Virus record (IMG/VR): IMGVR_UViG_3300029113_000198 | Origin: a virus | Strand: one strand, 5' to 3' | Length of the DNA stretch: 64,000 bases | Notes under the pieces: model-generated | Seen by the model: only the letters and a program-made list of their open reading frames with translations | What the model was told of the DNA's origin: nothing | Database searches by the model: none | Part shown: positions 1 to 64,000 of the stretch, in pieces | Layout of the letters: each line of letters opens with the position of its first letter | Numbering within the stretch: position 1 is the stretch's first letter | Position numbers and translations under genes: made by a program

Positions 1-6
1 GATAGT

Positions 7-879
7 GTGAAGAATCTTCAGAGTGAGCTTGATTCTACCCGGAAGGATCTTAGTGACCAGATCGAGGAGGCTCGTGCTACCAGTAATGAGGCACTGAATG
101 TGATTAGTAGCGTATCTCAGTGTGTCCATCAGATTAAGGACAAGCAGATGGATGATGCGATTCGTTCTACTAGAAACTTTACTCCTCGTAAGGATGTAAT
201 GAGTGACTGGCGTAAGAAGATGTATGAACGTATCAATGTGATTGCCGCAATCAATGAAATGAAGGTTCAGGATGTGTTTCGTGATATTTACGAATACATG
301 AATCGTGTCTATACCTTTGTTATTGAGGAAGAACGTAGAAAGTATTGCGCAAGAACTGGTCGCACTGGTCACATTCCTACGATTGATGTGGTCGAAGCAA
401 GTACGATGTATAAGTCCATCTTTGGTGCCCTGGTTGAAGATTCGTATACTGAAGCAATCAATAAGAAGAAGAAAGAAGCTACTAAACAGAAAGCTCTGCC
501 TGAAGCTAAGGCTGTTGATGCAGTTCCTGAAGTAGATGTCTGTGTTGCTCCTGTGATTGATGTTGAAGCTAAGGAAGTTGAGCCTGAGCTGGTTGTAGAG
601 GAAAAGCCCAAGAAGCAGAGCGAAACGGCAAAAATTCTTTTCCCCATTATGCTTCCTCTGGCAGAAAAGCTTGGTGATAAGCCGCAGTACAAGCACACTT
701 ACACTCTGATTTATGAGCGTATTGGCTATAAGAAAATGAATAATTTGTTTGTGGCTTACGAAAAGGCACACGGTAATGCACCTCATCCGAAAACTAAGGT
801 GTTTATCGAAAATGAAAAGAATCTCGCGCTGTTTAAGAAAACTGTAAAGCAGCTGATGAAAGAGCAGGAGAATAAGTAA
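7..879 (+). CDS. Hypothetical phage protein, probably 5'-truncated by the window edge (GTG at 7 is only the first in-frame start)
   Basis: Long ORF in same orientation and packing as neighbours; lysine/acidic-rich central linker; no recognisable catalytic motif. Confidence 0.4.
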   Translation: MKNLQSELDSTRKDLSDQIEEARATSNEALNVISSVSQCVHQIKDKQMDDAIRSTRNFTPRKDVMSDWRKKMYERINVIAAINEMKVQDVFRDIYEYMNRVYTFVIEEERRKYCARTGRTGHIPTIDVVEASTMYKSIFGALVEDSYTEAINKKKKEATKQKALPEAKAVDAVPEVDVCVAPVIDVEAKEVEPELVVEEKPKKQSETAKILFPIMLPLAEKLGDKPQYKHTYTLIYERIGYKKMNNLFVAYEKAHGNAPHPKTKVFIENEKNLALFKKTVKQLMKEQENK

Positions 880-1499
880 TGTATGTAATCTCGAATGGTC
901 ATAACTACATTATGAAACGGAAGGGAGGTCGAATCTGCGCCACCTGTGATATCAATCTGGCATTACAGTTTGAATCCAAGGGGCTTGCGATTTGTGAGAT
1001 CAACAAGCTTCCCGCCGGGTATAAGAACGGGCACTACGCACCGAAGTCTATGGATGAAGCTACCATTGCAGGCAAGAGTCCAAATATAACGGCTCCGGCT
1101 GTAAAGTCAAATACATACGCATTTCACATGGAAGATTCTGAATGGCTGGCGGAACTTAAAAAGAATTTGGTTATCACAGATAAAACCATGTGTAATTTGA
1201 AAGAGATGTATTCAAAAGTGTACGGTGATTTGACTGCCGCAAGTGATGAGATTGATGACCTTGAGCACGCTATTGAGTTCAAGACTGTTAATGCAGCACA
1301 AGGTTATCAGCTTATGGCAGAACTCAAAAGAGCTCGCCGGAAGCGCAGAGAAGCCAAGGACGCAAAGCTTTTGCTTGAAATCGTTATGAATACTGAAACC
1401 AGAGAGTGGGGAGATGGCAAGCTAGAAACCGCTATTGAACAGCTTGGCACTCGTCAGTTCACTCCAAAGGTTCGTAATGATCTGTTTGAAAAGAAATGA
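879..1499 (+). CDS. Hypothetical phage protein
   Basis: ATG overlaps upstream stop (ATGA-style coupling); 206 aa ORF. Confidence 0.4.
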   Translation: MYVISNGHNYIMKRKGGRICATCDINLALQFESKGLAICEINKLPAGYKNGHYAPKSMDEATIAGKSPNITAPAVKSNTYAFHMEDSEWLAELKKNLVITDKTMCNLKEMYSKVYGDLTAASDEIDDLEHAIEFKTVNAAQGYQLMAELKRARRKRREAKDAKLLLEIVMNTETREWGDGKLETAIEQLGTRQFTPKVRNDLFEKK

Positions 1500-1759
1500 G
1501 GTACATAAAAATGAAGGTCTATATTTTACATGAATGCATTGATTCTAGCGATTTCTATGCCGAAAGTAATGTGATTGCCGCTACCAAGGATAGAATCTGG
1601 GAAACTGGAAGGATGATCGACTTGTTTAATGAGTGCAAGGATGATAATCAACCAGTAGATGAAGATGAAACATGGTGTACAAATTGGGAAGCACATGTTG
1701 TATGTAACGGTGATAACTATTATCGTCACCATTGGAAGATTGATGAGCTTGAGGTGTAA
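1496..1759 (+). CDS. Hypothetical phage protein
   Basis: Translationally coupled 87 aa ORF. Confidence 0.35.
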   Translation: MRYIKMKVYILHECIDSSDFYAESNVIAATKDRIWETGRMIDLFNECKDDNQPVDEDETWCTNWEAHVVCNGDNYYRHHWKIDELEV

Positions 1760-1762
1760 GGT

Positions 1763-1945
1763 ATGCTCAAATATGGAAATATAACGTGTAAACGTTGTGG
1801 TATTACATGGTATGGACCAAAATGCGGAAAGCTTTACTGTGAAGAGTGTCGTAAGGTTGTAAACAACGAGAAGAGTCTCAAGTGGTATAGAAGTAATAGA
1901 GAACTGGTTGCGAGGAATCGTGCAGAGAGAAAAGCAATGAGGTGA
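1763..1945 (+). CDS. Small zinc-ribbon protein
   Basis: CxxC...CxxC pattern (CKRCG...CEEC) in a 60 aa ORF. Confidence 0.35.
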   Translation: MLKYGNITCKRCGITWYGPKCGKLYCEECRKVVNNEKSLKWYRSNRELVARNRAERKAMR

Positions 1946-2769
1946 ATGTGATGAGTGCAGTTGTTGAAAGAAAAGAAGAACAGATATCTAAACTGATTTA
2001 TTTTAATCCGAAACCTTCTGCTCCGGCTAAAAAACGTGGTGTTACAAAAAGTAAACAGAAGCGTAAGCGTAATATTTCTCCAATTAGAAGCTTGGATGAT
2101 GTTCAAATGATTTCGGAATACTTCTGGGATAAAAAGCAATATCGCAATTGGTGTCTATTTAATGTAGGTATTGCAACTGGTTTGCGTGCTAGTGATTTGC
2201 TCAAATTGAAGGTTTCCGATATGTCTTATTGCCTTTATAATGGAAAGATTGAAGTGGTTGAAGACGCTGGAGTTTGTATCGTTGAAGAAAAAACATCTAA
2301 ATATCGTGAGATTATTCTTACTCCAGAAGCGAGAGACATTGTTGAAACATATATCAAGATTGCGAATCTTGGATATGACGACTGGATGTTTCCGTCTCGA
2401 CAAGGGAGTTGGAAAAAGTCTTTAAGAACAAATGGTGGAGATGGGAAAACTGGTATTCCTCATATTGCAGAACCCAAAAAGGCCGGTGATCCTATTGATG
2501 TTGATTCTTTTGCTCGTATTCTTCGTAATGCTGGCAGAGATTTGGGTCTTAATTACAAGATTGCATCTCATTCTTGCCGTAAGACATTTGGTTATCGTGA
2601 GATGTGCCTTAATAAAGATGATAACCAGGCGTTGTCTTGGATTCAGGGTCAGTTGAATCATAGTAGTCAGGATATTACATTACGGTACGTTGGTTTTGAT
2701 GAGGATAAGGCGAAAGAATATTATAAGAAGACTTTTTATGGTGTGAATACACACAGCTTGGAAGACTGA
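1942..2769 (+). CDS. Tyrosine site-specific recombinase (phage integrase family), internal copy
   Basis: Catalytic-domain signatures: ATGLRASDLLKLKVSDM (Arg box), HSCRKTF (HxxR), LNHSSQDITLRYV (terminal Tyr). 275 aa. Confidence 0.7.
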   Translation: MNVMSAVVERKEEQISKLIYFNPKPSAPAKKRGVTKSKQKRKRNISPIRSLDDVQMISEYFWDKKQYRNWCLFNVGIATGLRASDLLKLKVSDMSYCLYNGKIEVVEDAGVCIVEEKTSKYREIILTPEARDIVETYIKIANLGYDDWMFPSRQGSWKKSLRTNGGDGKTGIPHIAEPKKAGDPIDVDSFARILRNAGRDLGLNYKIASHSCRKTFGYREMCLNKDDNQALSWIQGQLNHSSQDITLRYVGFDEDKAKEYYKKTFYGVNTHSLED

Positions 2770-2774
2770 GGTGT

Positions 2775-3461
2775 ATGATGGCTGATACTTATATTAAGAT
2801 CTGGGATACCTATGAGAGCTACTTTGAACCCCTTAGTGCTGCTGAGGTGGGGCGTCTGGTATTGGCGATGATGAAATACAAATCGTCTGGAACAGAGCCT
2901 GAACTCAACGGAAATGAGCGGTATGTGTGGCCTGCTGTGAAGAGAGATTTGGATAAAGATGCCGAATACATCGAAGGTAAGAGGATTTCTGGTAAAGCTG
3001 GTGGCTCATCAAGCAAGCGTAAGCAAAACGAAGCAAACGCAAGCAAAACAAAGCTAGAAAAAGAAAAAGAGAAAGAAAAAGATAAGATATCGTCTTCGTC
3101 TTATGATGAAACGACAATGACGAAACCTATCGAGGATGTTTTCCGAGAGAATATCGGGAAGCTTGGCGCTACTGGTCAAAAGGCTTTAGCAGAATATGTT
3201 GAGCGAATGGGTGACGAACTTGTGCTTGCCGTGATTGGTAAGTGTTCTGATCTCGGCGGTAGCACATGGGCTTATGTGCGAAAAGCACTGGACGAAGCTG
3301 AATCACTTGGTTGTAAGACTGCTGATGATTATCGCCGGATATGTCCGATAGGGAGTGGTCGCAATCTTAGAGTGAGTAGGGACACTCAATGTGGAACCGA
3401 TTGGCTAAAAAACGCAACCTTGGATAAAAGTCTTCGCAGAATGAAAATGATAAAAGAGTGA
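2775..3461 (+). CDS. Hypothetical protein, possible DnaD-like replisome-organizer N-domain
   Basis: N-terminal YIKIWDTYESYFEPLSAAEVGRLVLAMMKY resembles phage replisome-organizer/DnaD-like N domains from memory; KE-rich linker. Weak. Confidence 0.3.
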   Translation: MMADTYIKIWDTYESYFEPLSAAEVGRLVLAMMKYKSSGTEPELNGNERYVWPAVKRDLDKDAEYIEGKRISGKAGGSSSKRKQNEANASKTKLEKEKEKEKDKISSSSYDETTMTKPIEDVFRENIGKLGATGQKALAEYVERMGDELVLAVIGKCSDLGGSTWAYVRKALDEAESLGCKTADDYRRICPIGSGRNLRVSRDTQCGTDWLKNATLDKSLRRMKMIKE

Positions 3462-3668
3462 TTTTAGGAGCGTGATTATGTGAATGAAGATATCGTTTTG
3501 CGAGGCGATGAAGCAAAACAGTTTGTGTATAATCTGCATCATCCCAATGTTGCTAAAATAGTGGAAAAGAATAGACGACGGGATAAGGCACTTGATGAAG
3601 TGAACTATCAGGAAACAGATGATGGTTTTACGTTTGACATTGATAAAAGTAAATTGGAGGTTTAAATT

Positions 3669-4070
3669 ATGGGACTGTTACTTGGCTTGGGTTTGCTTGG
3701 AGCGGCATTTGGCATTGATGCAGCAAAGCAAGTACCGTTTGATAGAGCGTATCGTCGTCTGGAAAATGAGTGGGGAACTTGTACATCGGAAGAGAGTAAG
3801 CGATGTGATGCTCTGAAATATGCCGTACAGAACGGTTTGTGCTTCGAGAATGAAAAAAAGCCTGTGATTGAGTGGCAGAAGCTGAGGGATCTTCAGTGGA
3901 AATATCAGCTGGCTGGTATTTCTTGGCCGAGAGAATCCGCGATTCGAGATGTGTGTCGTCTAGCAGCTCGTGACCGTGGTTTTGAATACAAAGGATATCT
4001 GCGAAACACATTGACGTTTGGTTATATCACTGATCCGAAAAATATTTGCAAACTTGGCATCGTAGATTGA
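3669..4070 (+). CDS. Hypothetical phage protein
   Basis: 133 aa ORF with RBS-like AGGAGG upstream. Confidence 0.35.
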   Translation: MGLLLGLGLLGAAFGIDAAKQVPFDRAYRRLENEWGTCTSEESKRCDALKYAVQNGLCFENEKKPVIEWQKLRDLQWKYQLAGISWPRESAIRDVCRLAARDRGFEYKGYLRNTLTFGYITDPKNICKLGIVD

Positions 4071-4084
4071 GAGGAGATTTGAAA

Positions 4085-4390
4085 ATGAATAACACTCGTA
4101 GAAAAGCTATTAAGCAGACTATTGATCGTTTTTGTTCCATCCGTAAGAAGCTGGAAGAACTTGTATCTGAGGTCGAAAGTGTAAAATCCGATGTTGAGGA
4201 TATCCAGTGGGAAGAAGAAGAGTATCGTGACAATATGCCGGAAAACCTGCAGGGAAGTGAACGGTACGATAAGGCAGATGGCGCTTGCACAAACCTGTCC
4301 GATGCTGTGGATGCTCTGGATGATATGATTGGTGCGTTGGATTTTGATTTTGGAGATGTGACTACATCTCTTGAGGAAGCAATGGAATGA
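4085..4390 (+). CDS. Acidic hypothetical protein
   Basis: ATG at 4085 preceded by GAGGAG; highly acidic C-terminus. Confidence 0.35.
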   Translation: MNNTRRKAIKQTIDRFCSIRKKLEELVSEVESVKSDVEDIQWEEEEYRDNMPENLQGSERYDKADGACTNLSDAVDALDDMIGALDFDFGDVTTSLEEAME

Positions 4391-4920
4391 TTAAGACCAC
4401 AAACCCATTAAAGAGAAGTGCATGGGCTGTGTTCTTGTACAGAGGCAGACAAGTTTATTCATATCTTTTGCGTAATAGCAATCTTGGCGACAAGGAGCGT
4501 ATGGTAGAACTGCTGGCACGAAGATACATGACAGAGCCTGAGAATATTGTTGTAGATATTGAATTTAGAGATTGAGGTGATAGAGAATGACCGCGTTTGT
4601 AATGTTTGCTTTTAATGTGGCACTGATAATAGCAGTGAATAATAGTCCGTTTGCATTTTAAGTGGAGGCATGAATATGAAAGAACTGGAAGAAATTTACA
4701 ATCGATTATATGATGAATACATTGACGCTAGACGAAAGCATTTTGAGTCTGCTCTCGATATGAAAAAGAATGGTGACAGAATATATCTACATGGTAAAGT
4801 GCATGGGTTAGAAATTGCCATTAACATCGTCGATGAAGTGCTCGAAAGGGTTAAGGCAGAATATATCAAGGAAGCTTTTGACGTAGACCCATATAAAACC
4901 TAAATTCTTTTGGAGGGAAA

Positions 4921-5185
4921 TATGAGATACACAAAGCGTGAAATTATTGGTGCATATCGGATTCTCACGAAGAATATTCAGCAGAATGATCTCGGTTGGC
5001 GTGGAAAAATGATTTTAAGTGATGTACTTGATGACTATTTCAGTCGGGTTGAGGGTGAAAAGGTTGTCGTAGATCAAAAGTATGGAAATTTTCGTTGTCC
5101 AAAATGCAATACGGTAATTACGAGTAGGTATGATCACTATTGCAGAGATTGTGGTCAGAAGTTTGATTGGAGAGAAACAAGATGA
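4921..5185 (+). CDS. Zinc-ribbon protein
   Basis: CPKCN...CRDCG; ATG at 4921 after GGAGGG RBS. Confidence 0.35.
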
Positions 5186-5702
5186 AGATTGATTTGACTC
5201 TTAATGAAGCACGAGTAATCCAAGACGCACTTGATGCGACGAGCCTGTGCCGTTCTGGATGCTACATGGGTTACAAGAGTGGTGATGAGGATTTGTGTTT
5301 CAAACTTGATAAGGATGGAAATTATCGCTGCAAGCTAATGCGAGAAATTGATTCTATCAATGGCAAGCTTGAGGATGTAATAAATAAAGGCCGATAAAAT
5401 CCGGGTTCTTGTGGATATTTAACAAAAGGATGTGTGGACCGATGATATAACTATTGATGACGTAGGATTATTAGTAAAATTTTGGTAATTTTGATAATTG
5501 TGTTGAATAATCTCTTTGTGCGGTGTATGCTTGAGACAACCTCAATACAAGATGGTCAAGCCAAAAGAATGTGAGGTTAATATAATGTGGATTATGATAA
5601 TTTTACTTATGGTATTGAATGCTGTGTACGCATTTGGTCTGTTAGGAGCGCTTTCCGATGCTGATGATCAGAGTGAGCGGCTGGTAATGGAACAGGGAAG
5701 GG

Positions 5703-5942
5703 ATGGCCGAAATGGATAATTTGAAACCATGTCCGTTCTGTGGTGGAGAAGTTGCCATTGACGAAACAGGGACTGATACAAAGAAGTGGATGTTTATTTC
5801 GAGAGCGCACGGAGAAAACAAATGCACTTGCCGTGTTTTTATGGAAAGTGGGGAGTATTGGTTTGATTGCTCCGAAAAGGATAAAGAAAGAATTAAAGCC
5901 GACCTTATTGAAGCATGGAATAAACGAATTTATAAAAGTTAA
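5703..5942 (+). CDS. lar: Lar-family restriction-alleviation-like protein
   Basis: N-terminus LKPCPFCGGE followed by a second Cys pair (CTC...C), the characteristic start of Lar-family small zinc proteins. Confidence 0.45.
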   Translation: MAEMDNLKPCPFCGGEVAIDETGTDTKKWMFISRAHGENKCTCRVFMESGEYWFDCSEKDKERIKADLIEAWNKRIYKS

Positions 5943-6632
5943 GATTTAAGAGGAGTTAAACATGGGCAAACGAATTGTTGACAAAACCAAAAAGTCCAAC
6001 GTGAAGTGTGAACATTGCGAAAACTGGACTGGTTATATTGATAATGAAGCGCATTGCAAATTGGACAATCAAGAAAAAGCTTATTACCAAAGATGTAAGC
6101 AGTTCCAATGGAAGCGTTTGATTGATTCGCAATTTGATAAAAAGCTGAGATTTAAGGGTTAAACAATGAAGATTGTAAATCATCGAGAGTTTGATAAAGA
6201 ATATTTCGAAGCCAAAAAGAAGCTTTATGGAACGGATATTGAACTTATTCAAGACGGGGACGGAATTGATACCCCAATGAAGGTGAAAATTGCAATTCCG
6301 GGAGTGATGATGGATTTTGAGGAAGCAGCAGTGTTTGCAGAAAAACTTTCCAAAGCCGCAAATATCGCAAAAGAATTTAAGTACAACGGATATTTTCTGG
6401 ATTGGAATGACTGATGTTTACTAAAACTGAGATTTAAGGAGTGAGTAGTTATGAAAGTTGGAGATAAAGTTTACGCTGAAGATTGGTGCGAAGGCACTAT
6501 CGATGAAATCGATGGAGATACTGCCATTGTTGAGTTTGATACTTCTTGCGGAGGTGGAAGACTTTCGTTTTCGTTGGAAGAGCTTCAGTTAGCTGAGTTT
6601 GATAAAAACTAAGTTTTAATAGAGGTGATTCT

Positions 6633-7385
6633 ATGACAAGAAATGAATTGCTTGGAGCGTTATGCTTTCCAGAATATAATTTTCTTCGGGAGAATGAGCA
6701 TCTTGGCAAACACATGATGTTTGTGACGGTCGGTGGCAGTCATGCTTACGGGACAAATGTTGAGGGCTCAGATCTTGACATCCGAGGTGTAGCATTGAAT
6801 TCAAAAGAAGACCTTCTTGGTCTCGGTGAGTTTGAGCATTATGTGGACACTCAGACCGATACAACGATTTATAGCTTTAACAAAGCTGTGAAATTGATGT
6901 GCAGTGGAAATCCCAATATGCTGGAACAGTTAGGGAATGCCGATGAACTCGTTATTAGCTATAACCCAATGACGCAGCTACTTATGGACAACAAAAACCT
7001 ATTCCTTTCAAAGCGTGTGATTTACTCGTTTGGAGGTTTTGCAGGCAAGCTGATTCAGAAGTCTGATATATTAGACAAAGATCCAATCTACCATAATTCA
7101 AAGAAAATGCACAAGACGGTAATGAATGCAGTTCGTGTATACCTGATGCTCTTTGACATCTTGGAAAAAGGTGAAATTAAAACCTATCGAGACAACGATC
7201 ATAACCTCCTGACGCAGCTTCGCAACGGTGAATATGATTACAAAGCGATTCGTCAGCAACTGATTCCGGCCTATGAAAGCAGATTGTCAGTTGACAAGAG
7301 TGAGACTTACCTGTCGGACAATGTTGATTGGAAGCTGGTCAACGAGCTTGTGATGACTGTAAATGAGGAGTCTTTAAAGATTTGA
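6633..7385 (+). CDS. Pol-beta superfamily nucleotidyltransferase (PF10127 / RlaP / YcgL-like)
   Basis: VGGSHAYGTNVEGSDLDIRGV = hG[GS]...[DE]h[DE]h NTase motif in the GSxxYG...SDxDxRGV form typical of the ~250 aa predicted-nucleotidyltransferase family. Confidence 0.55.
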   Translation: MTRNELLGALCFPEYNFLRENEHLGKHMMFVTVGGSHAYGTNVEGSDLDIRGVALNSKEDLLGLGEFEHYVDTQTDTTIYSFNKAVKLMCSGNPNMLEQLGNADELVISYNPMTQLLMDNKNLFLSKRVIYSFGGFAGKLIQKSDILDKDPIYHNSKKMHKTVMNAVRVYLMLFDILEKGEIKTYRDNDHNLLTQLRNGEYDYKAIRQQLIPAYESRLSVDKSETYLSDNVDWKLVNELVMTVNEESLKI

Positions 7386-7410
7386 TAAAAACCAATATTT
7401 TTGAAAGGAA

Positions 7411-8037
7411 GTGATTTTTATTAACTCCAATTTGTTAATAAATCGTAAGCAAAGTGTTGCTATTGTGTGTATAATGTGCCTGTTGGCAGGGAATCTGGTA
7501 TCGAAGATCAGCCCGGTGATTCAAAATCAGAGTAATTCGTACCTTTATAATAGTAGTCCTCCGGCAGTGAGTGTTGTGCAACAAGAGGAAAAGGAGTCAG
7601 AAGTCATTGTAGAGACTGTTGTTGAGACGCGGATTGTGAACTTCAGTCAGGGGAAGCGCGAGCTTACCGATGACGAGCGTGCTCTTGCGGAGCAGATTGT
7701 TGCTTGTGAAGCAGGTGCTGATAGCCTAGAAGGTCAGATGGCTGTGGCTCAATGCCTTTATGATTCCGCTGTGCTTGATGGTCTAACCATCCAGCAGGTA
7801 TTTAAGAAGTATGGTTATAGTTCCTTATATAATAGGAAGGTGACGGCAGAGAACGAACTGGCTGTGTCTATGGTGTTTGATTACGGTGCTAAGATTTCAG
7901 ACAAACCTATTCAATGGTTTGTGACCCCGGCGGCAGCTCCCGGCAGTTGGCACGAGCGCGGAGCAACATTTGCTGGACAATTTGGCGCACACAGGTTTTA
8001 TTATGACGCGAAGCTGGTTGTGGATGATGCTGAGTAA
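7411..8037 (+). CDS. SleB-like cell-wall hydrolase (Hydrolase_2 domain) with N-terminal TM/signal segment
   Basis: N-terminal hydrophobic segment; LAEQIVACEAGADSLEGQMAVAQCLYDSA and QWFVTPAA...HERGATFAGQFG...FYYD match the SleB/cell-wall-hydrolase fold signature. Confidence 0.6.
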   Translation: MIFINSNLLINRKQSVAIVCIMCLLAGNLVSKISPVIQNQSNSYLYNSSPPAVSVVQQEEKESEVIVETVVETRIVNFSQGKRELTDDERALAEQIVACEAGADSLEGQMAVAQCLYDSAVLDGLTIQQVFKKYGYSSLYNRKVTAENELAVSMVFDYGAKISDKPIQWFVTPAAAPGSWHERGATFAGQFGAHRFYYDAKLVVDDAE

Positions 8038-8160
8038 ATGGCATCATCTAAAATTTCGATAAACAATACAACAAAAAGATGTTTAATATATTGACGAAAA
8101 CAAAAAGATGTGTATAATATATCTTGAAAGTTGTTTATGTGAGCGGAAGGCGGTATTTCA

Positions 8161-8487
8161 ATGAGTGAGAAAAAGGTTTTGGAAATTATACAGGTTGAAA
8201 ACTTTTTGAAGTACATAAGAAAAAAGCGAGTGTGGGTTTGCTTTATTTGCAATGGTGTGGATGTTCACATGATCTGCAAGAAGATGGATGACATTGGTGT
8301 AGAGACACATGGGGTTGTCAAAGGCATTGGATTTTTTGGAAACGAAAGTCATGTTGAGTTGCGGCAAGAATGCTATGAAGTAAGGAAGATAGAACTTAGG
8401 CCGGGCGATAAAGAGAAAGCGTATGAGATGATCTTCGATAACACCAGTGTGTTCGTGTCGGAAAATCCTGAGTTGTACGGGCACTAA
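8161..8487 (+). CDS. Hypothetical protein (candidate partner of the downstream MazF)
   Basis: 108 aa ORF. Preceded by an AT-rich region carrying two tandem ~30-bp repeats (caaaaagatgtttaatatat / caaaaagatgtgtataatatat), each containing a -10-like box. Confidence 0.4.
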   Translation: MSEKKVLEIIQVENFLKYIRKKRVWVCFICNGVDVHMICKKMDDIGVETHGVVKGIGFFGNESHVELRQECYEVRKIELRPGDKEKAYEMIFDNTSVFVSENPELYGH

Positions 8488-8506
8488 AAATATTTTCAAA
8501 AACCTC

Positions 8507-8535
8507 TTGACTTATATGGTTGTATCCTGTATAAT
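8507..8535 (+). promoter_or_regulatory. Consensus sigma-A type promoter TTGACT-17-TGTATAAT driving the mazF-like gene; contains inverted copy of the conserved phage motif
   Basis: TTGACT 8507-8512, 17-bp spacer, TATAAT 8530-8535 preceded by TG; motif GTATCCTGTATAATATAGCTAT at 8522-8543. Confidence 0.7.
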
Positions 8536-8578
8536 ATAGCTATGGAACGGAGCTACACTATTATAGAGGAGAAAGATT

Positions 8579-8998
8579 ATGGACAACAATATTGACCCAA
8601 AGGTCGGAGAGGTTTGGTTGGTCGATTTGTCAAATGCGACAGGTCATCAGCAGCGCGGTATTCGACCGTTCGTTGTGACGAGCAACAATAAGCGCAACTT
8701 CTTTAGCCCCACAATCAAAGGGAATCCATTGTCTTCCAGAATATACAAGCGTTCTCCGGTTCATGTTCTACTTTCAAAGGAAGACTGTAATTTCTTAGAG
8801 GTTGACAGTATCGTTCTTTGTGAAGAGACTGACACGCTTAACAAAGGACAGTTCATCAAAAAACTTGGTGTCTTGTCGGAACGTCAGATGAATATGATTG
8901 CAATGGCAAGATGTAAGGATGAACCGTTTTTGCTCGCAGCATTCCTGAGCGGCGTACAACATACTATGGAATTTCAGAATTTTGCCGCATTTGCTTGA
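8579..8998 (+). CDS. mazF: MazF/PemK/EndoA-family endoribonuclease toxin
   Basis: VGEVWLVDLSNATGHQQRGIRPFVVTSNNKRNFFSPTI aligns with B. subtilis EndoA ([29 protein letters not shown]...RFSPT); downstream HV..L and QMNMI blocks also conserved. Confidence 0.8.
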   Translation: MDNNIDPKVGEVWLVDLSNATGHQQRGIRPFVVTSNNKRNFFSPTIKGNPLSSRIYKRSPVHVLLSKEDCNFLEVDSIVLCEETDTLNKGQFIKKLGVLSERQMNMIAMARCKDEPFLLAAFLSGVQHTMEFQNFAAFA

Positions 8999-9051
8999 TT
9001 TTTTATAATGTTTAATGGTACACTACATATAATAAGAAGGAGTGTGCCACT

Positions 9052-9978
9052 ATGCTTACTGAAGAAAAAATCAACGCTTTTGCCGAAAGGTATTCTGATA
9101 AAAGCGGTAAGTTTGTTGTATCGACACTTAACAATGTTATGATCTATGAGGCCGAGTGTGGGTATGAGTTGTTTGATTTTACAAAAAATGATTTTGTAAA
9201 GATGTTTGCAAAATACAATTGGGTGAACTCAAGTCGTTCATTTAGAAATGTGAAATCAATAATCACTGGCTACATCAAAAGTGAAGATCGTACAAGTTTG
9301 TATGACTTGGCTGAATTTTCGGAAAATGACGTAAGTTCAGACGATATGTATGCAGACAAGTATTTTGCATCGGTTGATGAATTTGTTGACTTATTAAATA
9401 AATACGAAGAGCCATATCAGATTCGTATGAACGTGATTGCTGTATTATACTGGATTGGACTTACCGCTGGTGAAATTGTTAATCTAACAATCAATGATGT
9501 TGATTTTGAATCTCGTACTGTTCTCAATAGGACTGGTATTGATGCGAGGTTGATGGATATCATCAAGCAGTGTTATGAAATGAAACAATATGATGCTCCC
9601 AACATGGGAGGATACAGAACGTTTTATGTCATAAACGGTGATTACATCCTTCGCAAAACAGAGGACAGGACTGGAGCAGACAGTGACCCAAAGATATCTA
9701 CAAATACAATTCATACCTATTTTATGCGATTGAATGATATTCTCGAAAAAAGAGGTTGTTCTAAGATTTTGGACCAAAGACATTTAACAAGAAACAACGA
9801 GTATATCAAGGTTTATGACTATTGCAAAACTCATCCAGAATTTAATCTTGTAGAACTTAGCTTCGGAAATGGTAAAGATCCTCTTGCAGACATTATCGGA
9901 AGAAAGTGTAGCAAGGTAGCCTATATTAGCTTCCGGCAAGGATACAAGGGCTGGATTGAGTATTTCCATAAAAATTAA
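9052..9978 (+). CDS. Hypothetical protein with degenerate tyrosine-recombinase-like box (no catalytic Arg)
   Basis: IAVLYWIGLTAGEIVNLTINDVDFESRTV resembles the integrase Arg-box region but Arg is replaced by Thr; no clean HxxR/Y. 308 aa. Confidence 0.35.
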   Translation: MLTEEKINAFAERYSDKSGKFVVSTLNNVMIYEAECGYELFDFTKNDFVKMFAKYNWVNSSRSFRNVKSIITGYIKSEDRTSLYDLAEFSENDVSSDDMYADKYFASVDEFVDLLNKYEEPYQIRMNVIAVLYWIGLTAGEIVNLTINDVDFESRTVLNRTGIDARLMDIIKQCYEMKQYDAPNMGGYRTFYVINGDYILRKTEDRTGADSDPKISTNTIHTYFMRLNDILEKRGCSKILDQRHLTRNNEYIKVYDYCKTHPEFNLVELSFGNGKDPLADIIGRKCSKVAYISFRQGYKGWIEYFHKN

Positions 9979-9982
9979 AAAC

Positions 9983-10006
9983 AGGGGGCTTCGGCCCCTT
10001 GATTTT
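9983..10006 (+). terminator. Rho-independent terminator
   Basis: AGGGGGC-ttcg-GCCCCT hairpin followed by TGATTTT. Confidence 0.7.
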
Positions 10007-10013
10007 AACACGT

Positions 10014-10034
10014 TAGCTATATAATACAGGATAC
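10014..10034 (+). promoter_or_regulatory. Conserved phage motif copy b (TAGCTATATAATACAGGATAC)
   Basis: Directly after terminator and 30 bp upstream of the 10064 start; shares extended upstream context TTTTAAC(A)CGTTAGCTA with copy d. Confidence 0.6.
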
Positions 10035-10063
10035 AGAAAATAGTATTTGAATGGAGAATAACA

Positions 10064-12136
10064 ATGTCTGATTTCAAGAAATTTCGTGCACTGCTGCAGG
10101 ATCACTTCAATGAGATGGTGAAGGTCGAGAATCCACTGTTTATCACCGATGCAGACGAGGATGAATTGTACAATCTGTACCTCGATAGCTTTCCGGCTGG
10201 CACGAATGAGCTGTTCCGTAAGCGTCGTGAGTATGACTGTTCCTGCTGCCGCCGTTTTGTAAAGAATATCGGCAAGCTGGTGGCGTTTGATGCGGGTCAT
10301 AATCTGGTTTCTATTTGGGATTTCGATGCTAAGTCCGCTAAGTATCAGCCAGTTGTGGACGCTCTGGCTGCCTATGTGAAAAGTCGCGCCATTGCGAATC
10401 CGTATTTTGTTAGCCGCAATATGATCGGTTCTGGCAATATGTTCGGCACCGAGATGAACTACGAGTATGATGAAAACCACAAGGATGTGCATACTTGGGA
10501 TCATTTCGCAGTCAAGATTCCGCAACGTTTCATTACAAGTGGAGATGACGTGGCTACCAAGATGGCTCAATGGCGTGATTCCGCAAACGTGTTCAAGCGT
10601 TCTCTGGAAGAGTTGACTATGGAAGCTGTTGATACCGTTCTGGAACTAATTGTGCAGAACAGTCTGTATCGTGGTAAGGAGTTCGAAAGAGCCGTCAAGG
10701 TATTTAAGATTCACAAGATTGAATACAACAATACTCCGGCTGAGAATAAGGATGCTTATGTTTGGTTGGCTCCTGCGTGGGGCGATATGGGGCAGTTGCG
10801 TATCCGTAATACCGCTATCGGTACTCTGCTGGTGAATCTGAGTGAGGGCATGGATGTTGATGCAGCCGTTACTGCATTCGAAAAAGTTGTTGCTCCTGCA
10901 AATTATAAGCGCCCCAAGGCGATTTTCACCAAGAAGATGCTGGAAGATGCACAGAAAACTGTCACCGAGCTGGGTTACATGAACAGTCTGGGTCGCCGGT
11001 TTGCTACTCTGGACGATATCACCGCCAATAATATCCTGTTTTGTAATCGTGATGCTGCTCCTCGTATTGTTGGTGCTACAAATCCGTTTGAGGCAATGGC
11101 TAAGACTGTTGCGATTGATCCTAAGAAGTTTGGCCGCGCAGAAGAAATTGGCATCGATAAGTTTATCAAAGACGTGTTGCCGACTGCGACTGGGCTGGAG
11201 CTGTTCGTGGAGAATCGTTTCGAGAAGAATATGATGTCTCTGATTGCTCCGCAGGATAAGACTGCGCCGAGCATGTTCAAGTGGCCGAATGGTTTCAGCT
11301 GGGCATATACCGGTAATGTGACCGACAGTCAGATCCGCGAGAACGTCAAGAACGCTGGCGGTAAAGTTGATGGCGTGCTGCGTTTCTCTATTCAGTGGAA
11401 CGATAAGTCGAGCGAGTGGGATGAAAACGATGAGGATGCTCATTGCATTGAACCTGATAAGAATCATATCTATTATGGCGATAAGTGGAATCCTCGTACT
11501 GATGGCCGCCTAGATGTTGATATCCGTTGTCCTAATCAGGGTAAAGCTGCGGTCGAGAATATCACCTGGCCTGACATCAAAAAGATGAAGGAAGGCGAGT
11601 ACAGCTTCTATGTAAACTGCTACGCTAATCGTGGTGGTAAAACTGGTTTCCGTGCTGAAATCGAATTTGATGGCAACATCTACTCGTTTAACTATGATAA
11701 GCCGCTGCATCAGGGTCAGAATGTCGCCGTGGCAAAAGTCACGCTGAAGGATGGCAAATTCTCTATCAAGGAGTTGCTGCCCAGTTCTACTAGAACCCGT
11801 GAGATCTGGGGTGTAAATTCCAATCAGTTCGTGCCTGTGTCTGTGGTGATGTACTCTCCGAACTACTGGGATGAACAGACTGGTAATGGCAACCGTCACT
11901 ACTTCTTCATGCTCAAGGATTGTGTCAACCCTGAAAAGCCCAATGGTTTCTACAACGAATTTCTGAAGGTGGAACTGCTACAGCATAAGCGTGTGTTTGA
12001 GGCACTTGGTTCTCAGATGGCAGTTCAGTCGGTAGATGACCAGCTGTCCGGCGTTGGCTTCTCTGAGACGAAGCATGATTCCTTTATTGTCAAGGTTCAG
12101 GGCGCTACTGAGAGAGTTCTGAAAGTGGTTATCTAA
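10064..12136 (+). CDS. Large hypothetical phage protein (690 aa)
   Basis: Strong RBS, follows motif copy b. No confident family assignment; an internal KVDGVLR resembles ligase motif I but lacks the other ligase motifs. Confidence 0.5.
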   Translation: MSDFKKFRALLQDHFNEMVKVENPLFITDADEDELYNLYLDSFPAGTNELFRKRREYDCSCCRRFVKNIGKLVAFDAGHNLVSIWDFDAKSAKYQPVVDALAAYVKSRAIANPYFVSRNMIGSGNMFGTEMNYEYDENHKDVHTWDHFAVKIPQRFITSGDDVATKMAQWRDSANVFKRSLEELTMEAVDTVLELIVQNSLYRGKEFERAVKVFKIHKIEYNNTPAENKDAYVWLAPAWGDMGQLRIRNTAIGTLLVNLSEGMDVDAAVTAFEKVVAPANYKRPKAIFTKKMLEDAQKTVTELGYMNSLGRRFATLDDITANNILFCNRDAAPRIVGATNPFEAMAKTVAIDPKKFGRAEEIGIDKFIKDVLPTATGLELFVENRFEKNMMSLIAPQDKTAPSMFKWPNGFSWAYTGNVTDSQIRENVKNAGGKVDGVLRFSIQWNDKSSEWDENDEDAHCIEPDKNHIYYGDKWNPRTDGRLDVDIRCPNQGKAAVENITWPDIKKMKEGEYSFYVNCYANRGGKTGFRAEIEFDGNIYSFNYDKPLHQGQNVAVAKVTLKDGKFSIKELLPSSTRTREIWGVNSNQFVPVSVVMYSPNYWDEQTGNGNRHYFFMLKDCVNPEKPNGFYNEFLKVELLQHKRVFEALGSQMAVQSVDDQLSGVGFSETKHDSFIVKVQGATERVLKVVI

Positions 12137-12150
12137 AAGGAGAAATTATT

Positions 12151-12534
12151 ATGGAAAAGAATCTGTTTGAAATCGCAACTCGTAATCGTTACCGTTTTAC
12201 CTACAAGGGCGTCATGACTGTTGAGGATCTGTGGGATCTGAGTGTCGAGGCATTGGATGCGATTTTTAAGACTCTGAACCGTCAGAAGAAAACTGCAGAC
12301 GAAGATTCTTTGCTGGCTGTTAAGAGCGCCGAGGATACTGAACTGGCAAACAAGATCGAGCTGGTCAAGTACATCGTATCTGTCAAGCTGGCTGAATCTG
12401 AGGCTCGTGTGAATGCTGCCGAAAAGAAGGCGCAGCGCGATAAGATCATGAAGATTGTGGCAAAGAAGAAGGACAAGGAACTTGAAGATATGGATGTTGA
12501 CCAGCTGATGAAGAAGCTGGAAGAGTTGAGTTAA
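12151..12534 (+). CDS. Hypothetical charged/coiled-coil protein
   Basis: 127 aa, AGGAG RBS, KE-rich C-terminus. Confidence 0.4.
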   Translation: MEKNLFEIATRNRYRFTYKGVMTVEDLWDLSVEALDAIFKTLNRQKKTADEDSLLAVKSAEDTELANKIELVKYIVSVKLAESEARVNAAEKKAQRDKIMKIVAKKKDKELEDMDVDQLMKKLEELS

Positions 12535-12597
12535 AATAGACATTTTATCGTGATTTTCGTTAAAATAATTAACGAAGTATCGTGATATTTCTTCCTC

Positions 12598-12727
12598 CGA
12601 AAACGCCCTGCGTGGGGCTGACAGCCGGGAAAGACCGGCGATATATGCCAAGGTGCTGCAAATGGGAGACAGGGCGAGCCCAAACCTCGCTGTGGAAACA
12701 CATGCGGTTTCGAATACCGTCCTTGGC
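12598..12727 (+). ncRNA. Candidate structured RNA element (GC-rich, nested and pseudoknot-like helices) upstream of the HNH gene
   Basis: ~130 nt at ~58% GC inside a 40% GC phage. Mutually complementary segments: CGAAAACGC(12598-12606)/GCGGTTTCG(12704-12712), GCCGG-gaaaga-CCGGC (12624-12639), GCCAAGG(12647-53)/CCTTGGC(12721-27), GCGAG-cccaaac-CTCGC (12674-90). No plausible ORF. Confidence 0.3.
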
Positions 12728-12759
12728 ACCAGATAATTTTATGAAGAAAGGATGATTGC

Positions 12760-13443
12760 ATGGTTAATAGGGCAGAAGATCATATTGGTGATGTCTTTGA
12801 TTTGTTTGAGGTGATTGATGTTATTCGAGATGAAAATAATATTCCATCTTACAAATGTCGATGTAAAGAATGTGGATGGACAGGGCTAAAAAATATAGCT
12901 CAGGCGAGAGCGGTTAAAGTGTGTCGGCATAAACAATCGAGTGGCGATTATAGAAATTTTTCTACACGGTGGAAAAACAAAAGAATCGGACGAATCTTTC
13001 ATGGAATGAAAGCAAGATGCTATGATGTTGATGATAAAAACTATATAACGTATGGCATGAAAGGAATTTGTGTTTATCAAGAATGGTTGGATAATCCAAA
13101 GTCATTTGAAGAGTGGTCGTTGAAAAATGGATACAAAGATAGTTTGACAATCGATAGAATTGATTCGACAAAAGATTACTGTCCTGATAATTGCAGATGG
13201 ATATCATTGGAAGATAATTCAAAATATAAATCCACAACTCGAATGTTAGAAGTAGATGGTGAAATACATACGGGACGTGATTGGGCGGCAGAATTAGGGC
13301 TTGGAACAAACACGATAAATAAATATGTAAGAAGATACGGAGAAGATAATACAAAACAATTTATAAGAAGAGTATTAAAGGACCCGGATAAAGTGAATTC
13401 TCGACAAGGGAAACAAACTATCTATAATCTTTACATGAACTAA
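12760..13443 (+). CDS. HNH homing endonuclease (free-standing, phage type)
   Basis: GMKARCYDVDDKNYITYGMKGICVYQEWLDNPKSFEEWSLKNGYKDSLTIDRIDSTKDYCPDNCRWISLEDNS is the classic HNH_3 block; Cys-rich N-terminus. Confidence 0.8.
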   Translation: MVNRAEDHIGDVFDLFEVIDVIRDENNIPSYKCRCKECGWTGLKNIAQARAVKVCRHKQSSGDYRNFSTRWKNKRIGRIFHGMKARCYDVDDKNYITYGMKGICVYQEWLDNPKSFEEWSLKNGYKDSLTIDRIDSTKDYCPDNCRWISLEDNSKYKSTTRMLEVDGEIHTGRDWAAELGLGTNTINKYVRRYGEDNTKQFIRRVLKDPDKVNSRQGKQTIYNLYMN

Positions 13444-13450
13444 ATTGAAA

Positions 13451-13490
13451 TGGCCCAGTGTAAAAACTGAGTACATTGGGCCAAATATTT
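13451..13490 (+). terminator. Rho-independent terminator after HNH gene
   Basis: TGGCCCAGTGTA-aaaactgag-TACATTGGGCCA (12-bp stem, one G-U) followed by AATATTTAT. Confidence 0.65.
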
Positions 13491-13496
13491 ATATGA

Positions 13497-13580
13497 GCAC
13501 CCGTGGTGAAATTGGCAACCACGATGGACTTAAAATCCATTCCCGGTAACGGGTTGCGAGTCCGAGTCTCGCCGGGTGCA
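13497..13580 (+). tRNA. tRNA-Leu (anticodon UAA), type II
   Basis: Manual cloverleaf: acceptor GCACCCG/CGGGTGC, anticodon arm ATGGA-CTTAAAA-TCCAT, variable arm CCCG-GTAA-CGGG, T arm GCGAG-TCCGAGT-CTCGC, discriminator A. Confidence 0.7.
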
Positions 13581-13585
13581 TATTT

Positions 13586-13661
13586 CTGGGCGTAGCGAAG
13601 TTGGCATCGCACCTGTTTTGGGAACAGGGGACCGCAAGTTCAAATCTTGTCGCTCAGACCA
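13586..13661 (+). tRNA. tRNA-Pro (anticodon UGG) with encoded CCA
   Basis: Acceptor CTGGGCG/CGCTCAG (C1:G72 as in bacterial tRNA-Pro), D arm GCGA-AGTTGGCA-TCGC, anticodon arm CCTGT-TTTGGGA-ACAGG, T loop TTCAAAT, then A-CCA. Confidence 0.7.
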
Positions 13662-13664
13662 CTA

Positions 13665-13751
13665 CGAGGATTCGCCAAGTTGGTAAGGCAGCGGAATTTG
13701 ACTCCGCCAGCGCTGAACAAGCGGTCACAGGTTCGAGTCCTGTATCCTCGG
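13665..13751 (+). tRNA. Unusual type-II tRNA: Ser-like body (long variable arm, G discriminator) with anticodon UUG
   Basis: Acceptor CGAGGAT/ATCCTCG perfect; D stem GCC/GGC (3 bp); anticodon arm GCGGA-ATTTGAC-TCCGC; 19-nt variable arm CAGCGCTGAACAAGCGGTC; T arm ACAGG-TTCGAGT-CCTGT; discriminator G. Confidence 0.5.
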
Positions 13752-13758
13752 CTTATAT

Positions 13759-13843
13759 GCGGGTATGGTGTAACTGGCAGCCACGTCAGATTTAGGATCT
13801 GATGCCGAAAGGCGTGAGGGATCGTGCCCCTCTACCCGTACCA
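13759..13843 (+). tRNA. tRNA-Leu (anticodon UAG), type II, with encoded CCA
   Basis: Acceptor GCGGGTA/TACCCGT (G1-U72), anticodon arm TCAGA-TTTAGGA-TCTGA, variable arm GCC-gaaa-GGC, T arm GAGGG-ATCGTGC-CCCTC (atypical T loop), A-CCA. Confidence 0.55.
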
Positions 13844-13942
13844 CGGTCATAGAATGGTTGCGTACCGTTTGTTGATCTCCTTTACTATTATTCCCAGCTC
13901 GCCAGTGATGGTGCAGTAGTGCTTTGTAAGCTGGGTGATTGT

Positions 13943-14018
13943 GCAGCTATGGTGTTAGTGGTTAGCACATCTGCCTTCCAAGCAGAGAGGGCGGGTTCGA
14001 GTCCCGTTGGTTGCTCCA
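13943..14018 (+). tRNA. tRNA-Gly (anticodon UCC) with encoded CCA
   Basis: Acceptor GCAGCTA/TGGTTGC (two G-U pairs), anticodon arm TCTGC-CTTCCAA-GCAGA, T arm GCGGG-TTCGAGT-CCCGT, T-CCA. Confidence 0.6.
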
Positions 14019-14207
14019 ATCTCGTATGGGTAGGATTTTTAGCGGTCAAATCCGGCTGCGCCTGTGCGAGATACCACCCCGAAAGGGGCGAGATATAGGA
14101 AATGTGCATCACTGTTATTCCTTCCTCGTCTATATGATATAGATGCAATAGTGTTTTATAAGGAAGGTGCCCAGTTGAATAGTTGCAGCTGTTTAACTGG
14201 TTTTTAT

Positions 14208-14284
14208 GGGATAGTAGCTCAGTTGGTCAGAGCTGGCGACTCATAACCGCTTGGTCGCGAGTTCAAATCTTGCCTGTCCCACCA
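14208..14284 (+). tRNA. tRNA with CAU anticodon (Met, or Ile2/lysidine type), encoded CCA
   Basis: GGGATAGTAGCTCAGTTGGTCAGAGC...GGCGACTCATAACCGCTTGGTCGCGAGTTCAAATCTTGCCTGTCCCACCA; anticodon-to-T-arm segment closely resembles E. coli ileX (GGCGACTCATAATCGCTTGGTCGC). Confidence 0.7.
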
Positions 14285-14321
14285 ACCCGATAGGGTGAAT
14301 ACATAGAAGGAGTTTTGTAAA

Positions 14322-14993
14322 ATGGCGGATAAATATCTAAGCATTATTACAAATTTTGGGTGCCATTATAAGTGCCCAGAATGTATTGTTCGTAATAATA
14401 ATCTTAAAATGTCACCAACAGATGAACGTTCATCTTGGGGACGGTTAGAAAGTGTCCTTCAAAATATGCCTGACACAAATTGGGTTTCGGTTTCTGGTGG
14501 TGGAGATCCGCTGTTTCATTGGTGGGAACATCAGTTTTGGTGGAAAGGTTTCTTCCATATGTGTCAGCAAGAGAATAGAAAAACGGAATTACATACAAGT
14601 TATTACGATACCGCCTATAATTCTCAGATGCTAATGTTTCCGCTTTATATCTTTGATCGTGTTGTTTACCACTGCCATCATCCAGAAGATCTTGATGATG
14701 TTGGGCGAGTCGGAAGCGAAATCGTTCGTGTTGTTTTCGTTGTTGATGATAGTATGACAGAAGAAATTATCAATGACATTGCAAACTTTGTGAAAACGTC
14801 TGATCAGATTGACGAATTATCTTTTCGACAGAGAATCGATGACCATTATCAGCCGACCTATCATCTGCACGATTTTTTGAAGGCCGGTCATCAGAAGCGC
14901 TGGTGGTATATCGAGCAGTGTGATTACAACACCTACTATCATAACGGTGATTTGTTTACAAAGTACACTGATATCTTTGATAAGTACCAGTAA
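14322..14993 (+). CDS. Radical SAM enzyme (small, QueE/NrdG-size), directly downstream of tRNA cluster
   Basis: NFGCHYKCPEC = CX3CX2C 4Fe-4S motif at residues 14-21; VSVSGGGDPL = glycine-rich SAM-binding motif. 223 aa. Confidence 0.65.
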   Translation: MADKYLSIITNFGCHYKCPECIVRNNNLKMSPTDERSSWGRLESVLQNMPDTNWVSVSGGGDPLFHWWEHQFWWKGFFHMCQQENRKTELHTSYYDTAYNSQMLMFPLYIFDRVVYHCHHPEDLDDVGRVGSEIVRVVFVVDDSMTEEIINDIANFVKTSDQIDELSFRQRIDDHYQPTYHLHDFLKAGHQKRWWYIEQCDYNTYYHNGDLFTKYTDIFDKYQ

Positions 14994-15079
14994 ATAATTC
15001 ATCTAAATCTTTTGTTTTATAGGCGAATTGATAATATGACGTTGATACGTCTATTATTTTTCGCTTATTTTCTGAGATT

Positions 15080-15100
15080 TAGCTATATAACACAGGATAC
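15080..15100 (+). promoter_or_regulatory. Conserved phage motif copy c (TAGCTATATAACACAGGATAC)
   Basis: Immediately upstream of AAAAGGAGG RBS and the GTG 15118 start of the methyltransferase gene. Confidence 0.6.
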
Positions 15101-15117
15101 GAAAAGGAGGTGGTTTG

Positions 15118-16573
15118 GTGAAACATTATGGAAGTATTTGCGAGATTGATGGTTCTAAGATTGAACCTGTCTCGTGTATCACTGGTGGTTCACCTTGTTA
15201 GCCAAGATCTTTCTATTGCCGGTAAGCGGGCAGGTTTGGCTGGAGAACGGTCTGGTCTATTTATGGAAATGATTCGTGTGATAAAAGAAATGAGGGATAC
15301 CACCAATGGAGAATATCCAAAATTTGCAATCTGGGAAAATGTTAGAGGAGCACTCTCCTCAAACAACGGAGAAGACTTCCGATGTGTCTTGGAAGAATTT
15401 GCACACATCGTCGAAGCAGACGCTACAATTCCTAAACCTTCGGAAAAAGGTGGAAAATGGTCTAAATCCGGCGCAATTTCCGGTAATGGATGGTCTTTGG
15501 CATGGAGACTCTTCGATGCTCAATACTGGGGAGTGCCCCAACGTCGTCAAAGAATCGCGCTTGTCATTGATTTTGGAGGACAACGTGCCGCAAAGATATT
15601 ATTTGAGCGCACGGGCGTGCCAGGGAATTCTGACGAGAGCATCCCGACGTGGCAAGGCGCTGCCAGAATTGCTGAAAAATGCATTGTTGGAAATGATCGA
15701 GTGGTGGGAGAAAAAAGCTTTTGTATCGTCGGAAACATGATTGACAGAGAAACCAACATGAATGGGACTGGTGTAAAAGAAGATACTGCTTTCACTATAA
15801 ACACTATTGACCGTAATGCTGTTGCCTACACTTTAAAGATTCGTTCGGGATGCGAAGGCTGTGGCAAAGGCGCACTGGTACAGATCGAGAAGAGCGCAAC
15901 GCTTTCTACATTGCAAGATCAAACGTTAATTTGCTTGGCAGACAACACCTCTTTACATAATTCAAAACAAAAGATTTCCCCGGTGGTGTTTGAGAGCCAT
16001 AGTCAAGATGCTCGATACACCCAGCAAGGTAATACAAGTCCGGCTTGTACGGCTCAATGGGGAACTGGTGGCAATAATATGCCGCTTGTTGCCGAAAAGA
16101 AAGCCTTTGCAATGCAACGCATTGGTGAATACAAGGAAAGTGAACAAGCTAGTACGATGAAATCTCGTGACTACAAGGATGCTACTGGCTTGATTGCAGA
16201 GAAGGAAACGAAGAATCTGCAATGGATTGTTCGTCGTCTGACCCCCGTTGAGTGTGAGCGGCTGCAGGGTTTTCCGAGCGGATGGACTGATATTGGCGAG
16301 TGGGTTGATGAGAATGGTAAAAAGCACAAACCAGCTGATTCTCCTCGTTACAAAGCACTCGGAAACTCGATTGCGTTGCCGCAGTGGCACTGGATTTTCC
16401 AGAAAATGAAGCCGTATATCGGTGAGAATCCTACGCTTGGCAGTCTTTTCGATGGAATCGGTGGCTTTCCGCTTGTCTTTGAAAGTACGTATGGTGATGG
16501 TACTGCTATCTGGGGATCTGAAATTGATAGCTTTTGCGTTGCGGTAACTAAGAAGCATTTTCCAGAAGACTAA
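15118..16573 (+). pseudogene. Cytosine-5 DNA methyltransferase, apparently circularly permuted (motifs III-X then I-II) and requiring a +1 frameshift at the PCQ motif (pseudogene or recoded)
   Basis: GTG 15118 (7 nt after AAAAGGAGG) reads VKHYGSICEIDGSKIEPVSCITGGSPC then hits TAG at 15199. The +1 frame continues QDLSIAGKRAGLAGERSGLF (IV), FAIWENVRG (VI), GVPQRRQRIALV (VIII), RRLTPVECERLQGFPSGWT / ALGNSIALP (IX-X), then MKPYIGENPTLGSLFDGIGGFPLVFE (I) and AIWGSEIDSFCVAVTKKHFPED (II) before the stop. Confidence 0.55.
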
Positions 16574-16610
16574 ATCTCATAAAAGGCTAATTCAAATAAG
16601 AGGCGACACA

Positions 16611-16817
16611 ATGAACAACAAAATTTCTGTCAAAGCAACCATCGATCCCGGTTCTTTGAGTATTCCGGCAAGTCCTATCTTCCAAAAGGAAAAGAATACA
16701 TATCTTTGTCCGTTTTGTGTGACGAAGCTGGAGAAGTTCGAGCGTGAATGTTCTGATTGTCATCGCAAGATGGATTGGAGTAGGTTTACTGAAAAGAAGG
16801 AGGAGATGTTCACTTGA
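16611..16817 (+). CDS. Small zinc-ribbon protein
   Basis: CPFC...CSDC in 68 aa. Confidence 0.3.
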   Translation: MNNKISVKATIDPGSLSIPASPIFQKEKNTYLCPFCVTKLEKFERECSDCHRKMDWSRFTEKKEEMFT

Positions 16818-17475
16818 ATATAGATTTCTTCCAACGGCGCAAGACTCAGCTTGAGGATACTCTTCTTTTGAAAAATCAGGCGGTCGATATGCTTGATTAT
16901 CTAAAGACGCATTGTATCAATAGCGACCAGTATTGTACCATTCGGGATTACATTGAAGAAGCTGCTAAGATTCTGGAGAGTGACCTCGAATACGCAAACA
17001 ACAAGTTGCAATCCGCATTCAGACCTAAGTATGGTCGGAACAACAGACTGACTCGTGTTCAATCTAAAATGTTCCGTGATAGAGAATATTAAAAATGGGG
17101 TGATGCCGCTATGGTGATAAGTAAACATGTTTGTAACTGGTGTGGCAAGGAATATTCCAAGAATCCTTGTGGAGATACAATCTCTATGTATCACGAATTT
17201 GGTTATGAAAGCCCGATATGGGATGGTGCGAAGCTACAGTTCTCTTTGTGCCAGGAGTGCTCCGATAAGTTTGCAGGAGTACTCCGAGCGATGTTTACAT
17301 ACGATCCCATTGAAGATTCTCAGTGTTAACGACCCGAAGGGTTGTTAAATATAAGCCATCAATAAACCAGACGGAGGATAATACATAAAATGAATAGTGC
17401 ATGAATTGATTCAAGACAATAAAAAGAGACATAAGTGATTACAGATGAAACAAAATTACATAAAGGAGACTTGAT

Positions 17476-18576
17476 ATGGCAGATAGAATTTTTAATCTTC
17501 CTCAGACCCGTGGTTCTTTTGAGATGGCTGGTAAGGTCACCGGCACCCAGCGTAGCAATTTCTATAACGAGAAGGAGACTAAGAGTGGTGTTACGCGCCG
17601 TGTCCTGAGTTTTGGTATTCAGACTTCCAATGAAAACACTTTCTATGTTGATCTGGCTGGGATGCCTCGTGATAAGGTTTACTTCTTCCGCCGTGCCGAT
17701 AAGGACAAAGGCATTGAGAAAGATAAGAAGGAAGTCGCTTGGAAGGATCGTCTGACTTATGTTGCACCGGAAGGCTACGACATGATTGGCGTTAAGGTCG
17801 GTGTTACCAAGAAGACGAATGAGTCTGGCAAGGTTGTCAACGATAACAAGACTCTGACCGATTTCGATGCAGCTAAGGAGATTTCTGAGAATCTGCATGA
17901 CGGTGACAATGTGTATGTCCGTGGCAACATCGAGTATAGCACTTACAACGGTAAGCATCAGATTCGCTTTGTTCCTACTCAGGTTTCTCTGAGCTCTAAG
18001 GAAATCGACTTTGATGCAGAGGGTTTCGAGGAGCTGGCTCTGTTCACTCAGACCATTGTTTATACTGGTTGCCGCAAGAGCGATGAGTGTGATGAGGTAG
18101 TTGTCGATGCAAAGATCGTGAACTACAATACCATCGAGGATGCAGAGTTCTTCATTGACTATAAGGCAAACACTCAGAATAAGGTTCTGGCTGATTCTAT
18201 TCGTAAGCGTCTGAAGTCTTATACTAGCTTTGAGTGTTTTGGTCCCATCGTTAATCAGCAGAAGGTCGAGGAAGTTGAGACTGAGAATATCTGGGGTGGT
18301 CCTAACAAGATGAAGCGCCAGAGCACTCCGGCAGTTCGCAAGCTGTATATCGAGGGTGTTAATCCTGATTCCTTTGATCCGAATCCCGGCGATAAGGATG
18401 CAAAGCCAACTTACACTGAGGACAATATCTCTGAGGCACGGGCAAAAATTGCTGCCAACGCTCAGGCAAAGAAGGACTTTGATGGCAAGGCTGCTGAGAA
18501 CGACACTTCTTGGTGGGGTGGTTCTAATAAGTCTACTGTAACTCCTGAAGATGAGGAAGATATCAACTGGGGCTAA
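17476..18576 (+). CDS. Putative single-stranded-DNA-binding / OB-fold protein with acidic C-terminal tail
   Basis: Two OB-fold-like beta-rich segments, acidic tail ...PEDEEDINWG reminiscent of the SSB C-terminal tip; lies next to a RecA-fold ATPase as in Sak4-SSB pairs. Confidence 0.35.
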   Translation: MADRIFNLPQTRGSFEMAGKVTGTQRSNFYNEKETKSGVTRRVLSFGIQTSNENTFYVDLAGMPRDKVYFFRRADKDKGIEKDKKEVAWKDRLTYVAPEGYDMIGVKVGVTKKTNESGKVVNDNKTLTDFDAAKEISENLHDGDNVYVRGNIEYSTYNGKHQIRFVPTQVSLSSKEIDFDAEGFEELALFTQTIVYTGCRKSDECDEVVVDAKIVNYNTIEDAEFFIDYKANTQNKVLADSIRKRLKSYTSFECFGPIVNQQKVEEVETENIWGGPNKMKRQSTPAVRKLYIEGVNPDSFDPNPGDKDAKPTYTEDNISEARAKIAANAQAKKDFDGKAAENDTSWWGGSNKSTVTPEDEEDINWG

Positions 18577-18590
18577 AATTTTTTAACCGT

Positions 18591-18611
18591 TAGCTAAGTA
18601 ATACAGGATAT
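18591..18611 (+). promoter_or_regulatory. Conserved phage motif copy d (TAGCTAAGTAATACAGGATAT)
   Basis: Upstream of 18648 start; shares context TTTTAACCGTTAGCTA with copy b. Confidence 0.55.
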
Positions 18612-18647
18612 CAATAAGAGAAAAGATTTAGAGAGGAATTTACATAT

Positions 18648-19796
18648 ATGGCTATGATTCGTAAAGCATCTGCTGTTCGTAAAAAGCTTCATATGCTGAT
18701 TTATGGTGAGCAGGGAACTGGTAAGTCTCGTACTGCAATGCAGTTGTGTTATCTGAAGAATGCAGACGGTAAGCCGTTCCGTGTTCTGTATCTGGATACC
18801 GAGAATGGTTCTATTGATAACTATACTGAGGAACTGGAAGCCAATGGTGTGAACCCTGACAATTTGCTGATTGTTTACACTCAGTCTCTGGCAGAAGTTC
18901 AGGATTATATCAAGATGGTTACCAACGATGAGGATATCGAGGATGAGAATGGTGATGCTTGTCTGGACGCAGATGGCAAGCCGTTCCGTGCAGATGCTCT
19001 GGTTGTTGACTCCGCATCCATTCTCAAAATGACAGCTACTCAGGGCCTCACCGCCTTCTCGCAGAAGCGTGCCAAGGTTAAGGCTGCATCTCAGGGTCTG
19101 ACTGGTGATGAAAAGGCAGTTAAGATTGAGGGTGCTGGGATGGAGCTCAAGGATTTCAATACCCTGAACTTCAAGGGCCAGTCTCTGATTTTGGATCTGA
19201 ATGCATCTGGCGTGAATTACATTGTTATCTGCCGTGAGAAGGATGAGAAACATACCAAGGTTGTGAATGGTTCTATTGTAAGTGAGCCGACTGGTCGCAA
19301 GATTCCTGATGGCTTTGCTGGTCAGGAGTACAACGTTGATACTGAGTTCCGCCTGTATTTTCAGGATGGTCAGCAGCTCGCTTTCTTCGATAAGGATCGT
19401 ACCGGTATGCATAAGGGCGGTGAGGTTGTTGAGGATCTGACCCTGCTTGAGTATCAGGATATTATTTCCAGCAGCGCAAAAAACCGAGAGAATGTCATCA
19501 AAAACGGCTTAAACGATGCTGTTAAGACTGAGGTTAAGCTGAGTATGCGTGACCTTGGTATCGAAAACGATGAGCCGGATGATGTTCCGGCAGATAAGAG
19601 TTCCGATAGTAAAGAGCCTTCTATGGATGACATCAAGGCAAAGCTGAATGACCTGATTGCTTCCGCTTCTCCCATGAAGAAGAGTGCCGCACAGAAGGCT
19701 GTTAAGGCGGCTGGCCTGTCTACCGCATTCCGTTCCATGACCGACATCGAGGAACTGAAGAAGGTTGCCGCAATTATGGAGAAGGAACTGGCTTAA
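18648..19796 (+). CDS. P-loop ATPase (AAA_24 / Sak4-like RecA-fold), putative recombination/replication accessory
   Basis: Walker A GEQGTGKS at residues 20-27, Walker-B-like LVVDSAS. 382 aa. Confidence 0.45.
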   Translation: MAMIRKASAVRKKLHMLIYGEQGTGKSRTAMQLCYLKNADGKPFRVLYLDTENGSIDNYTEELEANGVNPDNLLIVYTQSLAEVQDYIKMVTNDEDIEDENGDACLDADGKPFRADALVVDSASILKMTATQGLTAFSQKRAKVKAASQGLTGDEKAVKIEGAGMELKDFNTLNFKGQSLILDLNASGVNYIVICREKDEKHTKVVNGSIVSEPTGRKIPDGFAGQEYNVDTEFRLYFQDGQQLAFFDKDRTGMHKGGEVVEDLTLLEYQDIISSSAKNRENVIKNGLNDAVKTEVKLSMRDLGIENDEPDDVPADKSSDSKEPSMDDIKAKLNDLIASASPMKKSAAQKAVKAAGLSTAFRSMTDIEELKKVAAIMEKELA

Positions 19797-20488
19797 TGGA
19801 ACTTACCCGTAAATGCAAAATTTGCGGGAAGAACATTTTCATCGAGCGAGACCGTAGCACTTTTTTCTACGACAAGACTGGTTTTTACCATAAGGATTGT
19901 TTTGTAGAAAAAAAGAAAAATCAAAAACGCCCTTGGACAGATGACCTGCTAAGGGCATTTTTTGACAAAGTAAGTGACACTACGGACAAAAAGGTCGATG
20001 ATCTTCTTTCCAAAAAGAGAGAGCAGGACAAAAATCGTGAGCTTGCTCATATCAAACAGGAAGAGAAAAAGATTCTTTTCGACCATATTCGAGATACATA
20101 CGCCCCGGCGGTTGTTCCTGGTAGCTTCTACTCGAAACTTACGCAACTGATTTCCGGTAATTATTACAAATATAGAGGTTCGATTCCTCCGCTAGAACTT
20201 TACGATATGTGGGTTCTAGCGAAACCCCGACTAGATAAGATAATTGCCGAGAAAGAAGCAAAGGGTTGCGATATGAGCCAGCGATGGAATTACGACTTGG
20301 CTGTTTTATTGGCTCAATATCCTAGTTATCTCGAACGAAAAGAAAGACTAGCTTCGATTCGCAGTGAAAGCGAAGGCAAAACGAAGGAAAATTTGACTGA
20401 AACGGTACTGAAACGGATGAAAACAGTACCAAAACAGAGCAAAAACGAGAACGAAATTGATATAAATGCAATTCTCGATGAGATATAA
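19796..20488 (+). CDS. Hypothetical protein with N-terminal zinc finger
   Basis: CKICGKN...HKDCF at N-terminus; basic/charged middle. 230 aa. Confidence 0.35.
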   Translation: MELTRKCKICGKNIFIERDRSTFFYDKTGFYHKDCFVEKKKNQKRPWTDDLLRAFFDKVSDTTDKKVDDLLSKKREQDKNRELAHIKQEEKKILFDHIRDTYAPAVVPGSFYSKLTQLISGNYYKYRGSIPPLELYDMWVLAKPRLDKIIAEKEAKGCDMSQRWNYDLAVLLAQYPSYLERKERLASIRSESEGKTKENLTETVLKRMKTVPKQSKNENEIDINAILDEI

Positions 20489-20501
20489 AAGAGGTTGGTA
20501 A

Positions 20502-21717
20502 ATGGATAATACAGTTCATGACGCTCAAAGATTGAAGGAGCTTCAGGCACTCCCTCTTGAGCGAAAGATTCAAATCACTCAAAATCGCATCCAGGAATGG
20601 TATATGCACTATGATGGTGGTGTGTACGTCAGCTTCTCCGGCGGTAAGGATTCTACTGTACTTGCTCATTTGACAAAGCAGCTGTTCCCAGATGTCCCGC
20701 TTGTGTTTAGTAATACAGGCTTGGAATACTCGTCAATCCAGAAATTTGCACGAAACGCAGATGCTGTTTTTGTTTATCCCAAGATGGGATTTAGTGATGT
20801 GGTCTCTACATATGGTTATCCTCTTATCTCTAAAGAAGTGGCTGAAGCGATTTACTACGCTAGACGAATCAGAAATAGCGGCGCAGCCACCATGAGAGAG
20901 AGAGAGAGTAAGAACAACTCTCAGGAAAAGACAAGAACTTCTGGGTTTAAGGACGAACTGTCTGGGAGGTGTCTTTAGCAACCCGTGGCTTTACGATGAA
21001 ACAGGAGTTTTTCAAGGAAACAGACGGACGATTCTACTTGGTAATGAACCGGGAGCTGAAATGAAGGCCGGAACAAAATCCATGTTCAATAAGGAAAAAT
21101 GGTTGCCAGCAGCACAAGAACTTCCGTTTGCAATTTCTCATTACTGCTGTTCAGTTATGAAAAAAGGTCCGATGAAGAAATATGCAAGGGCAACCAAGCG
21201 TAAACCTATTATTGGAACGTTGACTGATGAAAGTCGTGTTCGCAAGCAAGCTTGGATTCGACATGGGTGTAATGCTTTTGATAGCAAGTCTCCAACAAGT
21301 CAGCCTATGAGTTTTTGGACTGAGCAGAACGTGCTCACTTTCATCAAACAGTCAGAAATTCAAATTGCAGATGTCTATGGCGATATTGTTCCTACGAGTG
21401 ATAAGCCGGATGCGCCATTGTGTTGTACTGGGTGTGATCGTACCGGATGCACGTTTTGTGGATTTGGAGCTCACAACAAGAACGATAATAGATTCCTGAC
21501 ACTTGCCGAACTTGACCCAAAGAAGTACGAGTATAGTATGAACGGCGGTCAATGGGTAGACAATCCAAAATATGATGCTACTGCACCTGAGTATGACGGA
21601 GTTTGGAAGAACTGGAACCCGAAGAAAATTTGGGTGCCCAGCAAAGAAGGTCTTGGACTGAGAAAAGTTTTCGATATGTTCAATGAACTGTACCCAAACA
21701 ACAAAATTCAATATTAA
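20502..21717 (+). pseudogene. PAPS-reductase-family (PP-loop, DUF3440-type) protein split by a frameshift inside a (GA)n tract
   Basis: N-part (20502-20978) has the SFSGGKDSTV PP-loop. The next frame is open from 20896 and runs into the 21061-21717 ORF, which carries a Cys cluster CCTGCDRTGCTFCG. The two frames switch at GAGAGAGAGAGAGAG (20894-20908). Confidence 0.55.
20894..20908 (+). repeat. (GA)7.5 dinucleotide microsatellite inside coding sequence
   Basis: Direct reading: catGAGAGAGAGAGAGAGta. Confidence 0.9.
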
Positions 21718-21740
21718 AAAATATAAAGGGAGGTGGATGA

Positions 21741-23264
21741 GTGGAACTCATTTCAAATATCCCGAACGAAATTCTATTTGTTGGCGCAATTTACAAACAT
21801 CCTGACTATTTGGTCGAGTATGGGCACTATGTCAAGAGCAAGTACGATTTTGCTGATGAAGCAACAAAATTTTTCTACGATGCAGCGTTAATTATTTACG
21901 AAACTCGGACTCAAGAATTTAATAAAACGTCTGTTTTAACGTTTATGGCTGAAGACGAGTCCAGATTGTCCCAATACAAGCGGCTGAAGGGCTGGTCAAC
22001 CATTGAATACTACATGAGCCTTGCGAATGACGATGACATCAAGGGATACTTCAATATCCTGAAGAAATATTCTCTACTTCGTGAGTATCAGAGAAACGGA
22101 TTTAACATTGAAGGAATCTTGAAGCATCGACAGTTTGAAATGTTTGGTGCTCAGGACATTTACAAATTGATTCGTGGCAAGGCCGACAAGATCAATACGG
22201 TTATTATCACAAACGATGATGCTGAGATTTTGAATAATGGTCTGCTGCCAATGGTCAATGAACGTTTGAGTGTTCCTGATATGGGCTTGCCGTTCCAGTA
22301 TCCTATCATGAATGATTTGTTCCGAGGATTGAAGCTGGGCACTGTGATGTTCAATGGTATGCCATCTAACGCTGGCAAGACTAGATACATGATGGCGATT
22401 GTTGCCTACGTTACATTGGTTCAAAAGCAGAAAGCTCTTCTGCTGCTGAATGAGATGGATCTTGAGTCAGTCCGGTATTGCTTACTGGTCACCGCCATCA
22501 ATAATCCTGAGTTTCAAGAGTTGCATGGTCATCGTTTCCATAAGGACGAGCGAGAAATCACCCTTGGAATGTACCGGGACGCGAATGGAAATTTTATCTT
22601 CAGAAAACAAAACGAAGACGGAGAATACATAGAAAGTATTGACGAGTTCACCGCTCGTGTCTACGAGGAAAGCGAAGAGTATCGCAATGTTCTTGATGTT
22701 TGCCAGTGGATTGAGAGCGAATCACAAGGCTTGATTATCGCAAAGGATGTTTCTGCTGATTATAGTGATAAGTCCCTGCGATTTGAAATCCAAAAGGCAG
22801 CTCTCACTCAGGGAGTTAAGTATGTGTTTTACGATACTCTAAAGAACGACATTGCATCGATTGGTGAATGGGCAGCATTCAAGGTTACAGCTACCGAGCT
22901 TGAAGAGATTGCGAAAAATCTAAAGATCTTTATCTACGGTAGTATCCAGTTGGCCGAAAATGCCCATGAGTATCTTCCTGATGAGCTGAACTCAAACAAC
23001 ATTGCTGAGTCAAAAATGATTAAGCACGTTGCTTGGACGATGGTTCTGTTCAAGGAGATTCCAAAAGATAAGTTCGCGAAGTATCAATACATCTCTCACG
23101 ACCCTGAGTGGGGCGGCGACTGTGCCCATCAGCTGAATCCAGATAAGCGGTATTACGTTGGAAACATCGATAAAAACCGTTTTGGTGAGAAAAAGAAAAT
23201 CATGTTTGAAGTGAATTTGAACCAGAATGTCTGGAAAGAGGTCGGTGTCTGCACCAGAAAGTAA
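21741..23264 (+). CDS. DnaB-like replicative DNA helicase
   Basis: N-terminal DnaB-N-like region (ILFVGAIYKHPDYL), RecA-fold with Walker A GMPSNAGKTRYMMAIV, Walker-B-like VFYDTL. 507 aa. Confidence 0.65.
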   Translation: MELISNIPNEILFVGAIYKHPDYLVEYGHYVKSKYDFADEATKFFYDAALIIYETRTQEFNKTSVLTFMAEDESRLSQYKRLKGWSTIEYYMSLANDDDIKGYFNILKKYSLLREYQRNGFNIEGILKHRQFEMFGAQDIYKLIRGKADKINTVIITNDDAEILNNGLLPMVNERLSVPDMGLPFQYPIMNDLFRGLKLGTVMFNGMPSNAGKTRYMMAIVAYVTLVQKQKALLLLNEMDLESVRYCLLVTAINNPEFQELHGHRFHKDEREITLGMYRDANGNFIFRKQNEDGEYIESIDEFTARVYEESEEYRNVLDVCQWIESESQGLIIAKDVSADYSDKSLRFEIQKAALTQGVKYVFYDTLKNDIASIGEWAAFKVTATELEEIAKNLKIFIYGSIQLAENAHEYLPDELNSNNIAESKMIKHVAWTMVLFKEIPKDKFAKYQYISHDPEWGGDCAHQLNPDKRYYVGNIDKNRFGEKKKIMFEVNLNQNVWKEVGVCTRK

Positions 23265-23273
23265 GGAACTATA

Positions 23274-24296
23274 ATGGTAAATATCGCAGATCTGAAAAAT
23301 TACATTCTTGAAGAACAGCAGATTGAACCGATTCTGGAGGAACTTGGTTGTCATCATATCAGTCACAAAACTGGTTATTACCAGTGTGCAAATCCAGATG
23401 GTGACAATAGAACGGCACTCTGTATTTACGAGAATGAAAATCTTACTGCGGTAGATTACACACGAGATATTGCCAATGGAAAGACCAGTTATGATTTGAT
23501 TTCTGTCGTCCAGTTCTTTCTGGAACTGTCTTTCCCAAAAGCTATTAAGCAAATCTGCGAATGGGTTGGACTTGACTACTATCACAACTTCGAGGAAGAT
23601 CTTCCTAAAAGTATGTTGATTCTAAAAGAGCTCATTGCCATGCAAAATGAAGATGAAGAACACGAGGATGACCGTCCGATAGTCCCCATCTCCGAAGCCA
23701 TCCTCGGTTATTACAAACCTTATGTGAACCGGATTTTTGCTGACGATGGGATATCTTACGAGACGCAGCAGGAATTCGAGATTGGCTTTGATGAATTGAC
23801 AAATAGAATCACGATTCCAATCAGAGATGAAATTGGCACTCTAGTTGGTGTAAAGGGAAGATACTTTGGCAAGCCGCCTGAAGGCGAGATGAAGTACAAG
23901 TATATTGAGCCGTGTGCCAGAAACCGTATTCTGTATGGCCTGTATAAGACAGAGCCGTATATTAAGAATGAAGGTCTGGTATATGTTGGTGAAGCTGAAA
24001 AATCTGTCATGCAAATGTGGGATATGGATGTCTGTAATTGCGTGGCGACCGGCGGCAAGAAGGTTTCACAGAATCAAATCGAAATTTTAACACGTCTTTG
24101 CGTTGATATTTGTTTTGTCTTTGATAAAGACGTTCAGCTTAGTGAGCTTATGGTTCTCGCCAATCGATTTGTCGATGGCGTAAGTGTGTATGCTGTAGTA
24201 GATGATAAAGGGATTCTGGATGAAAAGGAAGCCCCGACTGATAATCCTGAAAAATTTAAGGCATTGATTGAGAACTGTGTTAGGAGAATTAAATGA
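23274..24296 (+). CDS. DNA primase (DnaG-like: zinc-binding domain + TOPRIM)
   Basis: CHH...C...C zinc motif (CHHISHKTGYYQCANPDGDNRTALC); TOPRIM-like VYVGEAEKSVM...VATGGKKVS...VFDKD. Confidence 0.65.
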   Translation: MVNIADLKNYILEEQQIEPILEELGCHHISHKTGYYQCANPDGDNRTALCIYENENLTAVDYTRDIANGKTSYDLISVVQFFLELSFPKAIKQICEWVGLDYYHNFEEDLPKSMLILKELIAMQNEDEEHEDDRPIVPISEAILGYYKPYVNRIFADDGISYETQQEFEIGFDELTNRITIPIRDEIGTLVGVKGRYFGKPPEGEMKYKYIEPCARNRILYGLYKTEPYIKNEGLVYVGEAEKSVMQMWDMDVCNCVATGGKKVSQNQIEILTRLCVDICFVFDKDVQLSELMVLANRFVDGVSVYAVVDDKGILDEKEAPTDNPEKFKALIENCVRRIK

Positions 24297-26017
24297 ATGT
24301 AAAACTCTGGAAGGGGAGTAGGAACGACCTATCAGACCCGATTGGAACGATTATGGAGAATAGAGGGGTTGAGGATTATAAGACCTACATGAACCTAGAT
24401 GATTCTTGTCTGAATTCTCCGTGGGAACTGGACAACATGGAAGATGCTGTCAGGCTGTTGAACAAACATATCTGGAATAAGTCTATTATCTCTATCCTTG
24501 TAGATTGTGATGTGGATGGATTTACAAGTGCTTCAATGATGTTTCAGTATTTGAAGACGATTGGTTATTTTGGAAAAATCAATGTTCTGCATCATGGTGG
24601 CAAGGAGCATGGGCTCTCTAAAGAAATTGAGGTTCCACCTGAAACTACCTTGCTGATTATTCCTGATGCTGGCAGCAACGATGTTGAACAGTGTAAGGAA
24701 CTCCGCGAAAATGACATTGATATTTTGATTCTTGACCATCATATCTGTGATAGAGAGAATCCTTACGCAGTAATCGTCAACAACCAGAACGGTACATATC
24801 CTAATAAGGAATTGTCTGGCGCTGGCGTGGTGTATAAGTTCCTTCAGGCTGTTGATGAATATAATTGGACTGATGTTGCAGACAGGTATCTTGATCTGGT
24901 GGCTGTCGGAAACATCGGCGATGTTATGGATATGCACTCGCATGAGACAAAGCGCCTTTGTACGAAAGGTCTGGCACGAATTGTAAATCCGATGATTTGT
25001 GCTTTAGTTGAGGCGAATAGTTTCAACATCAAGGGAGACCCGACCATCAATGATGTTCAGTTTTACATCGTTCCGATGATGAACGCACTGATTCGTGTTG
25101 GCTCATCCGAGCAAAAGAAACGGATGTTCCGTGCAATGGTCGGTGAAGAGCAGACTTTCCAGTACACTCCGACTCGTGGCAAGAATGCCGGTGTTACGAT
25201 TGACGAGACTCTGGCGCAGCATGTAGCTCGTGAGTGTTCGTCTTGCAAGTATCAGCAAAACAAGACCAAAGACAAGGCTGTCGCAGAGCTTCAGGAACTG
25301 ATTGAAAAGCACAATGCAGATCAGAATAAGATTCTCTTCTGCAACTCCACTGGCATTCTTGACAACACTCTGACTGGTGTTGTGGCAATCAAGCTGGCTG
25401 AAATGTATGCAAAACCGTGCGTACTGCTTCGTACATTCACTGATGAACCGGATTATTACGGTGGCTCAATGAGAAATCCTGACGGTTCTCCGATTGAAAG
25501 TTTAAAGGAGTTCTTGATGAGTACCGGAGATTTTGAGTCAGTTCTTGGTCATGATAATGCTGCTGGTGTGAAAATCAAGAAAGAAAATGTACCAAAGGCG
25601 ATTGCGGATTGCAATGAGCTGCTTAAAGACGTCACGATGAGTAAGGCAATCGTAGTTGATTTTGATTTTGACTATAGTAGGCTGACTGTTGCATTGCCGA
25701 AGACCATGTATGAAATGCATAAAATCTGGGCACAGGGTATTTCCGAGCCGTATTTCTACATTAGAAATATTCCGTTAGCTCATAGTGGATGTGCTCCGAT
25801 GGGCAAGAACGGCAATATGTGGAAGTATTCTGATGAAGAAAAAGGCATTGATTTTGTGTGCTTTGCTGATAATGGCCGGATGATTGGCTGGATCAACAAT
25901 GACTTCTATGGTGGTCAGGAAGAAAAATATATCAATGCTGTGTGTCGGTTGTCTTTAAACCAGTACGGAAACAAGGTGACTCCGCAAGCACAGATTGTTG
26001 ATTTTGAGGTGATTTGA
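24293..26017 (+). CDS. DHH-family phosphoesterase (RecJ-like ssDNA exonuclease)
   Basis: DHH motifs: ILVDCDVDGFTSASM, IIPDAGSND, ILILDHH, SGAGVVYKF. 574 aa. Confidence 0.7.
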   Translation: MNVKLWKGSRNDLSDPIGTIMENRGVEDYKTYMNLDDSCLNSPWELDNMEDAVRLLNKHIWNKSIISILVDCDVDGFTSASMMFQYLKTIGYFGKINVLHHGGKEHGLSKEIEVPPETTLLIIPDAGSNDVEQCKELRENDIDILILDHHICDRENPYAVIVNNQNGTYPNKELSGAGVVYKFLQAVDEYNWTDVADRYLDLVAVGNIGDVMDMHSHETKRLCTKGLARIVNPMICALVEANSFNIKGDPTINDVQFYIVPMMNALIRVGSSEQKKRMFRAMVGEEQTFQYTPTRGKNAGVTIDETLAQHVARECSSCKYQQNKTKDKAVAELQELIEKHNADQNKILFCNSTGILDNTLTGVVAIKLAEMYAKPCVLLRTFTDEPDYYGGSMRNPDGSPIESLKEFLMSTGDFESVLGHDNAAGVKIKKENVPKAIADCNELLKDVTMSKAIVVDFDFDYSRLTVALPKTMYEMHKIWAQGISEPYFYIRNIPLAHSGCAPMGKNGNMWKYSDEEKGIDFVCFADNGRMIGWINNDFYGGQEEKYINAVCRLSLNQYGNKVTPQAQIVDFEVI

Positions 26018-26018
26018 T

Positions 26019-26375
26019 ATGGGAAATTGGAAACGTGCTATCGCCATCGACTTTGATGGCACTCTCTGTGAGAATAATTATCCTGATATCGGTGAGCCAA
26101 ACTGGAATGTCATTTACCAAGCAATTCAGGAACAGAAGCACGGTGCTGGTCTGATTCTCTGGACTTGCCGGGAGGGAAAGCTTCTGTATGATGCAATGGA
26201 GGCTTGTTTTGATTGGGGCATTCAGTTTGATGCCATCAATGATAGTCTGCCGGAGTGGAAAGAGCATTTTGGCACTGCTCCTAGAAAGGTTGGGGCTGAT
26301 GAATATTGGGATGATAAGGCTAAGGTTGTAAAAAATGGAGAGTTGATTGATAATGACTACTGTTGGACAACTTGA
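26019..26375 (+). CDS. Small HAD-like hydrolase (DxDGT motif)
   Basis: AIAIDFDGTL at residues 8-17. 118 aa. Confidence 0.35.
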   Translation: MGNWKRAIAIDFDGTLCENNYPDIGEPNWNVIYQAIQEQKHGAGLILWTCREGKLLYDAMEACFDWGIQFDAINDSLPEWKEHFGTAPRKVGADEYWDDKAKVVKNGELIDNDYCWTT

Positions 26376-26529
26376 AACAGCAATCCGTGATTTTATTGAA
26401 GAATGCAAAAAACAAAGTGATTCTGAGTGGCCGTGTTTACAGTGTCCCTATGAACATTTTTGCGACAGATTAAGGTTTCCGTTTGATATTCTTCCAAGCG
26501 AATGGGTGATTGACGATGCTAACTCCTGA
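26347..26529 (+). CDS. Small Cys-containing protein (paralog 1)
   Basis: DFIEECK...CLQCPYEHFCDR; paralogous to next ORF. Confidence 0.35.
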   Translation: MIMTTVGQLETAIRDFIEECKKQSDSEWPCLQCPYEHFCDRLRFPFDILPSEWVIDDANS

Positions 26530-26701
26530 ACAGTTTGAGGCTGACGTTAAAGAATTTATTGCAGAATGCCAGAGCCATCCGGTGCTTGATTTGTCAAAAG
26601 ATGATCCATGCGAAGGGTGTCGCTTTGAGGATTTTTGCGATAGATTCTATACGGGTGATGGTAGCACATGGCATTGGCGAGTTTATGAGAGGGGTGAATG
26701 A
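26510..26701 (+). CDS. Small Cys-containing protein (paralog 2)
   Basis: EFIAECQ...CEGCRFEDFCDR; tandem paralog. Confidence 0.35.
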   Translation: MTMLTPEQFEADVKEFIAECQSHPVLDLSKDDPCEGCRFEDFCDRFYTGDGSTWHWRVYERGE

Positions 26702-27463
26702 ATGGTTTACATTACAGGCGATATTCATGGCGACTTTAATCGTCTCTTAAAGATAAATAAATTTTGCATTAAACATAGGCTTGGAAAGAACGACTGGATC
26801 ATCTGTCTTGGTGATGTTGGTCTAAACTATTATGGCAAGGATAACATCAACGAATGGAGAGTTAAGACCATTGCTACGGACATCCCTGCGAATTTATTCT
26901 GTATTCATGGAAATCACGAACGCCGCCCGTCTCGTAAGGATGGCTATAAGACAAAGGAAATCAGTGGAGATATTTGCGGTAAAGTGTGGCATGACCCACA
27001 TTATCCCAATCAGTATTTTGCTATTGATGGCGAGGTTTATCAGATTATTGCTGATAGGGAAATTCTGAACTGTCTTGTTTGCGGCGGAGCCTATTCTGTA
27101 GATAAATATTATCGGTTGGAGAGTGGGTGGCATTGGTTTCCTGATGAGCAGCCAAGTGAAAAAATAAAAAAGAAGGTTGCAGAAGTTGTAAGAAACCAAA
27201 CGATTGACGTGATGCTTACGCATACATGTCCGACGAGTTATGTACCAACCGAACTATTTCTCGATGGTGTTGATCAGAGTACGGTTGACAATTCTACTGA
27301 ACGATTTTTCGAAGATATTCTCGGTCGTTTTAGGTACAATGAAATTTTTGGATGGAACACACCATTCTGGTATTTCGGTCACTTCCACGGAAATAAATAC
27401 ACTGATGACTATGTGATGCTTTTCGACGATATTATTAAGTTTGGAGATAAGAGGAAGGAGTAA
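26702..27463 (+). CDS. Calcineurin-like metallophosphoesterase
   Basis: GDIHGD, GDVGLNY, GNHE metallophosphatase motifs. 253 aa. Confidence 0.7.
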   Translation: MVYITGDIHGDFNRLLKINKFCIKHRLGKNDWIICLGDVGLNYYGKDNINEWRVKTIATDIPANLFCIHGNHERRPSRKDGYKTKEISGDICGKVWHDPHYPNQYFAIDGEVYQIIADREILNCLVCGGAYSVDKYYRLESGWHWFPDEQPSEKIKKKVAEVVRNQTIDVMLTHTCPTSYVPTELFLDGVDQSTVDNSTERFFEDILGRFRYNEIFGWNTPFWYFGHFHGNKYTDDYVMLFDDIIKFGDKRKE

Positions 27464-27465
27464 GA

Positions 27466-30400
27466 ATGTCAAGTAGTTTACACACGCACTCGAATTACAG
27501 TCTGCTAGATGGGTACTCTTCTCCTGAAGAAAATCTAAAAAGAGCATCAGAACTTGGTTTGAAGGCCGTTGCTATTACGGAGCATGGTGAGGTGACAAGC
27601 TGGCCGTACTACTCAGAACTAAAAGACAAGTATCCTAGCGTAAAACTTCTTTATGGTATTGAGGCATACGAGTGCGAGGACAGGGAAGTAAAGGACAAGA
27701 ACAGTAAATACTGGCACCTAATTATCATCGCAAAGAATGAGGCTGGCCGTCAGGCTGTTAATCGCTTGTCTACACTCGGTCATCTTCATGGCTTTTATAG
27801 CCGTCCTCGTATCACAAAAGAGGATATCGCTAAGGAAGATACAAATAATTTGATTATCCTGTCTGCTTGTTTGGCAAGTAGGCTATCCAAAACGGATGAT
27901 TATGACACTTGTGTCAAGCTGGTTCAAGAGTATAAGAATTTGTTTCCTCACTATTATCTTGAGGTTCAGGCTCACGCAAACAGTGAACAAGCAAAATATA
28001 ATCAGAAAATCATGCGGTTGGCAAACGACACTCATACAAAAGTAGTCGTCACAAACGATGTTCATGCTGCTACCAAAGAGGATCTTTATTATCAAGACTA
28101 TTTCCTTCGTATCGCACATGATACGGAAACTGCCGCAGAAATCTATGAAGGATGTTATTTCATGTCTCGTAAAGAGCAACATGAAGTTCTTGATAGTCAG
28201 ATTGGGTATGATGCAGCAGAATGGTGTATCAACAATACCGACGAGGTTGCCGACCTGTGTGATTATGTGGATATGCCTTGGCACGAACCTGAGCTTCCAA
28301 AGATTGAGATTCCGCCACAGTATTCCAACTCAGCAGCTTACCTGAAAGACCTTGTAAAAGAGGGATGGAAGAAGCGCGGTATTGAAAAGTTTGATGTAGA
28401 AAAACAGAAAATCTATCACAAACGTGTTGATGACGAGTTGTTTGTTATTGAGAAGAAAGACTTCTGTGACTATTTTTTGATTCTGGTTGATTACATCAAC
28501 TGGTGTAAGAAAAATGATGTTATTGTTGGCCCTGGGCGTGGTTCTGCTGCCGGCTCACTTGTGTGTTACCTGATTGGTATTACACAACTTGACTCCATCA
28601 AATATGAGCTTGATTTCGGACGATTCCTTACCATTGAACGAAAAGACCTTCCTGACGTTGACGTGGACGTCAGCGACCGTGCTAAGGTTGTCGAGTATCT
28701 GACGCAGAAGTACGGTGAAGACCGAGTGGTTCAAGTCATGAATATTGTGTACACCACTCCGGTTACCTCAATTCAGGATGTTGGTAAGGTACTAGGCTTC
28801 CCGTATGCTGAGATTAGAAAAATCAGCGAAAAGTTTGTTCAAAAAACATGGAAGGATTGTCTTGAAGCAAATCCAGAAGTGGCTGAGAATCCGAGATACA
28901 AAGAACTGCTTGATATTGCAAGTCATATCAATGGTCACCCACGAGGATATGGTATCCATGCTGGCGGTGTTATTGTTTGCCGACATCCTTATTACGAGTA
29001 TATCGGTATCCGGCATGGTACTGACGGAGAGCACGTTATTTCCGTTGATAAGGTGATGGACGAGAAGATTGGACTTGTTAAGTTTGATATTCTTGGTGTT
29101 GCGTCGCTGGTTGCCATTGATGAAGCGAAGCGTGAGGATAATATTCCAGACTGGGAAATTGATATCAACAATCCTGAGTTTGAGAACGACAAGGCAACTT
29201 ACGATTTGATTTGCTCCGGTAAGACAGACAATCTATTCCAGATTGAATCGTCCGGCATGAAGGATCTGGTTGCGCAACTTCAGCCTAGGTCGATTGAAGA
29301 GTTGTCTGCTCTGATTGCTCTTTATCGTCCTGATGCAATGCCGTCGATTCCTACATACGTTGATTGCAAGTATCATCCTGAACATATTCATTACTTTCAT
29401 CCTGATATGGAACCAATTTTCCGCAGTACCTATGGCGTGAACATCTATCAGGAACAGAGTATGAAGCTCACAAAGGTCTTTGGCGGTCGAAACGACGCCG
29501 GTGCTGACAGAATGCGTAAATGCTTGGCAAAGAAAAAGCCTGAGAAAGTCAAGGAAGAAGTCGAGCTTCTTCATGATGAGATTATTGCAAATGGATACGA
29601 CAAAGCGACCGCTGAGTACATTTGCAACGAGTTGTCAACGAAGGGCGGCTATGGTTTCAACGCCAGCCATTCTCAGGCATATGCTGTCATCTGCCTTCAA
29701 ACGGCATACTTAAAAGCACATCATCCACTTGCATTCTTTAAGGCTATGTTGAACCTGAATAAAGCAAAGGTTGGCAAGGTCAACAAGATTATGGTGGACG
29801 CACGCAGCTTTGATATTCAGACTCTTCCGCCGAGTATCAATCGTTCCGGCATGGACTTTACTGTATCGAATGGTAAAATCCTGTTTGGCTTATCTGCTAT
29901 CGGTGGTATTGGCGATACGCTTGCTGAAACTATCATTGCAGAACGAGATAGAAATGGAAAATTTAAGGGACTTGATGATTTCACGAATCGTGTCCGTGCA
30001 ACGAAGGCGCAGATCATTGCGCTGGTCAAGTCCGGTGCGATTCCTACGAAGAACAAACGAGTATTCTTGGAAAAGTACATTACCAGCGGTCTGGAACAAT
30101 CTGAGTTTAAGCCAGTCAGTACACTTCCTACCAAGGCAGTTTTGCTGAGTAAGTGGGGTATTGATACAGAGCATTATAAGGTTGGTAAGAAGGTTGATAA
30201 AGAAACCGTCTTGCGGATCTATAATGAAAAGCGCCGTGTCGTACATGAAACCGATAAGCTGAAAAAGAAAGAAGCGTATATGGCCGAGCAGACCACGAAA
30301 TATCTACAAGATGAAGAACTTTGGGAGTTCCAGACTTTGCAGACCTTTATCAGTGACCCGAATCCTTTCGAGAAGGCATTTGCTTATATCAAGGATTTCT

Positions 30401-30681
30401 CTGAAATCGAAGAAGGTGATTCTTGTGTACTGGTTGGTATTATCGCAAAGATTCAGAAGAAGAAAACGAAGACTGGTATGCAGTTTGCATTTGTAAATCT
30501 GTATTCCGGCGATGGTATCATTGAGCTGACCGTATGGCCGAGAATCTTGTCAGATTATCAGGATTTGATTGTAAAGGGAAGTCAGGTAGCTGTGCTTGGA
30601 AAGAAGGAAGATGAGTCGCACGTTATTGCAAATGATTTCAAACCTTACAAGAAGTGGCTGCATGATAGAGAGATAAAGTAA
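27466..30681 (+). CDS. dnaE: DNA polymerase III alpha subunit (DnaE-type) with N-terminal PHP domain
   Basis: HTHSNYSLLDGYSSPEE (PHP), GRGSAAGSLVCYLIGITQLD, NIYQEQSMKL, OB-fold C-terminus. 1071 aa. Confidence 0.85.
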   Translation: MSSSLHTHSNYSLLDGYSSPEENLKRASELGLKAVAITEHGEVTSWPYYSELKDKYPSVKLLYGIEAYECEDREVKDKNSKYWHLIIIAKNEAGRQAVNRLSTLGHLHGFYSRPRITKEDIAKEDTNNLIILSACLASRLSKTDDYDTCVKLVQEYKNLFPHYYLEVQAHANSEQAKYNQKIMRLANDTHTKVVVTNDVHAATKEDLYYQDYFLRIAHDTETAAEIYEGCYFMSRKEQHEVLDSQIGYDAAEWCINNTDEVADLCDYVDMPWHEPELPKIEIPPQYSNSAAYLKDLVKEGWKKRGIEKFDVEKQKIYHKRVDDELFVIEKKDFCDYFLILVDYINWCKKNDVIVGPGRGSAAGSLVCYLIGITQLDSIKYELDFGRFLTIERKDLPDVDVDVSDRAKVVEYLTQKYGEDRVVQVMNIVYTTPVTSIQDVGKVLGFPYAEIRKISEKFVQKTWKDCLEANPEVAENPRYKELLDIASHINGHPRGYGIHAGGVIVCRHPYYEYIGIRHGTDGEHVISVDKVMDEKIGLVKFDILGVASLVAIDEAKREDNIPDWEIDINNPEFENDKATYDLICSGKTDNLFQIESSGMKDLVAQLQPRSIEELSALIALYRPDAMPSIPTYVDCKYHPEHIHYFHPDMEPIFRSTYGVNIYQEQSMKLTKVFGGRNDAGADRMRKCLAKKKPEKVKEEVELLHDEIIANGYDKATAEYICNELSTKGGYGFNASHSQAYAVICLQTAYLKAHHPLAFFKAMLNLNKAKVGKVNKIMVDARSFDIQTLPPSINRSGMDFTVSNGKILFGLSAIGGIGDTLAETIIAERDRNGKFKGLDDFTNRVRATKAQIIALVKSGAIPTKNKRVFLEKYITSGLEQSEFKPVSTLPTKAVLLSKWGIDTEHYKVGKKVDKETVLRIYNEKRRVVHETDKLKKKEAYMAEQTTKYLQDEELWEFQTLQTFISDPNPFEKAFAYIKDFSEIEEGDSCVLVGIIAKIQKKKTKTGMQFAFVNLYSGDGIIELTVWPRILSDYQDLIVKGSQVAVLGKKEDESHVIANDFKPYKKWLHDREIK

Positions 30682-30911
30682 TGAATGGTGTTTTATATAC
30701 TATTGACGGAGAGGTTGTTTGTGAGCTTCCTATGTTTAAAATTGATTGGTACAAAGATAAAACTGTAATTAAGATACATTGTACGAATTGTTGCGTCGTT
30801 AGAAAAGTTCAGAAGTGGAAGTTTGACTGCGCAGAACAATGCGAGCGTACCACAAAATGGTTTTATTGCAGAGTGTGCGGAGGACTGACAGAATTTAGAT
30901 TAGGTGCATAA
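30681..30911 (+). CDS. Small Cys-rich protein
   Basis: CTNCC...CRVCG in 76 aa, start overlaps dnaE stop. Confidence 0.3.
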   Translation: MNGVLYTIDGEVVCELPMFKIDWYKDKTVIKIHCTNCCVVRKVQKWKFDCAEQCERTTKWFYCRVCGGLTEFRLGA

Positions 30912-30926
30912 TAAGAGGGTTGTAAA

Positions 30927-33257
30927 GTGGCAGATAAGAAATTTAATGAAAATATGATTCGTTGCTACATTAGGATAAAACGAGTCTTTTATCCGAAAGA
31001 TGGGAGGGAGGTGGAGCCCGGCGGCTTCGCCACTTTCTCTGCCGAGGTGGTAAAAGTCAAGCAGGGAAATCCTATCATGAGTCGATATAGTGACCTCCGA
31101 CTGAAGGGCAATGTCCCTAGTCTTGATATGAATAAAACTTATTCGTTCTGTGGTGAGTATGTTCATCATGAAAAGTTTGGTGATCAGTACAAAATCATCT
31201 ACATGAATGAGTTTCAAGAGATCACTGACCCGGAAGAACAAAAAAGCTTTCTCCGTTTTATTTTGACCGATCATCAGTTTGAGATGCTTTATGAAGCATT
31301 CGATAATCCGTATGAAGTTATCAAGAATGGTGACATCAAGGCTCTTTGTACTATTAGCGGTATTACGGAAGGTCGAGCACAAAAGATCATTGACTCTTTT
31401 GAACGCAACATTGATAACAGTGAAGCGTACACAAAACTGATTGAGTACGGTCTGACTCCCAGTGCTATTGAAAAGCTTGTTCGTCAGTATCACGGTGCAG
31501 ACATTCTGGTAAAAAAGATTGAGGAGAATCCTTACGTCCTGATTGATGATGTGTATGGTATCGGCTGGAAAAAAGCTGACGCTATTGCTTTGAATATGGG
31601 CTTAAAGCACAATTCGCAATTTAGAATCGAAGCTTACGTCATGCATTTTCTTGCTGCTCGTGCCGAAGAAGGTAACTCTATTATCCCGGCAAACCAGACA
31701 ATCAATAGCTGTATTAAGGAACTTGATTTGAACGAGGGTGATCAAGAAGTCATCAAAAGGGCACTTTTCCATTTACATGATGTCCGTGAAACGCTTTGGT
31801 GGAGTGATGACCGTCAGGAATTTGCTTTAACTAGAGTGTGGAATCTTGAAGATAAAATCGCAAAGGAAATCAAGCGACTGGCGGATGCACCTGTTGAGCC
31901 GATTGGTCGAAACATGGATGCTGCAATCAATGAAGCCGGGAATGCGCTTGGCATCGAGTATACTGAGGAGCAAAGAGATGCTATTAAAAAGGTATGCTCT
32001 AGCAACGTCTGTATCTTAACAGGCTACGGCGGAACTGGTAAAAGTACCGTTGTCGCTGGTGTTTTAAAGGTTCTTCGTGGCAAGTCTTTCGCTCAGACTG
32101 CACTTTCTGGTCGTGCCGCAGCTCGTATGCAGGAGATTACTGGTCAGGATGGAAAGACCATTCACCGTCTTCTTGGCTACGACATCGAGAATGGTGGTTT
32201 CATCCATAACAAGGACAATCCTCTTGAAGAAGACATTATCATTCTGGATGAGACCTCTATGGTTGGAGCTCAGTTATTCTATGACTTGATTCAGACAATC
32301 GAGACCGGCAAGCGATTCATCATGATTGGTGATGACGGCCAGCTTGAGAGTATTGGTATGTGTAACATCTTCAAGGATATGCTTGCATCTAAGGTTGTTC
32401 CTGTGGCTCGTTTGACTAAGATCCATCGTCAGGCAGCTAAGTCTGCAATTATCACGGAAAGCATTAAGGTTCGTAACGCTACGCAGTTGGTGCCTTATGG
32501 CTGGGCTGGTAGTGAGATTCGTGGTGAACTTCGTGATTTGGAGCTTGATATCTATAAAGACGCAAGTGAGTCATTCAACCACATCATCAATCAGTACCGT
32601 ACCTTATATAATAAGGTAGGGAATGATAGTGCGAAGATTCAGATTGTACTTCCACAGAAGCTGCGTGGCAGTATCTGCACATACGAAGTTAATAATGCTA
32701 TTCAGGAAATTGTGAATCCGAGTCGTGGTCAAGCAGAAGCAAAGGTTACAATCTATGGTGATGGCAAGGATAGGGTGTATACTCTGCGTGAGGGCGATCA
32801 GGTTATTATCAACAAGAATAACTATGAGCTTCACACATACAATCTCAAGACAAAGAAAAAGGAAGAGAAGTGTCCGGTGTTCAATGGAAACCGTGGCATT
32901 ATCCGAAAGATTGAGAGTAGTTTTATTCTGGTTGATTTTGACCAGTGGGGAACGATCTTCATTCCTCATTACTTTGGTGGGAATAACATCTGGGCAACAC
33001 TTGAACTTGCTTATGCTTTGAGTTGTCATAAACTGCAGGGCAGTGAGGCTCCGTATGTGATTGTTGGTATGGACAACTCTGCATACTTGATGCTGACGAG
33101 AGAATGGCTCTATACGGCCATCACTCGTGCCAAGAAGTATTGTGTGATTTGCGCCGAAACTCATGCTCTTGATCGGGCTGTAAAGACTTCGAGAGTGCCA
33201 TACAAGCGGACGTTCCTGAAGGAATTTTTACGGAAAGAATTTGCAGAAAAGCATTGA
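30927..33257 (+). CDS. RecD-like SF1 DNA helicase (AAA_30 / RecD2 type)
   Basis: Walker A LTGYGGTGKSTVV, Walker B IIILDETSMV, HKLQGSEAPYVIV, LYTAITRAKKY. 776 aa, GTG start. Confidence 0.75.
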   Translation: MADKKFNENMIRCYIRIKRVFYPKDGREVEPGGFATFSAEVVKVKQGNPIMSRYSDLRLKGNVPSLDMNKTYSFCGEYVHHEKFGDQYKIIYMNEFQEITDPEEQKSFLRFILTDHQFEMLYEAFDNPYEVIKNGDIKALCTISGITEGRAQKIIDSFERNIDNSEAYTKLIEYGLTPSAIEKLVRQYHGADILVKKIEENPYVLIDDVYGIGWKKADAIALNMGLKHNSQFRIEAYVMHFLAARAEEGNSIIPANQTINSCIKELDLNEGDQEVIKRALFHLHDVRETLWWSDDRQEFALTRVWNLEDKIAKEIKRLADAPVEPIGRNMDAAINEAGNALGIEYTEEQRDAIKKVCSSNVCILTGYGGTGKSTVVAGVLKVLRGKSFAQTALSGRAAARMQEITGQDGKTIHRLLGYDIENGGFIHNKDNPLEEDIIILDETSMVGAQLFYDLIQTIETGKRFIMIGDDGQLESIGMCNIFKDMLASKVVPVARLTKIHRQAAKSAIITESIKVRNATQLVPYGWAGSEIRGELRDLELDIYKDASESFNHIINQYRTLYNKVGNDSAKIQIVLPQKLRGSICTYEVNNAIQEIVNPSRGQAEAKVTIYGDGKDRVYTLREGDQVIINKNNYELHTYNLKTKKKEEKCPVFNGNRGIIRKIESSFILVDFDQWGTIFIPHYFGGNNIWATLELAYALSCHKLQGSEAPYVIVGMDNSAYLMLTREWLYTAITRAKKYCVICAETHALDRAVKTSRVPYKRTFLKEFLRKEFAEKH

Positions 33258-33282
33258 CAATTATGTGAGTATCCTGTATAAT
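33254..33282 (+). promoter_or_regulatory. Perfect consensus promoter TTGACA-17-TATAAT containing inverted motif copy e
   Basis: TTGACA 33254-59, TATAAT 33277-82, spacer 17 bp; GTATCCTGTATAATATAGTTAT 33269-33290. Confidence 0.7.
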
Positions 33283-33327
33283 ATAGTTATAAAAAGTCTC
33301 CATCCCGGAGGCTTAAAATTCTCTCTT

Positions 33328-33348
33328 TAACTATATAATACAGGATAC
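33328..33348 (+). promoter_or_regulatory. Conserved phage motif copy f (AACTATATAATACAGGATAC)
   Basis: Between promoter e and a hairpin+T-run at 33352-33392. Confidence 0.55.
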
Positions 33349-33351
33349 GGG

Positions 33352-33392
33352 AAAGAAATGGCTTGCTCGTAACGACAAGCCTTTCTTTATTA
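33352..33392 (+). terminator. Hairpin followed by T-run (possible terminator of a short transcript from promoter e)
   Basis: GAAAGAAATGGCTTG-ctcgtaacga-CAAGCCTTTCTTTATT. Confidence 0.45.
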
Positions 33393-33417
33393 GCTATAAC
33401 TATATAACACAGGATAC
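33391..33417 (+). promoter_or_regulatory. Conserved phage motif copy g (TAGCTATAACTATATAACACAGGATAC)
   Basis: Immediately upstream of AAGGAGG RBS and ligase start 33431. Confidence 0.55.
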
Positions 33418-33430
33418 GCAAGGAGGCTTT

Positions 33431-34762
33431 ATGACAGATAAAGAGCTCATAGGTAAGCTTGATGCGATGGTTAAGGCATTGCAGAAAGCAAAGAAAAAGA
33501 CGGACAAGACCCGCATTTTGTTGGATGCACGTAAGGATTTTGGAGATGAAGCTGACGAGCTAATGGCATTCTTCAAATTCCTGCTTGACCCAGCGATTGT
33601 GACTGGCCTGTCTGATGCAAAGATCAACAAGAAGGTAACGGCAAAGCCTGATATCGATATTCAGTATCTCAGCTGCGGATACCTTTATATTATGGGTGCT
33701 GGGCATAATACTGGCTCTGATGCATCCATTGTAACAATCCAGAATTATTTACATAAAAATCCTGAATACGAAGAGTTTCTGAAGCGACTGTTCACTAAGA
33801 ACTTGCCGATTGGAGTCGAGGCAGCGACCATCAATAAAGTGTACGGCGAAGAGATTATTCCAGTCTGGGAGGTCCAGCAGGGATATCCGATTGATAAGGT
33901 AAAGCTGAAGGATGGCATTTGGTTCAGTTTGAGCCAGAAGATGAATGGCAATAGGGGGACTCTATATCGTGGAGATTTAATTTCTCGTCAGGCACAGAAA
34001 TTTGAAGGTCTTGACCATATTAAGAATGACCTGCTCTCTTTGTATGATGGCGATGCGACGAGGCGAGATTCTTTGGTATTTGACGGAGAACTTATCTACA
34101 AGAATCCCGAAGGAATGTCGGACGGAGAGGCGTTTCGTTTCGGAACTGGCCTACTTAATTCTGACAACAAGGACAAGACTGAAATCAAATTTGTGATTTT
34201 TGATGTGATTCCTGTTGTAGAGTTCGACCGTGGGAAATGCGCGGTTCCGTATCGGACGCGCCGTGAATGGTTAAATTGTCTTCGCGCAGAGATTACTCGC
34301 AAGAACCTTGAAAACATCGAAATTGTTCCAATGGTATATGAAGGTACTGACCAGAGTGTGATCCCGAAGTGGCTTGATTATGCTGTCGAACATGATTGGG
34401 AAGGTCTTATGTTGAACACGGACGTCCCTTACCGCCGGACTCGTCACAATGGTTGTCTCAAGATTAAGCGTTTTTACACTGTTGACCTGCGAATCACCGC
34501 AATCGAGGAAGGTCAGAACCGTCTGGCTGACACGATGGGAGCTCTCGTTGTGGATTACAAGGGTAATGTGCTTCGCATTGGCTCTGGCTTTGATGATGCT
34601 ACGAGAGCTGCTGTGTGGGCAAATCCTGATAATTACATCGGTAAGATTGTGGAATGTAAGTACAAAGAGGTCACGATGGACAAAAAGACTGGCCTTGAGT
34701 CGCTGCAATTCCCGACATTTGTACGATTCCGAAATGATAAAAATGAAGTGAGCTACGGCTAA
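33431..34762 (+). CDS. ATP-dependent DNA ligase (T7-like, NTase + OB domains)
   Basis: Motif I KMNGNRG, III FDGELIY, IV WEGLMLN, V LKIKRF, VI-like C-terminus LQFPTFVRFRNDKNE. 443 aa. Confidence 0.7.
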   Translation: MTDKELIGKLDAMVKALQKAKKKTDKTRILLDARKDFGDEADELMAFFKFLLDPAIVTGLSDAKINKKVTAKPDIDIQYLSCGYLYIMGAGHNTGSDASIVTIQNYLHKNPEYEEFLKRLFTKNLPIGVEAATINKVYGEEIIPVWEVQQGYPIDKVKLKDGIWFSLSQKMNGNRGTLYRGDLISRQAQKFEGLDHIKNDLLSLYDGDATRRDSLVFDGELIYKNPEGMSDGEAFRFGTGLLNSDNKDKTEIKFVIFDVIPVVEFDRGKCAVPYRTRREWLNCLRAEITRKNLENIEIVPMVYEGTDQSVIPKWLDYAVEHDWEGLMLNTDVPYRRTRHNGCLKIKRFYTVDLRITAIEEGQNRLADTMGALVVDYKGNVLRIGSGFDDATRAAVWANPDNYIGKIVECKYKEVTMDKKTGLESLQFPTFVRFRNDKNEVSYG

Positions 34763-36920
34763 GGAGAAAGCTATGAATCTTTCCAAGAAGTCCATTAAAC
34801 ATATTCTTCGGATTCTTGATAACAAATGCGTCGAGGTTCCTCCAAAGACATCCGCTTATAACAGCAGTGGATGTAGAATTTTGACTCGTGATTTTGAGCC
34901 AAAGGAGTCACACGGAATGAATGGCTGGCAACGGATCGTCTATGTACCGTCTGAAGGATATTTCTACGGAATTTATAACGGAAAATCGGAAGAAGATTGG
35001 GATATTCCAGATATCTGGTCTCCTGCACAGCTTGCTGATTTGTGAGGTTTTATAATGTTTATTTTAACGCAGCATCGAGCCGAAATTGTTGATACCAGTA
35101 AATGTTTTGGAATTTGCATTGTAGACGATACGACAGTTATTAGAGCGTATTGCAATGATACAAGTAACTGGATAATGCTTGGTTTCTACAAAACAAGAGA
35201 ACGAGCAAAAGAAGTAATTCAAGAGATTAACGTTGCTCTTTGTGAGAACCGTGTTAGTTTTGATATGCCGGAGGATTAAAATGCTACTTTTAACGCTAGA
35301 TGGAGAGATTATAAATCTTGACCGCATGGCAATCATTGATACCGCAAGCCTTAATGTTTATGCAAGGCAGGGCATGGGTGAGCGTGGAATTGTTCTTGGC
35401 AGCTATAACTCCGAAAGTAGATGCTATGACGTTATTGCAAATATTTTTGACTGCTATCGAAAAAATGAGAAAGCATACATAATGCCAAAATGAATGATTT
35501 TAAAAAACTAGCTATCCCAAAGAAAGAACGACTTGAAGTTCAACTTACGGATGGCACAGAAGAGCACAATATATTGTACATAATCACATCTCTAGCCACT
35601 ATTAAAGGTGCTGAGATTTTTAAAAATTTTCGTTTGTATTCTGTAGGCTCCGCCGGGGAGCTCAACTTATTAGAGAAGCGAGACGGCGATCCCTACTTTG
35701 ATAAGCTGAAAGGAACAGAATATGAGTAATTCGATGAATCGAGAAGACCGGCGCAGAGAGCAGCGTAAGGCACGAATCCTTGCCCGGCGAATCAAAAAGG
35801 CCGGTGGTCCCGACTTTCTGGCTGGAATGCCCGCAGAGGAATGGGAGCCAAAGATTGGTGATGAGGTCACCATTAAGGTAAAGCGGATTCAAGGAAAGAA
35901 GGATTTCTTTAAGATGAGTTCTCAGTATCAGGACTTTATCAATAGCCTTGAAGACGGAAAGCCTTACAAGATTACCAGCACCGGCATGAAGGGGCAGGTT
36001 TACGGCATTGACGCACATCCTTATTTCCAGATTTGGAAGGGTGATATGGAACCCTACAAGGAGTCCTAATGAGGATGTACTTCAGAACGGATTATTATGC
36101 TTGTTACTGCGTGGAGTGCTTGAATCAAGTCATTTTAATGCGAAAAGGTTATTTTTATGATGTGATAGGTGAGGCGGATACTTTTTATCTTGTATGTACA
36201 GATAAAGGTGACCCATTTCCACAACCATTTAATATCGTAAAAATTCTCAAAGAAGATCTTGAAGATGACGTATATGTCGTGACTGGCAAGAGTAAAAAAC
36301 TTGAGGAAGGAGGTGGGGCGATATGATTGGTATTGACCATCGTGAGCAGGGTCGTAAGGAACGAGCCCTTGCAGAATATTACAGAACCTTGGCTCGATAT
36401 CCTACCGAGTGTGGAGAACCGATTACATATCAGTTGTCCGATGAGCAACTTAAACAGGTTCTCTGTGGGAAGGTTACTGTTGATGAATTGATTGGAAGAG
36501 GTGAGGTAAGTGAGAGACAGGATTAAGATGTGGATCGCTTTTATTAAGATTTTTAAGGATTATCTTATTGCGGTCGGAATCATGATTGTGTTGTGGCTGC
36601 TGTCTTGCCTTATCAAGTATGGGATTTCAGTATCCAACTTCCCAGATTGGTTTAAGTTTGCACTTCTAAAGTAATGGAGGATTGAATGGTAACCGATATT
36701 CTTAATAGAGAGATTCATGTTGGCGACACAGTTCTTAGAGCTAGAACTCGAAATGGTCGCGGAGTTCTTTGGAGCATTCGTAAAGTTGTCTCAATTATGA
36801 ACGTAATGATTAAAGTTCAAGACGGAAAGTACACAACGAATGTTGCACCTAGGAATTGTATCGTAATTGACGAGAGTGACATTCCTGAAAACTGGCAGGA
36901 CGAATATTAAGGAGAGTTGA

Positions 36921-37637
36921 ATGATTGTTGATTTGATCGCGTACACACAGCGAGTTGTTCCTACAAGTGATAAGAATCCTTTAGATATTGTGGAGGAAGC
37001 TGCGAGTATTTGTTACGATTCTTCAATGACTGACGATTATAAGATTGCCAAGGGATGTAAGGCAAGCGGTCACTATTCTGTGCTTGAACACATCAACTTT
37101 ACGTTCTACGTCAAAGATGTAAGTCGAGCACTTCTGGCACAGATTAGTCGTCATCGACATATTAGCATGAGCTGCCGCAGCCAGCGTTATTGCAGCGAGG
37201 ATGGATTCAAGTATGTGAACCCGTTTACCGGTGAAGATGCTGATGTTTTCGATAATATGATGTCGGACATTGATACCGATTATCAGATTCTCAAGAAGTA
37301 TCACAACGCCAAAAATGAAGACGCCCGTGCAGTTCTGCCAAATGCTTGCTGTACAGAATTTTACATTACGATGAACGCTCGTGCTTTGATTGAGATGAGT
37401 CATCTTCGACTTTGTTCTAGGGCTCAAAAAGAAATCCGCGAGATGTTTACAGAAATGAAGAAGGAAGTTGCACAGGTTTGTCCTGAAGTAGCAAATTGGA
37501 TGGTTCCTTCCTGTGAGGCTAATCCGAAGTATCCGTTCTGCCCAGAAGGTCGTGGCTGCTGTGGCCGTCATCCTCGGTTGGCAGATGTTTATAAGCCTAT
37601 TGAAAAAAACAAGGAGGTTATTGATGCAAACACTTGA
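36921..37637 (+). CDS. thyX: Flavin-dependent thymidylate synthase ThyX
   Basis: ThyX signature RHRHISMSCRSQRY (RHRx7S...RY) plus upstream HYSVLEH. 238 aa. Confidence 0.85.
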   Translation: MIVDLIAYTQRVVPTSDKNPLDIVEEAASICYDSSMTDDYKIAKGCKASGHYSVLEHINFTFYVKDVSRALLAQISRHRHISMSCRSQRYCSEDGFKYVNPFTGEDADVFDNMMSDIDTDYQILKKYHNAKNEDARAVLPNACCTEFYITMNARALIEMSHLRLCSRAQKEIREMFTEMKKEVAQVCPEVANWMVPSCEANPKYPFCPEGRGCCGRHPRLADVYKPIEKNKEVIDANT

Positions 37638-38109
37638 CGAAATTAAGAAGAACGTCGAGCACCCGTCTTATTACGGCGGTGCAGACAATCCCTATGAGGC
37701 TATCAAAGTGCTGCGAGAGTGGCAACTGGACAAGGATGCTTATCTTTGGAATGTTGGTAAGTATTTGAGCCGGGCAGGACACAAAGATGGCAATTCTAAG
37801 CTTCAAGATTTGATGAAGGCACGTAAGTATTTGGACTATAAAATCCGGCTTTTAGAGGAGCAACAGAAGATTGCTGAAAGTGTCGTAGATACGCTAAAGA
37901 AGATTCCTGATGAGACTAATGATAAGCTGACTACGATGCCAAAGAAGGACATTAACGATTATTTTTATAATCCAAATCTCGGCGGTGTCTGCCATGATTT
38001 GGTTTATCGCCCTAATGATCCATTCAAAGAAAAGTTGGCAAAAGCAGAGCCGACGTGCAGTATTGAGACTGCTGTGGTTCCTGATTGTGCCGATGAGGTC
38101 AAGTTTTAA
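37624..38109 (+). CDS. DUF3310-like phage protein (start adjusted to ATG 37624 after AAGGAGG)
   Basis: HPSYYGGADNPYEAIKVLREW...WNVGKYLSRAGHKDG matches the HP..Y / W pattern recalled for DUF3310 phage proteins. Confidence 0.4.
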   Translation: MQTLDEIKKNVEHPSYYGGADNPYEAIKVLREWQLDKDAYLWNVGKYLSRAGHKDGNSKLQDLMKARKYLDYKIRLLEEQQKIAESVVDTLKKIPDETNDKLTTMPKKDINDYFYNPNLGGVCHDLVYRPNDPFKEKLAKAEPTCSIETAVVPDCADEVKF

Positions 38110-38122
38110 GAGGTTTACATAA

Positions 38123-38680
38123 ATGAGATACAACTGGAAGCTACCTATTATCGTTATTTGTGTTGTGCTGATTTCCATTCTTGGCATGACCTTTATGGTG
38201 CAGGGGCCTAAGAACACGGCCATCTCTTATGAAGAGCAGATTCAGGAAGCTAAGTCTGGCATTGAGATTCAGGAGAAGCGCAGAGCTGATCTGATTCCAA
38301 ATCTGGTTGAAACTGTCAAGGCTTATGACCAACATGAGTATCAGACACTGATGGACGTTGTGAATGCTCGTGGCACTTCCGGCCAGACCGCTCAAGAGAT
38401 TACGACTCAGATTGCAGCTATTGCGGAAGCATATCCTGAACTGAAGTCTAGCGACAACTACAAGGAGCTTATGAATGAGTTATCCGTCACTGAAAATTTG
38501 ATTGCAAACTATCGTGGCGATTACAATCGTGTCGTGAAGGAATATAAGCAGAGCGTTCGTAAGTTTCCGAACTCCTTTCTGCTGGGTCTGACTGGATATG
38601 AGGTTCAGAATTATGAGTATCTGTCCTATGAGGGGAATGAGGCGGCACCGGCAGTCGGGGACCTTTTTGGAAATCGGTAA
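38123..38680 (+). CDS. LemA-family membrane protein
   Basis: N-terminal TM helix; RRADLIPNLVETVKAYDQHE is the LemA core signature. 185 aa. Confidence 0.75.
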   Translation: MRYNWKLPIIVICVVLISILGMTFMVQGPKNTAISYEEQIQEAKSGIEIQEKRRADLIPNLVETVKAYDQHEYQTLMDVVNARGTSGQTAQEITTQIAAIAEAYPELKSSDNYKELMNELSVTENLIANYRGDYNRVVKEYKQSVRKFPNSFLLGLTGYEVQNYEYLSYEGNEAAPAVGDLFGNR

Positions 38681-38735
38681 CGCCGAAATTACTTATCGTG
38701 AATTGATCGTCAGTGTTGGTATTGTGTTCATTATG

Positions 38736-39404
38736 CTGATACTTGGTAGCGTTATCGCTGGAAATATCACCAGAGATTCACTTGAGCAGAAAAAAGAATA
38801 TAATACAGCAATTTCGATTGAGTCCGAAAATATGTTCGATTATGGAATGAGAACCAACGTAGGTAATGCGTTTTGCCAAGGCACACTAGAAGCAGTAGAT
38901 ACCGTAAGCGATTCACGTATCGACGGCCAGTGGATGTACATCTATTGCGAAGAAAAGCACTATACGATGCATACACGAACTGTCACTACTACGGATGGTA
39001 AAGGCCATACAAGAACAAGAGTCGAAACGTACTGGACTTGGGACTATTACAGCTCAGAAGAGCACAGTTCCAAAAATGTAACGTTTCTTGGCAAAGAATT
39101 CAAGTATGGTGACATCAAAATGCCATCCAGCAAGTACCTGACTACTGTACAAGTCAGTTCTCATGTGAAATTCGAGTTTTATGTCAAAGATGTTCGTTAT
39201 GATGGTACGTTGTTTGCGAATTTGAGCGACGAAAGTATACACAATGCACAATTCATTAAAGATAAAAACATCGAAGAAGCACGAGATTATATGATTTCTG
39301 CAGCTGGTACACGAGTGATTTGGTTTTATGTATTCTGGATCGCATTGATTGTAGCTGTGGTCGGAGTTTTTTATGTGGCCCAAAATCGTTGGTTGGAAGA
39401 TTAA
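38736..39404 (+). CDS. Membrane protein with TM helices at both ends (start uncertain)
   Basis: Hydrophobic N-terminus (MLILGSVIAGNIT) and C-terminus (VIWFYVFWIALIVAVVGVFYVA); sits between LemA and NrdD. Confidence 0.35.
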   Translation: MILGSVIAGNITRDSLEQKKEYNTAISIESENMFDYGMRTNVGNAFCQGTLEAVDTVSDSRIDGQWMYIYCEEKHYTMHTRTVTTTDGKGHTRTRVETYWTWDYYSSEEHSSKNVTFLGKEFKYGDIKMPSSKYLTTVQVSSHVKFEFYVKDVRYDGTLFANLSDESIHNAQFIKDKNIEEARDYMISAAGTRVIWFYVFWIALIVAVVGVFYVAQNRWLED

Positions 39405-39415
39405 GAGGTGATTAC

Positions 39416-41611
39416 ATGGAATATGTGATTAAACGCGATGGAACGAAAGTTCCTTTTGATAAAAGTAAGATTGTAAATGCGATCGAGAAGGCGATGACGA
39501 ATACGACTGGAGGAATTGATTCTCGCGTGTCTAACGCTATTGCAGACTACATCGCAGACATCCATGATACGATGTCTGTGGAGCAGATTCAGGATGTGGT
39601 TATTGACCAGTTGAATAATAGCCCTCTTTCGGATGTGGCTGACGCTTATAGTCACTGGCGTATTCTTCGGCAAGAGATTCGTGAGAAGCAACGAGCATAT
39701 GGCGAAATTCTTTCCATCTGTGATGTAGATAATGAGAAGGTCAAGCAGGAGAACAGCAACAAAAATCCTGTTGTGAATAGCGTGCAGCGTGACTATATGG
39801 CTGGCGAAGTCTCCAAAGATCTGAGCTTTAATTTGCTTCTCCCGAAAGATATTGTGGACGCTCACTATGATGGCCGAATTCATTTCCACGATTCAGACTA
39901 TTTTGCCCAGCACATGTTCAACTGCTCGTTAGTCAATCTGGAAGATATGCTGCAAAATGGCACTGTGATTTCTGGTACAGGAATCGACAAACCACATAGT
40001 TTCTCTACGGCGTGCAATATCGCAACACAGATCATTGCACAGGTTGCTTCAAATCAGTATGGTGGTCAGAGTATTACTCTGTCTCATCTGGCTCCCTTCG
40101 TGGATGTCTCTCGAAAGAAGATTGCGGGTGAAGTCTATGAGGAGTTTTACGACATGATTCAAAACAATGAGATTGATAAGATGCCAAATCAGGAGACTAT
40201 CAATCGAATTGTAGAAAAGCGTTTACATAAAGAAATCGTTGCAGGCGTTCAGACTATTCAGTATCAGGTTATTACTTTGATGACCACAAACGGGCAGGCC
40301 CCTTTTATTACCATTTTTATGTACTTGGATGAAGTTCCTGAAGGCCAGACTCGTGATGACCTTGCAATTATCATTGAAGAAGTCCTTCGTCAGCGCATTA
40401 AAGGCGTGAAGAACGAGACTGGTGCATGGATTACTCCGGCTTTCCCAAAGTTGATTTATGTGCTAGAAGAAGACAATATTCGAGATAATTCTAAGTATTA
40501 TTATCTGACTGAACTGGCAGCTAAATGTACTGCCAAGAGGTTTGTGCCCGACTACATTTCTGAGAAGAAGATGATGGAATACAAGGGTGCTTGCTATCCT
40601 TGCATGGGCTGCCGGAGCTTCCTGACCCCTGATCGAACCACCGAGAATATTTCTGGTGCCATGAATTGGGAAAAGGGTCACAAGTATTATGGTCGCTTTA
40701 ATGCTGGTGTTGTCACCATCAATCTGGTGGATGTTGCTTGTAGCTCTAAGAAGGATGTTTCTGAGTTTTGGAGAATTTTTGATGAGCGTCTTGAGCTGTG
40801 CCATCGAGCGCTTCAGATTCGGTACAAGCGATTGATGGGTACGCCTTCTGATGTAAGTCCAATTCATTTTCAGCATGGTGCAATCGCACGTTTGAAGAAG
40901 GGCGAGAAGATTGATAAATTGCTGTTTGACGGATATGCAACCATCAGTTTAGGTTACGCGGGTCTGTATGAATGTGTAAAGTACATGACCGGTAAGAGCC
41001 ATACTGATGATGAAGCAAAACCTTTTGCTCTTGAGATTATGCAACACATGAACGACAAGTGCAGTGAGTGGAAGGCAGCAGAAAATATTGATTACAGTCT
41101 CTACGGCACCCCGCTGGAATCCACCACCTACAAGTTTGCCAAGTGCCTGCAGAAGCGGTTCGGCATCATTCCAGATGTAACCGACCATGATTACATCACC
41201 AATAGCTATCATGTCGTGGTTCGTGAGCATATTGATGCATTCAAGAAGCTGAAGTTTGAGTCTGAGTTTCAGCAACTGTCTCCCGGAGGAGCGATTTCTT
41301 ATATTGAATGCCCGAACATGACCAACAACATCCCCGCTGTGATGAGTGTCATCAAATACATCTACGACACTATTATCTACGCAGAGCTGAACATCAAGTC
41401 TGATTATTGTCAGGTTTGTGGCTATGACGGCGAGATTAAGATTGTTGAAGATAACGGAAAGCTCGTTTGGGAATGCCCGAACTGTGGTAATCGTGACCAG
41501 AATAAACTGAATGTTGCACGACGTACCTGCGGTTTTATTGGGACTCAGTTCTGGAACCAGGGACGCACGCAGGAGATCAAGGATCGTGTGGTTCATTTGA
41601 GCGATAACTAA
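39416..41611 (+). CDS. nrdD: Anaerobic ribonucleoside-triphosphate reductase NrdD
   Basis: N-terminal ATP-cone (MEYVIKRDGTKVPFDKSKI); C-terminal zinc ribbon CQVCGYDGE...CPNCGN and glycyl-radical motif RRTCGFIG. Start set at ATG 39416 after AAGAGGTG. Confidence 0.85.
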   Translation: MEYVIKRDGTKVPFDKSKIVNAIEKAMTNTTGGIDSRVSNAIADYIADIHDTMSVEQIQDVVIDQLNNSPLSDVADAYSHWRILRQEIREKQRAYGEILSICDVDNEKVKQENSNKNPVVNSVQRDYMAGEVSKDLSFNLLLPKDIVDAHYDGRIHFHDSDYFAQHMFNCSLVNLEDMLQNGTVISGTGIDKPHSFSTACNIATQIIAQVASNQYGGQSITLSHLAPFVDVSRKKIAGEVYEEFYDMIQNNEIDKMPNQETINRIVEKRLHKEIVAGVQTIQYQVITLMTTNGQAPFITIFMYLDEVPEGQTRDDLAIIIEEVLRQRIKGVKNETGAWITPAFPKLIYVLEEDNIRDNSKYYYLTELAAKCTAKRFVPDYISEKKMMEYKGACYPCMGCRSFLTPDRTTENISGAMNWEKGHKYYGRFNAGVVTINLVDVACSSKKDVSEFWRIFDERLELCHRALQIRYKRLMGTPSDVSPIHFQHGAIARLKKGEKIDKLLFDGYATISLGYAGLYECVKYMTGKSHTDDEAKPFALEIMQHMNDKCSEWKAAENIDYSLYGTPLESTTYKFAKCLQKRFGIIPDVTDHDYITNSYHVVVREHIDAFKKLKFESEFQQLSPGGAISYIECPNMTNNIPAVMSVIKYIYDTIIYAELNIKSDYCQVCGYDGEIKIVEDNGKLVWECPNCGNRDQNKLNVARRTCGFIGTQFWNQGRTQEIKDRVVHLSDN

Positions 41612-41625
41612 ACAAAGGATAAAAT

Positions 41626-41958
41626 ATGGATACTACACAACAGATTTTAGAGCGAGATTGGGATAATGGTTTTGTTAAAAAGATGCAGAATCGTATTTTG
41701 GTATCTCATTATAAATATGGTTGGATGAATCAGACATATCCAGATTTGGCTCAAGCTGTAAAGGAAATTTATCCAAGAGTCAAAAAGTATTTAGAGACAG
41801 GAAATACAGAATGGCTCATTGATGTTGCTAATTTTGCAATGATTGAATATTTGCATCCTAGTGTTGTTGGAGCGCATTTTAAAGGAACGGATAGTGAAGA
41901 GTCTCCGGGACTGACAAGTGGAATCAGCTACAAAGAACTCGAAGAGAGTATGAAGTAA
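41626..41958 (+). CDS. Hypothetical protein (possibly MazG-like NTP pyrophosphohydrolase; weak)
   Basis: 110 aa with AAAGGATAAAAT RBS region; helical, conserved W/Y-rich core; no firm motif. Confidence 0.3.
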   Translation: MDTTQQILERDWDNGFVKKMQNRILVSHYKYGWMNQTYPDLAQAVKEIYPRVKKYLETGNTEWLIDVANFAMIEYLHPSVVGAHFKGTDSEESPGLTSGISYKELEESMK

Positions 41959-42082
41959 AATTTGAATATAAGTGGTGGGTTGGTGGGATTACATATGAAA
42001 GAAATTATTGTTTTCTTTGTGATTGTATGGGTTATCGCCTATTACATTTTAAAAGATAACTACAAAGATTAAGGAGATACTT

Positions 42083-42934
42083 ATGAAGAAATTTATGGCA
42101 ATTTTTGTTGCATTCCTCATTGCAGTTGGTGCAGTGCTTTGTACCGAGCGAGTACATACTGGTTATGTTGGTGTTGTTTATTCCGCAAAGGGTGTCGAGC
42201 AGCAGACTATTTCTCAAGGCTGGCATTTCATGAGTCCCCTGAAGCATGTGTCTGAGTTCCCGATTACTCAGCAGCGAGTGGTATTTTCTAATGCTCCGTC
42301 CGACTATGGCACAAAGGAACACGCAGATTGGCACATCGATGCCCCTGCTAATGGCGGTACGATTGCAATCAACTTGACTGTCAATTATAACTTCCTGCCG
42401 GAGCATGTTGTTGAACTGTACACCAAGTTTGGTGGCATGGATGGCGAGAGTCTGATGGAGAGTAAGATTCAGAACGATATTATTGCTTACGTCAAGGAAG
42501 TTACTCCTCAGTTCAGTGTCATGCAGATTTATTCCGATGACCGTGCAGGTGTTAATACTGCAATCACCGACTATCTGAATGAGAAGCTAACCGCAGAATA
42601 TGGTATCAATGTTTCTTCCGCACTGATTGTTGACGCACAGCCTGACGATACCCTGATGCAGAAGATTCGCGCAAAGGAGCAGGCAAAGCAGGATGCAGAG
42701 ATTGCAGAGCTGAATAAACAGACCGCTCTGGCTCAGGCAGAGACTGATAAGGTTAAGGCACAGACGGAAGCTGATGTTAAGATGATTGAAGCACAGGCTG
42801 AGGCTGATGCGAATAAGGTGCTTTCCGAATCTATTACTCCTGAACTGATTCAGATGAAGGAAGCAGAAGCTCGCCTGAAGCATGGCTGGGTTACCGTACA
42901 GGGCGCAGATACTGTCGTTACCAAGGGTGAGTAA
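42083..42934 (+). CDS. SPFH/Band-7 (prohibitin/HflK-like) membrane protein
   Basis: N-terminal TM, SPFH core (GYVGVVYS...QGWHFMSP), C-terminal coiled-coil QAKQDAEIAELNKQTALAQAETDKVKAQTEAD. Confidence 0.75.
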   Translation: MKKFMAIFVAFLIAVGAVLCTERVHTGYVGVVYSAKGVEQQTISQGWHFMSPLKHVSEFPITQQRVVFSNAPSDYGTKEHADWHIDAPANGGTIAINLTVNYNFLPEHVVELYTKFGGMDGESLMESKIQNDIIAYVKEVTPQFSVMQIYSDDRAGVNTAITDYLNEKLTAEYGINVSSALIVDAQPDDTLMQKIRAKEQAKQDAEIAELNKQTALAQAETDKVKAQTEADVKMIEAQAEADANKVLSESITPELIQMKEAEARLKHGWVTVQGADTVVTKGE

Positions 42935-45504
42935 ATAAGAATTACGATAAAGATTGGAGTCTATAAAATGAAACGAATGTTTGGCATGATGCCCAGTAGT
43001 GAAGTTGAATTGCGTGAAAGTTACAAAGATAATTTTGGACTGACCGTAAGAATTGAAGCTGGCAAGCATGGATGGACTATTATGTGGGCAGATGGTGGTT
43101 CTGATTACAAGGATGTCGATGCAGAATCCGCTATTGAAAATTTTAATGAAGCATTTGAGACTGCACAGAATAGGATTGGAAAACTCGTAAAAGTGCGTTG
43201 TTGTGGTGAATGTTGCGGTGAGTGCTAAGAGGTCTTGTAAAATGAAAATTCTTGAAAGAAGGTGATTGGTATAGAAGCATGGAAGAATTTCTTTAAGGCG
43301 CTTGGTTCTTTCCTTGGGATTGTTGTACTTTTTTGTGCTACATATTTTGTATCGTGGATTACCACGATTGGTATTATCTGGCTGATTTTTAAGCTGTTAA
43401 ACATCACGTTCACAGTCAAGGTCGCAACAGGTATTTGGTTGGCACTTATTTTACTTGAATGTTTCATTAAGGGCAATCGAAGTAAATAAATCAACTAGTA
43501 GGGTGGGCGTGGTGGCATGAAAGGAGCTATATGGATTATTGGTCTGTTGAAGTAATGTATTACGATGATGGTCATCAGGAATTTAATACATATATGGTTA
43601 AGGCACAGGATCAGAATGATGCTATGAACAAAGCGCGTCATCGCTTTGAAAAATCTCATCCCGGTGTGAGCTGTATGGTTCAGAATGTAGAAAAGGCAGG
43701 TGGCTAAAATGGAAGACGAAAATATCGTTTATGAAAACATCAATCCTGAAGACGATGATGAAAGATATTTTTTAACTCCTTGGGGTTGTCTTTGCTGTGC
43801 GTTTGCAGATTTTAGTCTAAAACCTCCTGAAATCTCTGAAAAGATGGCTGATGCTCTCATGGATGATTTCTTTGAGATTATGGAAGCAGCGGGTATTTTA
43901 GAGAAGAAAAATAAATCTTGATAAAAGTGCCGTTCTAGGAGGCGACTATATGGAAAAGAAATACGTAAAAATCTTTAAATGCCGTGGATGCAATCGCGAT
44001 ATCATTAAAAATGATGTTGATTTATCTATTGCTGAGAAATGGACTCTTTCAGGAATGTTTGAAGATGGGTGTAAACCCGTTGAAGTGTCTGGCGGTTCTA
44101 GGCTTTCTGGACAGAATAAATTCCTGCTTCATCGGTGTAATCCAGAGAAGCTTTGTGTTTGTGATTTTATTGGATGGAAAAAAATTGAGGCTAAAAATGA
44201 TTAACAATCCTTTTGCAGAAAATGGCATCATTTCCTGCCAGTGCTGTGACAGTGGTGAATATCTCTTTAATGAAGATGGTAACCGTAATGGTTACTGTGG
44301 TAACTGCGGAGCTAGAATCGACTGGCCGGAAGATAAAGACGGTTGGAAGAATACAAATACTGACCTGCCGAAATATGGAGTGCTGTGCAAGATTAAATAT
44401 AAAGATGGTCGAGAGGATACGGCTGTTTTAAGTTCTTATGTCGGATGGCATACCGAAGGCGTATTTAATACTCTCAAAGAGCCGGATTATTGGCGATACA
44501 TGATTGAGGAAGAGAAGAATGGGGCTTAAAGAACACAAAACCGGATGCGCTTTCTAAAATTCCGCTTTTAACAGAAAGGAAAGGCATGTTTAAGACTTTT
44601 AAAAATACTGCTGTATGCGTCCTTCTGGCAGCGATTATGCTGACTGGATGCAGTGCAAGTGTGAAAGACTCAGTAGGAAATGTAGCTGTAGAGAATGGCT
44701 GGTTCTATCGTATCAGTGATACTCCTATGGTATACGACAACACACATTATGTATTACTTATTCTCTAAATGTACAGGCAATCAAGGCTACGGTTATATGT
44801 CTCCTTATTATAATGAGCACGGTCAGATGTGCTACTACGTTGATGGTCAGGTTATTCCAATCGAGGGGGTGCTAATCGATGCTGACTGAGATTGTTTGGA
44901 TGCTTGTTAAATCGTATATCGTTTTGATTCTTACAGCCGCAATTATCCGCTCTGAAGAAATTCTATACGATTTCTTACGTAATACTGTAATGTATGACAT
45001 CAAACTTAAATATGTAAAGTGGACTGTCGTTGCACTGAATATTCTTATTATCGTATGTGTGAGTCTATGGACAAAGGTGATTTAAAATGGATACTAGCTT
45101 TAATTTAAAGCACGTTCCCGGAAGCTTTGCATGGATTATTGAGCGAGAGAATGCCGACAAAAACTGTAATAAATGTGATACCAACGGAAATGTGAATATA
45201 ACATTCTTTGACGGTACTCAGAAAAAGTGGCGTTGCCCAATTTGCCTTGGATACAAAAAGGTTGTAAAAGACGTATATCGAATCAAAAAATGTAAAATCA
45301 AGAGAGTAAACATCGGAGCAAGGATTAACGAAGATGGCAATTTAACGGTAGAAGAAGAATCTATTCAACTAGAAGGAACTAACATAAGGGACAATATCGA
45401 TCCTGATTTTGAGTATTACATTCGTAATATTTATGACACAGAAAGTGATGCGAAAATTGCGGCAAACGAAATCAATAAAGCACGAGGGAACACTGATGAA
45501 TTAT

Positions 45505-46041
45505 ATGAAGATTGTCCCATGTGATATAGCGAATGGTCCGGGCGTAAGAGTCACGTTATTCTGTGCTGGTTGCAATCACCATTGCCCCGGTTGCCAGAAT
45601 CCTACTACATGGGACCCGAATGGTGGTCAGCCATTCACAGATGAAACGCTTGATAAAATTGTAGATTTACTTCGACCTGATTATATTCAAGGGCTTACGC
45701 TCACTGGTGGAGATCCGTTATATCCAGAAAATCGAGAAACAATCAGTGATATTATTTATAAAGTCTTAGTTGAGTTTGGAGATAAAAAAGACATCTGGAT
45801 GTGGACTGGATATACCTATGAAGAATTACTAAGCCAGATAAATCCGCTCAATAAAAATGATGACATCGATATGATTTTAAATCTTATTGATGTCATCGTG
45901 GATGGCTCATATATTGAATCAAAACGTGACATCTCACTACCTTATATGGGAAGCTCTAATCAGAGAGTTATCGATTGCATGAAAACTACTGGATACGACA
46001 ATATAGTCCTTTGGTGGACTCCAGAAGAGAAAGGAAAATAA
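45505..46041 (+). CDS. nrdG: Anaerobic ribonucleotide reductase activating protein NrdG (radical SAM)
   Basis: MKIVPCDIANGPGVRVTLFCAGCNHHCPGCQN is the canonical NrdG N-terminus (CDxxNGxGxR...CxxxCxxC); GGDPLY SAM motif. Confidence 0.8.
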   Translation: MKIVPCDIANGPGVRVTLFCAGCNHHCPGCQNPTTWDPNGGQPFTDETLDKIVDLLRPDYIQGLTLTGGDPLYPENRETISDIIYKVLVEFGDKKDIWMWTGYTYEELLSQINPLNKNDDIDMILNLIDVIVDGSYIESKRDISLPYMGSSNQRVIDCMKTTGYDNIVLWWTPEEKGK

Positions 46042-46042
46042 T

Positions 46043-46576
46043 ATGGATTTAGGAAACGCAACTACTAATCTTGGCTATGGCATGAGTCGGATGCCGTATC
46101 GCCCCAACATTAAAATCAATAAACTGCACGAAGATGCTCATCTGCCGACTTATGGCTCAAAAAACGCTGCTTGTGCAGACCTGTACGCTTATATTGGTTT
46201 TGATGATGCAATGATGGTGAATAAGAACGGTGACCGTTGTATTATGATTCAGCCTGGCGAAACCGTTAAGGTTCATACTGGTCTGCGGATGGCTCCGCCG
46301 GAAGGTTGGTATGTCGCTATCTATGCTCGCAGCGGTTTGGCAACCAAGCAGGGACTTGCTCCTGCGAACAAAACAGGAATTTGCGATCAGGATTACCGTG
46401 GAGAGTATATTGTAGCACTACATAATCATTCTAATATCCCTCAAATGATTACTCACGGCGATCGCATTGCTCAGATGGCAGTTGTTCCGTTCTGGCAGGC
46501 TGATTTTGAAGAAGTTTCCGAATTGGACGAAACTGAGCGTGGAACCGGTGGTTTTGGAAGTACCGGAAAGCAGTAA
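46043..46576 (+). CDS. dut: dUTP diphosphatase (dUTPase)
   Basis: Motifs AACADLYA (II), ARSGLATKQGL (III), GICDQDYRGEY (IV), RGTGGFGSTG (V). Confidence 0.85.
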   Translation: MDLGNATTNLGYGMSRMPYRPNIKINKLHEDAHLPTYGSKNAACADLYAYIGFDDAMMVNKNGDRCIMIQPGETVKVHTGLRMAPPEGWYVAIYARSGLATKQGLAPANKTGICDQDYRGEYIVALHNHSNIPQMITHGDRIAQMAVVPFWQADFEEVSELDETERGTGGFGSTGKQ

Positions 46577-48691
46577 TGGAGAGAATTATGGGAAAGACGA
46601 TCGATACATCCGAGCTTCTATATCGGATGGGTAAGTATTCTGAAATCAATGTCGGAGAAGAAAGACACGATGCGTTTATGCACTTCATGCTTCTTCTGAC
46701 TCGCACGATTGAGAAGATGCCAAATGCTACATTGACTCATAAAAATCCGATTGATGACGAGATTATGGAAAATCAGTATAAGCTGATGAATGCAATCTCT
46801 CTGGCGACTGGTCGCACCAGAAATGACGGCTGGTATCCTACTTGGATTGGCATGACTATGAAAATTGTGCGTTTAAAGAGTGAAGAGTCTGCTGGTTTCT
46901 GGTATATCAAAGACAACGAAGGACACGATTATTCAGGTTCAATGCACACGTCACATGTAACTGATTATTATATCTCGGACGATAAGAAGAACATTATCAT
47001 TCAAACCGTGAACACGATTTATAAGTTTGAAAAAGTAGAGGAGGACTAAATTATGGCTAAGTATTTTTATGTGTACAATATTGTTGGTGTCGAGGATTCC
47101 ATTGTGAAGATGTTCAATACTGACACCGGCGCAATGTGCGAGAAGAGCGTGCCGAAGGATCGTATGGATGGTTTTATTGATGGCATCAAGGCAAGCGGTT
47201 TTGTTCCGAATAAGGAAATGGCAGATGCTGATGTTGCAGAGGGCGAAGCAAAGCGTGTTCTGGCAGAGAAGATGACTGCTTATCAGGCAGCTCGCGACGA
47301 TTATCATAATAAGAGCGAGACTCTAAAGAAGGTCAAGTCTAAGTACGGCATTAAGTAAGGAGAATACATAATGAAGTATTACGCTATTGAATCTCATTAC
47401 GAGAAAGAAGCTCCATTTGGAATTGCATGGCAAGTAAAGCTGTTTGACGGGCATACGCTTTTGGAAGAGTACGACCACATCTTCTATAACGAGGTTGCTG
47501 GCTACTGCAAGTGTCTTGAAGATATAGGATTCGTGGATGAGCGATGGACTTTTAAAAGGACACAGGACGAAGAAATCCATGACTTTGTTAAAATGTGCAT
47601 AAAGGAAAAGGAGAATGCACTTCAGACGGAGTGGTATGAAATGACCGGCAACTGGCCGAATGGCGCAGTGACTCTCGATTAAAAGGTAAATTTTACGGAG
47701 GAAGTGATTCTATGGCATACGCAGGCAAAAATGGATACGATAAAGACACGGATATTTTATTTCCGATAGCTACTAATATTATTGGATGGGTAGGTAAAGC
47801 AGATAGAGAAGAGATTCTTGATCTCAGTTTTGAACGAATTTCCCTTTATCAAGTAGGGAAGATCCTTGAAAAACTTGGCTATCAGAATATTGATATGAGC
47901 GAAAACGGATGGGAAATGGATTACTGGTGGGAGTACGAACTTGCCAATAACGCCAATGATATTCCAAGCCTTCCTTGTCGAGTTCAAATTAAAGGAAGTT
48001 GCGCAGATGGCACAATGATGCTTAATGCTTTAGATAACGAATAACTCTAATAGTAGTGGTGGGTGGGAGGAATAAACAATATGAAAGCACATATTCGAAA
48101 AGAAAAGAAAACAGCTCCATTAAAACTTGGTGAGGGAATGCTACTTCAGGACAAAGACGGCAAAATGTATAAGGTTTGCGACACAGTAGAATATGACGAG
48201 ACACATACAGACGATGAAGTTATCAAAGTTGCTTTATCCGAAGAGAATATGATTCAAGAAAGAAATCTCCAAGATATTTTTAATAGGTCGTTTGTGTTTG
48301 CAGCGAATAATATTTGAGGAATAAAATATGGTTTACGACATTAAAACAGTCCCAGAAGATACCCCTCTATGGTGTACTGGATTTAGATTTGACGATACAA
48401 AGGCTGGCATCAAATGTGAGCCTGTCTTTGGTACTTTTGAAGAAAGAAGTTGCTATTCTAAGTTTCATACCTTGAGTAACAAAACGAGATCAAAGACTTT
48501 TAGCGTTGGGGCAAATCCTGATTATTATCGATTTGCAGACACTTATGAAGAAGCCGCAACCGAATATAATGGTATGATTTTCGCTGCCAAATACGAACTT
48601 ATGAAAAAACAAGAATATCTGGAGCAGTGTTTGCTGGCTGATAAGAATGGGTCAGTATATGGTCATGTGAGTATGCAGTAAGGAGTATGGT

Positions 48692-48925
48692 ATGGCAATT
48701 AAGATTATTAAACACAAACATGAGCGAAAGAAAATAAGATATGCCGTTAAATTCCTTTGTAAATGTGGATGCGTATTTTGGGCTGATGACGAAGATACGA
48801 AAATCCCAAAAGAATTTGATTGGACTGAATACTCACCGGTCAAACAGGCGATTTGCCCAGAATGCAACACAGAAGTTTCATCTTGTTTCCCGGCAGTTCC
48901 AAGAGAAAAGATTTTTGTGGATTGA
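48692..48925 (+). CDS. Small zinc-ribbon protein, MAIKII family member 1
   Basis: MAIKIIKHK...CKCGCVFWAD...CPECN; 5' 17 nt identical to the 49156 gene. Confidence 0.4.
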   Translation: MAIKIIKHKHERKKIRYAVKFLCKCGCVFWADDEDTKIPKEFDWTEYSPVKQAICPECNTEVSSCFPAVPREKIFVD

Positions 48926-48934
48926 GGTGCAGAT

Positions 48935-49165
48935 ATGTATAAAACTGATAGTTTGAAAAATCCAGTAATCGTATTCCATTGCAAAAACTGTGGTTGTACA
49001 ACTAAAATTCGAGTGGCTTCTTTTGAAAATCCTGATTTGGACATTCCTGAGAATAATGTGATTGCGTGCTATAGGTGTAGAGCGGAAGTTGCTGGATCTG
49101 AGTTTATTTCTTGGAAAGAAGCAACTAAAACTATTTTTACCGTGGAGGTGTCTGATGGCAATTAA
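48935..49165 (+). CDS. Small zinc-ribbon protein (CKNCGC...CYRC)
   Basis: Between the two MAIKII paralogs, same Cys spacing style. Confidence 0.35.
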   Translation: MYKTDSLKNPVIVFHCKNCGCTTKIRVASFENPDLDIPENNVIACYRCRAEVAGSEFISWKEATKTIFTVEVSDGN

Positions 49166-49508
49166 GATTATTTCGTCTCCCAGAAATATTGCTGTGAAAT
49201 TCAAATGTGAATGCGGTTGCGAATTTTATGCAGACCAATATGATATGAACCCTTATACAAAAGATCATTATCTTTGGTGTTCAAATTGTCCAGATTGTGG
49301 CAAGTTGGTTGTTAGTAAAGAATCTCCTGTTCCGTCATGGAAAGTCTTAAATGTATTTGACTTGTTTAATAATTGGGTCAGAGAACGTGAAGAAAAGAAG
49401 TTTGAAGTTGAGAAAATGCGTCGTGAACAGATGTATATCCTTAGCAAGCATTACCTCCTTGAAGAACGTCCGAAAGACGGTAACAAAAACGACGAATCTA
49501 CGTTATGA
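49156..49508 (+). CDS. Small zinc-ribbon protein, MAIKII family member 2
   Basis: MAIKIISSPRNIAVKFKCECGCEFYAD...CSNCPDCG. Confidence 0.4.
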
Positions 49509-51789
49509 AAATTGGCGTGAAATCGCGTAAAATGTATGTTTTAGAAAGGAGCAATAGATGACAGTCTGCGACAGCTGTTTGCACAATAGCGTGTGCTCAT
49601 ATAAAAGAATCTACGACAAAAAGAGCATTATTACTTGTAAAAACTTCCTTGGCTGGGTGAAAGTCATAGATGAGCGGCCAGAGGTTTATCGTAACGTGTT
49701 TATTATTGATCCTGCAGGTCTCCCATTTGTTGGATACTATAACAATTTTCGAGATAGAGAAACTTTTACAGACGTCAACACTTTACAAACAACTCGTGAG
49801 TGCCCGTCTTACTGGCTGAAAGGACTTGATTTATATGGACAATCAATGGTGGCTCGCAAAGAAGCGGAGAGCGTACTTCAAACTGTTTCTAATGCAGACG
49901 AGAGTTGATTTCTTTGATGCTATTTGTAGAGCGTGCGATAAGATTGAGGAGTGGTATAAAAGATGAGCTCTATCAGCACAGGACAGTACATCAATGGCCG
50001 TAATCTTTTTCTAACAACATTTGACGTAAATGACTGGCCGGGCAAGCCTTTGAATAGCGAAGTTGTATATTTTACTGATCCTCGCTACGAGCAATGTGTT
50101 ATTGGAAAAGACATATTCACAAAGCTCGGCGTAGAGTTTACTGTGTGTCCGATATTTAAAAGAACATTTGGAGAATAAAGAACTAGACTTTTATGAGGTA
50201 GATTGAATGGACGATAGATTTTCAGTCGAAAAGAATCACTGGGAAATACAAAATCCAGAATGGGAAAGCTATTCTCATTTCATCTGCACTAAAGACCATT
50301 ATTGGACTGGTGTACACGGTATCAGCAACTATTTTCTTCAATATAAGAATTTTGGCAGAAGTAAACCAGTCGAACGATTTTCTGTAGAATGGCCGAACTT
50401 CGTAGAGCACATGTGGTTTATCCATTGGCGTGGCCCATGGGATTATATTTTTGCTTCATATAAATTATCCGAAATCAAACGATTTTTAGAACTTGATATT
50501 GATGCTATTAAAAAGAACCATTGGCCGGATGGCCGCTGCACTTGCTACAGTATTTATGACTACGTGACGAAAAAATGGTACTATTTTAAAATCGAAAATT
50601 TGGGAACATTTTATGGATGCACGTGGCCGTTGGGTGATGATACGGGGGAGGTGATTAGTTGTGACTAAACAAATAGGCTATTATAAATCCGACTGGTATA
50701 TTATGGGCATCGACGGTAAATACAACAACGCCTGTATCTCACATACAGAATCGCAGCTTCGATATACAGTTCCAAGGTCGCCAGAATGGACCATCAATGG
50801 ACTGGGTTTTGCTTACCTTAGAGAACATGGATTTGAAGACTATCCTGAACTATATGGCATTGTGTTCTATGACATGGAGTGGTGGCGACGAAAACGCTAT
50901 CCGGGGGACTTTTATGTAGAGATACCAATTTGCGATTTGTGTGCAGATTCATTTCATTTAAAATGGCATTGCAAGGAATTTCGTGTACATCAATGGTCTT
51001 GCTTGCGTAAAGAAACAAAGTGGGTGAAAGGCAAAAGTAACTATACTATTTGTGAGCTTGCCGATAAGTTGCCACATGAAGAATTTATAGAATATCTTAA
51101 AGACAACGGTATCTATATTGTAAACGAAGGTGGTGTTGAACTTGGATGGTAATAATGAAAAACTCACTCTTGGAGAAAAGATCTTGTTTTTGACAGTCGG
51201 TGTGCTCATTACTCTTATTGTTGGATATTTTGTATGGGCGATTGGCGACGGTATCTATCGTCATTATAATCCGATTGAGTGGACTGCTACTATTGAAGAG
51301 CTAGAACCGGGTATCTATGGATATACATCAACTACGGTATCCAATATTCCAGCGGAAAATTATGAGATGCTTACAGTTCTTTGTAATGGCACATACATGA
51401 ATATCAAGGGTCATGTACAGATTGTATATGATAGCAACGCTCCATATATCGAATATAAGTCAACCAATACTGTTAATGCTGATTCTGTAATAATTCATGT
51501 TCAAAAAGGACAGATTAAAAATAATGGAGTTAGTACAGTAACGAGGTGATTTTTATGGAAGAATTAGGGTTTTATAAAGGAGGGCGCTAATGAAGGATTT
51601 TAACTTTTATAGAGCAAAGTATATTCGTGATGGGAAATGGCGAATTGAGTTTTTCGATAAAGACGAAAAGTATGTTGGTTCTATTTATAAAGTAGGGTCG
51701 GACGGCGTCCGTGGGTATTGCCAGTGTTTAAATGATCTTGGCTACAAAGCAATTTTATAAAACTTGGATTCTTATAAAGGAGGTTCACA

Positions 51790-52617
51790 ATGGTTATTGA
51801 TTGTAAATCTATTGCACAAGATATCAAAAATAAAATTAAGAATATTATCGCAGAAGCCGACTACGCTCCTGTTTTACATATTTATCAAGTAGGTGATAAT
51901 CCAGCGTCCAACGCTTATATTCGTGGTAAACTGCGTGACTGTGAAGATGTTGGTATTAAAGCAGAGCTTATCAAGCTTCCAGAAGATATTACTGAAGATG
52001 AATTAAATAGAATGATATTGCAAAATCGTATCTATGAAGAAGCAAATGGTATCATTATTCAGCTTCCATTGCCAAAACATATCGATCCTAAGAATATCAT
52101 TATTCCAGATGAACTTGACGTTGATGGTTTTAATTCTACATCAACATTTCAGCCTTGCACTCCGCTTGGCGTTATGAAAATTTTTGATTCCATCGGTTAC
52201 AATCTGGATGGCAAGAATGTGCTTGTATGTGGTCAGTCTGATATTGTTGGTCGTCCACTGGTTAATATGCTGATTGAGCGCCATTGTAATGTGATCTCTG
52301 TGAATAGCACTGGTTCCGCTATGAAGGCCACTGTTTTTGGATTTGGAATGGTTGATGTCGTCGTCTCTGCTGTGGGCAAATGCAACTTTATCACGCCAAG
52401 AGAATTAGATCAAGTTGAAGTCTGCATCGATGTTGGTATCAATTATGACGAAAACGGCAAGCAGCACGGAGACTGCTCCGAGGATGTCTATGAGATGGAA
52501 GATATCAAGGTGACCCCTCGTATCGGCGGAGTTGGCCTTATGACCCGTGCCATGCTCTTATATAATGTATGTGTAGCAAAGTATGGTGAAGAGAAGATGG
52601 GGGAGGTGATTGGATGA
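51790..52617 (+). CDS. folD: Bifunctional methylenetetrahydrofolate dehydrogenase/cyclohydrolase FolD
   Basis: YIRGKLRDCEDVGI, VDGF, PCTPLG, GQSDIVGRPLVNML, PRIGGVGLMT; 275 aa. Confidence 0.85.
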   Translation: MVIDCKSIAQDIKNKIKNIIAEADYAPVLHIYQVGDNPASNAYIRGKLRDCEDVGIKAELIKLPEDITEDELNRMILQNRIYEEANGIIIQLPLPKHIDPKNIIIPDELDVDGFNSTSTFQPCTPLGVMKIFDSIGYNLDGKNVLVCGQSDIVGRPLVNMLIERHCNVISVNSTGSAMKATVFGFGMVDVVVSAVGKCNFITPRELDQVEVCIDVGINYDENGKQHGDCSEDVYEMEDIKVTPRIGGVGLMTRAMLLYNVCVAKYGEEKMGEVIG

Positions 52618-52808
52618 ATGAAGTCCCAATTTGGGAAAAAGCGGCATTGACAATAGAAGAAGCTGCGGCTTATTCAAATATCGGTCAATGCAAAATACGT
52701 GAACTTCTCCAAGATAGAAATTGCCCGTTTATAATGTTTGTTGGTAAAAAGCAACTTGTTAAACGAAAAGCATTTGAAAGATACATAGAACAAACATATT
52801 CCATTTGA
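52614..52808 (+). CDS. xis: Excisionase-family HTH protein (Tn916 Xis-like)
   Basis: LTIEEAAAYSNIGQCKIRELL...CPFIMFVGKKQLVKRKAFERYI typical of excisionase/AlpA-type DNA-binding proteins; start overlaps folD stop. Confidence 0.65.
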   Translation: MNEVPIWEKAALTIEEAAAYSNIGQCKIRELLQDRNCPFIMFVGKKQLVKRKAFERYIEQTYSI

Positions 52809-52878
52809 ATGTATGGCTCTGATGTGATATAATCAAATTGTCACATCGGAGCTCTTTATTTAACGTAAGGAGCTTATT

Positions 52879-54036
52879 ATGGAAAGAAGAAAAGACAATA
52901 AAGGACGTGTTTTGAAAGAGGGTGAGTCGCAACGTAAAGATGGTCTGTACCAGTATCGTTGGACAGATAAGTTTGGAAAGCGCCGCACTATTTATTCTGG
53001 CGACTTGAAAGAATTAAGAGCAAGGATTGAAAGTTTAACAGAATCTGAAATACAAGGCATCGACCCAATAGCAAACTCAATGACGGTGAAAGAGCTTGTA
53101 AAAAAATATTCCAATCTTCATAAGCCGTCTTTAAAGGAGACAACAACAAAGAACATAGACACTTTCATGAAAATCCTTTCTGGGTGTACTTTTGCCAATA
53201 AAACAATCGCATCAATAACACCGACAGAAGCAAAAGTGTTCATGAAAGAACTATATGATAAGGGGTACTGTTATGGCACAATAAATAACTATAAAGGAAT
53301 ACTACGACCGGCTTTTGAGCTTGCCTGCGATGATAAAATTTTGTCAAGGAATCCTTTTAGCTTTCAACTTTCAAAAGTTGTGCCAAAAGAAAACAAGACA
53401 AAAACTATTCTGTCGAATGAACAATTTTCAAGCCTTGTTGATTTCTGCAAAAAGGATATCTATCTCAGTCAGCACGTTGATGAACTTATAATCTTATATG
53501 AGACCGGACTTCGTGTTAGTGAGTTTTGTGGATTAACCGTAAGTGATATTGATTTAGAGCAGGGAATTGTAAATGTGAACCACCAGCTTGTATATCTTCA
53601 TGGAGAGTTCTCAATCCAATCTCCAAAAACAAAAAGTGGTGTACGCATCATACCAATGTCGCAAAAAGCCAGAGAAGCATTTTCACACATTATAAGTACA
53701 AGACCACAGCTGGATGAAGAGCCGAGCGTAAGTGGATATAGCGGCTTTCTACAAGTCAGTTACAAAAACAGCCCTCGTTCAGCGGTTAGTGTTGAATCAA
53801 ATGTGCGACAAGCTATACAGAGGTACAACAAGGTCAATCCACAAGGGCAACTGCCAACTGCAATCACACCTCATACTTTAAGGCATATGTTCTGTACCAG
53901 AATGGTAGAGTCTGGGATGAACATTAAAGCCGTCCAGTATGTGATGGGACACAGTAAAGTCAATATGACATTAGATGTTTATAGCCATGTGGATGCCGAA
54001 AAAGCAGTTGCGGAGTTCCGAAAGATGGTTCAGTAA
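52879..54036 (+). CDS. int: Tyrosine integrase, Tn916/Tn1545 Int family
   Basis: N-terminus MERRKDNKGRVLKEGESQRKDGLYQYRW mirrors Tn916 Int; C-terminal HTLRHMF...MGHSKVNMTLDVYSH catalytic box. Confidence 0.8.
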   Translation: MERRKDNKGRVLKEGESQRKDGLYQYRWTDKFGKRRTIYSGDLKELRARIESLTESEIQGIDPIANSMTVKELVKKYSNLHKPSLKETTTKNIDTFMKILSGCTFANKTIASITPTEAKVFMKELYDKGYCYGTINNYKGILRPAFELACDDKILSRNPFSFQLSKVVPKENKTKTILSNEQFSSLVDFCKKDIYLSQHVDELIILYETGLRVSEFCGLTVSDIDLEQGIVNVNHQLVYLHGEFSIQSPKTKSGVRIIPMSQKAREAFSHIISTRPQLDEEPSVSGYSGFLQVSYKNSPRSAVSVESNVRQAIQRYNKVNPQGQLPTAITPHTLRHMFCTRMVESGMNIKAVQYVMGHSKVNMTLDVYSHVDAEKAVAEFRKMVQ

Positions 54037-54083
54037 TTTTATATACTTTATAAGAATGAATTGTCAACTTCCTATAAACTGGA

Positions 54084-54125
54084 CAATTTTTACTACACCA
54101 GTTACTACACCAATTTTTCAAATCT
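54084..54125. repeat. Direct repeat TTACTACACCA x2 in AT-rich junction after int
   Basis: tttttACTACACCAGTTACTACACCAATTTTTc; candidate arm-type/att-associated sites at the right phage-chromosome junction. Confidence 0.35.
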
Positions 54126-54480
54126 GGTATGACATAATATAACAGAATATGAACTAGACGAGCGTGCAATAAATAGCAGTAGAAAAGCAAGAAGAGGAAA
54201 AATAACGAATTATCGTTATGAATACAAAAGCGAACAATAACTCAAGCAAAAATATGTGCAAAGTGTAAAAATTACAAAAAAATTACAATACCCTATTGCA
54301 AAACGGTTTCAAAAGAGTTACAATATGGTTACAGCAAGGGCAAAGCCCCAAGGCTGTGTGTGAAATCTTTTTCTTCTTGTTTTTGGGATACTGGGCGCGG
54401 ATCCTCCTCCTCCGGCTGTTCTCCTTCACAGCTATGATCCATGCGCCGCACAGGCAGTGTCCCGCTTCGTGTGCAAAAGG

Positions 54481-54510
54481 GCTCGTCCGGTGATTCGGAC
54501 GAGCTTTTTT
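54481..54510. terminator. Strong hairpin + T-run (bidirectional-type terminator)
   Basis: aaaagGGCTCGTCCG-gtgatt-CGGACGAGCtttttt. Confidence 0.65.
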
Positions 54511-54915
54511 GCATTCTGTAAGCTCTGTTTTGGCTGCAAAAGTGATACTTCAAAAATCAAAGTATGACCAATGCCTAAAAACGCTTGGCAAATTGTCTGT
54601 TTTTCCGCAAAGGACAATTATAAAGTTTGGCGCGGCAGGGGTTTGTATTCTTGCGGGCTTTGTGGTAAAGTATATACAATCAATTTATAGGCAGCAAACA
54701 TGAAGGATTTTGATGCTGATCTTTATCGGATGCGTTAAAGGTGTATCTGGAAAAAAAGAAAATGACGAATATTTCGCAAGCACAAGCGGGATTTAAGGCA
54801 AAGAGCCGCAGGAATCCTTTGTGGATTTCAAGGCTCTTTAACGCAAAATCCAGCTGTGTTTGTAGAAATAGACTAAATTTTCGACTTTTCAGATACACCC
54901 TAAGAGAAAAGGAGT

Positions 54916-56436
54916 TTGATTATGGCTTATTTCTACGAAGAACCCTCCCGCACCTTTGGCGAGTATCTGCTGGTCCCCGGCTATTCCTCTGCGGAGAATG
55001 TGCCTACGGCGGTCAGCCTGAAGACCCCGCTGGTCAAGTACCGCAAGGGGCAGGAGGAGTGCCCGCTGCAGATGAATATCCCCATGATCAGCGCCATCAT
55101 GCAGTCGGTCTCCGGCGATAAGCTGGCCATTGCACTGGCTCGTCAGGGCGGCGTTTCCTTTATCTATGGCTCTCAGAGCATCGAGAACGAGGCCGCTATG
55201 GTGCGCCGCGTCAAGAGCTTCAAGGCCGGCTATGTGGTGTCCGATTCCAATCTGGCTCCCACTGCCACCCTGCATGACGTGCTGGAACTGAAGGCACGCA
55301 CCGGTCACTCCACCATTGCCATCACTGCCGACGGTACTCCCAATGGCAAGCTGCTGGGCATCGTGGCTTCCCGCGATTACCGCGTCAACCACACCCCGGA
55401 CGATGCCTGCGTCACCACCTTTATGACCCCCATTGAAAAGCTGGTCACTGCTCCGGCCAACACCTCCCTGCACGACTGCAACAACATCATCTGGGACAAC
55501 AAGATCAACACCCTGCCGCTGGTGGATGCCGAGGGCAATCTGGTGTATATGGTGTTCCGCAAGGACTACGACTCCCACAAGGCAAACGTCAACGAGTTGC
55601 TGGATAAGAACAAGAGCTACGTTGTGGGTGCCGGCATCAACACCCGCGACTACGCTCAGCGCGTGCCCGCACTGGTAGAGGCCGGTGTGGATGTGCTGTG
55701 CATCGACTCCTCCGAGGGCTACTCCGAGTGGCAGAGCCGCACCATCGGCTGGATCCGCGAGCACTACGGCGACACTGTCAAGGTGGGTGCCGGCAACGTG
55801 GTGGACGCCGAGGGCTTCCGCTTCCTCGCTGAGGCTGGTGCAGACTTTGTGAAGATCGGCATCGGCGGCGGCTCCATCTGCATTACCCGTGAGACCAAGG
55901 GCATCGGCCGCGGTCAGGCTACCGCTGTCATCGAGGTTGCCAAGGCTCGTGACGAGTACTACAAGGAGACCGGCATCTATGTGCCCATCTGCTCCGACGG
56001 CGGCATCGTCCATGACTACCACATCACCCTCGCGCTGGCTATGGGCGCAGACTTTGTGATGCTGGGCCGCTACTTTGCCCGCTTTGACGAGAGCCCCACG
56101 AACAAGGTGCGCATCAACGGCCAGTATATGAAGGAGTACTGGGGCGAAGGTTCCAACCGTGCCCGCAACTGGCAGCGCTACGATCTGGGCGGCTCCACCA
56201 AGCTGAGCTTTGAGGAGGGCGTGGACAGCTATGTGCCCTACGCAGGCCCTCTGGCGGACGGCGTGCAGACCACCTTGTATAAGGTCAAGAGCACCATGTG
56301 CAACTGCGGCGCTCTGTCCATCCCCGAACTGCAGCAGAAGGCCAAGCTGACCGTTGTTTCCTCCACCTCCATCGTGGAGGGCGGCAGCCACGACGTTGTG
56401 CTGAAGAACGCCACCCCCAGCATTATGAACGGCTGA
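54916..56436 (+). CDS. guaB: IMP dehydrogenase family protein (GuaB-like, with CBS pair)
   Basis: Catalytic loop [26 protein letters not shown]-pair insert (~100-220); ~62% GC. Confidence 0.75.
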
Positions 56437-56462
56437 GCCTGATTTATTTATTATAAGCGCAG

Positions 56463-56499
56463 AGACCGCTGCACAGCGTTTGTGCAGCGGTCTTTTTGC
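56463..56499 (+). terminator. Rho-independent terminator after guaB-like gene
   Basis: AGACCGCTGCACA-gcgttt-TGTGCAGCGGTCT + TTTTT. Confidence 0.75.
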
Positions 56500-56649
56500 G
56501 CGAAAATACTTGCACAGGCAGGGAAATCGTGCTATCATGATAGAAACGCTCTGTCATGACAGGGCGGCAGATCCCCCTGCCGGGCAAGCGGCAGGCGGCG
56601 CGCAGTAGGGAAGAACTGACGCCGGGTACAGATAGAGAGGAAAACATTC

Positions 56650-58167
56650 ATGAACGAGATCAAGGTTGAGCCTTATATCCCCGATGAGGACTACGATAAC
56701 CCCGCGATGGTGGTGGATTTTTACGAATTTACCATGGCAAACTGCCTGTTCCTGCATGGTTTTAAGGATACCACGCTGGTGTTTGATATGTTCTTCCGCA
56801 AGAACCCGGACAATCAGGGCTATTCCATCAGCGCAGGCCAGCGCAAGCTGACCCGCTTTTTGCTGGACTATCACTTTAATGAGCAGGATATCCACTGGCT
56901 GCGCACCAAGGGCATGAGCGAGGAGTTCTGCGAGTATCTGCGCACCTACAAGTGGAAGGGCGATATGTACGCCCTGCCCGAGGGCACGGTCTGCTACCCC
57001 CATGTGCAGATGGTGCGCATCGAGTGCGATCTGGTGGGCGCGATCCTCATCGAGACCTACCTGCTGCAGACCATGAATTTCCATAGCCTGATCGCCACCA
57101 AGGCCACCCGCGTCACCGGCCTGAACACCCACACCCCCCGCAACGTCATGGAATTCGGCACCCGCCGCGCACAGGGCGAGAGCGCCGGTAACGATGGCGC
57201 TTACGCCGCAGTGCTGGGTGGCTGCATCGGTACGGCCAACTGTCTGGCAGAGATGAAGTTCGGTGCAGAGGTCAAGGCCGTGGGCACTGTGGCACACAGC
57301 TTTATCGAGTTTTTCCCCACCGAGTTCGATGCCTTCAAGGCCTTTGCCGATACCTACCCGGATTCGGTCAGCCTGCTGCTGGATACCTATAATATTATGG
57401 AAAGCGGCCTGCCCAACCTGATCAAGCTGGACGATTATCTCATTGAGAAATACCCCAATGACCCCAATCGCCGTGTCAAGAGCGCCCGCATCGATTCCGG
57501 CGACCTTGCCCGCGGCTCCAAGCGGCTGCGTAAGGCTCTGGATGCCGCAGGCAAGCCCTACATCAAGCTGGTGGCCTCCAACGGTCTGGATGAGAAGAAA
57601 ATCGCCAACATGGAACTGTACGAGCACGCACACTTCGACTCCTACGGCGTGGGCGAAAACCTCATCACCTCTGCCTCCGACCCTGTGTTCGGCGGCGTGT
57701 ACAAGCTGGTGGCGGTGAAGAAGCCGGACGGCAGCTATACCCCCAAGATGAAGTGCTCGGACTCCGCCAGCAAGGCCATCATCCCGGGCAAAAAGATGCC
57801 GTGGCGTCTGTACGACGAAAACGGTCAGGCACAGTGCGACCTGATTGCCATGGACGGCGAGGTCATCGAGGCCGGTAAGCCGGTCACCATGGTCAATCTG
57901 GACTCGGACGCCATCGAACGCACCATCACCTTTATCCCCACCGCTGTGCGCCCGCTGTTGGTGCCGCATATTCTGGGCGGCGAGCTGGCCATTGAACTGC
58001 CCTCTATTGCAGAAAAGAAGGCCTATATTGCAAAGCAGCTCACCGAGGAGACATGGGAGAGCGAGTTGCGTCTGGAATGCCCCCACAAACACTACGTCAA
58101 CATGACCCCCGCAGTGGCCGAGTGCCGCTCCCGGATGTACGCCGAGCTGCACGGAGGCAAGGTGTAA
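56650..58167 (+). CDS. pncB: Nicotinate phosphoribosyltransferase
   Basis: VVDFYEFTMANCLF, EFGTRRAQGESAGN, RIDSGDLA blocks typical of NAPRTase; 505 aa. Confidence 0.7.
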   Translation: MNEIKVEPYIPDEDYDNPAMVVDFYEFTMANCLFLHGFKDTTLVFDMFFRKNPDNQGYSISAGQRKLTRFLLDYHFNEQDIHWLRTKGMSEEFCEYLRTYKWKGDMYALPEGTVCYPHVQMVRIECDLVGAILIETYLLQTMNFHSLIATKATRVTGLNTHTPRNVMEFGTRRAQGESAGNDGAYAAVLGGCIGTANCLAEMKFGAEVKAVGTVAHSFIEFFPTEFDAFKAFADTYPDSVSLLLDTYNIMESGLPNLIKLDDYLIEKYPNDPNRRVKSARIDSGDLARGSKRLRKALDAAGKPYIKLVASNGLDEKKIANMELYEHAHFDSYGVGENLITSASDPVFGGVYKLVAVKKPDGSYTPKMKCSDSASKAIIPGKKMPWRLYDENGQAQCDLIAMDGEVIEAGKPVTMVNLDSDAIERTITFIPTAVRPLLVPHILGGELAIELPSIAEKKAYIAKQLTEETWESELRLECPHKHYVNMTPAVAECRSRMYAELHGGKV

Positions 58168-58359
58168 GCAGCACCGAATAAGCGGTTTTTCTTGACAAAA
58201 TAGGGAAACTATTGTATCATAAAAGCCGCTGATTTAATAAAAATGTTAATACCACCAGATTGCGAATAGCAGTGTGGTTGTAATAATTTTTCCTCACACC
58301 TGTTATTCCCGGCTCCCTCTCAAGCCAGAGGGCAGCAGGACTTTGTAAGCCGGGGTTGC

Positions 58360-58443
58360 GCCGCTGTGGTGAAATTGGCAGACACGAGGGACTTAAAATC
58401 CCTTTCTGGAGACAGAGTACGGGTTCGACCCCCGTCGGCGGCA
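58360..58443 (+). tRNA. Chromosomal tRNA-Leu (anticodon UAA), type II; probable integration target of the downstream element
   Basis: Acceptor GCCGCTG/CGGCGGC, anticodon arm AGGGA-CTTAAAA-TCCCT, variable arm TCTG-gaga-CAGA, T arm ACGGG-TTCGACC-CCCGT, discriminator A. Confidence 0.7.
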
Positions 58444-58564
58444 TGTAGAAGCTCAGAATTGTTCGTTGATTCGAATGATTCTGGGCTTTTTCTTTTCGTT
58501 CCATTTTCTGGAAGTGTTAAGCGGGCGAGAGGGATTTTTCGCGAAAAAAGGAGGAGTCTCTCTC

Positions 58565-59533
58565 GTGCGTAACCGTGATTTAAGACCCGCTGCCAAGGCA
58601 AACCCCACCATCCAACAGGCCTTTGAAAGGTTCCAAAAGTACAACCGGCTCAAGAACCTCTCCCAAGGCTCGCTCGACTTCTACGCTGCAAAGGGCAGAA
58701 GCTTCTTTCGGTTTCTGGGGGATACAGAGCAGCCCATTCATACCATCACAGAGGAAACGGTGGAGGATTATATCTTCTATATGAAGGACCAGCAGCTCCA
58801 CGATACGACCATCAATACGAACCTCCGTATGGTGCGTGCGTTTTTGTACTGGTGCATGGAAAAGGGCTATCTGGAAAAGTATCCTATCAGACTGGTGCGT
58901 GCCGATGATCCGATCAAGGAACCCTATGCCACCAACGAGCTGCAGAAGCTGCTGAAGGAACCAGACTGCAAGACCTGCTCCTTTGCCGAATACCGCAACT
59001 GGGTCATTGTCAACTTCCTGCTTGGTACCGGCTGCCGTGCGTCTACGCTGCTCAACCTGCAGATCGGAGACTTGAATCTTTCCGCCGGGACAGTGTTTTT
59101 CCGCCACATGAAGGCGCGTAATCAGCAAATCGTACCGCTCTCTAAGGCACTGGTCAAGATCATGGAGGAGTATCTGGAGCATCGTACCAGTGACCCTACA
59201 GCCCCGTTGTTTGTCTCGGAGTATGGCAACCAGATGACCCTGAATTCGCTCGGGAATGCGATTTGGAATTATAATCATAGCAGAGGCGTGGAGAAGACCT
59301 CTATGCACCTGTTCCGGCACACCTACGCCAAATTGTATATCCAAGCTGGCGGCGACCCGTTCCGCCTGCAAAAGCTGCTGGGACACGCAGACCTTACCAT
59401 GACCCGGCGGTATGTGGCACTGTATGCGGACGACCTGAGAGCCAACTACGACGCCCTGAATCCCCTAGAACAGCTGACCCGCAAAAATCGCCATGGAGAT
59501 AAGATCAAGATGGGGAAGGGGGAGGGAAAGTAA
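58565..59533 (+). CDS. Tyrosine integrase (phage/ICE type), GTG start
   Basis: GTGCRASTLLNLQIGDL (Arg box), HLFRHTYA, LLGHADLTMTRRYV; AAGGAGG 9 nt upstream of GTG 58565. Confidence 0.75.
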   Translation: MRNRDLRPAAKANPTIQQAFERFQKYNRLKNLSQGSLDFYAAKGRSFFRFLGDTEQPIHTITEETVEDYIFYMKDQQLHDTTINTNLRMVRAFLYWCMEKGYLEKYPIRLVRADDPIKEPYATNELQKLLKEPDCKTCSFAEYRNWVIVNFLLGTGCRASTLLNLQIGDLNLSAGTVFFRHMKARNQQIVPLSKALVKIMEEYLEHRTSDPTAPLFVSEYGNQMTLNSLGNAIWNYNHSRGVEKTSMHLFRHTYAKLYIQAGGDPFRLQKLLGHADLTMTRRYVALYADDLRANYDALNPLEQLTRKNRHGDKIKMGKGEGK

Positions 59534-59608
59534 AAATGGGTCAATGTCCCTTGAGCAAAACGAAATGATATGGTATAGTGAAATCAAAAAAAGGAGACGC
59601 GGACCAAT

Positions 59609-61417
59609 ATGAGTGATGAAGAGAAGCGCTGGCCATTCGATGGTTTCTACCTGAAGCTGGCTGAGGCACAACGGGAGTATGAGCAGGAGCAGCACATTGA
59701 CCCTGCCTCGTTGACGGAAGAAGAACGACAGCAAAAATTGCAGGAGATTCTGGATTGTATTAAGGCCTCTCGCAAAAAGAAAAAGGAGGCCGACGAACAG
59801 CTTGATCCCATTGTGCCGGAGGAAGAACCGGAAACCGCCGGGGCAACTCCACAGCCTGCAAAACAGTACATCACAGATCTTGTTGGTGAGGATTACAAGA
59901 ACTGGCATGGAATCGTGGTGCTTGATGCGGGCACGAACTCCGGCAAGACCTATTTTATTCTGAAGACATTGCTGCCGTGGGCATATGAACATCGTAAGCG
60001 TATTCTGATTCTGTGCAATCGCGAAGCTCTGCGCAACCAGATCGAGCGCGATGTGAACCGTTTGGGGAGTATAGAGGTATCCTACGAGGACTATGATCCC
60101 GCGCTTGGAGGAATTGTCAACAAACCCGCCATAGATAACAAGTATGAGCACACCATCCGTGTTGAAACATACCAGTGGCTGGAAACCTTCCTGCAAAGGA
60201 ATGAAGATGCCGCTAAAACTTATCTGAGATCGTTTGATTATATCGTGTCAGACGAGTATCACTACATGGTAACAGATGCCAGCTTCAACGATCATGTGGA
60301 TGCAAGCTATGAGGCTATTAAAGAGCTGTGGACAACGAAGACCTGCATCTTTATGAGCGCAACCGCCCGCCCCTTCTTTGACTATTGGGAACTGCGGAAA
60401 ATGATCCCGAAGGGACAGCACTATCGTCTGCCGATGGATTATCGGTTTGTGTCAAGCGTGAAGTTCTTCTACCGTGACGATGACGAGTTGGATATCATCC
60501 GCCGGGTACAGCCGGGAGAAAAGATCCTCGTTTTTGTGAATACCATCGCCAAGTTGCGAAAACTGCGGGACACTCTGAAGGCAGAAGGCATAGAGGATGT
60601 GGCGTGCCTGTGCTCCAAATACCGTCAGGAAGCGGAGGAATTTGACAAACTGGATGATGTGCTCGTGGGCAATGTTCTGCAGCATCAGGTCACACTGACC
60701 ACAACGACCCTCTATAATGGTGTGGATATGAAAGACCGTGCGCTGAAATATATTGTCAGTGAACTGTGGAATCCGCTCGTTAATGCACAGATCCTTGGCC
60801 GCAAACGTCCCTTGGATGAGGGGGATACCTGCGCGGTGTATTTGCTGCATTACCCCAAAGAACGTCTGGAAGGGGAACTTAAAAAAGTCGAGAAGTATCA
60901 GCTGGAACCGGTCGAGGCATATCGGAAATGGTTTGATGATAGGAAGGCATGGAAGACATACCTGCATCAGCCTGAAACAGTGGAAATACTGAAAAAAAGC
61001 CATACAGTCGTTCTGGATCCACGGGAAGGTGAATACTGCTGGCGGAAACGTGCGACCTTGCAGGCTCGTGTGGAACGTGTTTTCCTGCTGCAAATGCTTG
61101 AACAGGGGTATCAGACAGAGCTGCTGAAAAAGATCGATGAAAGCCTGCTTGCAAAAGTAGAACGCCTTGAACCGCCGCCACTGCTTGCATATCTGGATGC
61201 CCATCTGAATGAGGAACGCTACTATCAAGACTGGCAGAAGATCTTCTTTGAGCTGGGGCACATCTACAACAAGGCAGATGGACACGCTGAAAAATCGTTG
61301 CCAAGCTATACCTGTGCACGTCAATGGCTACAGCACTATGGATATGATTTACAGAAGAGACGTGTAACAAGTGGAGAACTGCGAAATAAGAACGTTTGGT
61401 GGGTCACAAAGCAGTAA
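59609..61417 (+). CDS. SF2 (DExH-type) helicase-like protein
   Basis: Walker A LDAGTNSGKTY, DExH IVSDEYHYMV, SAT FMSATARP, motif VI QILGRKRP. 602 aa. Confidence 0.55.
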   Translation: MSDEEKRWPFDGFYLKLAEAQREYEQEQHIDPASLTEEERQQKLQEILDCIKASRKKKKEADEQLDPIVPEEEPETAGATPQPAKQYITDLVGEDYKNWHGIVVLDAGTNSGKTYFILKTLLPWAYEHRKRILILCNREALRNQIERDVNRLGSIEVSYEDYDPALGGIVNKPAIDNKYEHTIRVETYQWLETFLQRNEDAAKTYLRSFDYIVSDEYHYMVTDASFNDHVDASYEAIKELWTTKTCIFMSATARPFFDYWELRKMIPKGQHYRLPMDYRFVSSVKFFYRDDDELDIIRRVQPGEKILVFVNTIAKLRKLRDTLKAEGIEDVACLCSKYRQEAEEFDKLDDVLVGNVLQHQVTLTTTTLYNGVDMKDRALKYIVSELWNPLVNAQILGRKRPLDEGDTCAVYLLHYPKERLEGELKKVEKYQLEPVEAYRKWFDDRKAWKTYLHQPETVEILKKSHTVVLDPREGEYCWRKRATLQARVERVFLLQMLEQGYQTELLKKIDESLLAKVERLEPPPLLAYLDAHLNEERYYQDWQKIFFELGHIYNKADGHAEKSLPSYTCARQWLQHYGYDLQKRRVTSGELRNKNVWWVTKQ

Positions 61418-62616
61418 AATGCGCACGAAATTCACTATACTATATAACAAAGTGAAAAATATGCGCACGGGTGCCGCTCTTTATTCGACTTTCTTTATTT
61501 GATTTTTTGCGTGGTTGTGTTAGCCGAGTGCTTCTTGAACGGCCGAAGCATGAGGACGGGACAGAAACGCTCGGTTAACATGATCACGCCAACGGAAATC
61601 TTGACTAAGCGAACCTGTGAGCTTTTTCAAGATTGGAGTTGATCTAAATGGTATGAGCGCCAGCGAATACCTTCCTCTTTATTAATACGTCACTAATAGG
61701 ACGCATAGCAAAAAAGGGCATTGATTCGATCATAGTGAAATACCTCAAATAATTGATGCAAATAAGTGCTGTCTGGAAATGTATAGGAGATACGTCAATT
61801 CGTCGATTGCTTATATTTTAGTAAGCGTCTGCCCGGCGGATGGTATCACAAGCTATTGTCCTATCTGGGTTGACACAATAAAAAAATGAATTTCAATCAG
61901 AATGTATCGTGCTATCGTATAATATAAGGGCGTCTGCGTGGTGGACACCGTTTGATGACTGAATTTTGAGCTGTCAAAAGGGAGTCGCATTCCACGACCA
62001 CCCTGAAACATGACTCAAGGAGGGGGTTTCAATTTGAAATCCCCTTGAAAGCTTATCAAGACGGTCTTTGTTACGCTTGTGACAGACGGCAGATTTCCAT
62101 GACGCCACGCATATTGTATACGTAGGTTTGCTGTTTTCCACCAGGGGTAATCAAATTGATTAACCCTGAAAGTGGGTCGAGACGCTCTTTATTCCGCCGA
62201 TAGAATCGCCATACACGACCCTGTACCAAACAGTACGCACCTGCAACGGCCTAAATTGGAGTGAGGTCACTTAGACTGACCCCATCAAGAAAGGTGTCCC
62301 CAATTTTGGGGAGATGTAGACGGTGCTCAAAAATGTTCTCCGTGCGCACAAGTGAGTATGCTCAAAAATGAGCGGTCCTCCATGTTCTATAAAACCAATA
62401 ACGTTTGACCAAAAGTGGTCGAATGAAACTGTTCCCCCACAATTTCGGGGAGACTCATAATCAAATCGAAAATCCGCCGGGATGTGTGCTGTCTGATATT
62501 AAACGCGGCTCTTTAAGTTCACTTTCTGACTGAATACTGTATAAAATAGAAGGAGCCCTGCTACTCGTGTCTGAGCGGCAGAGCCCTGTTGCTGCTATAG
62601 GAAATGATGGTTGGTG

Positions 62617-62799
62617 TTAGCGTTCAATGATCTCAGTGGTAATTCTGGTTTGACCTTCACCAAGAAGTTTGCCATATGCGCGGTCTGAGATCCGCTTGAA
62701 TTCTTCTGCTTTTTCTCTTGATTCAAAGTGATCTTGTCCCAGCACGGAATTTCCGTTCTCATGATCGATAATTTGTACCAAGATTTTATTTTCAGCCAT
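62617..62799 (-). CDS. Small hypothetical protein
   Basis: 60 aa ORF, GGAGG RBS. Confidence 0.3.
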   Translation of the reverse strand: MAENKILVQIIDHENGNSVLGQDHFESREKAEEFKRISDRAYGKLLGEGQTRITTEIIER

Positions 62800-62850
62800 A
62801 AGCTTACCTCCTGCTGCTGATAGAAGTGGTGACGATGGGCGCGATGTCTA

Positions 62851-63249
62851 TTACCGCAGCTTTCTCATATATGCTTGGGACGTTCTTTTCTGACTCTCAT
62901 AGAAGGTAACGCCGGTAACATCATCCACGACCAGATCATCATAAGGGATGCCCTTTTTGTTCAGATGATCAATGAACCAGCGCTTTTTCAGATAGCACCA
63001 CGGGGTTCTGCTGAGGTCGCCGTAACTCGATGCAGGCCGCTCACATGCGTTGTAGGTTTTGCCGCAGATGCTCCACCATTCTTTACGCACTCGCTCCCGC
63101 ATTTGCAGAACCTCAGAGGTGCCATGAAGGCCATGCTCCTCGCCATACTGATAATCTGCCTTCTTGATTTTTGCGTTCTGTCCCGCGCTGACTGCACCAG
63201 CTGCACCAAGACCCAACATGCCTAAAAATAACGAAAAAGCGCCTGCCAT
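62851..63249 (-). CDS. Hypothetical secreted/membrane-anchored protein
   Basis: N-terminal hydrophobic signal-like segment (MAGAFSLFLGMLGLGAAGAVSAG); 132 aa. Confidence 0.35.
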   Translation of the reverse strand: MAGAFSLFLGMLGLGAAGAVSAGQNAKIKKADYQYGEEHGLHGTSEVLQMRERVRKEWWSICGKTYNACERPASSYGDLSRTPWCYLKKRWFIDHLNKKGIPYDDLVVDDVTGVTFYESQKRTSQAYMRKLR

Positions 63250-63444
63250 AATATTATCCTCCTGTATTTTGAAGTGTGTGTTTGCTGTACCTGAAGTCTA
63301 TCAAACGGTGCGTCCGATAAGATGGACTTATGAGTGCGTTTTTAAAAATATGGAGCGTTCTGGCTGCCGTCGCGCAAGTTTATAGATGACCGCACTATAG
63401 CGCGCAAAAAGTCTCCGGTAAGGCCTCCGGTGGCGGGGCACACC

Positions 63445-63645
63445 TCACTCCGTCAGCCCCAACAGATAATCGGTCGACACCTGATAGAATTGGGCAAGCT
63501 GGATCAGATGAGGGATCTCGGGACATTTGTCGTGCTCCCATGCGTAGACTGCCCGGCGGGTCACACCCATGGTTCGTGCAAGCTCGGTCTGGGTATAGCC
63601 GTGCGTCAGGCGCAGGTGCTGCAAACGTTCTGATATAATGGTCAT
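63445..63645 (-). CDS. XRE-family helix-turn-helix transcriptional regulator
   Basis: LRLTHGYTQTELARTMGVTRRAVYAWE is a Cro/C1-type HTH; 66 aa. Confidence 0.65.
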   Translation of the reverse strand: MTIISERLQHLRLTHGYTQTELARTMGVTRRAVYAWEHDKCPEIPHLIQLAQFYQVSTDYLLGLTE

Positions 63646-63715
63646 GGCTGCTCTCCTTCAATATAATGGGCATCCTCTCACAGCCCGGCGGATCTCTGTC
63701 TTTACGGGTGCGCTT

Positions 63716-64000
63716 TTAAACAACGTCAAGGGTAATGGTGCCGCCTTCTTTGGTGATGATCTCATACTCGGTGGACTGGATATCTCGCAATACCAGCTTT
63801 TCAATACTCAGGATGCTGGCAAGGGGGATGGAAAGCATGGTGTGTCCGGCCATGAAATGCAGCTCTGACTTGTTCCGGTGCGTGTGCAGCTGGATGTCTT
63901 GGAATGCGATGTCTGCCCCGGTAAAGACGACGCACCCACTGGCTTTGCACTCGGACGTCTCGGCAAGAAAGGTGTCAATAGCGATTTTATAAGTATCCAT
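63716..64000 (-). CDS. Hypothetical protein with cupin-like HxH...E motif
   Basis: LHTHRNKSELHFMAGH resembles the cupin metal-binding motif; start Met at window edge. Confidence 0.3.
   Translation of the reverse strand: MDTYKIAIDTFLAETSECKASGCVVFTGADIAFQDIQLHTHRNKSELHFMAGHTMLSIPLASILSIEKLVLRDIQSTEYEIITKEGGTITLDVV

Follow-up and report, generated by a model that had tools for sequence, protein, structure and literature searches.

The gene at positions 13665-13751 of the analyzed DNA (64,000 nt of the IMG/VR virus record IMGVR_UViG_3300029113_000198, hereafter called the window) is probably a functional prophage tRNA-Gln(UUG), a reader of CAA derived from a class I tRNA-Gln through the gain of a hairpin in the variable loop. 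The CAA codon is most likely read as glutamine rather than recoded to serine. The long-variable-arm tRNAs of bacteria are classically those for Leu, Ser, Tyr and Sec, and the combination of a long arm, G73 and a UUG anticodon, pointed out in the original prediction, is indeed present and unusual. The elements of the gene are as follows:

13665-13751, + strand, long-variable-arm tRNA-Gln(UUG), 87 nt up to the discriminator (ARAGORN, Rfam tRNA, family model R1)
13665-13671, + strand, acceptor 5' strand CGAGGAU, paired with 13744-13750 (C1-G72, G2-C71, A3-U70)
13672-13690, + strand, U8, C9, D arm GCC-AAGUUGGUAA-GGC of the Gln type, and A26
13691-13707, + strand, anticodon arm GCGGA-AUUUGAC-UCCGC (covariance-model register)
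13698-13700, + strand, anticodon UUG (ARAGORN and Rfam), reader of CAA, and of CAG via wobble
13708-13726, + strand, 19-nt variable region CAG-CGCU-GAACA-AGCG-GUC (ARAGORN, RNAfold, class I alignment)
13727-13743, + strand, T arm ACAGG-UUCGAGU-CCUGU (Rfam alignment)
13744-13751, + strand, acceptor 3' strand AUCCUCG and G73 (13751)

ARAGORN located the tRNA, with the anticodon ttg, at 13665-13752, and the family model R1 gave 87.6 bits on 13665-13751. The latter interval was matched end-to-end by the Rfam tRNA model RF00005 (gathering score of 29) with 51.7 bits (E=1.1e-9 in a 2.2-kb scan and E=3.3e-8 in the whole window) and without flagged non-standard pairs, while the five neighbouring tRNAs also matched by this model scored 42.6-61.5 bits, a range enclosing the score of the window gene. 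The cloverleaf consists of an acceptor stem of 7 bp and the D, anticodon and T arms, and the anticodon loop, 7 nt in size, contains U33 and, at position 37, a purine. Its D arm comprises a 3-bp stem (GCC/GGC), G10, A13.A22 and G15, and is devoid of 20a/20b. In the register of the covariance model, the loop reads A32-U33-U34-U35-G36-A37-C38, which places a Gln anticodon (U34-U35-G36) in the canonical position. The earlier description of an intact tRNA with a 7-nt loop and a UUG anticodon is therefore borne out: all four cloverleaf stems are perfect, the Rfam score is on a par with those of the neighbours, and both ARAGORN and the Rfam covariance model uphold the loop and the anticodon. The two flanking tRNA-Leu genes have A73, also as described. 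No alternative register yields a Ser (NGA or GCU), Leu or Tyr anticodon in the covariance model, UUG being found in the only register. The proposed likeness to frameshift suppressors fails, as the loop is of 7 nt and the enlargement to at least 8 nt is lacking. Two further candidates were rejected, i.e., a stop-codon suppressor (the anticodon is UUG, not CUA, UUA or UCA) and an intron (the insertion is only 15 nt long and located in the variable loop).

Where class I tRNA-Gln has a short variable loop of 4-5 nt, the window gene has 19 nt with a hairpin, in which 13711-13714 pairs with 13720-13723 around the loop 13715-13719 (ARAGORN and RNAfold). In another drawing, the arm is a helix of 6 pairs (A-U, G.G and 4 bp) that leaves a single free base on each side, and in the subfamily of the window gene the arm has either 1+1 or 3+3 unpaired flanking bases, depending on the drawing. 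It folds only slightly better than shuffled sequences (z = -1.61, p = 0.076), its stem has only 4 bp, and CCA is not encoded by the gene (13752-13754 is CTT). Such features could be expected of a decaying or non-functional gene, that is, a tRNA-Gln disabled by the insertion and drifting or serving as a mere decoy. We consider this highly improbable: the four stems pair perfectly, the Rfam score lies near those of the neighbours, CCA is missing in the class I orthologues too, the gene is identical in one related contig (L012) and 98% identical in an unrelated one (L191), and the cloverleaf is preserved by compensatory changes across the family described below.

The window takes in the right-hand portion of a large prophage (~135 kb, 42% G+C) residing in a Faecalibacterium-like chromosome. 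From position 1 to ~54 kb, the genes lie on the + strand at ~42% G+C, and their products are replication and nucleotide-metabolism proteins of phage type, among them a DnaB-like helicase, RecJ, Pol III alpha, RecD2, DNA ligase, NrdD, ThyX and a cytosine methylase. Beyond the integrase that closes the prophage there are host genes with 50-58% G+C. The tRNA cluster and the prophage end are composed of the following features (the long-arm gene lies between Pro and Leu(UAG)):

12647-14284, + strand, prophage cluster of seven tRNAs (ARAGORN)
12647-12731, + strand, tRNA-Leu(CAA) (ARAGORN)
13497-13580, + strand, tRNA-Leu(UAA) (ARAGORN)
13586-13661, + strand, tRNA-Pro(UGG) (ARAGORN)
13759-13843, + strand, tRNA-Leu(UAG) (ARAGORN)
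13943-14018, + strand, tRNA-Gly(UCC) (ARAGORN)
14208-14284, + strand, tRNA-Met(CAU) (ARAGORN)
52879-54036, + strand, tyrosine integrase at the prophage end (Pfam Phage_integrase and Integrase_DNA)
54380-54487, IMPDH RNA motif at the prophage-host junction
54916-56436, host guaB, Faecalibacterium-like
56650-58167, host pncB, Faecalibacterium-like
58360-58443, host tRNA-Leu(UAA)
58466-59533, second integrase, directly after the host tRNA-Leu(UAA) and followed by a helicase

The pncB product falls into the same 90% identity cluster as that of Faecalibacterium prausnitzii SL3/3. In human-gut metagenome contigs, the integration site is empty in L180-L184 and occupied in L185. The second integrase and the helicase adjoin the host tRNA-Leu(UAA), which indicates another mobile element there, and in metagenome contigs of some strains other cargo is present at this spot. 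An origin of the long-arm gene as an attachment-site remnant was dismissed, as the tRNA cluster sits within the prophage interior.

Several other features of this region deserve mention. The Leu(CAA) gene called by ARAGORN has no Rfam tRNA match even at E<=1, and its counterparts in sister phages are 79 nt long with short variable regions; possibly this tRNA has diverged or is in decay. An HNH endonuclease gene (12760-13443) is placed inside the cluster between Leu(CAA) and Leu(UAA), and is probably a mobile insertion, because no close homologue was found in the sister-phage loci. A few kb upstream of the cluster, genes of an RlaP-family RNA-repair nucleotidyltransferase (6633-7385) and a MazF-like endoribonuclease (8579-8998) are encoded, and their products may have a bearing on conflict over tRNAs or mRNAs. 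A megablast search of the cluster against deposited phages returned 73 nt of the Gly tRNA as the sole match. In MT835544, a neighbouring gene is 90% identical, but tRNAs are absent within 12 kb of it.

The order of the cluster is common to the window and four IMG/VR contigs, i.e., L012 (contig 3300045988_123253, 135.7 kb), L151, L140 and L085. In L012, the whole tRNA cluster is identical to that of the window. In the three others (129-132 kb), arranged as Leu(CAA), Leu(UAA), Pro, Gln, Leu(UAG), [His], Gly and Met, the position of the window gene is occupied by a 72-nt class I tRNA-Gln(UUG), which has the same acceptor stem (CGAGGAU/AUCCUCG), the same anticodon loop (AAUUUGAC) and a 4-nt variable loop, and A73 whereas the window gene has G73. 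The bracketed His stands for an additional 74-nt tRNA of L140 (4206-4279) and L085 (3009-3082), absent in the window, for which the ARAGORN call was His with the anticodon AUG and an 8-bp acceptor stem. The replication proteins of L140 and L085 share mostly 95-99% amino-acid identity with those of the window. In the alignment with its orthologues (A1), the window gene is set apart by 15 nt inserted in the variable region and by a small number of substitutions, with the flanks conserved on both sides. The same position, acceptor stem and loop in the sister phages therefore indicate that the long arm is an addition to tRNA-Gln, and, judging from these sequence comparisons, the window gene appears to be a class I tRNA-Gln plus a hairpin and not a Ser tRNA with an altered anticodon. 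Thus, of the serine-type architecture originally proposed, the 19-nt arm and G73 stand, while the Ser origin does not, given the class I tRNA-Gln genes in the orthologous position; the idea of a Ser(UGA) loop displaced by one nucleotide likewise lacks support, given class I Gln orthologues with an identical loop. Conservation among related phages, suggested as a check, is partial: the gene is unchanged in L012, and L151, L140 and L085 hold the class I form.

Deposited sequences lend this origin independent support. When the tRNA was compared by blastn with 50,697 genomes of deposited phages, annotated tRNA-Gln genes were the best matches for the D and anticodon arms (87-90% identity), and tRNA-Gln genes of Vibrio phages aligned from end to end, the arm appearing as a gap. 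The stretch at positions 8-22 (UCGCCAAGUUGGUAA) matches the class I tRNA-Gln D arms of L174, L134 and L061 exactly, and is one inserted base apart from those of E. coli glnW and glnV. The 3' half shows 79.5% identity to the tRNA-Ser(GCU) of MT837328, a gut phage, and the T arm is identical in the two. The overall core identity in an unselected phage tRNA set gives no separation (0.76 for Gln and 0.77 for Ser(GCU)), and the case was therefore built on synteny and specific features; the class I set collected here was retrieved with a pattern sharing ~20 fixed bases with the target, which biases similarity rankings based on it.

With class I tRNA-Gln(UUG) of E. coli (glnU/glnW) and of T4-like and Vibrio phages, the window tRNA shares UUG with U33 and A37, G10, G73, the D arm UCGCCAAG(N)GGUAAGGCA, a variable region that starts with C44-A45 and ends with C48, and the orthologous slot in the tRNA cluster. 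It departs from them in the 19-nt variable region with a hairpin, in place of 4-5 nt, and in C1-G72, a strong pair unlike the weak 1-72 pair (usually U1-A72) typical of tRNA-Gln, although its class I orthologues have C1-G72 as well. With bacterial class II tRNA-Ser it has in common the long arm, G73, G2-C71 and C11-G24, but it lacks a Ser anticodon and G-C at 1-72, and its body is orthologous to tRNA-Gln.

These Ser-like features bring us to the possibility, fairly raised in the original prediction, of a missense or ambiguous tRNA, in which the arm, G73, G2-C71 and A3-U70 would make the molecule a SerRS substrate and Ser would be inserted at CAA/CAG, wholly or in competition with Gln. What marks a tRNA as Ser is mainly the variable arm, with a further contribution from G73 and the acceptor stem and none from the anticodon (PMC9976931). 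The subfamily of the window gene is the most Ser-like of the family, with an arm that can be drawn with the 1+1 flanks typical of tRNA-Ser, and with G2-C71, A3-U70, C11-G24 and G73, the last differing from A73 of the class I orthologues; the similarity of the 3' half to tRNA-Ser(GCU) points in the same direction. According to the same source, the identity elements of E. coli tRNA-Gln are G73, acceptor pairs including a weak 1-72 pair, G10-C25, U35 and G36 (PMC9976931). The window tRNA has G73, G2-C71, G10-C25, U35 and G36 of this list, which is that of E. coli and may not be that of the host, and, where E. coli has U1-A72 and G3-C70, it has C1-G72 and A3-U70, which its class I orthologues share.

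G73, taken originally as a mark of Ser, is the usual discriminator of tRNA-Gln, being present in 70 of 96 class I tRNA-Gln genes collected (73%) and in 27 of 35 long-arm ones (77%). The 1-72 pair is U-A in 63% of the long-arm and 55% of the class I Gln genes (with A-U, G.U and C-G as minorities), and G-C in 78% of the co-resident tRNA-Ser genes, so that the family is of the Gln type in this respect. The D-loop size is also alike in long-arm and class I tRNA-Gln. Most of the family arms retain C44-A45-R at the 5' side and G-N-N-C48 at the 3' side, and in most members 3 and 4 bases flanking the arm are unpaired, compared with 1 and 1 in tRNA-Ser; most arms give the impression of a hairpin inserted into a loop of the class I type. 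It should be stressed that in five large arrays of 20-25 tRNAs (L013, L030, L019, L015 and L042), the long-arm form is the sole Gln tRNA, and each of them carries a normal tRNA-Ser(UGA) too.

Codon usage was also considered. In the host guaB and pncB genes (GC3 of 0.80), CAA stands at 0/22, TTA, CTA and CCA do not occur, and GGA stands at 1/82. In the prophage, 147 of 470 Gln codons are CAA, and TTA, CTA, CCA and GGA are used as well; its tRNAs Leu(UAA, CAA, UAG), Pro(UGG), Gln(UUG) and Gly(UCC) are readers of the codons that the host avoids. Where CAA codons of the window were compared with close relatives, the aligned residue was Q in 30 of 33 cases; in distant homologues, Q was the commonest residue (52/151), with S outside the top six. 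The frequency of CAA in orthologous genes is 26/81 in the window and 22/79 in L140, a sister phage with the class I allele, and synonymous changes were seen in both directions. The use of CAA at conserved Gln positions, without avoidance, argues against the recoding of CAA to Ser that had been suggested. Together with the orthology of the body, the Gln-type 1-72 pair of the family, the longer unpaired flanks of most members and the arrays in which the long-arm form is the only Gln tRNA next to a normal tRNA-Ser, it makes charging by SerRS unlikely. Array occupancy and codon evidence fit a Gln decoder.

The window gene belongs to a long-arm tRNA-Gln family, which is recurrent in gut phages and apparently undescribed. 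A pattern that combined the Gln-type end of the D arm with an anticodon arm carrying UUG and an extended variable region matched 39 IMG/VR contigs, in 38 of which ARAGORN called an 84-95-nt tRNA-Gln(UUG), and 17 of 185,579 GTDB species genomes, in all 17 of which such a tRNA was called. The GTDB carriers are mostly gut Clostridia, and the matches lie mostly inside phage-like tRNA arrays. Long-arm forms are a minority, because the class I control pattern gave at least 120 matches. Widening the anticodon to YTR added a single locus, L186, and among the resulting 40 viral loci with this body and a long arm the anticodon is UUG in 39 and UUA in one. The latter (6817-6907 of L186, a 376-kb IMG/VR contig) is a long-arm tRNA of 91 nt that has the ochre-suppressor anticodon UUA as well as G1-C72 and G73, and may be a Ser-type suppressor of a huge phage. 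In a blastn search of deposited phage genomes, no long-arm tRNA-Gln was found; KP8-like Klebsiella phages, one record of which labels the gene tRNA-Ser, were rejected as carriers, as the KP8 gene is an ordinary 76-nt tRNA-Gln. Neither long-arm tRNA-Gln nor long-arm tRNA-Ile(UAU) of phages turned up in a search of the full-text literature.

When 36 sequences were aligned to the family model, 95% of pair cells held standard pairs, compared with 75% in shuffles, and compensatory changes were found in 7 of 7 acceptor pairs and in 3 T-stem pairs. This pair conservation, together with the compensatory changes, indicates that selection acts on the family members as tRNAs. The arm hairpins are unrelated in sequence, yet their folding beats that of shuffles (mean z = -1.57 for 30 distinct arms), and 4 of 4 pairs of the modelled arm stem covary; pairing is seen in only 72% of cells because the register varies between subfamilies. 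In the subfamily of the window gene, the core stem pairs GCU/AGC are invariant, hence no covariation is present there. The long-arm genes fall into ~14 clusters, between which class I relatives are interspersed. Several of these clusters are nearer to a class I tRNA-Gln among the matches listed (0.93-0.95 identity) than to any other long-arm cluster, which indicates that the hairpin was gained or lost many times. Moreover, in L191, an unrelated 66-kb contig with another tRNA arrangement, an allele 98% identical to that of the window is present. The window allele has evidently been exchanged between phages, and, given this near-identical copy, the long-arm form is maintained. The Gln arm was considered as a mimic of an anticodon loop and rejected: the arm loops are not conserved, and the CUUUGAU string occurs only in L010 and L033.

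It is also conceivable that the hairpin is a selected shield or tag on a normal Gln decoder, which would let it evade a tRNA-Gln nuclease or toxin of the host or of the phage, or allow a phage factor to distinguish it from the tRNA-Gln of the host. The notion that phage tRNAs evade tRNA nucleases is well established (PMC10264068, PMC11555353). The repeated gain or loss across ~14 clusters, the persistence of covarying hairpins with unrelated sequences, and the RlaP-like nucleotidyltransferase and MazF-like RNase encoded upstream of the cluster are in line with this proposal. On the other hand, no tRNA-Gln-specific nuclease was identified in this analysis, the arm stem is short and incompletely paired across the alignment, and close relatives thrive with the class I allele; neutral insertion fits equally well. 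We regard a selected shield or tag as possible but tentative.

Returning to the reading of a functional tRNA-Gln with an added hairpin, the following scenario may be proposed. An ancestral class I tRNA-Gln would have acquired a short hairpin in the middle of its variable loop. The prophage tRNA set would cover A-ending codons shunned by the host, with the window tRNA supplying the decoding of CAA. We infer that the tRNA would be charged with Gln by the host route, i.e., by GlnRS, or by a non-discriminating GluRS followed by GatCAB, in view of the retained anticodon, G10, D arm and G73 and of the class I nature of both enzymes. Class I synthetases bind tRNA with the variable loop facing the solvent, and an extra arm should therefore be tolerated, while long-arm tRNAs are already accepted by EF-Tu and the ribosome. 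The hairpin is most likely either an addition that is tolerated or a change of shape favoured by selection in the contest of phage and host over tRNAs, with a slight lean to selection because of the recurrent gain, the kept pairing and the exchange between phages.

A second, much larger long-arm family with a class I anticodon is that of phage tRNA-Ile(UAU), 90-96 nt in length (60 motif-bearing genes). Its motif gave at least 120 IMG/VR loci, and 60 among the matches listed were called tRNA-Ile(tat) by ARAGORN. Further loci are listed from L197 onward, and examples include:

2612-2704 of L003 (Vibrio phage Hades), long-arm tRNA-Ile(UAU)
304-395 of L011, long-arm tRNA-Ile(UAU)
179-270 of L126, long-arm tRNA-Ile(UAU)
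10145-10234 of L134, long-arm tRNA-Ile(UAU)
2356-2447 of L145, long-arm tRNA-Ile(UAU)
12085-12178 of L173, long-arm tRNA-Ile(UAU)

The arm stem of this family covaries and has a bulged G. Its 7-nt arm loop is conserved, being CAGAUUA in 44 of 60 and CAGAUAA in 13 of 60 genes, while the Gln arms differ; CAGAUAA is one base away from CUGAUAA, the anticodon loop of tRNA-Ile(GAU), and the Ile(UAU) arm may be a mimic of an anticodon loop. ARAGORN also indicated long variable regions in other class I isotypes, i.e., Gly(UCC) of 87 nt (L003 910-996, Vibrio phage Hades), Asn(GUU) of 83 nt (L146 4670-4752), Lys(UUU) of 83 nt (L081 1462-1544) and Arg(CCG) of 96 nt (L154 10067-10162), some of which may be prediction artefacts.

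Some known systems resemble the window tRNA in part. The nematode nev-tRNAs are class II molecules that bear Gly or Ile anticodons but receive Leu; they are eukaryotic, derived from tRNA-Leu and mistranslating. The combination of a class II shape with the anticodon of a class I family is shared, whereas the body of the window tRNA derives from the tRNA that matches its anticodon. According to Mukai et al. 2017, allo-tRNAs have 8/4 or 9/3 acceptor/T stems and Ser or Ala identity elements (PMC5389517). They resemble the window tRNA in the long arm, an anticodon outside the Leu/Ser/Tyr rule and an occurrence in bacteria and metagenomes, but the window tRNA has a 7/5 structure with a Gln body, so that its proposed assignment to the allo-tRNA kind is not sustained. 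Finally, engineered aptamer-tagged tRNAs, in which the variable arm of an allo-tRNA chassis carries a hairpin, are translationally active (PMC7590224). There too a hairpin was added at the variable region, but those are synthetic constructs on allo-tRNA, and the window gene is natural and built on tRNA-Gln.

With regard to both the Gln(UUG) and Ile(UAU) families, one may speculate, with considerable doubt, that phages repeatedly add a hairpin to class I tRNAs as a device, either a shape tag for escape from tRNA-targeting nucleases or toxins or, in the G73 subfamily of the window gene, a dual Ser/Gln identity at CAA. If true, this would be a new principle of viral tRNA re-engineering, and dual identity would mean programmed Ser/Gln ambiguity at CAA, a codon scarcely used by host genes. 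For annotation, conflicts between isotype models and anticodons are to be expected in such genes, and recoding should not be read from these alone.

The family found here is a natural and recurrent group of Gln tRNAs with a long arm, kept in many uncultivated phages and prophages, in which it fills the Gln slot of near-complete phage tRNA sets, and its members offer naturally occurring scaffolds to those who engineer tRNAs. By implication, a tRNA-Gln bearing an extra arm is accepted by the Gln charging route as well as by EF-Tu and the ribosome. The family also poses the question of what keeps SerRS off a long-arm tRNA with G73, and it may expose a new arena in which phages and hosts contend over tRNAs.

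What the first reader, a model, noticed from the sequence alone, without database searches (positions are those of the whole stretch)
15080..16573. Cytosine-5 DNA methyltransferase with circularly permuted motif order (III/IV-X then I-II) and a +1 frameshift at the PCQ catalytic motif
Reading from GTG 15118 (7 nt after AAAAGGAGG) gives VKHYGSICEIDGSKIEPVSCITGGSPC, then TAG (15199-15201). Shifting +1 continues QDLSIAGKRAGLAGERSGLF (IV), ENV (VI), QRRQR (VIII), RRLTPVECERLQGFPSGWT and GNS (IX-X). A canonical N-terminus follows in frame: MKPYIGENPTLGSLFDGIGGFPLVFE (motif I) and AIWGSEIDSFCVAVTKKHFPED (motif II), then the stop. The C-terminal end (...HFPED) joins the N-terminal start (VKHYGS...EIDGSKI = motif III region) as a circle. 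This is exactly what the tandem-duplication/fusion/double-truncation route to circular permutation, described for DNA MTases, would produce. A permutation breaking between motifs II and III does not match the m5C-MTase permutations I recall (for example M.BssHII with IX-X first). The catalytic Cys codon is also followed by four extra nucleotides (tgt TAGC caa), so an active enzyme needs a prfB-like +1 shift at a TAG stop. Otherwise the gene is a fresh pseudogene.
Basis: partly seen in the sequence, partly recalled or inferred. Interest (0 to 1): 0.8.

Follow-up and report, generated by a model that had tools for sequence, protein, structure and literature searches.

The report
Permuted phage methylase with recoding stop
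This gut-phage gene encodes a DNA cytosine methylase whose sequence blocks are in a rotated order not reported before in nature. It is interrupted right after its catalytic cysteine by a conserved "TAG plus one base" insertion, which looks like a deliberate translational recoding signal, not damage.

Summary
Both observations are real. Window 15118-16573 encodes a C5 DNA methyltransferase with motif order III-X then I-II. Joining the C-terminus to the N-terminus gives one continuous match to M.HhaI residues 16-136.

The permutation is a family trait. Hundreds of phage genes share it, including uninterrupted ones and two cultured Faecalibacterium phages. It matches the engineered "Type B" topology, which a 2018 survey reported absent from natural enzymes.

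The interruption (TGT TAG C CAA) is neither a sequencing error nor a fresh pseudogene:
- I found 85 distinct alleles carrying TAG+N at exactly this spot.
- All 85 start with GTG behind a conserved extended Shine-Dalgarno sequence.
- The 15 nt before TAG are almost invariant, while synonymous sites on both sides are saturated.
- The stop is always TAG, and the fourth base is never G.
- Both flanks show the same purifying selection as in intact alleles.

The phages use the standard genetic code. The best reading is a programmed, inefficient recoding event at UGU-UAG-N that limits methylase output. The mechanism is unproven: no known slippery site fits, and TAGN alleles carry somewhat more additional breaks.

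The gene also hosts an overlapping ORF that is stop-free in 224 of 224 alleles. Relatives carry poly-G frame switches.

The parts
15104..15114 (+). Extended Shine-Dalgarno sequence (AAGGAGGTGGT) of the TAGN module
   Evidence: A conserved translation initiation region, GGAGGTGRT-N3-4-G-GTG, is present in all TAGN alleles whatever lies upstream. Intact alleles have heterogeneous initiation regions.
15118..15198 (+). N-piece: GTG start plus 26 codons, covering the motif III region and motif IV up to the catalytic Cys (VKHYGSICEIDGSKIEPVSCITGGSPC)
   Evidence: All 85 of 85 TAGN alleles start with GTG. pN/pS in this frame is 0.31, against 1.2-1.4 in the other two frames. The piece aligns to M.HhaI 59-81.
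15184..15202 (+). Recoding cassette GGT GGT TCA CCT TGT TAG C. It includes a 4-bp hairpin (GGTG-GTT-CACC, 15184-15194), the stop TAG (15199-15201) and the skipped base (15202).
   Evidence: Third-position entropy is 0.0-0.4 bit in these five codons, against 1.0-1.9 bit on both sides. Intact alleles show 0.8-2.0 bit at the same codons. The inserts seen are TAGA 56, TAGC 27, TAGT 2, TAGG 0. There are no TAA-N or TGA-N equivalents in any viral contig. The hairpin is the only conserved structure.
15203..16573 (+). Body of the methyltransferase in the +1 frame: motif IV remainder 15203-15262, ENV 15329-15352, QRRQR 15530-15565, variable/target-recognition region about 15566-16228, motif IX 16229-16288, motif X 16349-16381, linker 16400-16435, motif I 16436-16474, motif II 16508-16534, stop TAA 16571-16573
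   Evidence: pN/pS of the first 20 codons is 0.17, against 0.16 in intact alleles.
15106..15300 (+). Mosaic 5' allele module (initiation region, N-piece, cassette and about 100 nt beyond)
   Evidence: Against L001 (same phage backbone, intact allele), identity is about 90% upstream, 60-83% inside this interval and 100% from 15315 onward.
15306..15740 (+). ORF-X: a 144-aa ORF overlapping the methylase body in its +1 frame
   Evidence: This frame is stop-free in 224 of 224 alleles, while the other frame averages 5.2 stops. 669 database proteins match it and no family is assigned.

Best explanation
The gene is a member of a large family of phage C5 DNA methyltransferases that are naturally circularly permuted between motifs II and III. 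The order is III-IV-...-X, a linker, then I-II, so the AdoMet-binding strands come last.

The window carries one of two allele types of the 5' end. In this 'TAGN module' a strong extended Shine-Dalgarno sequence and a GTG start drive translation of 27 codons. These end in the catalytic Cys codon UGU, followed by UAG and one extra base.

Full-length enzyme can be made only when a ribosome paused at this weak, RF1-read stop resumes in the +1 frame at CAR. Two routes are possible:
- A +1 shift, giving PC-Ser/Arg-QDLS.
- Near-cognate tRNA-Gln reads UAG and then re-pairs 4 nt downstream on CAR, giving the native PCQDLS.

Most ribosomes terminate, so the cassette acts as a built-in attenuator that keeps methylase output low. 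The module is exchanged by recombination with uninterrupted modules in the same phage lineages.

Shown: the anatomy, the conservation, the selection and the standard genetic code. Inferred: that recoding happens at all, by which route, and how efficiently.
For: Permutation:
- Pfam and M.HhaI alignments become continuous only after de-permutation.
- All of more than 200 relatives share the order, including intact genes and Faecalibacterium phages FP_Toutatis and Lelie.
- Engineered Type B permutants are as active as wild type (PMC5944983).

Recoding cassette, conservation:
- The same insertion occurs in 85 unique alleles, with 44 N-piece haplotypes and 32 N-piece peptides. Mean divergence is 21 of 66 nt. 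No intact allele lies closer than 11 nt.
- The five codons before TAG are nearly invariant at synonymous positions, while codons immediately upstream and downstream are saturated. The same five codons vary freely in intact alleles.
- All 85 alleles have a GTG start and a conserved initiation region.
- The stop is always TAG. There are 0 TAA-N or TGA-N cases in all viral contigs, against more than 120 TAG-N cases. The fourth base is A 56, C 27, T 2, G 0.

Recoding cassette, selection:
- pN/pS is 0.31 upstream and 0.17 downstream, each in its own frame. This equals the values in intact alleles (0.29 and 0.16). The wrong frames give 1.2-2.5.
- Recent polymorphism gives N/S 0.39, against 0.37 in intact alleles.
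- All 7 variant cassettes sit in broken genes, against 50 complete and 38 broken for the canonical cassette (p = 0.004).
- One TAGN subclade has evolved a proper TAA-AAGGAGGG-N6-TTG restart further downstream, which implies continued selection for expression.

Genetic code:
- No TAG-split ORFs were found in the window or in 0.9 Mb of TAGN loci.
- No suppressor tRNA is present in the window.
Against: - There is no experimental product.
- The site does not fit known bacterial +1 sites. tRNA-Cys on UGU cannot re-pair on GUU. The SD-like GGUGGU lies 6 nt from the P-site codon, not 3. No 3' stimulatory structure is conserved.
- A simple +1 shift inserts Ser or Arg (depending on allele) directly after the catalytic Cys. 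No in-frame relative has any sense-codon insertion at that spot.
- In unbiased samples, TAGN alleles are more often otherwise interrupted: 51% against 28% (p = 0.005). This suggests weaker constraint, although many of these breaks are poly-G tract variants shared with intact alleles.
- All TAGN alleles may descend from one module that recombines onto functional bodies. Some of the 'selection' downstream could therefore be borrowed from intact alleles.
- Structure prediction failed (pLDDT 30 and 41), so the permuted fold is supported by sequence only.
Confidence: 0.55

Rival explanations
1. OFF allele. The TAG+N insertion simply inactivates the methylase. The null module is kept in phage populations by balancing selection, for example because methylated DNA is attacked by methylation-dependent restriction in some hosts. 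It is shuffled onto fresh, functional gene bodies by recombination, so no recoding occurs.
For: - Module swapping is evident: window against L001, and L231 against L230 with 100% identical bodies.
- TAGN and intact alleles coexist in the same phage groups: 33 of 81 and 7 of 80.
- TAGN alleles have more additional breaks.
- The family has other on/off devices: poly-G tracts and in-frame stops at or next to the same codon.
Against: - A null allele needs no particular sequence. Yet the stop is always TAG, never TAA or TGA, and the fourth base is never G.
- 15 nt upstream are frozen at synonymous sites, while everything else varies.
- The 27-codon N-piece is private to TAGN alleles (nearest intact allele at least 11 of 66 nt away). 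It still shows pN/pS 0.31 with saturated pS.
- Drifted cassettes are found only in broken genes.
Confidence: 0.22
2. Split enzyme by translational coupling. The 27-aa peptide ending in the catalytic Cys is released at TAG. Ribosomes then re-initiate at the GUG that GGU-GGU creates in the +1 frame, 14 nt upstream of the stop. This makes a body starting MVHLV(S/R)QDLS. The two chains assemble non-covalently.
For: - The conserved third positions of GGT GGT TCA CCT TGT are second codon positions of the +1-frame GUG GUU CAC CUU GUU, so the conservation could reflect dual coding (sequence).
- The family tolerates a split with its own RBS and TTG within the variable region.
- Split C5-MTases exist: M.AquI and M.EcoHK31I (own knowledge), and fragment complementation in PMC5944983.
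Against: - There is no Shine-Dalgarno sequence in front of that GUG.
- Efficient termination would favour strong stop contexts, but G and T at the fourth position are avoided.
- The break would leave the nucleophilic Cys as a free C-terminus and add six foreign residues to the catalytic loop.
Confidence: 0.1
3. Sequencing or assembly error, or a recent private mutation of this one genome.
For: None, beyond the bare presence of a frameshift.
Against: Identical DNA occurs in many independent assemblies and samples, and the same lesion occurs in 85 diverged alleles.
Confidence: 0.01
4. TAG is a sense codon (Gln) in these phages (genetic code 15), so TGT TAG reads PCQ.
For: - TAG would restore the PCQ motif.
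- Three permuted-family genes, and several conventional-order methylases in apparently recoded phages, have TAG in frame in place of the Gln codon.
Against: - Reading TAG as Gln still leaves the frame wrong by one base. Frame 0 then stops after 7 codons.
- On the coding strand of the window no ORF is split by TAG, and TAG ends ORFs.
- No CUA-anticodon tRNA is present.
Confidence: 0.03

Closest known systems
[quoted passage not shown] 2018, PMC5944983)
   Same: [quoted passage not shown] These were the most active of ten engineered topologies.
   Different: Those enzymes are laboratory constructs. The authors' REBASE survey found no natural Type B enzyme. Here the topology is natural and abundant in gut phages, with a large multi-module variable region.
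Natural permuted C5-MTases of the M.BssHII type (M.Alw26I, M2.Eco31I, M.Esp3I, M2.BsaI; 'Type H')
   Same: They are natural circular permutations of the same fold.
   Different: In those enzymes the N-terminus lies in the variable region, so motifs IX-X precede I-VIII. Here only motifs I-II are moved to the C-terminus.
prfB (RF2) programmed +1 frameshift, CUU UGA C (Atkins et al. 2016 review, PMC5009743)
   Same: An in-frame stop sits at the shift site with the continuation in the +1 frame. The stop context is weak, an SD-like G-rich element lies upstream, and there is nucleotide-level conservation 5' of the stop.
   Different: The stop is UAG (read by RF1), not UGA. The review says no UAG/RF1 counterpart is known. 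The P-site codon UGU cannot re-pair in the +1 frame. The spacing to the SD-like element is 6 nt, not 3. There is no autoregulatory logic for a methylase.
Stop-hopping and translational bypassing (T4 gene 60; short hops in E. coli; own knowledge plus PMC5009743)
   Same: UAG follows the last decoded codon directly. A small 5' hairpin is present. UAG and the downstream CAR are near-matching codons for tRNA-Gln, so a 4-nt re-pairing would yield the native PCQDLS.
   Different: The gap is 4 nt, not 50. Take-off would be from a near-cognate-decoded stop codon, which has no described natural example.
Phase-variable DNA methyltransferases (phasevarions) with homopolymeric tracts
   Same: Relatives of this gene carry G6-G9 tracts whose length differs between otherwise identical genes and switches the frame.
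   Different: The window's own allele has no such tract, and its interruption is not a repeat.
M.EcoHK31I, with its beta polypeptide encoded in an alternative frame inside the alpha gene (own knowledge)
   Same: A second protein is encoded in another reading frame within a C5-MTase gene.
   Different: ORF-X overlaps motifs VI-VIII, not the variable region. It does not carry motif IX, and its function is unknown.

Membership tests
C5 DNA methyltransferase (Pfam PF00145) | Significant match to the family profile | tested here: met
   E = 2e-36 as encoded and 1e-40 after de-permutation. The protein also matches M.HhaI, M.HaeIII, M.MpeI and DNMT3A chains.
C5 DNA methyltransferase (Pfam PF00145) | All catalytic and cofactor motifs present: I FxGxGG, II acidic residue, IV PCQ, VI ENV, VIII QxRxR, IX RxxTxxExxxLQGFP, X GNS | tested here: met
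   LFDGIGGF, SEID, SPC|QDLS, WENV, QRRQR, RRLTPVECERLQGFP and GNS are all present. PCQ is contiguous only after recoding.
C5 DNA methyltransferase (Pfam PF00145) | Methyl transfer to cytosine C5 | not testable with these tools
   This needs an enzyme assay or methylome data.
Type B circular permutant (N-terminus between motifs II and III) | The C-terminal block aligns to profile or structure positions that precede the N-terminal block, with a seamless junction | tested here: met
   The de-permuted protein matches M.HhaI 16-136 in one stretch. The junction HFPED|VKHYGSI aligns with NFGE--KPEGDI. Pfam profile coverage changes from 46-131 to 4-131.
Type B circular permutant (N-terminus between motifs II and III) | The fold closes as in canonical enzymes | tested here: inconclusive
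   Two AlphaFold2 runs gave pLDDT 30 and 41. Only residues 20-160 were confident.
Programmed +1 ribosomal frameshift of the prfB type | In-frame stop at the shift site, with the ORF continuing in +1 | tested here: met
   TGT TAG C CAA. The +1 ORF stays open to the native C-terminus.
Programmed +1 ribosomal frameshift of the prfB type | Site and flanking nucleotides conserved among homologs beyond what coding requires | tested here: met
   85 alleles carry it. Third-position entropy is 0.0-0.4 bit in the 5 codons before TAG, against 1-2 bit elsewhere and in intact alleles.
Programmed +1 ribosomal frameshift of the prfB type | The P-site tRNA can re-pair on the overlapping +1 codon | tested here: not met
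   UGU shifts to GUU, which offers no cognate pairing for tRNA-Cys (GCA). This follows from the sequence plus codon rules.
Programmed +1 ribosomal frameshift of the prfB type | SD-like element about 3 nt 5' of the P-site codon | tested here: not met
   GGUGGU ends 6 nt before UGU. Intact alleles have the stronger GGAGG at the same place.
Programmed +1 ribosomal frameshift of the prfB type | Frameshift product demonstrated | not testable with these tools
   This needs a reporter assay or mass spectrometry.
Pseudogene | Relaxed selection (dN/dS near 1) and unconstrained sequence at the lesion | tested here: not met
   pN/pS is 0.31 and 0.17, equal to intact alleles. N/S is 0.39 against 0.37. The lesion is sequence-constrained. 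However, extra breaks are more frequent: 51% against 28%.
Stop-codon reassignment (code 15) | In-frame TAG codons in many genes, a suppressor tRNA, and TAG not used as a terminator | tested here: not met

The most novel reading that the evidence does not exclude
The UGU-UAG-N cassette is a genuine programmed recoding signal, the first to depend on a UAG/RF1 stop in bacteria or their phages. It would work by a mechanism outside the known slippery-site rules, possibly tRNA-Gln reading UAG and hopping 4 nt to CAR. It gates a natural Type B permuted methylase inside a gene that uses all three reading frames (N-piece, body, ORF-X) and, in relatives, poly-G switches that recombine those frames into chimeric proteins.
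Probability: 0.45. Interest if true: 0.88.

Novelty: new variant of a known kind. Interest (0 to 1): 0.78.

Why it matters
- It gives a natural example of the permutation topology that protein engineers found most active but could not find in nature. The example comes with cultured phages (Faecalibacterium phages FP_Toutatis and Lelie) in which to test it.
- If the cassette is decoded, it adds a UAG-dependent recoding signal that the current rules for +1 frameshifting do not predict. That would matter for how ribosomes keep frame at stop codons.
- It would also matter for annotation. Gene callers currently output a truncated, Cys-less "methyltransferase" for hundreds of gut-phage genomes.
- It points to layered control of phage methylase dosage through weak start codons, a recoding stop, poly-G tracts and an overlapping ORF. 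This is relevant to how phages cope with both methylation-sensitive and methylation-dependent host restriction.

Tried and rejected
- **Sequencing error or private mutation:** rejected.
- **TAG reassigned to Gln:** rejected for the window and for 75 TAGN loci. No suppressor tRNA and no odd tRNA-like element was found in the 12.4-15.3 kb tRNA cluster by ARAGORN or Rfam.
- **UUG inside the cassette as a start for ORF-X:** rejected. That frame closes after 7-32 codons in 81 of 85 alleles.
- **Conserved 3' stem-loop or pseudoknot:** none found. Only a 4-bp 5' hairpin is conserved.
- **First integrity comparison:** I initially thought TAGN alleles were decaying (57 of 112 broken against 4 of 111). 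That comparison was biased by how the intact set had been fetched. With pattern-sampled sets the contrast shrinks to 51% against 28%, and many of the breaks are poly-G variants present in both classes.
- **Structure prediction:** tried twice (14 and 59 sequences) and failed, so no fold search was run.
- **ORF-X family assignment:** Pfam, PHROGs and NCBIfam gave nothing.
- **Bacterial genomes:** the search for the cassette found only two MAG contigs. GenBank phages carry it only in uncultured faecal contigs.
- **Literature:** no report was found of a frameshifted or recoded phage C5-MTase, or of a natural Type B permutant.
Full report
**Observation**

- AAAAGGAGG is followed 7 nt later by GTG at 15118.
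- 27 codons give VKHYGSICEIDGSKIEPVSCITGGSPC.
- TAG follows at 15199-15201 and a single C at 15202.
- From 15203 the +1 frame reads QDLSIAGKRAGLAGERSGLF (rest of motif IV), WENV (VI), QRRQR (VIII), a long variable region, RRLTPVECERLQGFP (IX) and GNS (X).
- A 12-residue linker follows, then LGSLFDGIGGF (I), SEID (II) and ...KKHFPED with stop TAA at 16571-16573.

Pfam PF00145 matches the encoded order with profile positions 46-131 at the N-terminus. When the C-terminal 55 residues are moved to the front, the match becomes one stretch over profile positions 4-131.

The de-permuted, frame-corrected protein aligns without interruption to M.HhaI residues 16-136 (E = 1e-13). The circle closes at HFPED|VKHYGSI, opposite HhaI NFGE--KPEGDI. 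The uninterrupted relative P0104 aligns from its residue 4 to M.HaeIII residue 48 and M.HhaI residue 59.

**The permutation is a family trait and is natural 'Type B'**

- The 120 best database homologs all end with the motif I-II block.
- 80 related viral loci from phage contigs of about 110-140 kb, and 80 more from phages of about 25-45 kb, do so as well.
- A third protein search returned 120 full-length uninterrupted members. Where a source names them, the name is DNA (cytosine-5)-methyltransferase 1.
- Two cultured phages of Faecalibacterium, FP_Toutatis and Lelie, carry the permuted gene with an ATG start and intact PCQ.

Slaska-Kiss et al. 2018 engineered ten permutation topologies of M.MpeI and M.SssI. 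They found that those starting between motifs II and III (Type B) were by far the most active. Their REBASE survey found only Type H (M.BssHII-like) enzymes in nature. [quoted passage not shown] I found no later report.

The window's gene therefore belongs to a natural, abundant Type B family. The fold could not be checked by structure, because two AlphaFold2 runs gave pLDDT 30 and 41.

**The interruption is a conserved cassette, not damage**

In the window's own phage group, 33 of 81 genes carry exactly GGTGGTTCACCTTGT-TAGC-CAAGA. The other 48 are uninterrupted.

Two pattern scans of all viral contigs extended this.
- A scan allowing any 0-9 nt between TGT and CAAGA found only TAGC (44), TAGA (3) and TAGT (2). 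The three hits with no insert were unrelated conventional methylases.
It returned the cassette in many different phages with very different N-terminal peptides and genomic contexts.

After de-duplication there are 85 distinct TAGN alleles and 72 distinct intact alleles.
- All 85 TAGN alleles start with GTG. Intact alleles start with ATG (44), CTG (21) or GTG (6).
- All TAGN alleles share an initiation region, GGAGGTGRT-N3-4-G-GTG, whatever lies upstream.
- The fourth base is A 56, C 27, T 2, G 0.
- The equivalent pattern with TAA or TGA has no match in any viral contig.
- The only 3-nt insertion at this spot anywhere is itself a stop: TGA in L439.

Third-position entropy in TAGN alleles is 1.0-1.9 bit through codons 2-22. 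It falls to 0.3, 0.4, 0.2, 0.2 and 0.0 in GGT GGT TCA CCT TGT, then returns to 0.9-1.9 bit in the first codons after the insertion. In intact alleles the same five codons give 1.1, 1.3, 2.0, 1.5 and 0.8 bit.

This conservation is one-sided: it lies 5' of and includes the stop. That is the pattern expected of a signal read by a ribosome. It is not the pattern of a patch copied by gene conversion or of a neutral lesion.

**Selection**

The 27-codon N-piece of TAGN alleles exists as 44 nucleotide haplotypes and 32 peptides.
- Mean pairwise difference is 21 of 66 nt.
- None is shared with an intact allele or lies within 11 nt of one.
- In its own frame it gives pS 0.75, pN 0.23 and pN/pS 0.31, against 0.29 for intact alleles. 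The other two frames give 1.2-1.4.

The first 20 codons after the cassette give pN/pS 0.17 in the +1 frame, against 0.16 for intact alleles. Recent polymorphism within a cluster of at most 3% divergence gives N/S 0.39 (31 S, 12 N), against 0.37 in intact clusters. The neutral expectation is about 2.5-3. This rests on a single TAGN cluster.

Seven alleles whose cassette has drifted all sit in genes that are broken elsewhere. Canonical cassettes are 50 complete and 38 broken (p = 0.004). L213 is one complete exception, seen.

One TAGN subclade has a clean TAA-AAGGAGGG-N6-TTG restart in the variable region, conserved across diverged members. This argues that expression is still selected.

**Evidence pointing the other way**

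My first integrity comparison (57 of 112 TAGN alleles broken against 4 of 111 intact) was biased. The intact set had been fetched by full-length protein similarity.

With both sets sampled by DNA pattern:
- TAGN alleles are 37 complete, 13 broken at a poly-G site and 25 broken elsewhere.
- Intact alleles are 55, 7 and 14 respectively (p = 0.005).

Much of the breakage is a recurrent extra G in GGGGGG-CTG-TGA-C, or in a G tract between motifs VI and VIII. These occur in both classes. A moderate excess of breaks in TAGN alleles remains. It is compatible with weaker constraint on a weakly expressed gene, or with some lineages being on the way to loss.

**Genetic code and tRNAs**

- On the coding strand of the window, long ORFs end in TAA (30), TGA (10) or TAG (1), and none is split by TAG.
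- In 75 TAGN loci (0.9 Mb), TAG splits ORFs less often than TGA or TAA, and it ends 9% of long ORFs.
- The tRNA cluster just upstream (12647-14284) holds Leu, Pro, Gln(UUG), Gly and Met genes. It has no CUA anticodon and nothing further by Rfam.
- Reading TAG as Gln would in any case leave the frame wrong by one base.

**How it most likely works**

Shown:
- A strong SD and a GTG start.
- A 27-codon ORF ending UGU-UAG-N.
- A body ORF in the +1 frame.
- Selection on both pieces and on the cassette.
- A standard genetic code.

Inferred: a fraction of ribosomes paused at UAG resume at CAR. The exclusive use of UAG (read by RF1 only), the absence of G at the fourth position, the invariant UGU (a G·U wobble with tRNA-Cys) and the invariant CCU all fit competition between termination and an alternative event. 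That A and C make the weakest UAG contexts in E. coli is my recollection and was not tested here.

Which alternative event occurs is open.
- A Ty3-like +1 shift without re-pairing would decode AGN and give PC(S/R)QDLS. The inserted residue would then differ between alleles, and no in-frame relative tolerates any sense insertion there.
- Alternatively, near-cognate tRNA-Gln reads UAG and then re-pairs on the cognate CAR 4 nt downstream. This would give the native PCQDLS and would explain why the stop must be UAG. Three family members with TAG in frame in place of the Gln codon show that UAG at this position recurs.

RNAalifold finds only the small hairpin GGUG-GUU-CACC, with one compensatory variant.

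The 7-mer around the start codon (AGGUGAA) is complementary to the cassette's UUCACCU. Of 52 unique modules, 49 form at least 6 of the 7 pairs, and a few carry compensatory changes. The window's module folds with SD, start and cassette paired (z = -2.0). This hints at an additional mRNA-level control.

I put 0.55 on functional recoding, 0.22 on a maintained OFF allele, 0.10 on a two-chain enzyme made by re-initiation at the +1 GUG, and the remainder on other explanations.

**Population structure**

The 5' end is a swappable module.
- Against L001 (same backbone, intact allele), the window is about 90% identical up to 15105, 60-83% identical across 15106-15300 and 100% identical from 15315 onward.
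- L231 (TAGN) and L230 (intact) have unrelated upstream DNA and 100% identical bodies from about 25 nt after the insertion.

Both allele types look built for low expression. In the window's phage group the intact allele starts with CTG, 8 nt after AGGAGG.

**Comparison with known systems**

The closest functional analogue is prfB, with its stop-dependent +1 shift and conservation 5' of the stop. However, the defining slippery re-pairing and the 3-nt SD spacing were tested and not met. The 2016 review by Atkins et al. notes that no UAG/RF1 counterpart is known and lists no DNA methyltransferase case. It works like a "shifty stop" or short hop, but I do not file it as a prfB-type site.

As an enzyme, it is a member of the C5-MTase family with a natural Type B permutation.

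**Verdict**

The permutation claim is supported and extended to a whole family. The frameshift is a conserved, selected cassette whose decoding remains to be demonstrated. Novelty: new variant of a known kind. Interest: 0.78.

Noticed in passing
window 15306-15740 (+): ORF-X is a 144-aa ORF in the +1 frame of the methylase body, overlapping motifs VI-VIII. From ENV to 30 codons past motif VIII this frame has no stop in 224 of 224 unique family alleles, while the remaining frame averages 5.2 stops. Its C-terminal half (..SRLSLILEDNVPQRYYLSARACQGILTRASRRGKALPELLKNAL..) is better conserved than the overlapping methylase frame. 669 database proteins match it and no family is assigned. It appears to be a real overlapping gene of unknown function.
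   Followed up: partly
L440 (Faecalibacterium phage FP_Toutatis NC_047915, record 6463-7874) and L441 (phage Lelie PP479942): A poly-G tract between motifs VI and VIII differs in length between these two cultured phages and P0104. In Toutatis it joins motifs III-VI to the C-half of ORF-X. In Lelie it joins the N-half of ORF-X to VIII-X-I-II. In P0104 it gives the full methylase. This looks like a three-state phase-variable switch between overlapping frames.
   Followed up: partly
many loci, e.g. L155, L159, L168, L319, L353 (about 180-200 codons after the Cys codon): A second recurrent frame break is an extra G in GGGGGG-CTG-TGA-C (...RIRGGL stop, then DGGGKGALVQ in the +1 frame). It occurs in both TAGN and intact alleles. 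The likely cause is a hypermutable G tract. The site also resembles prfB (G-rich, NUG UGA C).
   Followed up: partly
L055, L058, L059, L060, L072 (window-group relatives): In these relatives the methylase gene is cleanly split in the variable region by TAA followed by AAGGAGGG, 6 nt and a TTG start in the same frame. The arrangement is conserved across diverged members, suggesting a two-polypeptide version of the enzyme.
   Followed up: partly
L312, L314, L315 (=L234); L439: There are other stop codons at the same spot. TAG replaces the Gln codon of PCQ in frame in three permuted-family genes. In L439 an in-frame TGA is inserted between Cys and Gln behind the same GGTGGTTCACCTTGC context. No sense-codon insertion exists at this spot in any viral contig.
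   Followed up: partly
window 13665-13752 (+): This tRNA has anticodon UUG (Gln) but a long class-II variable arm and discriminator G, and is 88 nt long. That architecture is typical of Ser or Leu tRNAs, whose synthetases ignore the anticodon (own knowledge). It might therefore insert another amino acid at CAA/CAG.
   Followed up: no
window 15116-15122 and 15189-15195; all TAGN modules: The 7-mer around the GTG start (AGGTGAA; TGGTGAA in the window) is complementary to TTCACCT in the cassette. Of 52 unique modules, 49 form at least 6 of the 7 pairs, with a few compensatory changes (L161, L172, L180). The window's module folds with SD, start and cassette paired (z = -2.0). This may be an mRNA switch linked to the recoding site.
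   Followed up: partly
window 15191-15199: ACCUUGUUA in the cassette is the exact complement of UAACAAGGU, which I recall as 16S rRNA positions 1498-1506 (E. coli numbering) at the decoding centre. This rests on memory of the rRNA sequence. A chance 9-mer match is not negligible (roughly 0.06).
   Followed up: no
P0100 and P0108 (relatives); window 12760-13443 (+); L227 2224-2700: The gene is a target for mobile elements. There is an intein at the ENV motif (P0100, PF14890) and an in-frame HNH/AP2-type insertion in motif IX (P0108). L172, L208 and L225 carry insertions after ENV. A free-standing NUMOD4/HNH_3 endonuclease gene lies just upstream in relatives. The 227-aa window ORF upstream of the tRNA cluster looks HNH-like by eye but has no Pfam hit.
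   Followed up: no
L001, L021-L051 etc. (intact alleles of the window's phage group): Uninterrupted alleles in this phage group appear to start at CTG, 8 nt after AGGAGG. An out-of-frame ATG sits only 1 nt after the SD, and an in-frame TGA lies two codons upstream. This unusual, conserved weak start leads gene callers to call the gene from a later ATG (e.g. P0032, MSQAGKR...).
   Followed up: no
window 18648-30681 (+): The window's context is the replication module of a phage of roughly 130 kb: an AAA_24 ATPase (18648-19796), a RecJ-like DHH nuclease (24293-26017) and a DnaE-type Pol III alpha subunit (27466-30681). A tRNA cluster lies at 12647-14284. In relatives a PNK/RNA-ligase gene lies upstream.
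   Followed up: no

Follow-up and report, generated by a model that had tools for sequence, protein, structure and literature searches.

A (GA)n microsatellite divides a PAPS-reductase-family gene in an abundant, uncultured lineage of human-gut phages or prophages with genomes of ~135 kb, and moves the downstream half of the gene both into and out of frame. The tract is polymorphic in length and changes much faster than substitutions accumulate around it, and both halves of the gene have been under long-term purifying selection. On balance, we favor the view that this is a slipped-strand contingency (phase-variable) locus turning a phage PP-loop/Fe-S enzyme ON and OFF. Systems of this kind are already known, and the locus described here is a new case.

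In the proposed mechanism, the GA repeat would slip by whole units during DNA replication, lengthening or shortening the tract by 2 nt per step, and each slip would shift everything past codon 131 among the three frames. Out-of-frame alleles would most likely be OFF, because the RKRxELLG helix is lost and the single catalytic domain is broken, and another slip would turn the gene ON again. Three features by which contingency loci are recognized are present: a slippable repeat within an ORF, two-way frame change among close relatives, and an ORF that is kept intact. Loss of frame presumably means loss of function. We infer the ON/OFF phenotype and the activity of the enzyme, and the alternation might be adaptive bet-hedging, for example where some hosts restrict modified DNA and others unmodified DNA.

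A GA tract within one PAPS-reductase domain

The window is the whole 64-kb stretch of viral DNA that was analyzed, and all features described here lie on its + strand. The tract, GAGAGAGAGAGAGAG, occupies positions 20894-20908 (15 nt, 7.5 units by TRF). It is the only dinucleotide run of five or more units in the 64-kb window, which holds no homopolymers of eight or more bases. The tract exceeds chance expectation. In 200 first-order Markov simulations of the window, the longest dinucleotide run averaged 8.9 with a maximum of 12, and a run of 14 nt was reached in none of them. Codon usage does not account for the tract either, since AGA is among the minor Arg codons of this phage (16%).

Upstream of the tract lies the N-terminal half of the enzyme, encoded by ORF-A (20502-20978, 158 aa here), which matches positions 3-46 of the PF01507 profile as well as phrog_424. 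Its conserved part consists of residues 1-130 and includes the PP-loop SFSGGKDS, an ATP pyrophosphatase signature (20631-20654), in which S46, G47, G48, K49, D50 and S51 are invariant in a 44-sequence alignment. Past the tract, ORF-A continues into an out-of-frame tail, SKNNSQEKTRTSGFKDELSGRCL, and ends at a TAG (20976-20978).

The +1 frame is shut by a TGA (20893-20895) that overlaps both the ATG of Met131 and the start of the tract, and that is the sole stop in the ORF-B frame between 20692 and 21717. From 20896, within the tract, this frame is open as far as a TAA at 21715-21717. Its first part is a linker (20896-21060) that includes the family-conserved motif RKRQELLGLR (20923-20952; alignment consensus RKRxELxGxR), which the window allele carries in the wrong frame. 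ORF-B itself (21061-21717, 218 aa from the first ATG of the frame) is the C-terminal half and matches PF01507 profile positions 80-171. It carries a Cys pair (21145-21150), the Cys cluster CCTGCDRTGCTFC (21421-21459), a conserved KSMFNKEKW motif and a conserved C-terminal extension without a Pfam match. In the 44-sequence alignment C214, C215, C255, C307, C315 and C318 are invariant. The window tract is 4 nt above the commonest in-frame allele (11 nt), which places the downstream part of the gene in the +1 frame.

The tract cuts one PAPS_reduct domain in two. The fused protein scores 56.6 bits against PF01507 (cut-off 22.5), and ORF-A and ORF-B alone score 32.8 and 26.8 bits on complementary parts of the profile. 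An AlphaFold2 model (mean pLDDT 83) predicts a single-domain fold made of both halves, and its best Foldseek matches (CysH, APS reductase, CysD and TtuA) extend over ~300 aligned columns across both. Helix 131-145, which holds the RKRQELLGLR motif, is modelled at pLDDT 61-77, and residues 152-190 fall below 50.

These results bear out most of the original prediction, made from the sequence of the window: that a GA tract splits a PAPS-reductase-family gene, that ORF-A stops 70 nt past the tract, and that the adjacent frame opens within the tract and runs on without a stop. It was also right that one GA more or one base less would fuse the frames, and wrong about the size of the fusion, which is 403-405 aa (after +2 nt or -1 nt) and not ~430 aa. 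The proposed relation to DUF3440 fell away, as a Pfam search gave no such match at E <= 0.01; PF01507 alone was above its cut-off, and a match to DUF7411 was sub-threshold.

Tract length and reading frame among close relatives

From gut viral and metagenome assemblies we recovered 59 further copies of the gene, all with the tract at the same codon and with tract lengths of 9, 11, 15, 16, 17, 19, 21, 23, 25, 27, 29 and 31 nt. The copies come from IMG/VR and ENA, and some may share one underlying assembly. Copies found by exact look-up of ORF-B (L112-L121) are biased to the window allele and were excluded from frequency estimates. A TARA match (L106) proved to be a chance pattern match and was set aside. 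In the unbiased set of 45, the gene is in frame in 17 and in either wrong frame in 28. Tracts of 11, 17, 23 and 29 nt give a full-length protein of 403-409 aa. Those of 19, 25 and 31 nt are followed directly by a TAA and give 137-141 aa, and those of 15 (the window), 21 and 27 nt give 158-162 aa ending in a 23-aa out-of-frame tail. The full-length protein corresponds to 46 kDa, and the fragments expected of out-of-frame templates to 18 and 25 kDa.

The tract mutates far faster than the rest of the gene. In one group of genes with no substitutions over 1,200 nt the tract measures 17 (L102), 19 (L018 and L019), 21 (L092) or 25 nt (L022). Other sets that are equally free of substitutions over 1,200 nt pair 17 with 21 nt (L001 and L014), 17 with 25 nt (L006 and L020/L098), and 23+T with 21+T (L015 and L096). 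The window (15 nt) and L112 (9 nt) have no mismatches over 3,600 nt downstream; upstream sequences were compared with MAFFT. Altogether, otherwise identical genes differ by 2-8 nt in the tract, which is the sole indel in several pairwise alignments of 7.2 kb. A neighbor-joining tree of 42 alleles requires at least 23 changes of length, at least 15 of phase and at least 9 between ON and OFF. All ten 11-nt alleles are in frame and unchanged, in lineages up to ~4% apart; instability depends on tract length. The alleles of equal length that were compared are deeply diverged (pS 0.25-0.29), so equal length is recurrent and not inherited, and an attempt to date the persistence of OFF states by such alleles was uninformative.

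A single tract length, with two separate genes in related phages, was named in advance as the outcome that would count against slippage. The opposite is seen: with twelve lengths in relatives and the frame moved between near-identical genes, the tract is a genuine slipped-strand site. About one third of relatives have the expected uninterrupted frame, as a single gene for 403-409 aa. The exact fusion predicted from adding one GA to the window allele also exists, in the 17-nt alleles L001, L089 and L102 and in the 405-aa proteins P0125 and P0126.

Tract apart, the gene is intact. Once the tract is reset, 30 of 30 complete copies (IMG/VR and the window) read as a clean full-length ORF. ENA contributed 17 copies, of which three extend beyond the stored stretch and one, L092, shows a second disturbance of frame in its N-terminal part. 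dN/dS is ~0.03 in either half, out-of-frame alleles included, which indicates that the gene is maintained and not decaying. Pairs of OFF alleles give 0.034 (pS 0.25-0.33) and pairs of ON alleles 0.040. A valley of synonymous diversity is seen around the tract.

Alternatives to a frame switch

The alternative that survives best, which we nonetheless consider rather unlikely, is that the tract is hypermutable and its phase hardly matters. The linker would be dispensable, ORF-B would be translated from the ATG at 21061 and pair with ORF-A into an active enzyme, and nothing would be switched. Several findings count against a switch or favor two chains. Among alleles with tracts of at least 15 nt, 28 of 35 are out of frame, so that the distribution of frames is near random and the in-frame share does not exceed the one third that chance alone would give. 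In a single amino-acid variant (P0123) the 137-aa out-of-frame product occurs on 230 contigs, whereas each full-length member among the 15 listed, of 710 in the cluster, occurs on 1-18. A 21+T OFF allele is common to genomes with flanks 1.6% apart. The equal dN/dS of OFF-OFF and ON-ON pairs also fits a function independent of frame, and each ORF retains all invariant residues of its half. The poorly modelled linker is anywhere between 29 and 155 aa long in members of the family. In a distant relative (L051) the halves are separate ORFs of 224 aa and 233 aa that flank an inserted gene. Finally, a Shine-Dalgarno-like GGGAG (21051-21055) lies 5 nt upstream of the ATG and could, judging by its sequence and position, let ORF-B be translated independently.

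Other findings favor one continuous chain. GGGAG and the ATG are found equally in in-frame alleles, where they are explained by coding Pro-Gly-Ala-Glu-Met, and no promoter-like site was found in the linker. A second type of linker (L027, L108-L111) has no comparable ATG and Shine-Dalgarno sequence, yet out-of-frame alleles occur there too. The family-conserved RKRxELLG helix is lost from out-of-frame alleles, whereas the N-terminal chain of L051 keeps it. dN/dS of the linker in the ON frame is 0.15-0.17, which indicates that the ON frame has been translated over evolutionary time, and the single-domain fold predicted by the model is built of both halves. In L107/P0004, a 9-nt tract (-2) is accompanied by a 1-nt deletion 35 nt downstream, by which the frame is regained; this compensation indicates that restoration of the frame is selected.

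It is improbable that a full-length enzyme is made from out-of-frame DNA by recoding, with the phase setting the amount of the enzyme and not its presence. RNA polymerase might slip on the GA repeat and produce mixed mRNAs, or the ribosome might shift by -2 or +2 on AGA/GAG codons; a 2-nt shift anywhere in the tract gives identical codons, and codon-anticodon re-pairing would be perfect. Recoding would reconcile strong purifying selection with a near-random DNA phase. As in programmed frameshifting and transcriptional slippage, of which dnaX, IS elements and potyvirus P3N-PIPO are examples, two overlapping frames meet at a repetitive slippery sequence. A programmed site would keep one frame arrangement, however, and the frame relation here is not conserved: all three arrangements occur among near-identical genes, and the shift needed varies by allele class (+1/-2 or -1/+2). 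Known sites of transcriptional slippage are homopolymeric, and we know of no dinucleotide site. No stimulatory RNA structure was detected 3′ of the tract (z = -0.11), nor any Rfam match. On these grounds we rejected a programmed ribosomal frameshift. Transcriptional slippage, suggested in the original prediction, found no support, and it is the length of the DNA itself that varies.

Decay of a dispensable gene, with the frameshift as one of many inactivating lesions, would account for the majority of sampled copies being out of frame. This is very improbable, as the 45 copies contain just one further stop or frameshift (in L092; three copies were only partly evaluable), every lesion is at the tract or its 3′ edge, and the low dN/dS of both halves holds among out-of-frame alleles at pS up to 0.33. 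Library PCR does stutter on dinucleotide repeats, and some of the ENA contigs are thinly covered (1.9-12x, going by contig names), yet it is scarcely credible that the true tract is in frame and 15 nt a consensus error, since, in line with the original doubt about an assembly error, the 15-nt allele is found again in at least nine assemblies that are independent (nine besides the window, representing separate runs and pipelines, their flanks diverging by 0-4%), its exact 158-aa ORF-A product is on 33 public contigs, identical alleles show identical lengths across datasets, and tracts of up to 31 nt are below read and k-mer lengths. The exact ORF-B product of the window occurs in 47 blocks of a public collection. 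Sources of the window allele include runs SRR32820606, ERR12815796, SRR32130110, SRR10083248, ERR3153826 and SRR23926737 and the sample of JGI 3300045988 Ga0495776_174218. A 9-nt allele is in assembly GCA_041328415.1 (JBGKQK), on which a literature search yielded nothing.

The enzyme, its relatives and related systems

The gene product is a phage PP-loop enzyme of the PAPS-reductase family, and probably an Fe-S protein. APS reductases share its CC...CxxC cysteine pattern. The best structural matches are CysH PAPS/APS reductases (PDB 6vpu, 1sur, 2goy and 7lhs; Foldseek probability 1.00), with TM-scores of ~0.55-0.62 on target length and 12-16% sequence identity. A sequence search of the PDB gave only marginal matches (E >= 0.05). 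CysH was rejected as an assignment, since NCBIfam cysH and PRK02090 gave 17-26 bits where the curated cut-offs are 154-165; by model, TIGR00434, NF002537 and TIGR02055 reached 17, 26.3 and 18.7 bits (cut-offs 165, 154 and 235). The phage protein is also ~180 aa longer than CysH and is not among sulfur-assimilation genes.

DndC, SspD and BrxP are PAPS-reductase-domain proteins that make DNA phosphorothioate (PMC12914056). The phage enzyme resembles them in its PP-loop PAPS-reductase domain with conserved cysteines, and matches their PADLOC profiles weakly (BrxP 43 bits, SspD 25.8 bits, DndC 14.6 bits). It differs in that these matches span only ~40-60 residues around the PP-loop, within roughly residues 20-87, and not the full length, for which reason membership was rejected; the C-terminal extension and variable linker are specific to the phage family. 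The gene sits in the replication module, between recombination and replication genes. Functions recognized among the ten neighboring ORFs scanned (10-33 kb) are a methyltransferase, Sak4-like, DnaB, primase, RecJ-like exonuclease, DNA polymerase III alpha-like and exonuclease V/Dda-like helicase proteins; several other ORFs gave no recognizable function, and no DndD/SspC/BrxC-type partner was recognized among these ten. Weak similarity to BrxP, SspD and DndC, together with this position, hints at a role in DNA modification.

Near-identical DNA was absent from the INPHARED phage collection, where protein matches (<=40% identity) were to Clostridium, Ruminococcus and Vibrio phages. The tract pattern gave no match in GTDB representative genomes, and protein relatives there were only MAGs of Oscillospiraceae, Clostridiales and Selenomonadaceae (51-55% identity), so the host probably belongs to the Bacillota. 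In the literature on phage PAPS reductases we found no mention of a repeat or frameshift in the gene.

Among the closest known parallels is phage T2, where an A9 tract makes the DNA-modification gene agt a contingency locus whose two states, ON and OFF, involve a trade-off in the face of two type IV restriction systems (Gomez, Barrick & Waters, bioRxiv 10.1101/2025.10.21.683753). PolyG tracts of Campylobacter phages are a further case, as cited there (Sorensen et al., reference 47 of that preprint). The likeness is a simple repeat within a phage ORF at which polymerase slippage gives reversible frameshifts and mixed progeny, and our locus would be analogous. Those tracts are homopolymers (A9, polyG) and were demonstrated experimentally in cultured phages. 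Ours is a dinucleotide repeat of up to 31 nt in another enzyme family, and the evidence is natural polymorphism across gut metagenomes.

Among bacteria, the CT repeats of H. pylori sabA provide phase variation by a dinucleotide tract (PMC2715451), and simple repeats also drive phase-variable DNA methyltransferases (PMC11475388). Shared with these systems are an intragenic repeat that is conserved while its length varies, three-phase frame switching, length-dependent instability, and ORFs that stay intact though many alleles are OFF. Here the repeat is carried by a virus or prophage, probably of gut Bacillota, where the bacterial cases come from small-genome pathogens, and it lies in a replication-module gene for a PAPS-reductase-family enzyme, where those cases affect surface proteins or methyltransferases.

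Phage contingency loci have been described only recently, and solely in homopolymer tracts of cultured phages. This locus adds a natural, population-scale case from an uncultured gut lineage, with a dinucleotide repeat spanning 9-31 nt. The target belongs to a family of enzymes commonly classed in viromics as a sulfur "auxiliary metabolic gene" (phrog_424, "host metabolism"). Annotation pipelines will split the gene into two fragments in most genomes (137-aa and 158-aa fragments are on hundreds of contigs), which affects counts both of "cysH-like AMGs" and of pseudogenes. The locus is also a simple PCR-sized marker for tracking phage subpopulations. If being ON or OFF carries a trade-off with respect to host defenses, as in T2 agt, the function of this widespread enzyme could be tested with locked-ON and locked-OFF phages.

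The gene has roughly 8,000 homologues. Relatives without the tract (P0005, P0006, P0007, L008 and L009) are single in-frame genes. GA and polyG repeats are found at the same linker site in relatives with 50-60% identity, and 36 of the 85 in-frame proteins of the family have (ER)n there. In several distant loci the linker contains a shift of frame, with simple sequence repeats within the shifted stretch in at least two of them (L044 and L047). It is tempting to speculate, and we do so tentatively, that the whole family shares an evolutionarily conserved module prone to mutation: a linker that is poor in T, poorly ordered and tolerant of frameshifts, in which one or several simple repeats (GA, polyG, polyC) occupy the same site. 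If so, selection on the state of the tract would leave the valley of synonymous diversity that is observed, and phages would possess, in this module, a contingency switch of long standing for an enzyme that modifies nucleic acids.

The split gene and its GA tract

The GA tract (GAGAGAGAGAGAGAG, 20894-20908) divides a PAPS-reductase-family gene (PF01507) into two reading frames, and the coordinates, stops and PP-loop are all as the original prediction described them. The N-terminal half, ORF-A (20502-20978), is 158 aa long, includes the PP-loop SFSGGKDS and ends at a TAG, 70 nt past the tract. The C-terminal half, ORF-B, lies in the +1 frame, which has a TGA stop at 20893-20895, is open from 20896, inside the tract, to 21717, and has its first ATG at 21061. 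Ahead of the tract this frame has another 67 open codons; its sole stop in 20692-21717 is the TGA, which overlaps the ATG of Met131 at the tract start. The single Pfam PAPS_reduct domain is split, with profile positions 3-46 in ORF-A and 80-171 in ORF-B, and the PHROG 424 match gives the same picture. Gaining 2 nt or losing 1 joins the frames and gives a product of 403-405 aa rather than the ~430 aa first proposed, and the suggested DUF3440 match was not detected.

The tract is an outlier within the window sequence. The 64-kb window holds no homopolymer reaching 8 bases and, this tract apart, no dinucleotide repeated 5 times or more, and none of 200 Markov simulations of the window produced a 14-nt dinucleotide run. 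Codon usage does not account for the repeat, since AGA is a minor arginine codon here (16% of Arg codons). The window's eight tRNA genes, a seven-tRNA cluster (three Leu, Pro, Gln, Gly, Met) and one further tRNA-Leu (12647-14284 and 58360-58443), include none reading AGA. A DNA methyltransferase-like ORF of 481 aa (15128-16573) lies 4 kb upstream of the tract gene.

No near-identical DNA was found in the phage collection. Comparison with related phages, proposed earlier as a check, did yield an uninterrupted frame in a large protein collection (P0001-P0004; 400-406 aa, 84-96% identity), which also holds N-terminal-only and C-terminal-only fragments. The P0001 sequence (...ATMRERVRTTLRKRQELLGL...) is equivalent to an 11-nt tract, and the window therefore carries two additional GA units.

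Tract variation among related loci

Homologous loci were recovered from IMG/VR (27 loci on gut viral contigs of 40-139 kb), from human-gut metagenomes in ENA with a pattern allowing any tract length (17 loci), from a second linker type (5 loci) and by exact look-up of the window's ORF-B (10 loci, biased to the window allele and kept outside frequency counts). All have the tract at the same codon, with lengths of 9, 11, 15, 16, 17, 19, 21, 23, 25, 27, 29 or 31 nt and two tract-edge variants, one with an additional T and one with T>A. The unbiased set has 45 members, the window and 44 loci; some of the entries from IMG/VR and ENA may trace back to shared assemblies. Of these 45, 17 are in frame and 28 out of frame. 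All 10 of the 11-nt alleles are in frame, as are 7 of the 35 with tracts of at least 15 nt. Grouped by distinct allele, the copies form 24 clusters, of which 7 are exclusively in frame, 14 exclusively out of frame and 3 mixed.

The tract changes much faster than the remainder of the gene. Loci with no substitution in 1,200 nt carry tracts of 19, 21, 25 and 17 nt (L018/L019, L092, L022 and L102, respectively), 17 versus 21 nt (L001 and L014), 17 versus 25 nt (L006 and L020/L098), or 23 nt plus T versus 21 nt plus T (L015 and L096). The window matches locus L120 exactly across 6.6 kb; its tract differs from that of L112 by 6 nt, and the 3,600 nt that follow contain no mismatch. Several pairwise alignments of 7.2 kb have no indel other than the tract, and a neighbour-joining tree of 42 alleles cannot be explained with fewer than 23 length changes and 9 ON/OFF changes. 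Short tracts, by contrast, are stable: every 11-nt allele is unchanged across lineages up to ~4% apart. Such length dependence is classically seen with slipped-strand mispairing. The tract's GAGAG can pair with a conserved CTCTC 9 nt downstream (GAGAG-TAAGAACAA-CTCTC, 20898-20927), a small hairpin that could stabilise slipped intermediates.

Third-position diversity among 20 distinct alleles drops from ~0.2 in the rest of the gene to 0.014-0.05 over codons 91-170 (20772-21011). The drop has its centre at the tract and is seen in all comparison classes. This valley may be due to repeat-stimulated gene conversion, tract-allele sweeps or nucleotide-level constraint.

The protein and its linker

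An AlphaFold2 model of P0001, built from a 44-sequence alignment, has a mean pLDDT of 83 with both halves confidently modelled. In the model the segment with (RE)n and RKRQELLG is helical (residues 131-145, pLDDT 61-77), and residues 152-190 are poorly modelled (pLDDT <50). Foldseek aligned ~300 columns over both halves to CysH, APS reductase, CysD and TtuA. The protein scores below the cut-offs of the curated cysH models, and matches to BrxP, SspD and DndC are confined to the PP-loop surroundings; membership of CysH or DndC was rejected on these scores. Invariant cysteines (CC 214-215, C255, C307, C315 and C318 in P0001) suggest an Fe-S cluster. The gene is part of the replication module, flanked on one side by a Sak4-like ATPase and a zinc-finger protein and on the other by DnaB, a primase, a RecJ-like exonuclease and a PolIII-alpha-like polymerase whose closest cultured relatives are from Bacillota phages (~33% identity). 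A role in nucleic-acid modification is plausible.

The linker between AIYYARRIR and KSxFNKEKW is hypervariable, ranging from 29 to 155 aa. An (ER)n repeat (n>=2) occupies the window-tract position in 36 of 85 full-length in-frame family proteins, and GGG(G) stands at this place in some others. Among distant loci there are pure GA tracts of 12-23 nt (L029, L031, L039, L047, L050, L051) or G8-G10 and C11 runs (L040, L044, L046, L047, L052, L055), and in six (L044, L047, L049, L050, L052, L055) the halves lie in different frames. This makes the repeat site an old or recurrent one in the family.

Relatives with simple repeats at this position (loci and proteins P0011-P0120) are only 50-60% identical. 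In L040 the G runs are three GGGGGGGGTACA units. In two diverged loci on contigs of ~140 kb (L052:3363-3665 and L055:3366-3677), the linkers hold RxxELLG-like motif copies in differing reading frames, together with G8 and C11 runs and, in L052, a short CA repeat. In L051 (1505-3699) the gene is physically interrupted, giving an N-terminal ORF of 224 aa and a C-terminal ORF of 233 aa that starts with GTG; its ~0.8-kb linker insert encodes a putative C5-cytosine methyltransferase (by-eye motifs ILDLCGGSGSW and PPCTEFS), and a C9 run in turn divides this inserted gene between two frames.

Interpretation of the mutable frame

Tract length changes in DNA by 2-nt steps, each of which shifts the gene among three frames. 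The original proposal of an ON/OFF switch thus holds for frame-shifting by tract length; the OFF state of out-of-frame alleles we infer, with some confidence, from the broken single domain and the loss of the family-conserved RKRxELLG helix. Slippage by 2 nt would then toggle the gene ON and OFF, and the locus is probably a contingency switch. If so, the nearest counterpart is phage T2 agt, whose A9 tract switches DNA glucosylation on and off in the face of two opposing type IV restriction systems (bioRxiv 10.1101/2025.10.21.683753).

The gene might instead work as two chains, indifferent to frame. Several findings favour such frame independence: out-of-frame alleles are commoner, with a 137-aa product on 230 contigs; long tracts are roughly random in phase, constraint in long-tract lineages is not relaxed, an SD-like GGGAG precedes the ATG at 21061, and in L051 each half has an ORF to itself. 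These points temper our preference for the switch, and we consider two-chain function unlikely. Locus L107 (388-470; protein P0004) has a 9-nt tract (-2) and has lost one C 35 nt downstream (GAACTTCTGG to GAATTCTGG), so that P0004 reads SKNNSQEKTRI instead of VRTTLRKRQEL; only the 11 codons between the two changes are in the other frame and the rest is intact. This compensated frameshift indicates selection for a continuous chain. The nearest tract-less lineages (P0005, P0006/L008/L009 and P0007) are single in-frame genes. Recoding during expression is quite improbable, because RNA structure is absent (z = -0.11) and there is no Rfam match.

Both gene halves are under strong long-term constraint. 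Nei-Gojobori dN/dS is 0.03 in each, and likewise 0.03 among out-of-frame pairs at a synonymous divergence of 0.25-0.33. Resetting the tract to 11 nt gives a clean full-length ORF in 30 of 30 complete IMG/VR and window copies; among the ENA copies (n=17), three run past the end of the stored stretch, and L092, from a contig of only 2.1 kb, shows one additional frame defect in its N-terminal part. A decaying pseudogene is therefore extremely unlikely. An artefact is extremely unlikely as well, and the view that this was no assembly error proved sound: nine further assemblies from separate runs, whose flanks diverge by 0-4%, share the window's 15-nt allele, and 33 contigs encode exactly its 158-aa product.

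Apart from the tract, the L112 element (GCA_041328415.1, contig JBGKQK010000005.1, position ~1.89 Mb) is identical to the window throughout the gene and the following 3.6 kb. This contig is a chromosome-sized bacterial one of 2.76 Mb, and a second carrier contig measures 3.06 Mb; the ~135-kb phage is thus probably also a prophage. The split-gene feature itself is real and robustly documented. The old or recurrent repeat site is the basis for a less probable reading, in which the linker would be a mutable module conserved family-wide. The type of mechanism is known, and this locus is a new, unusually clear natural example of it in gut phages.
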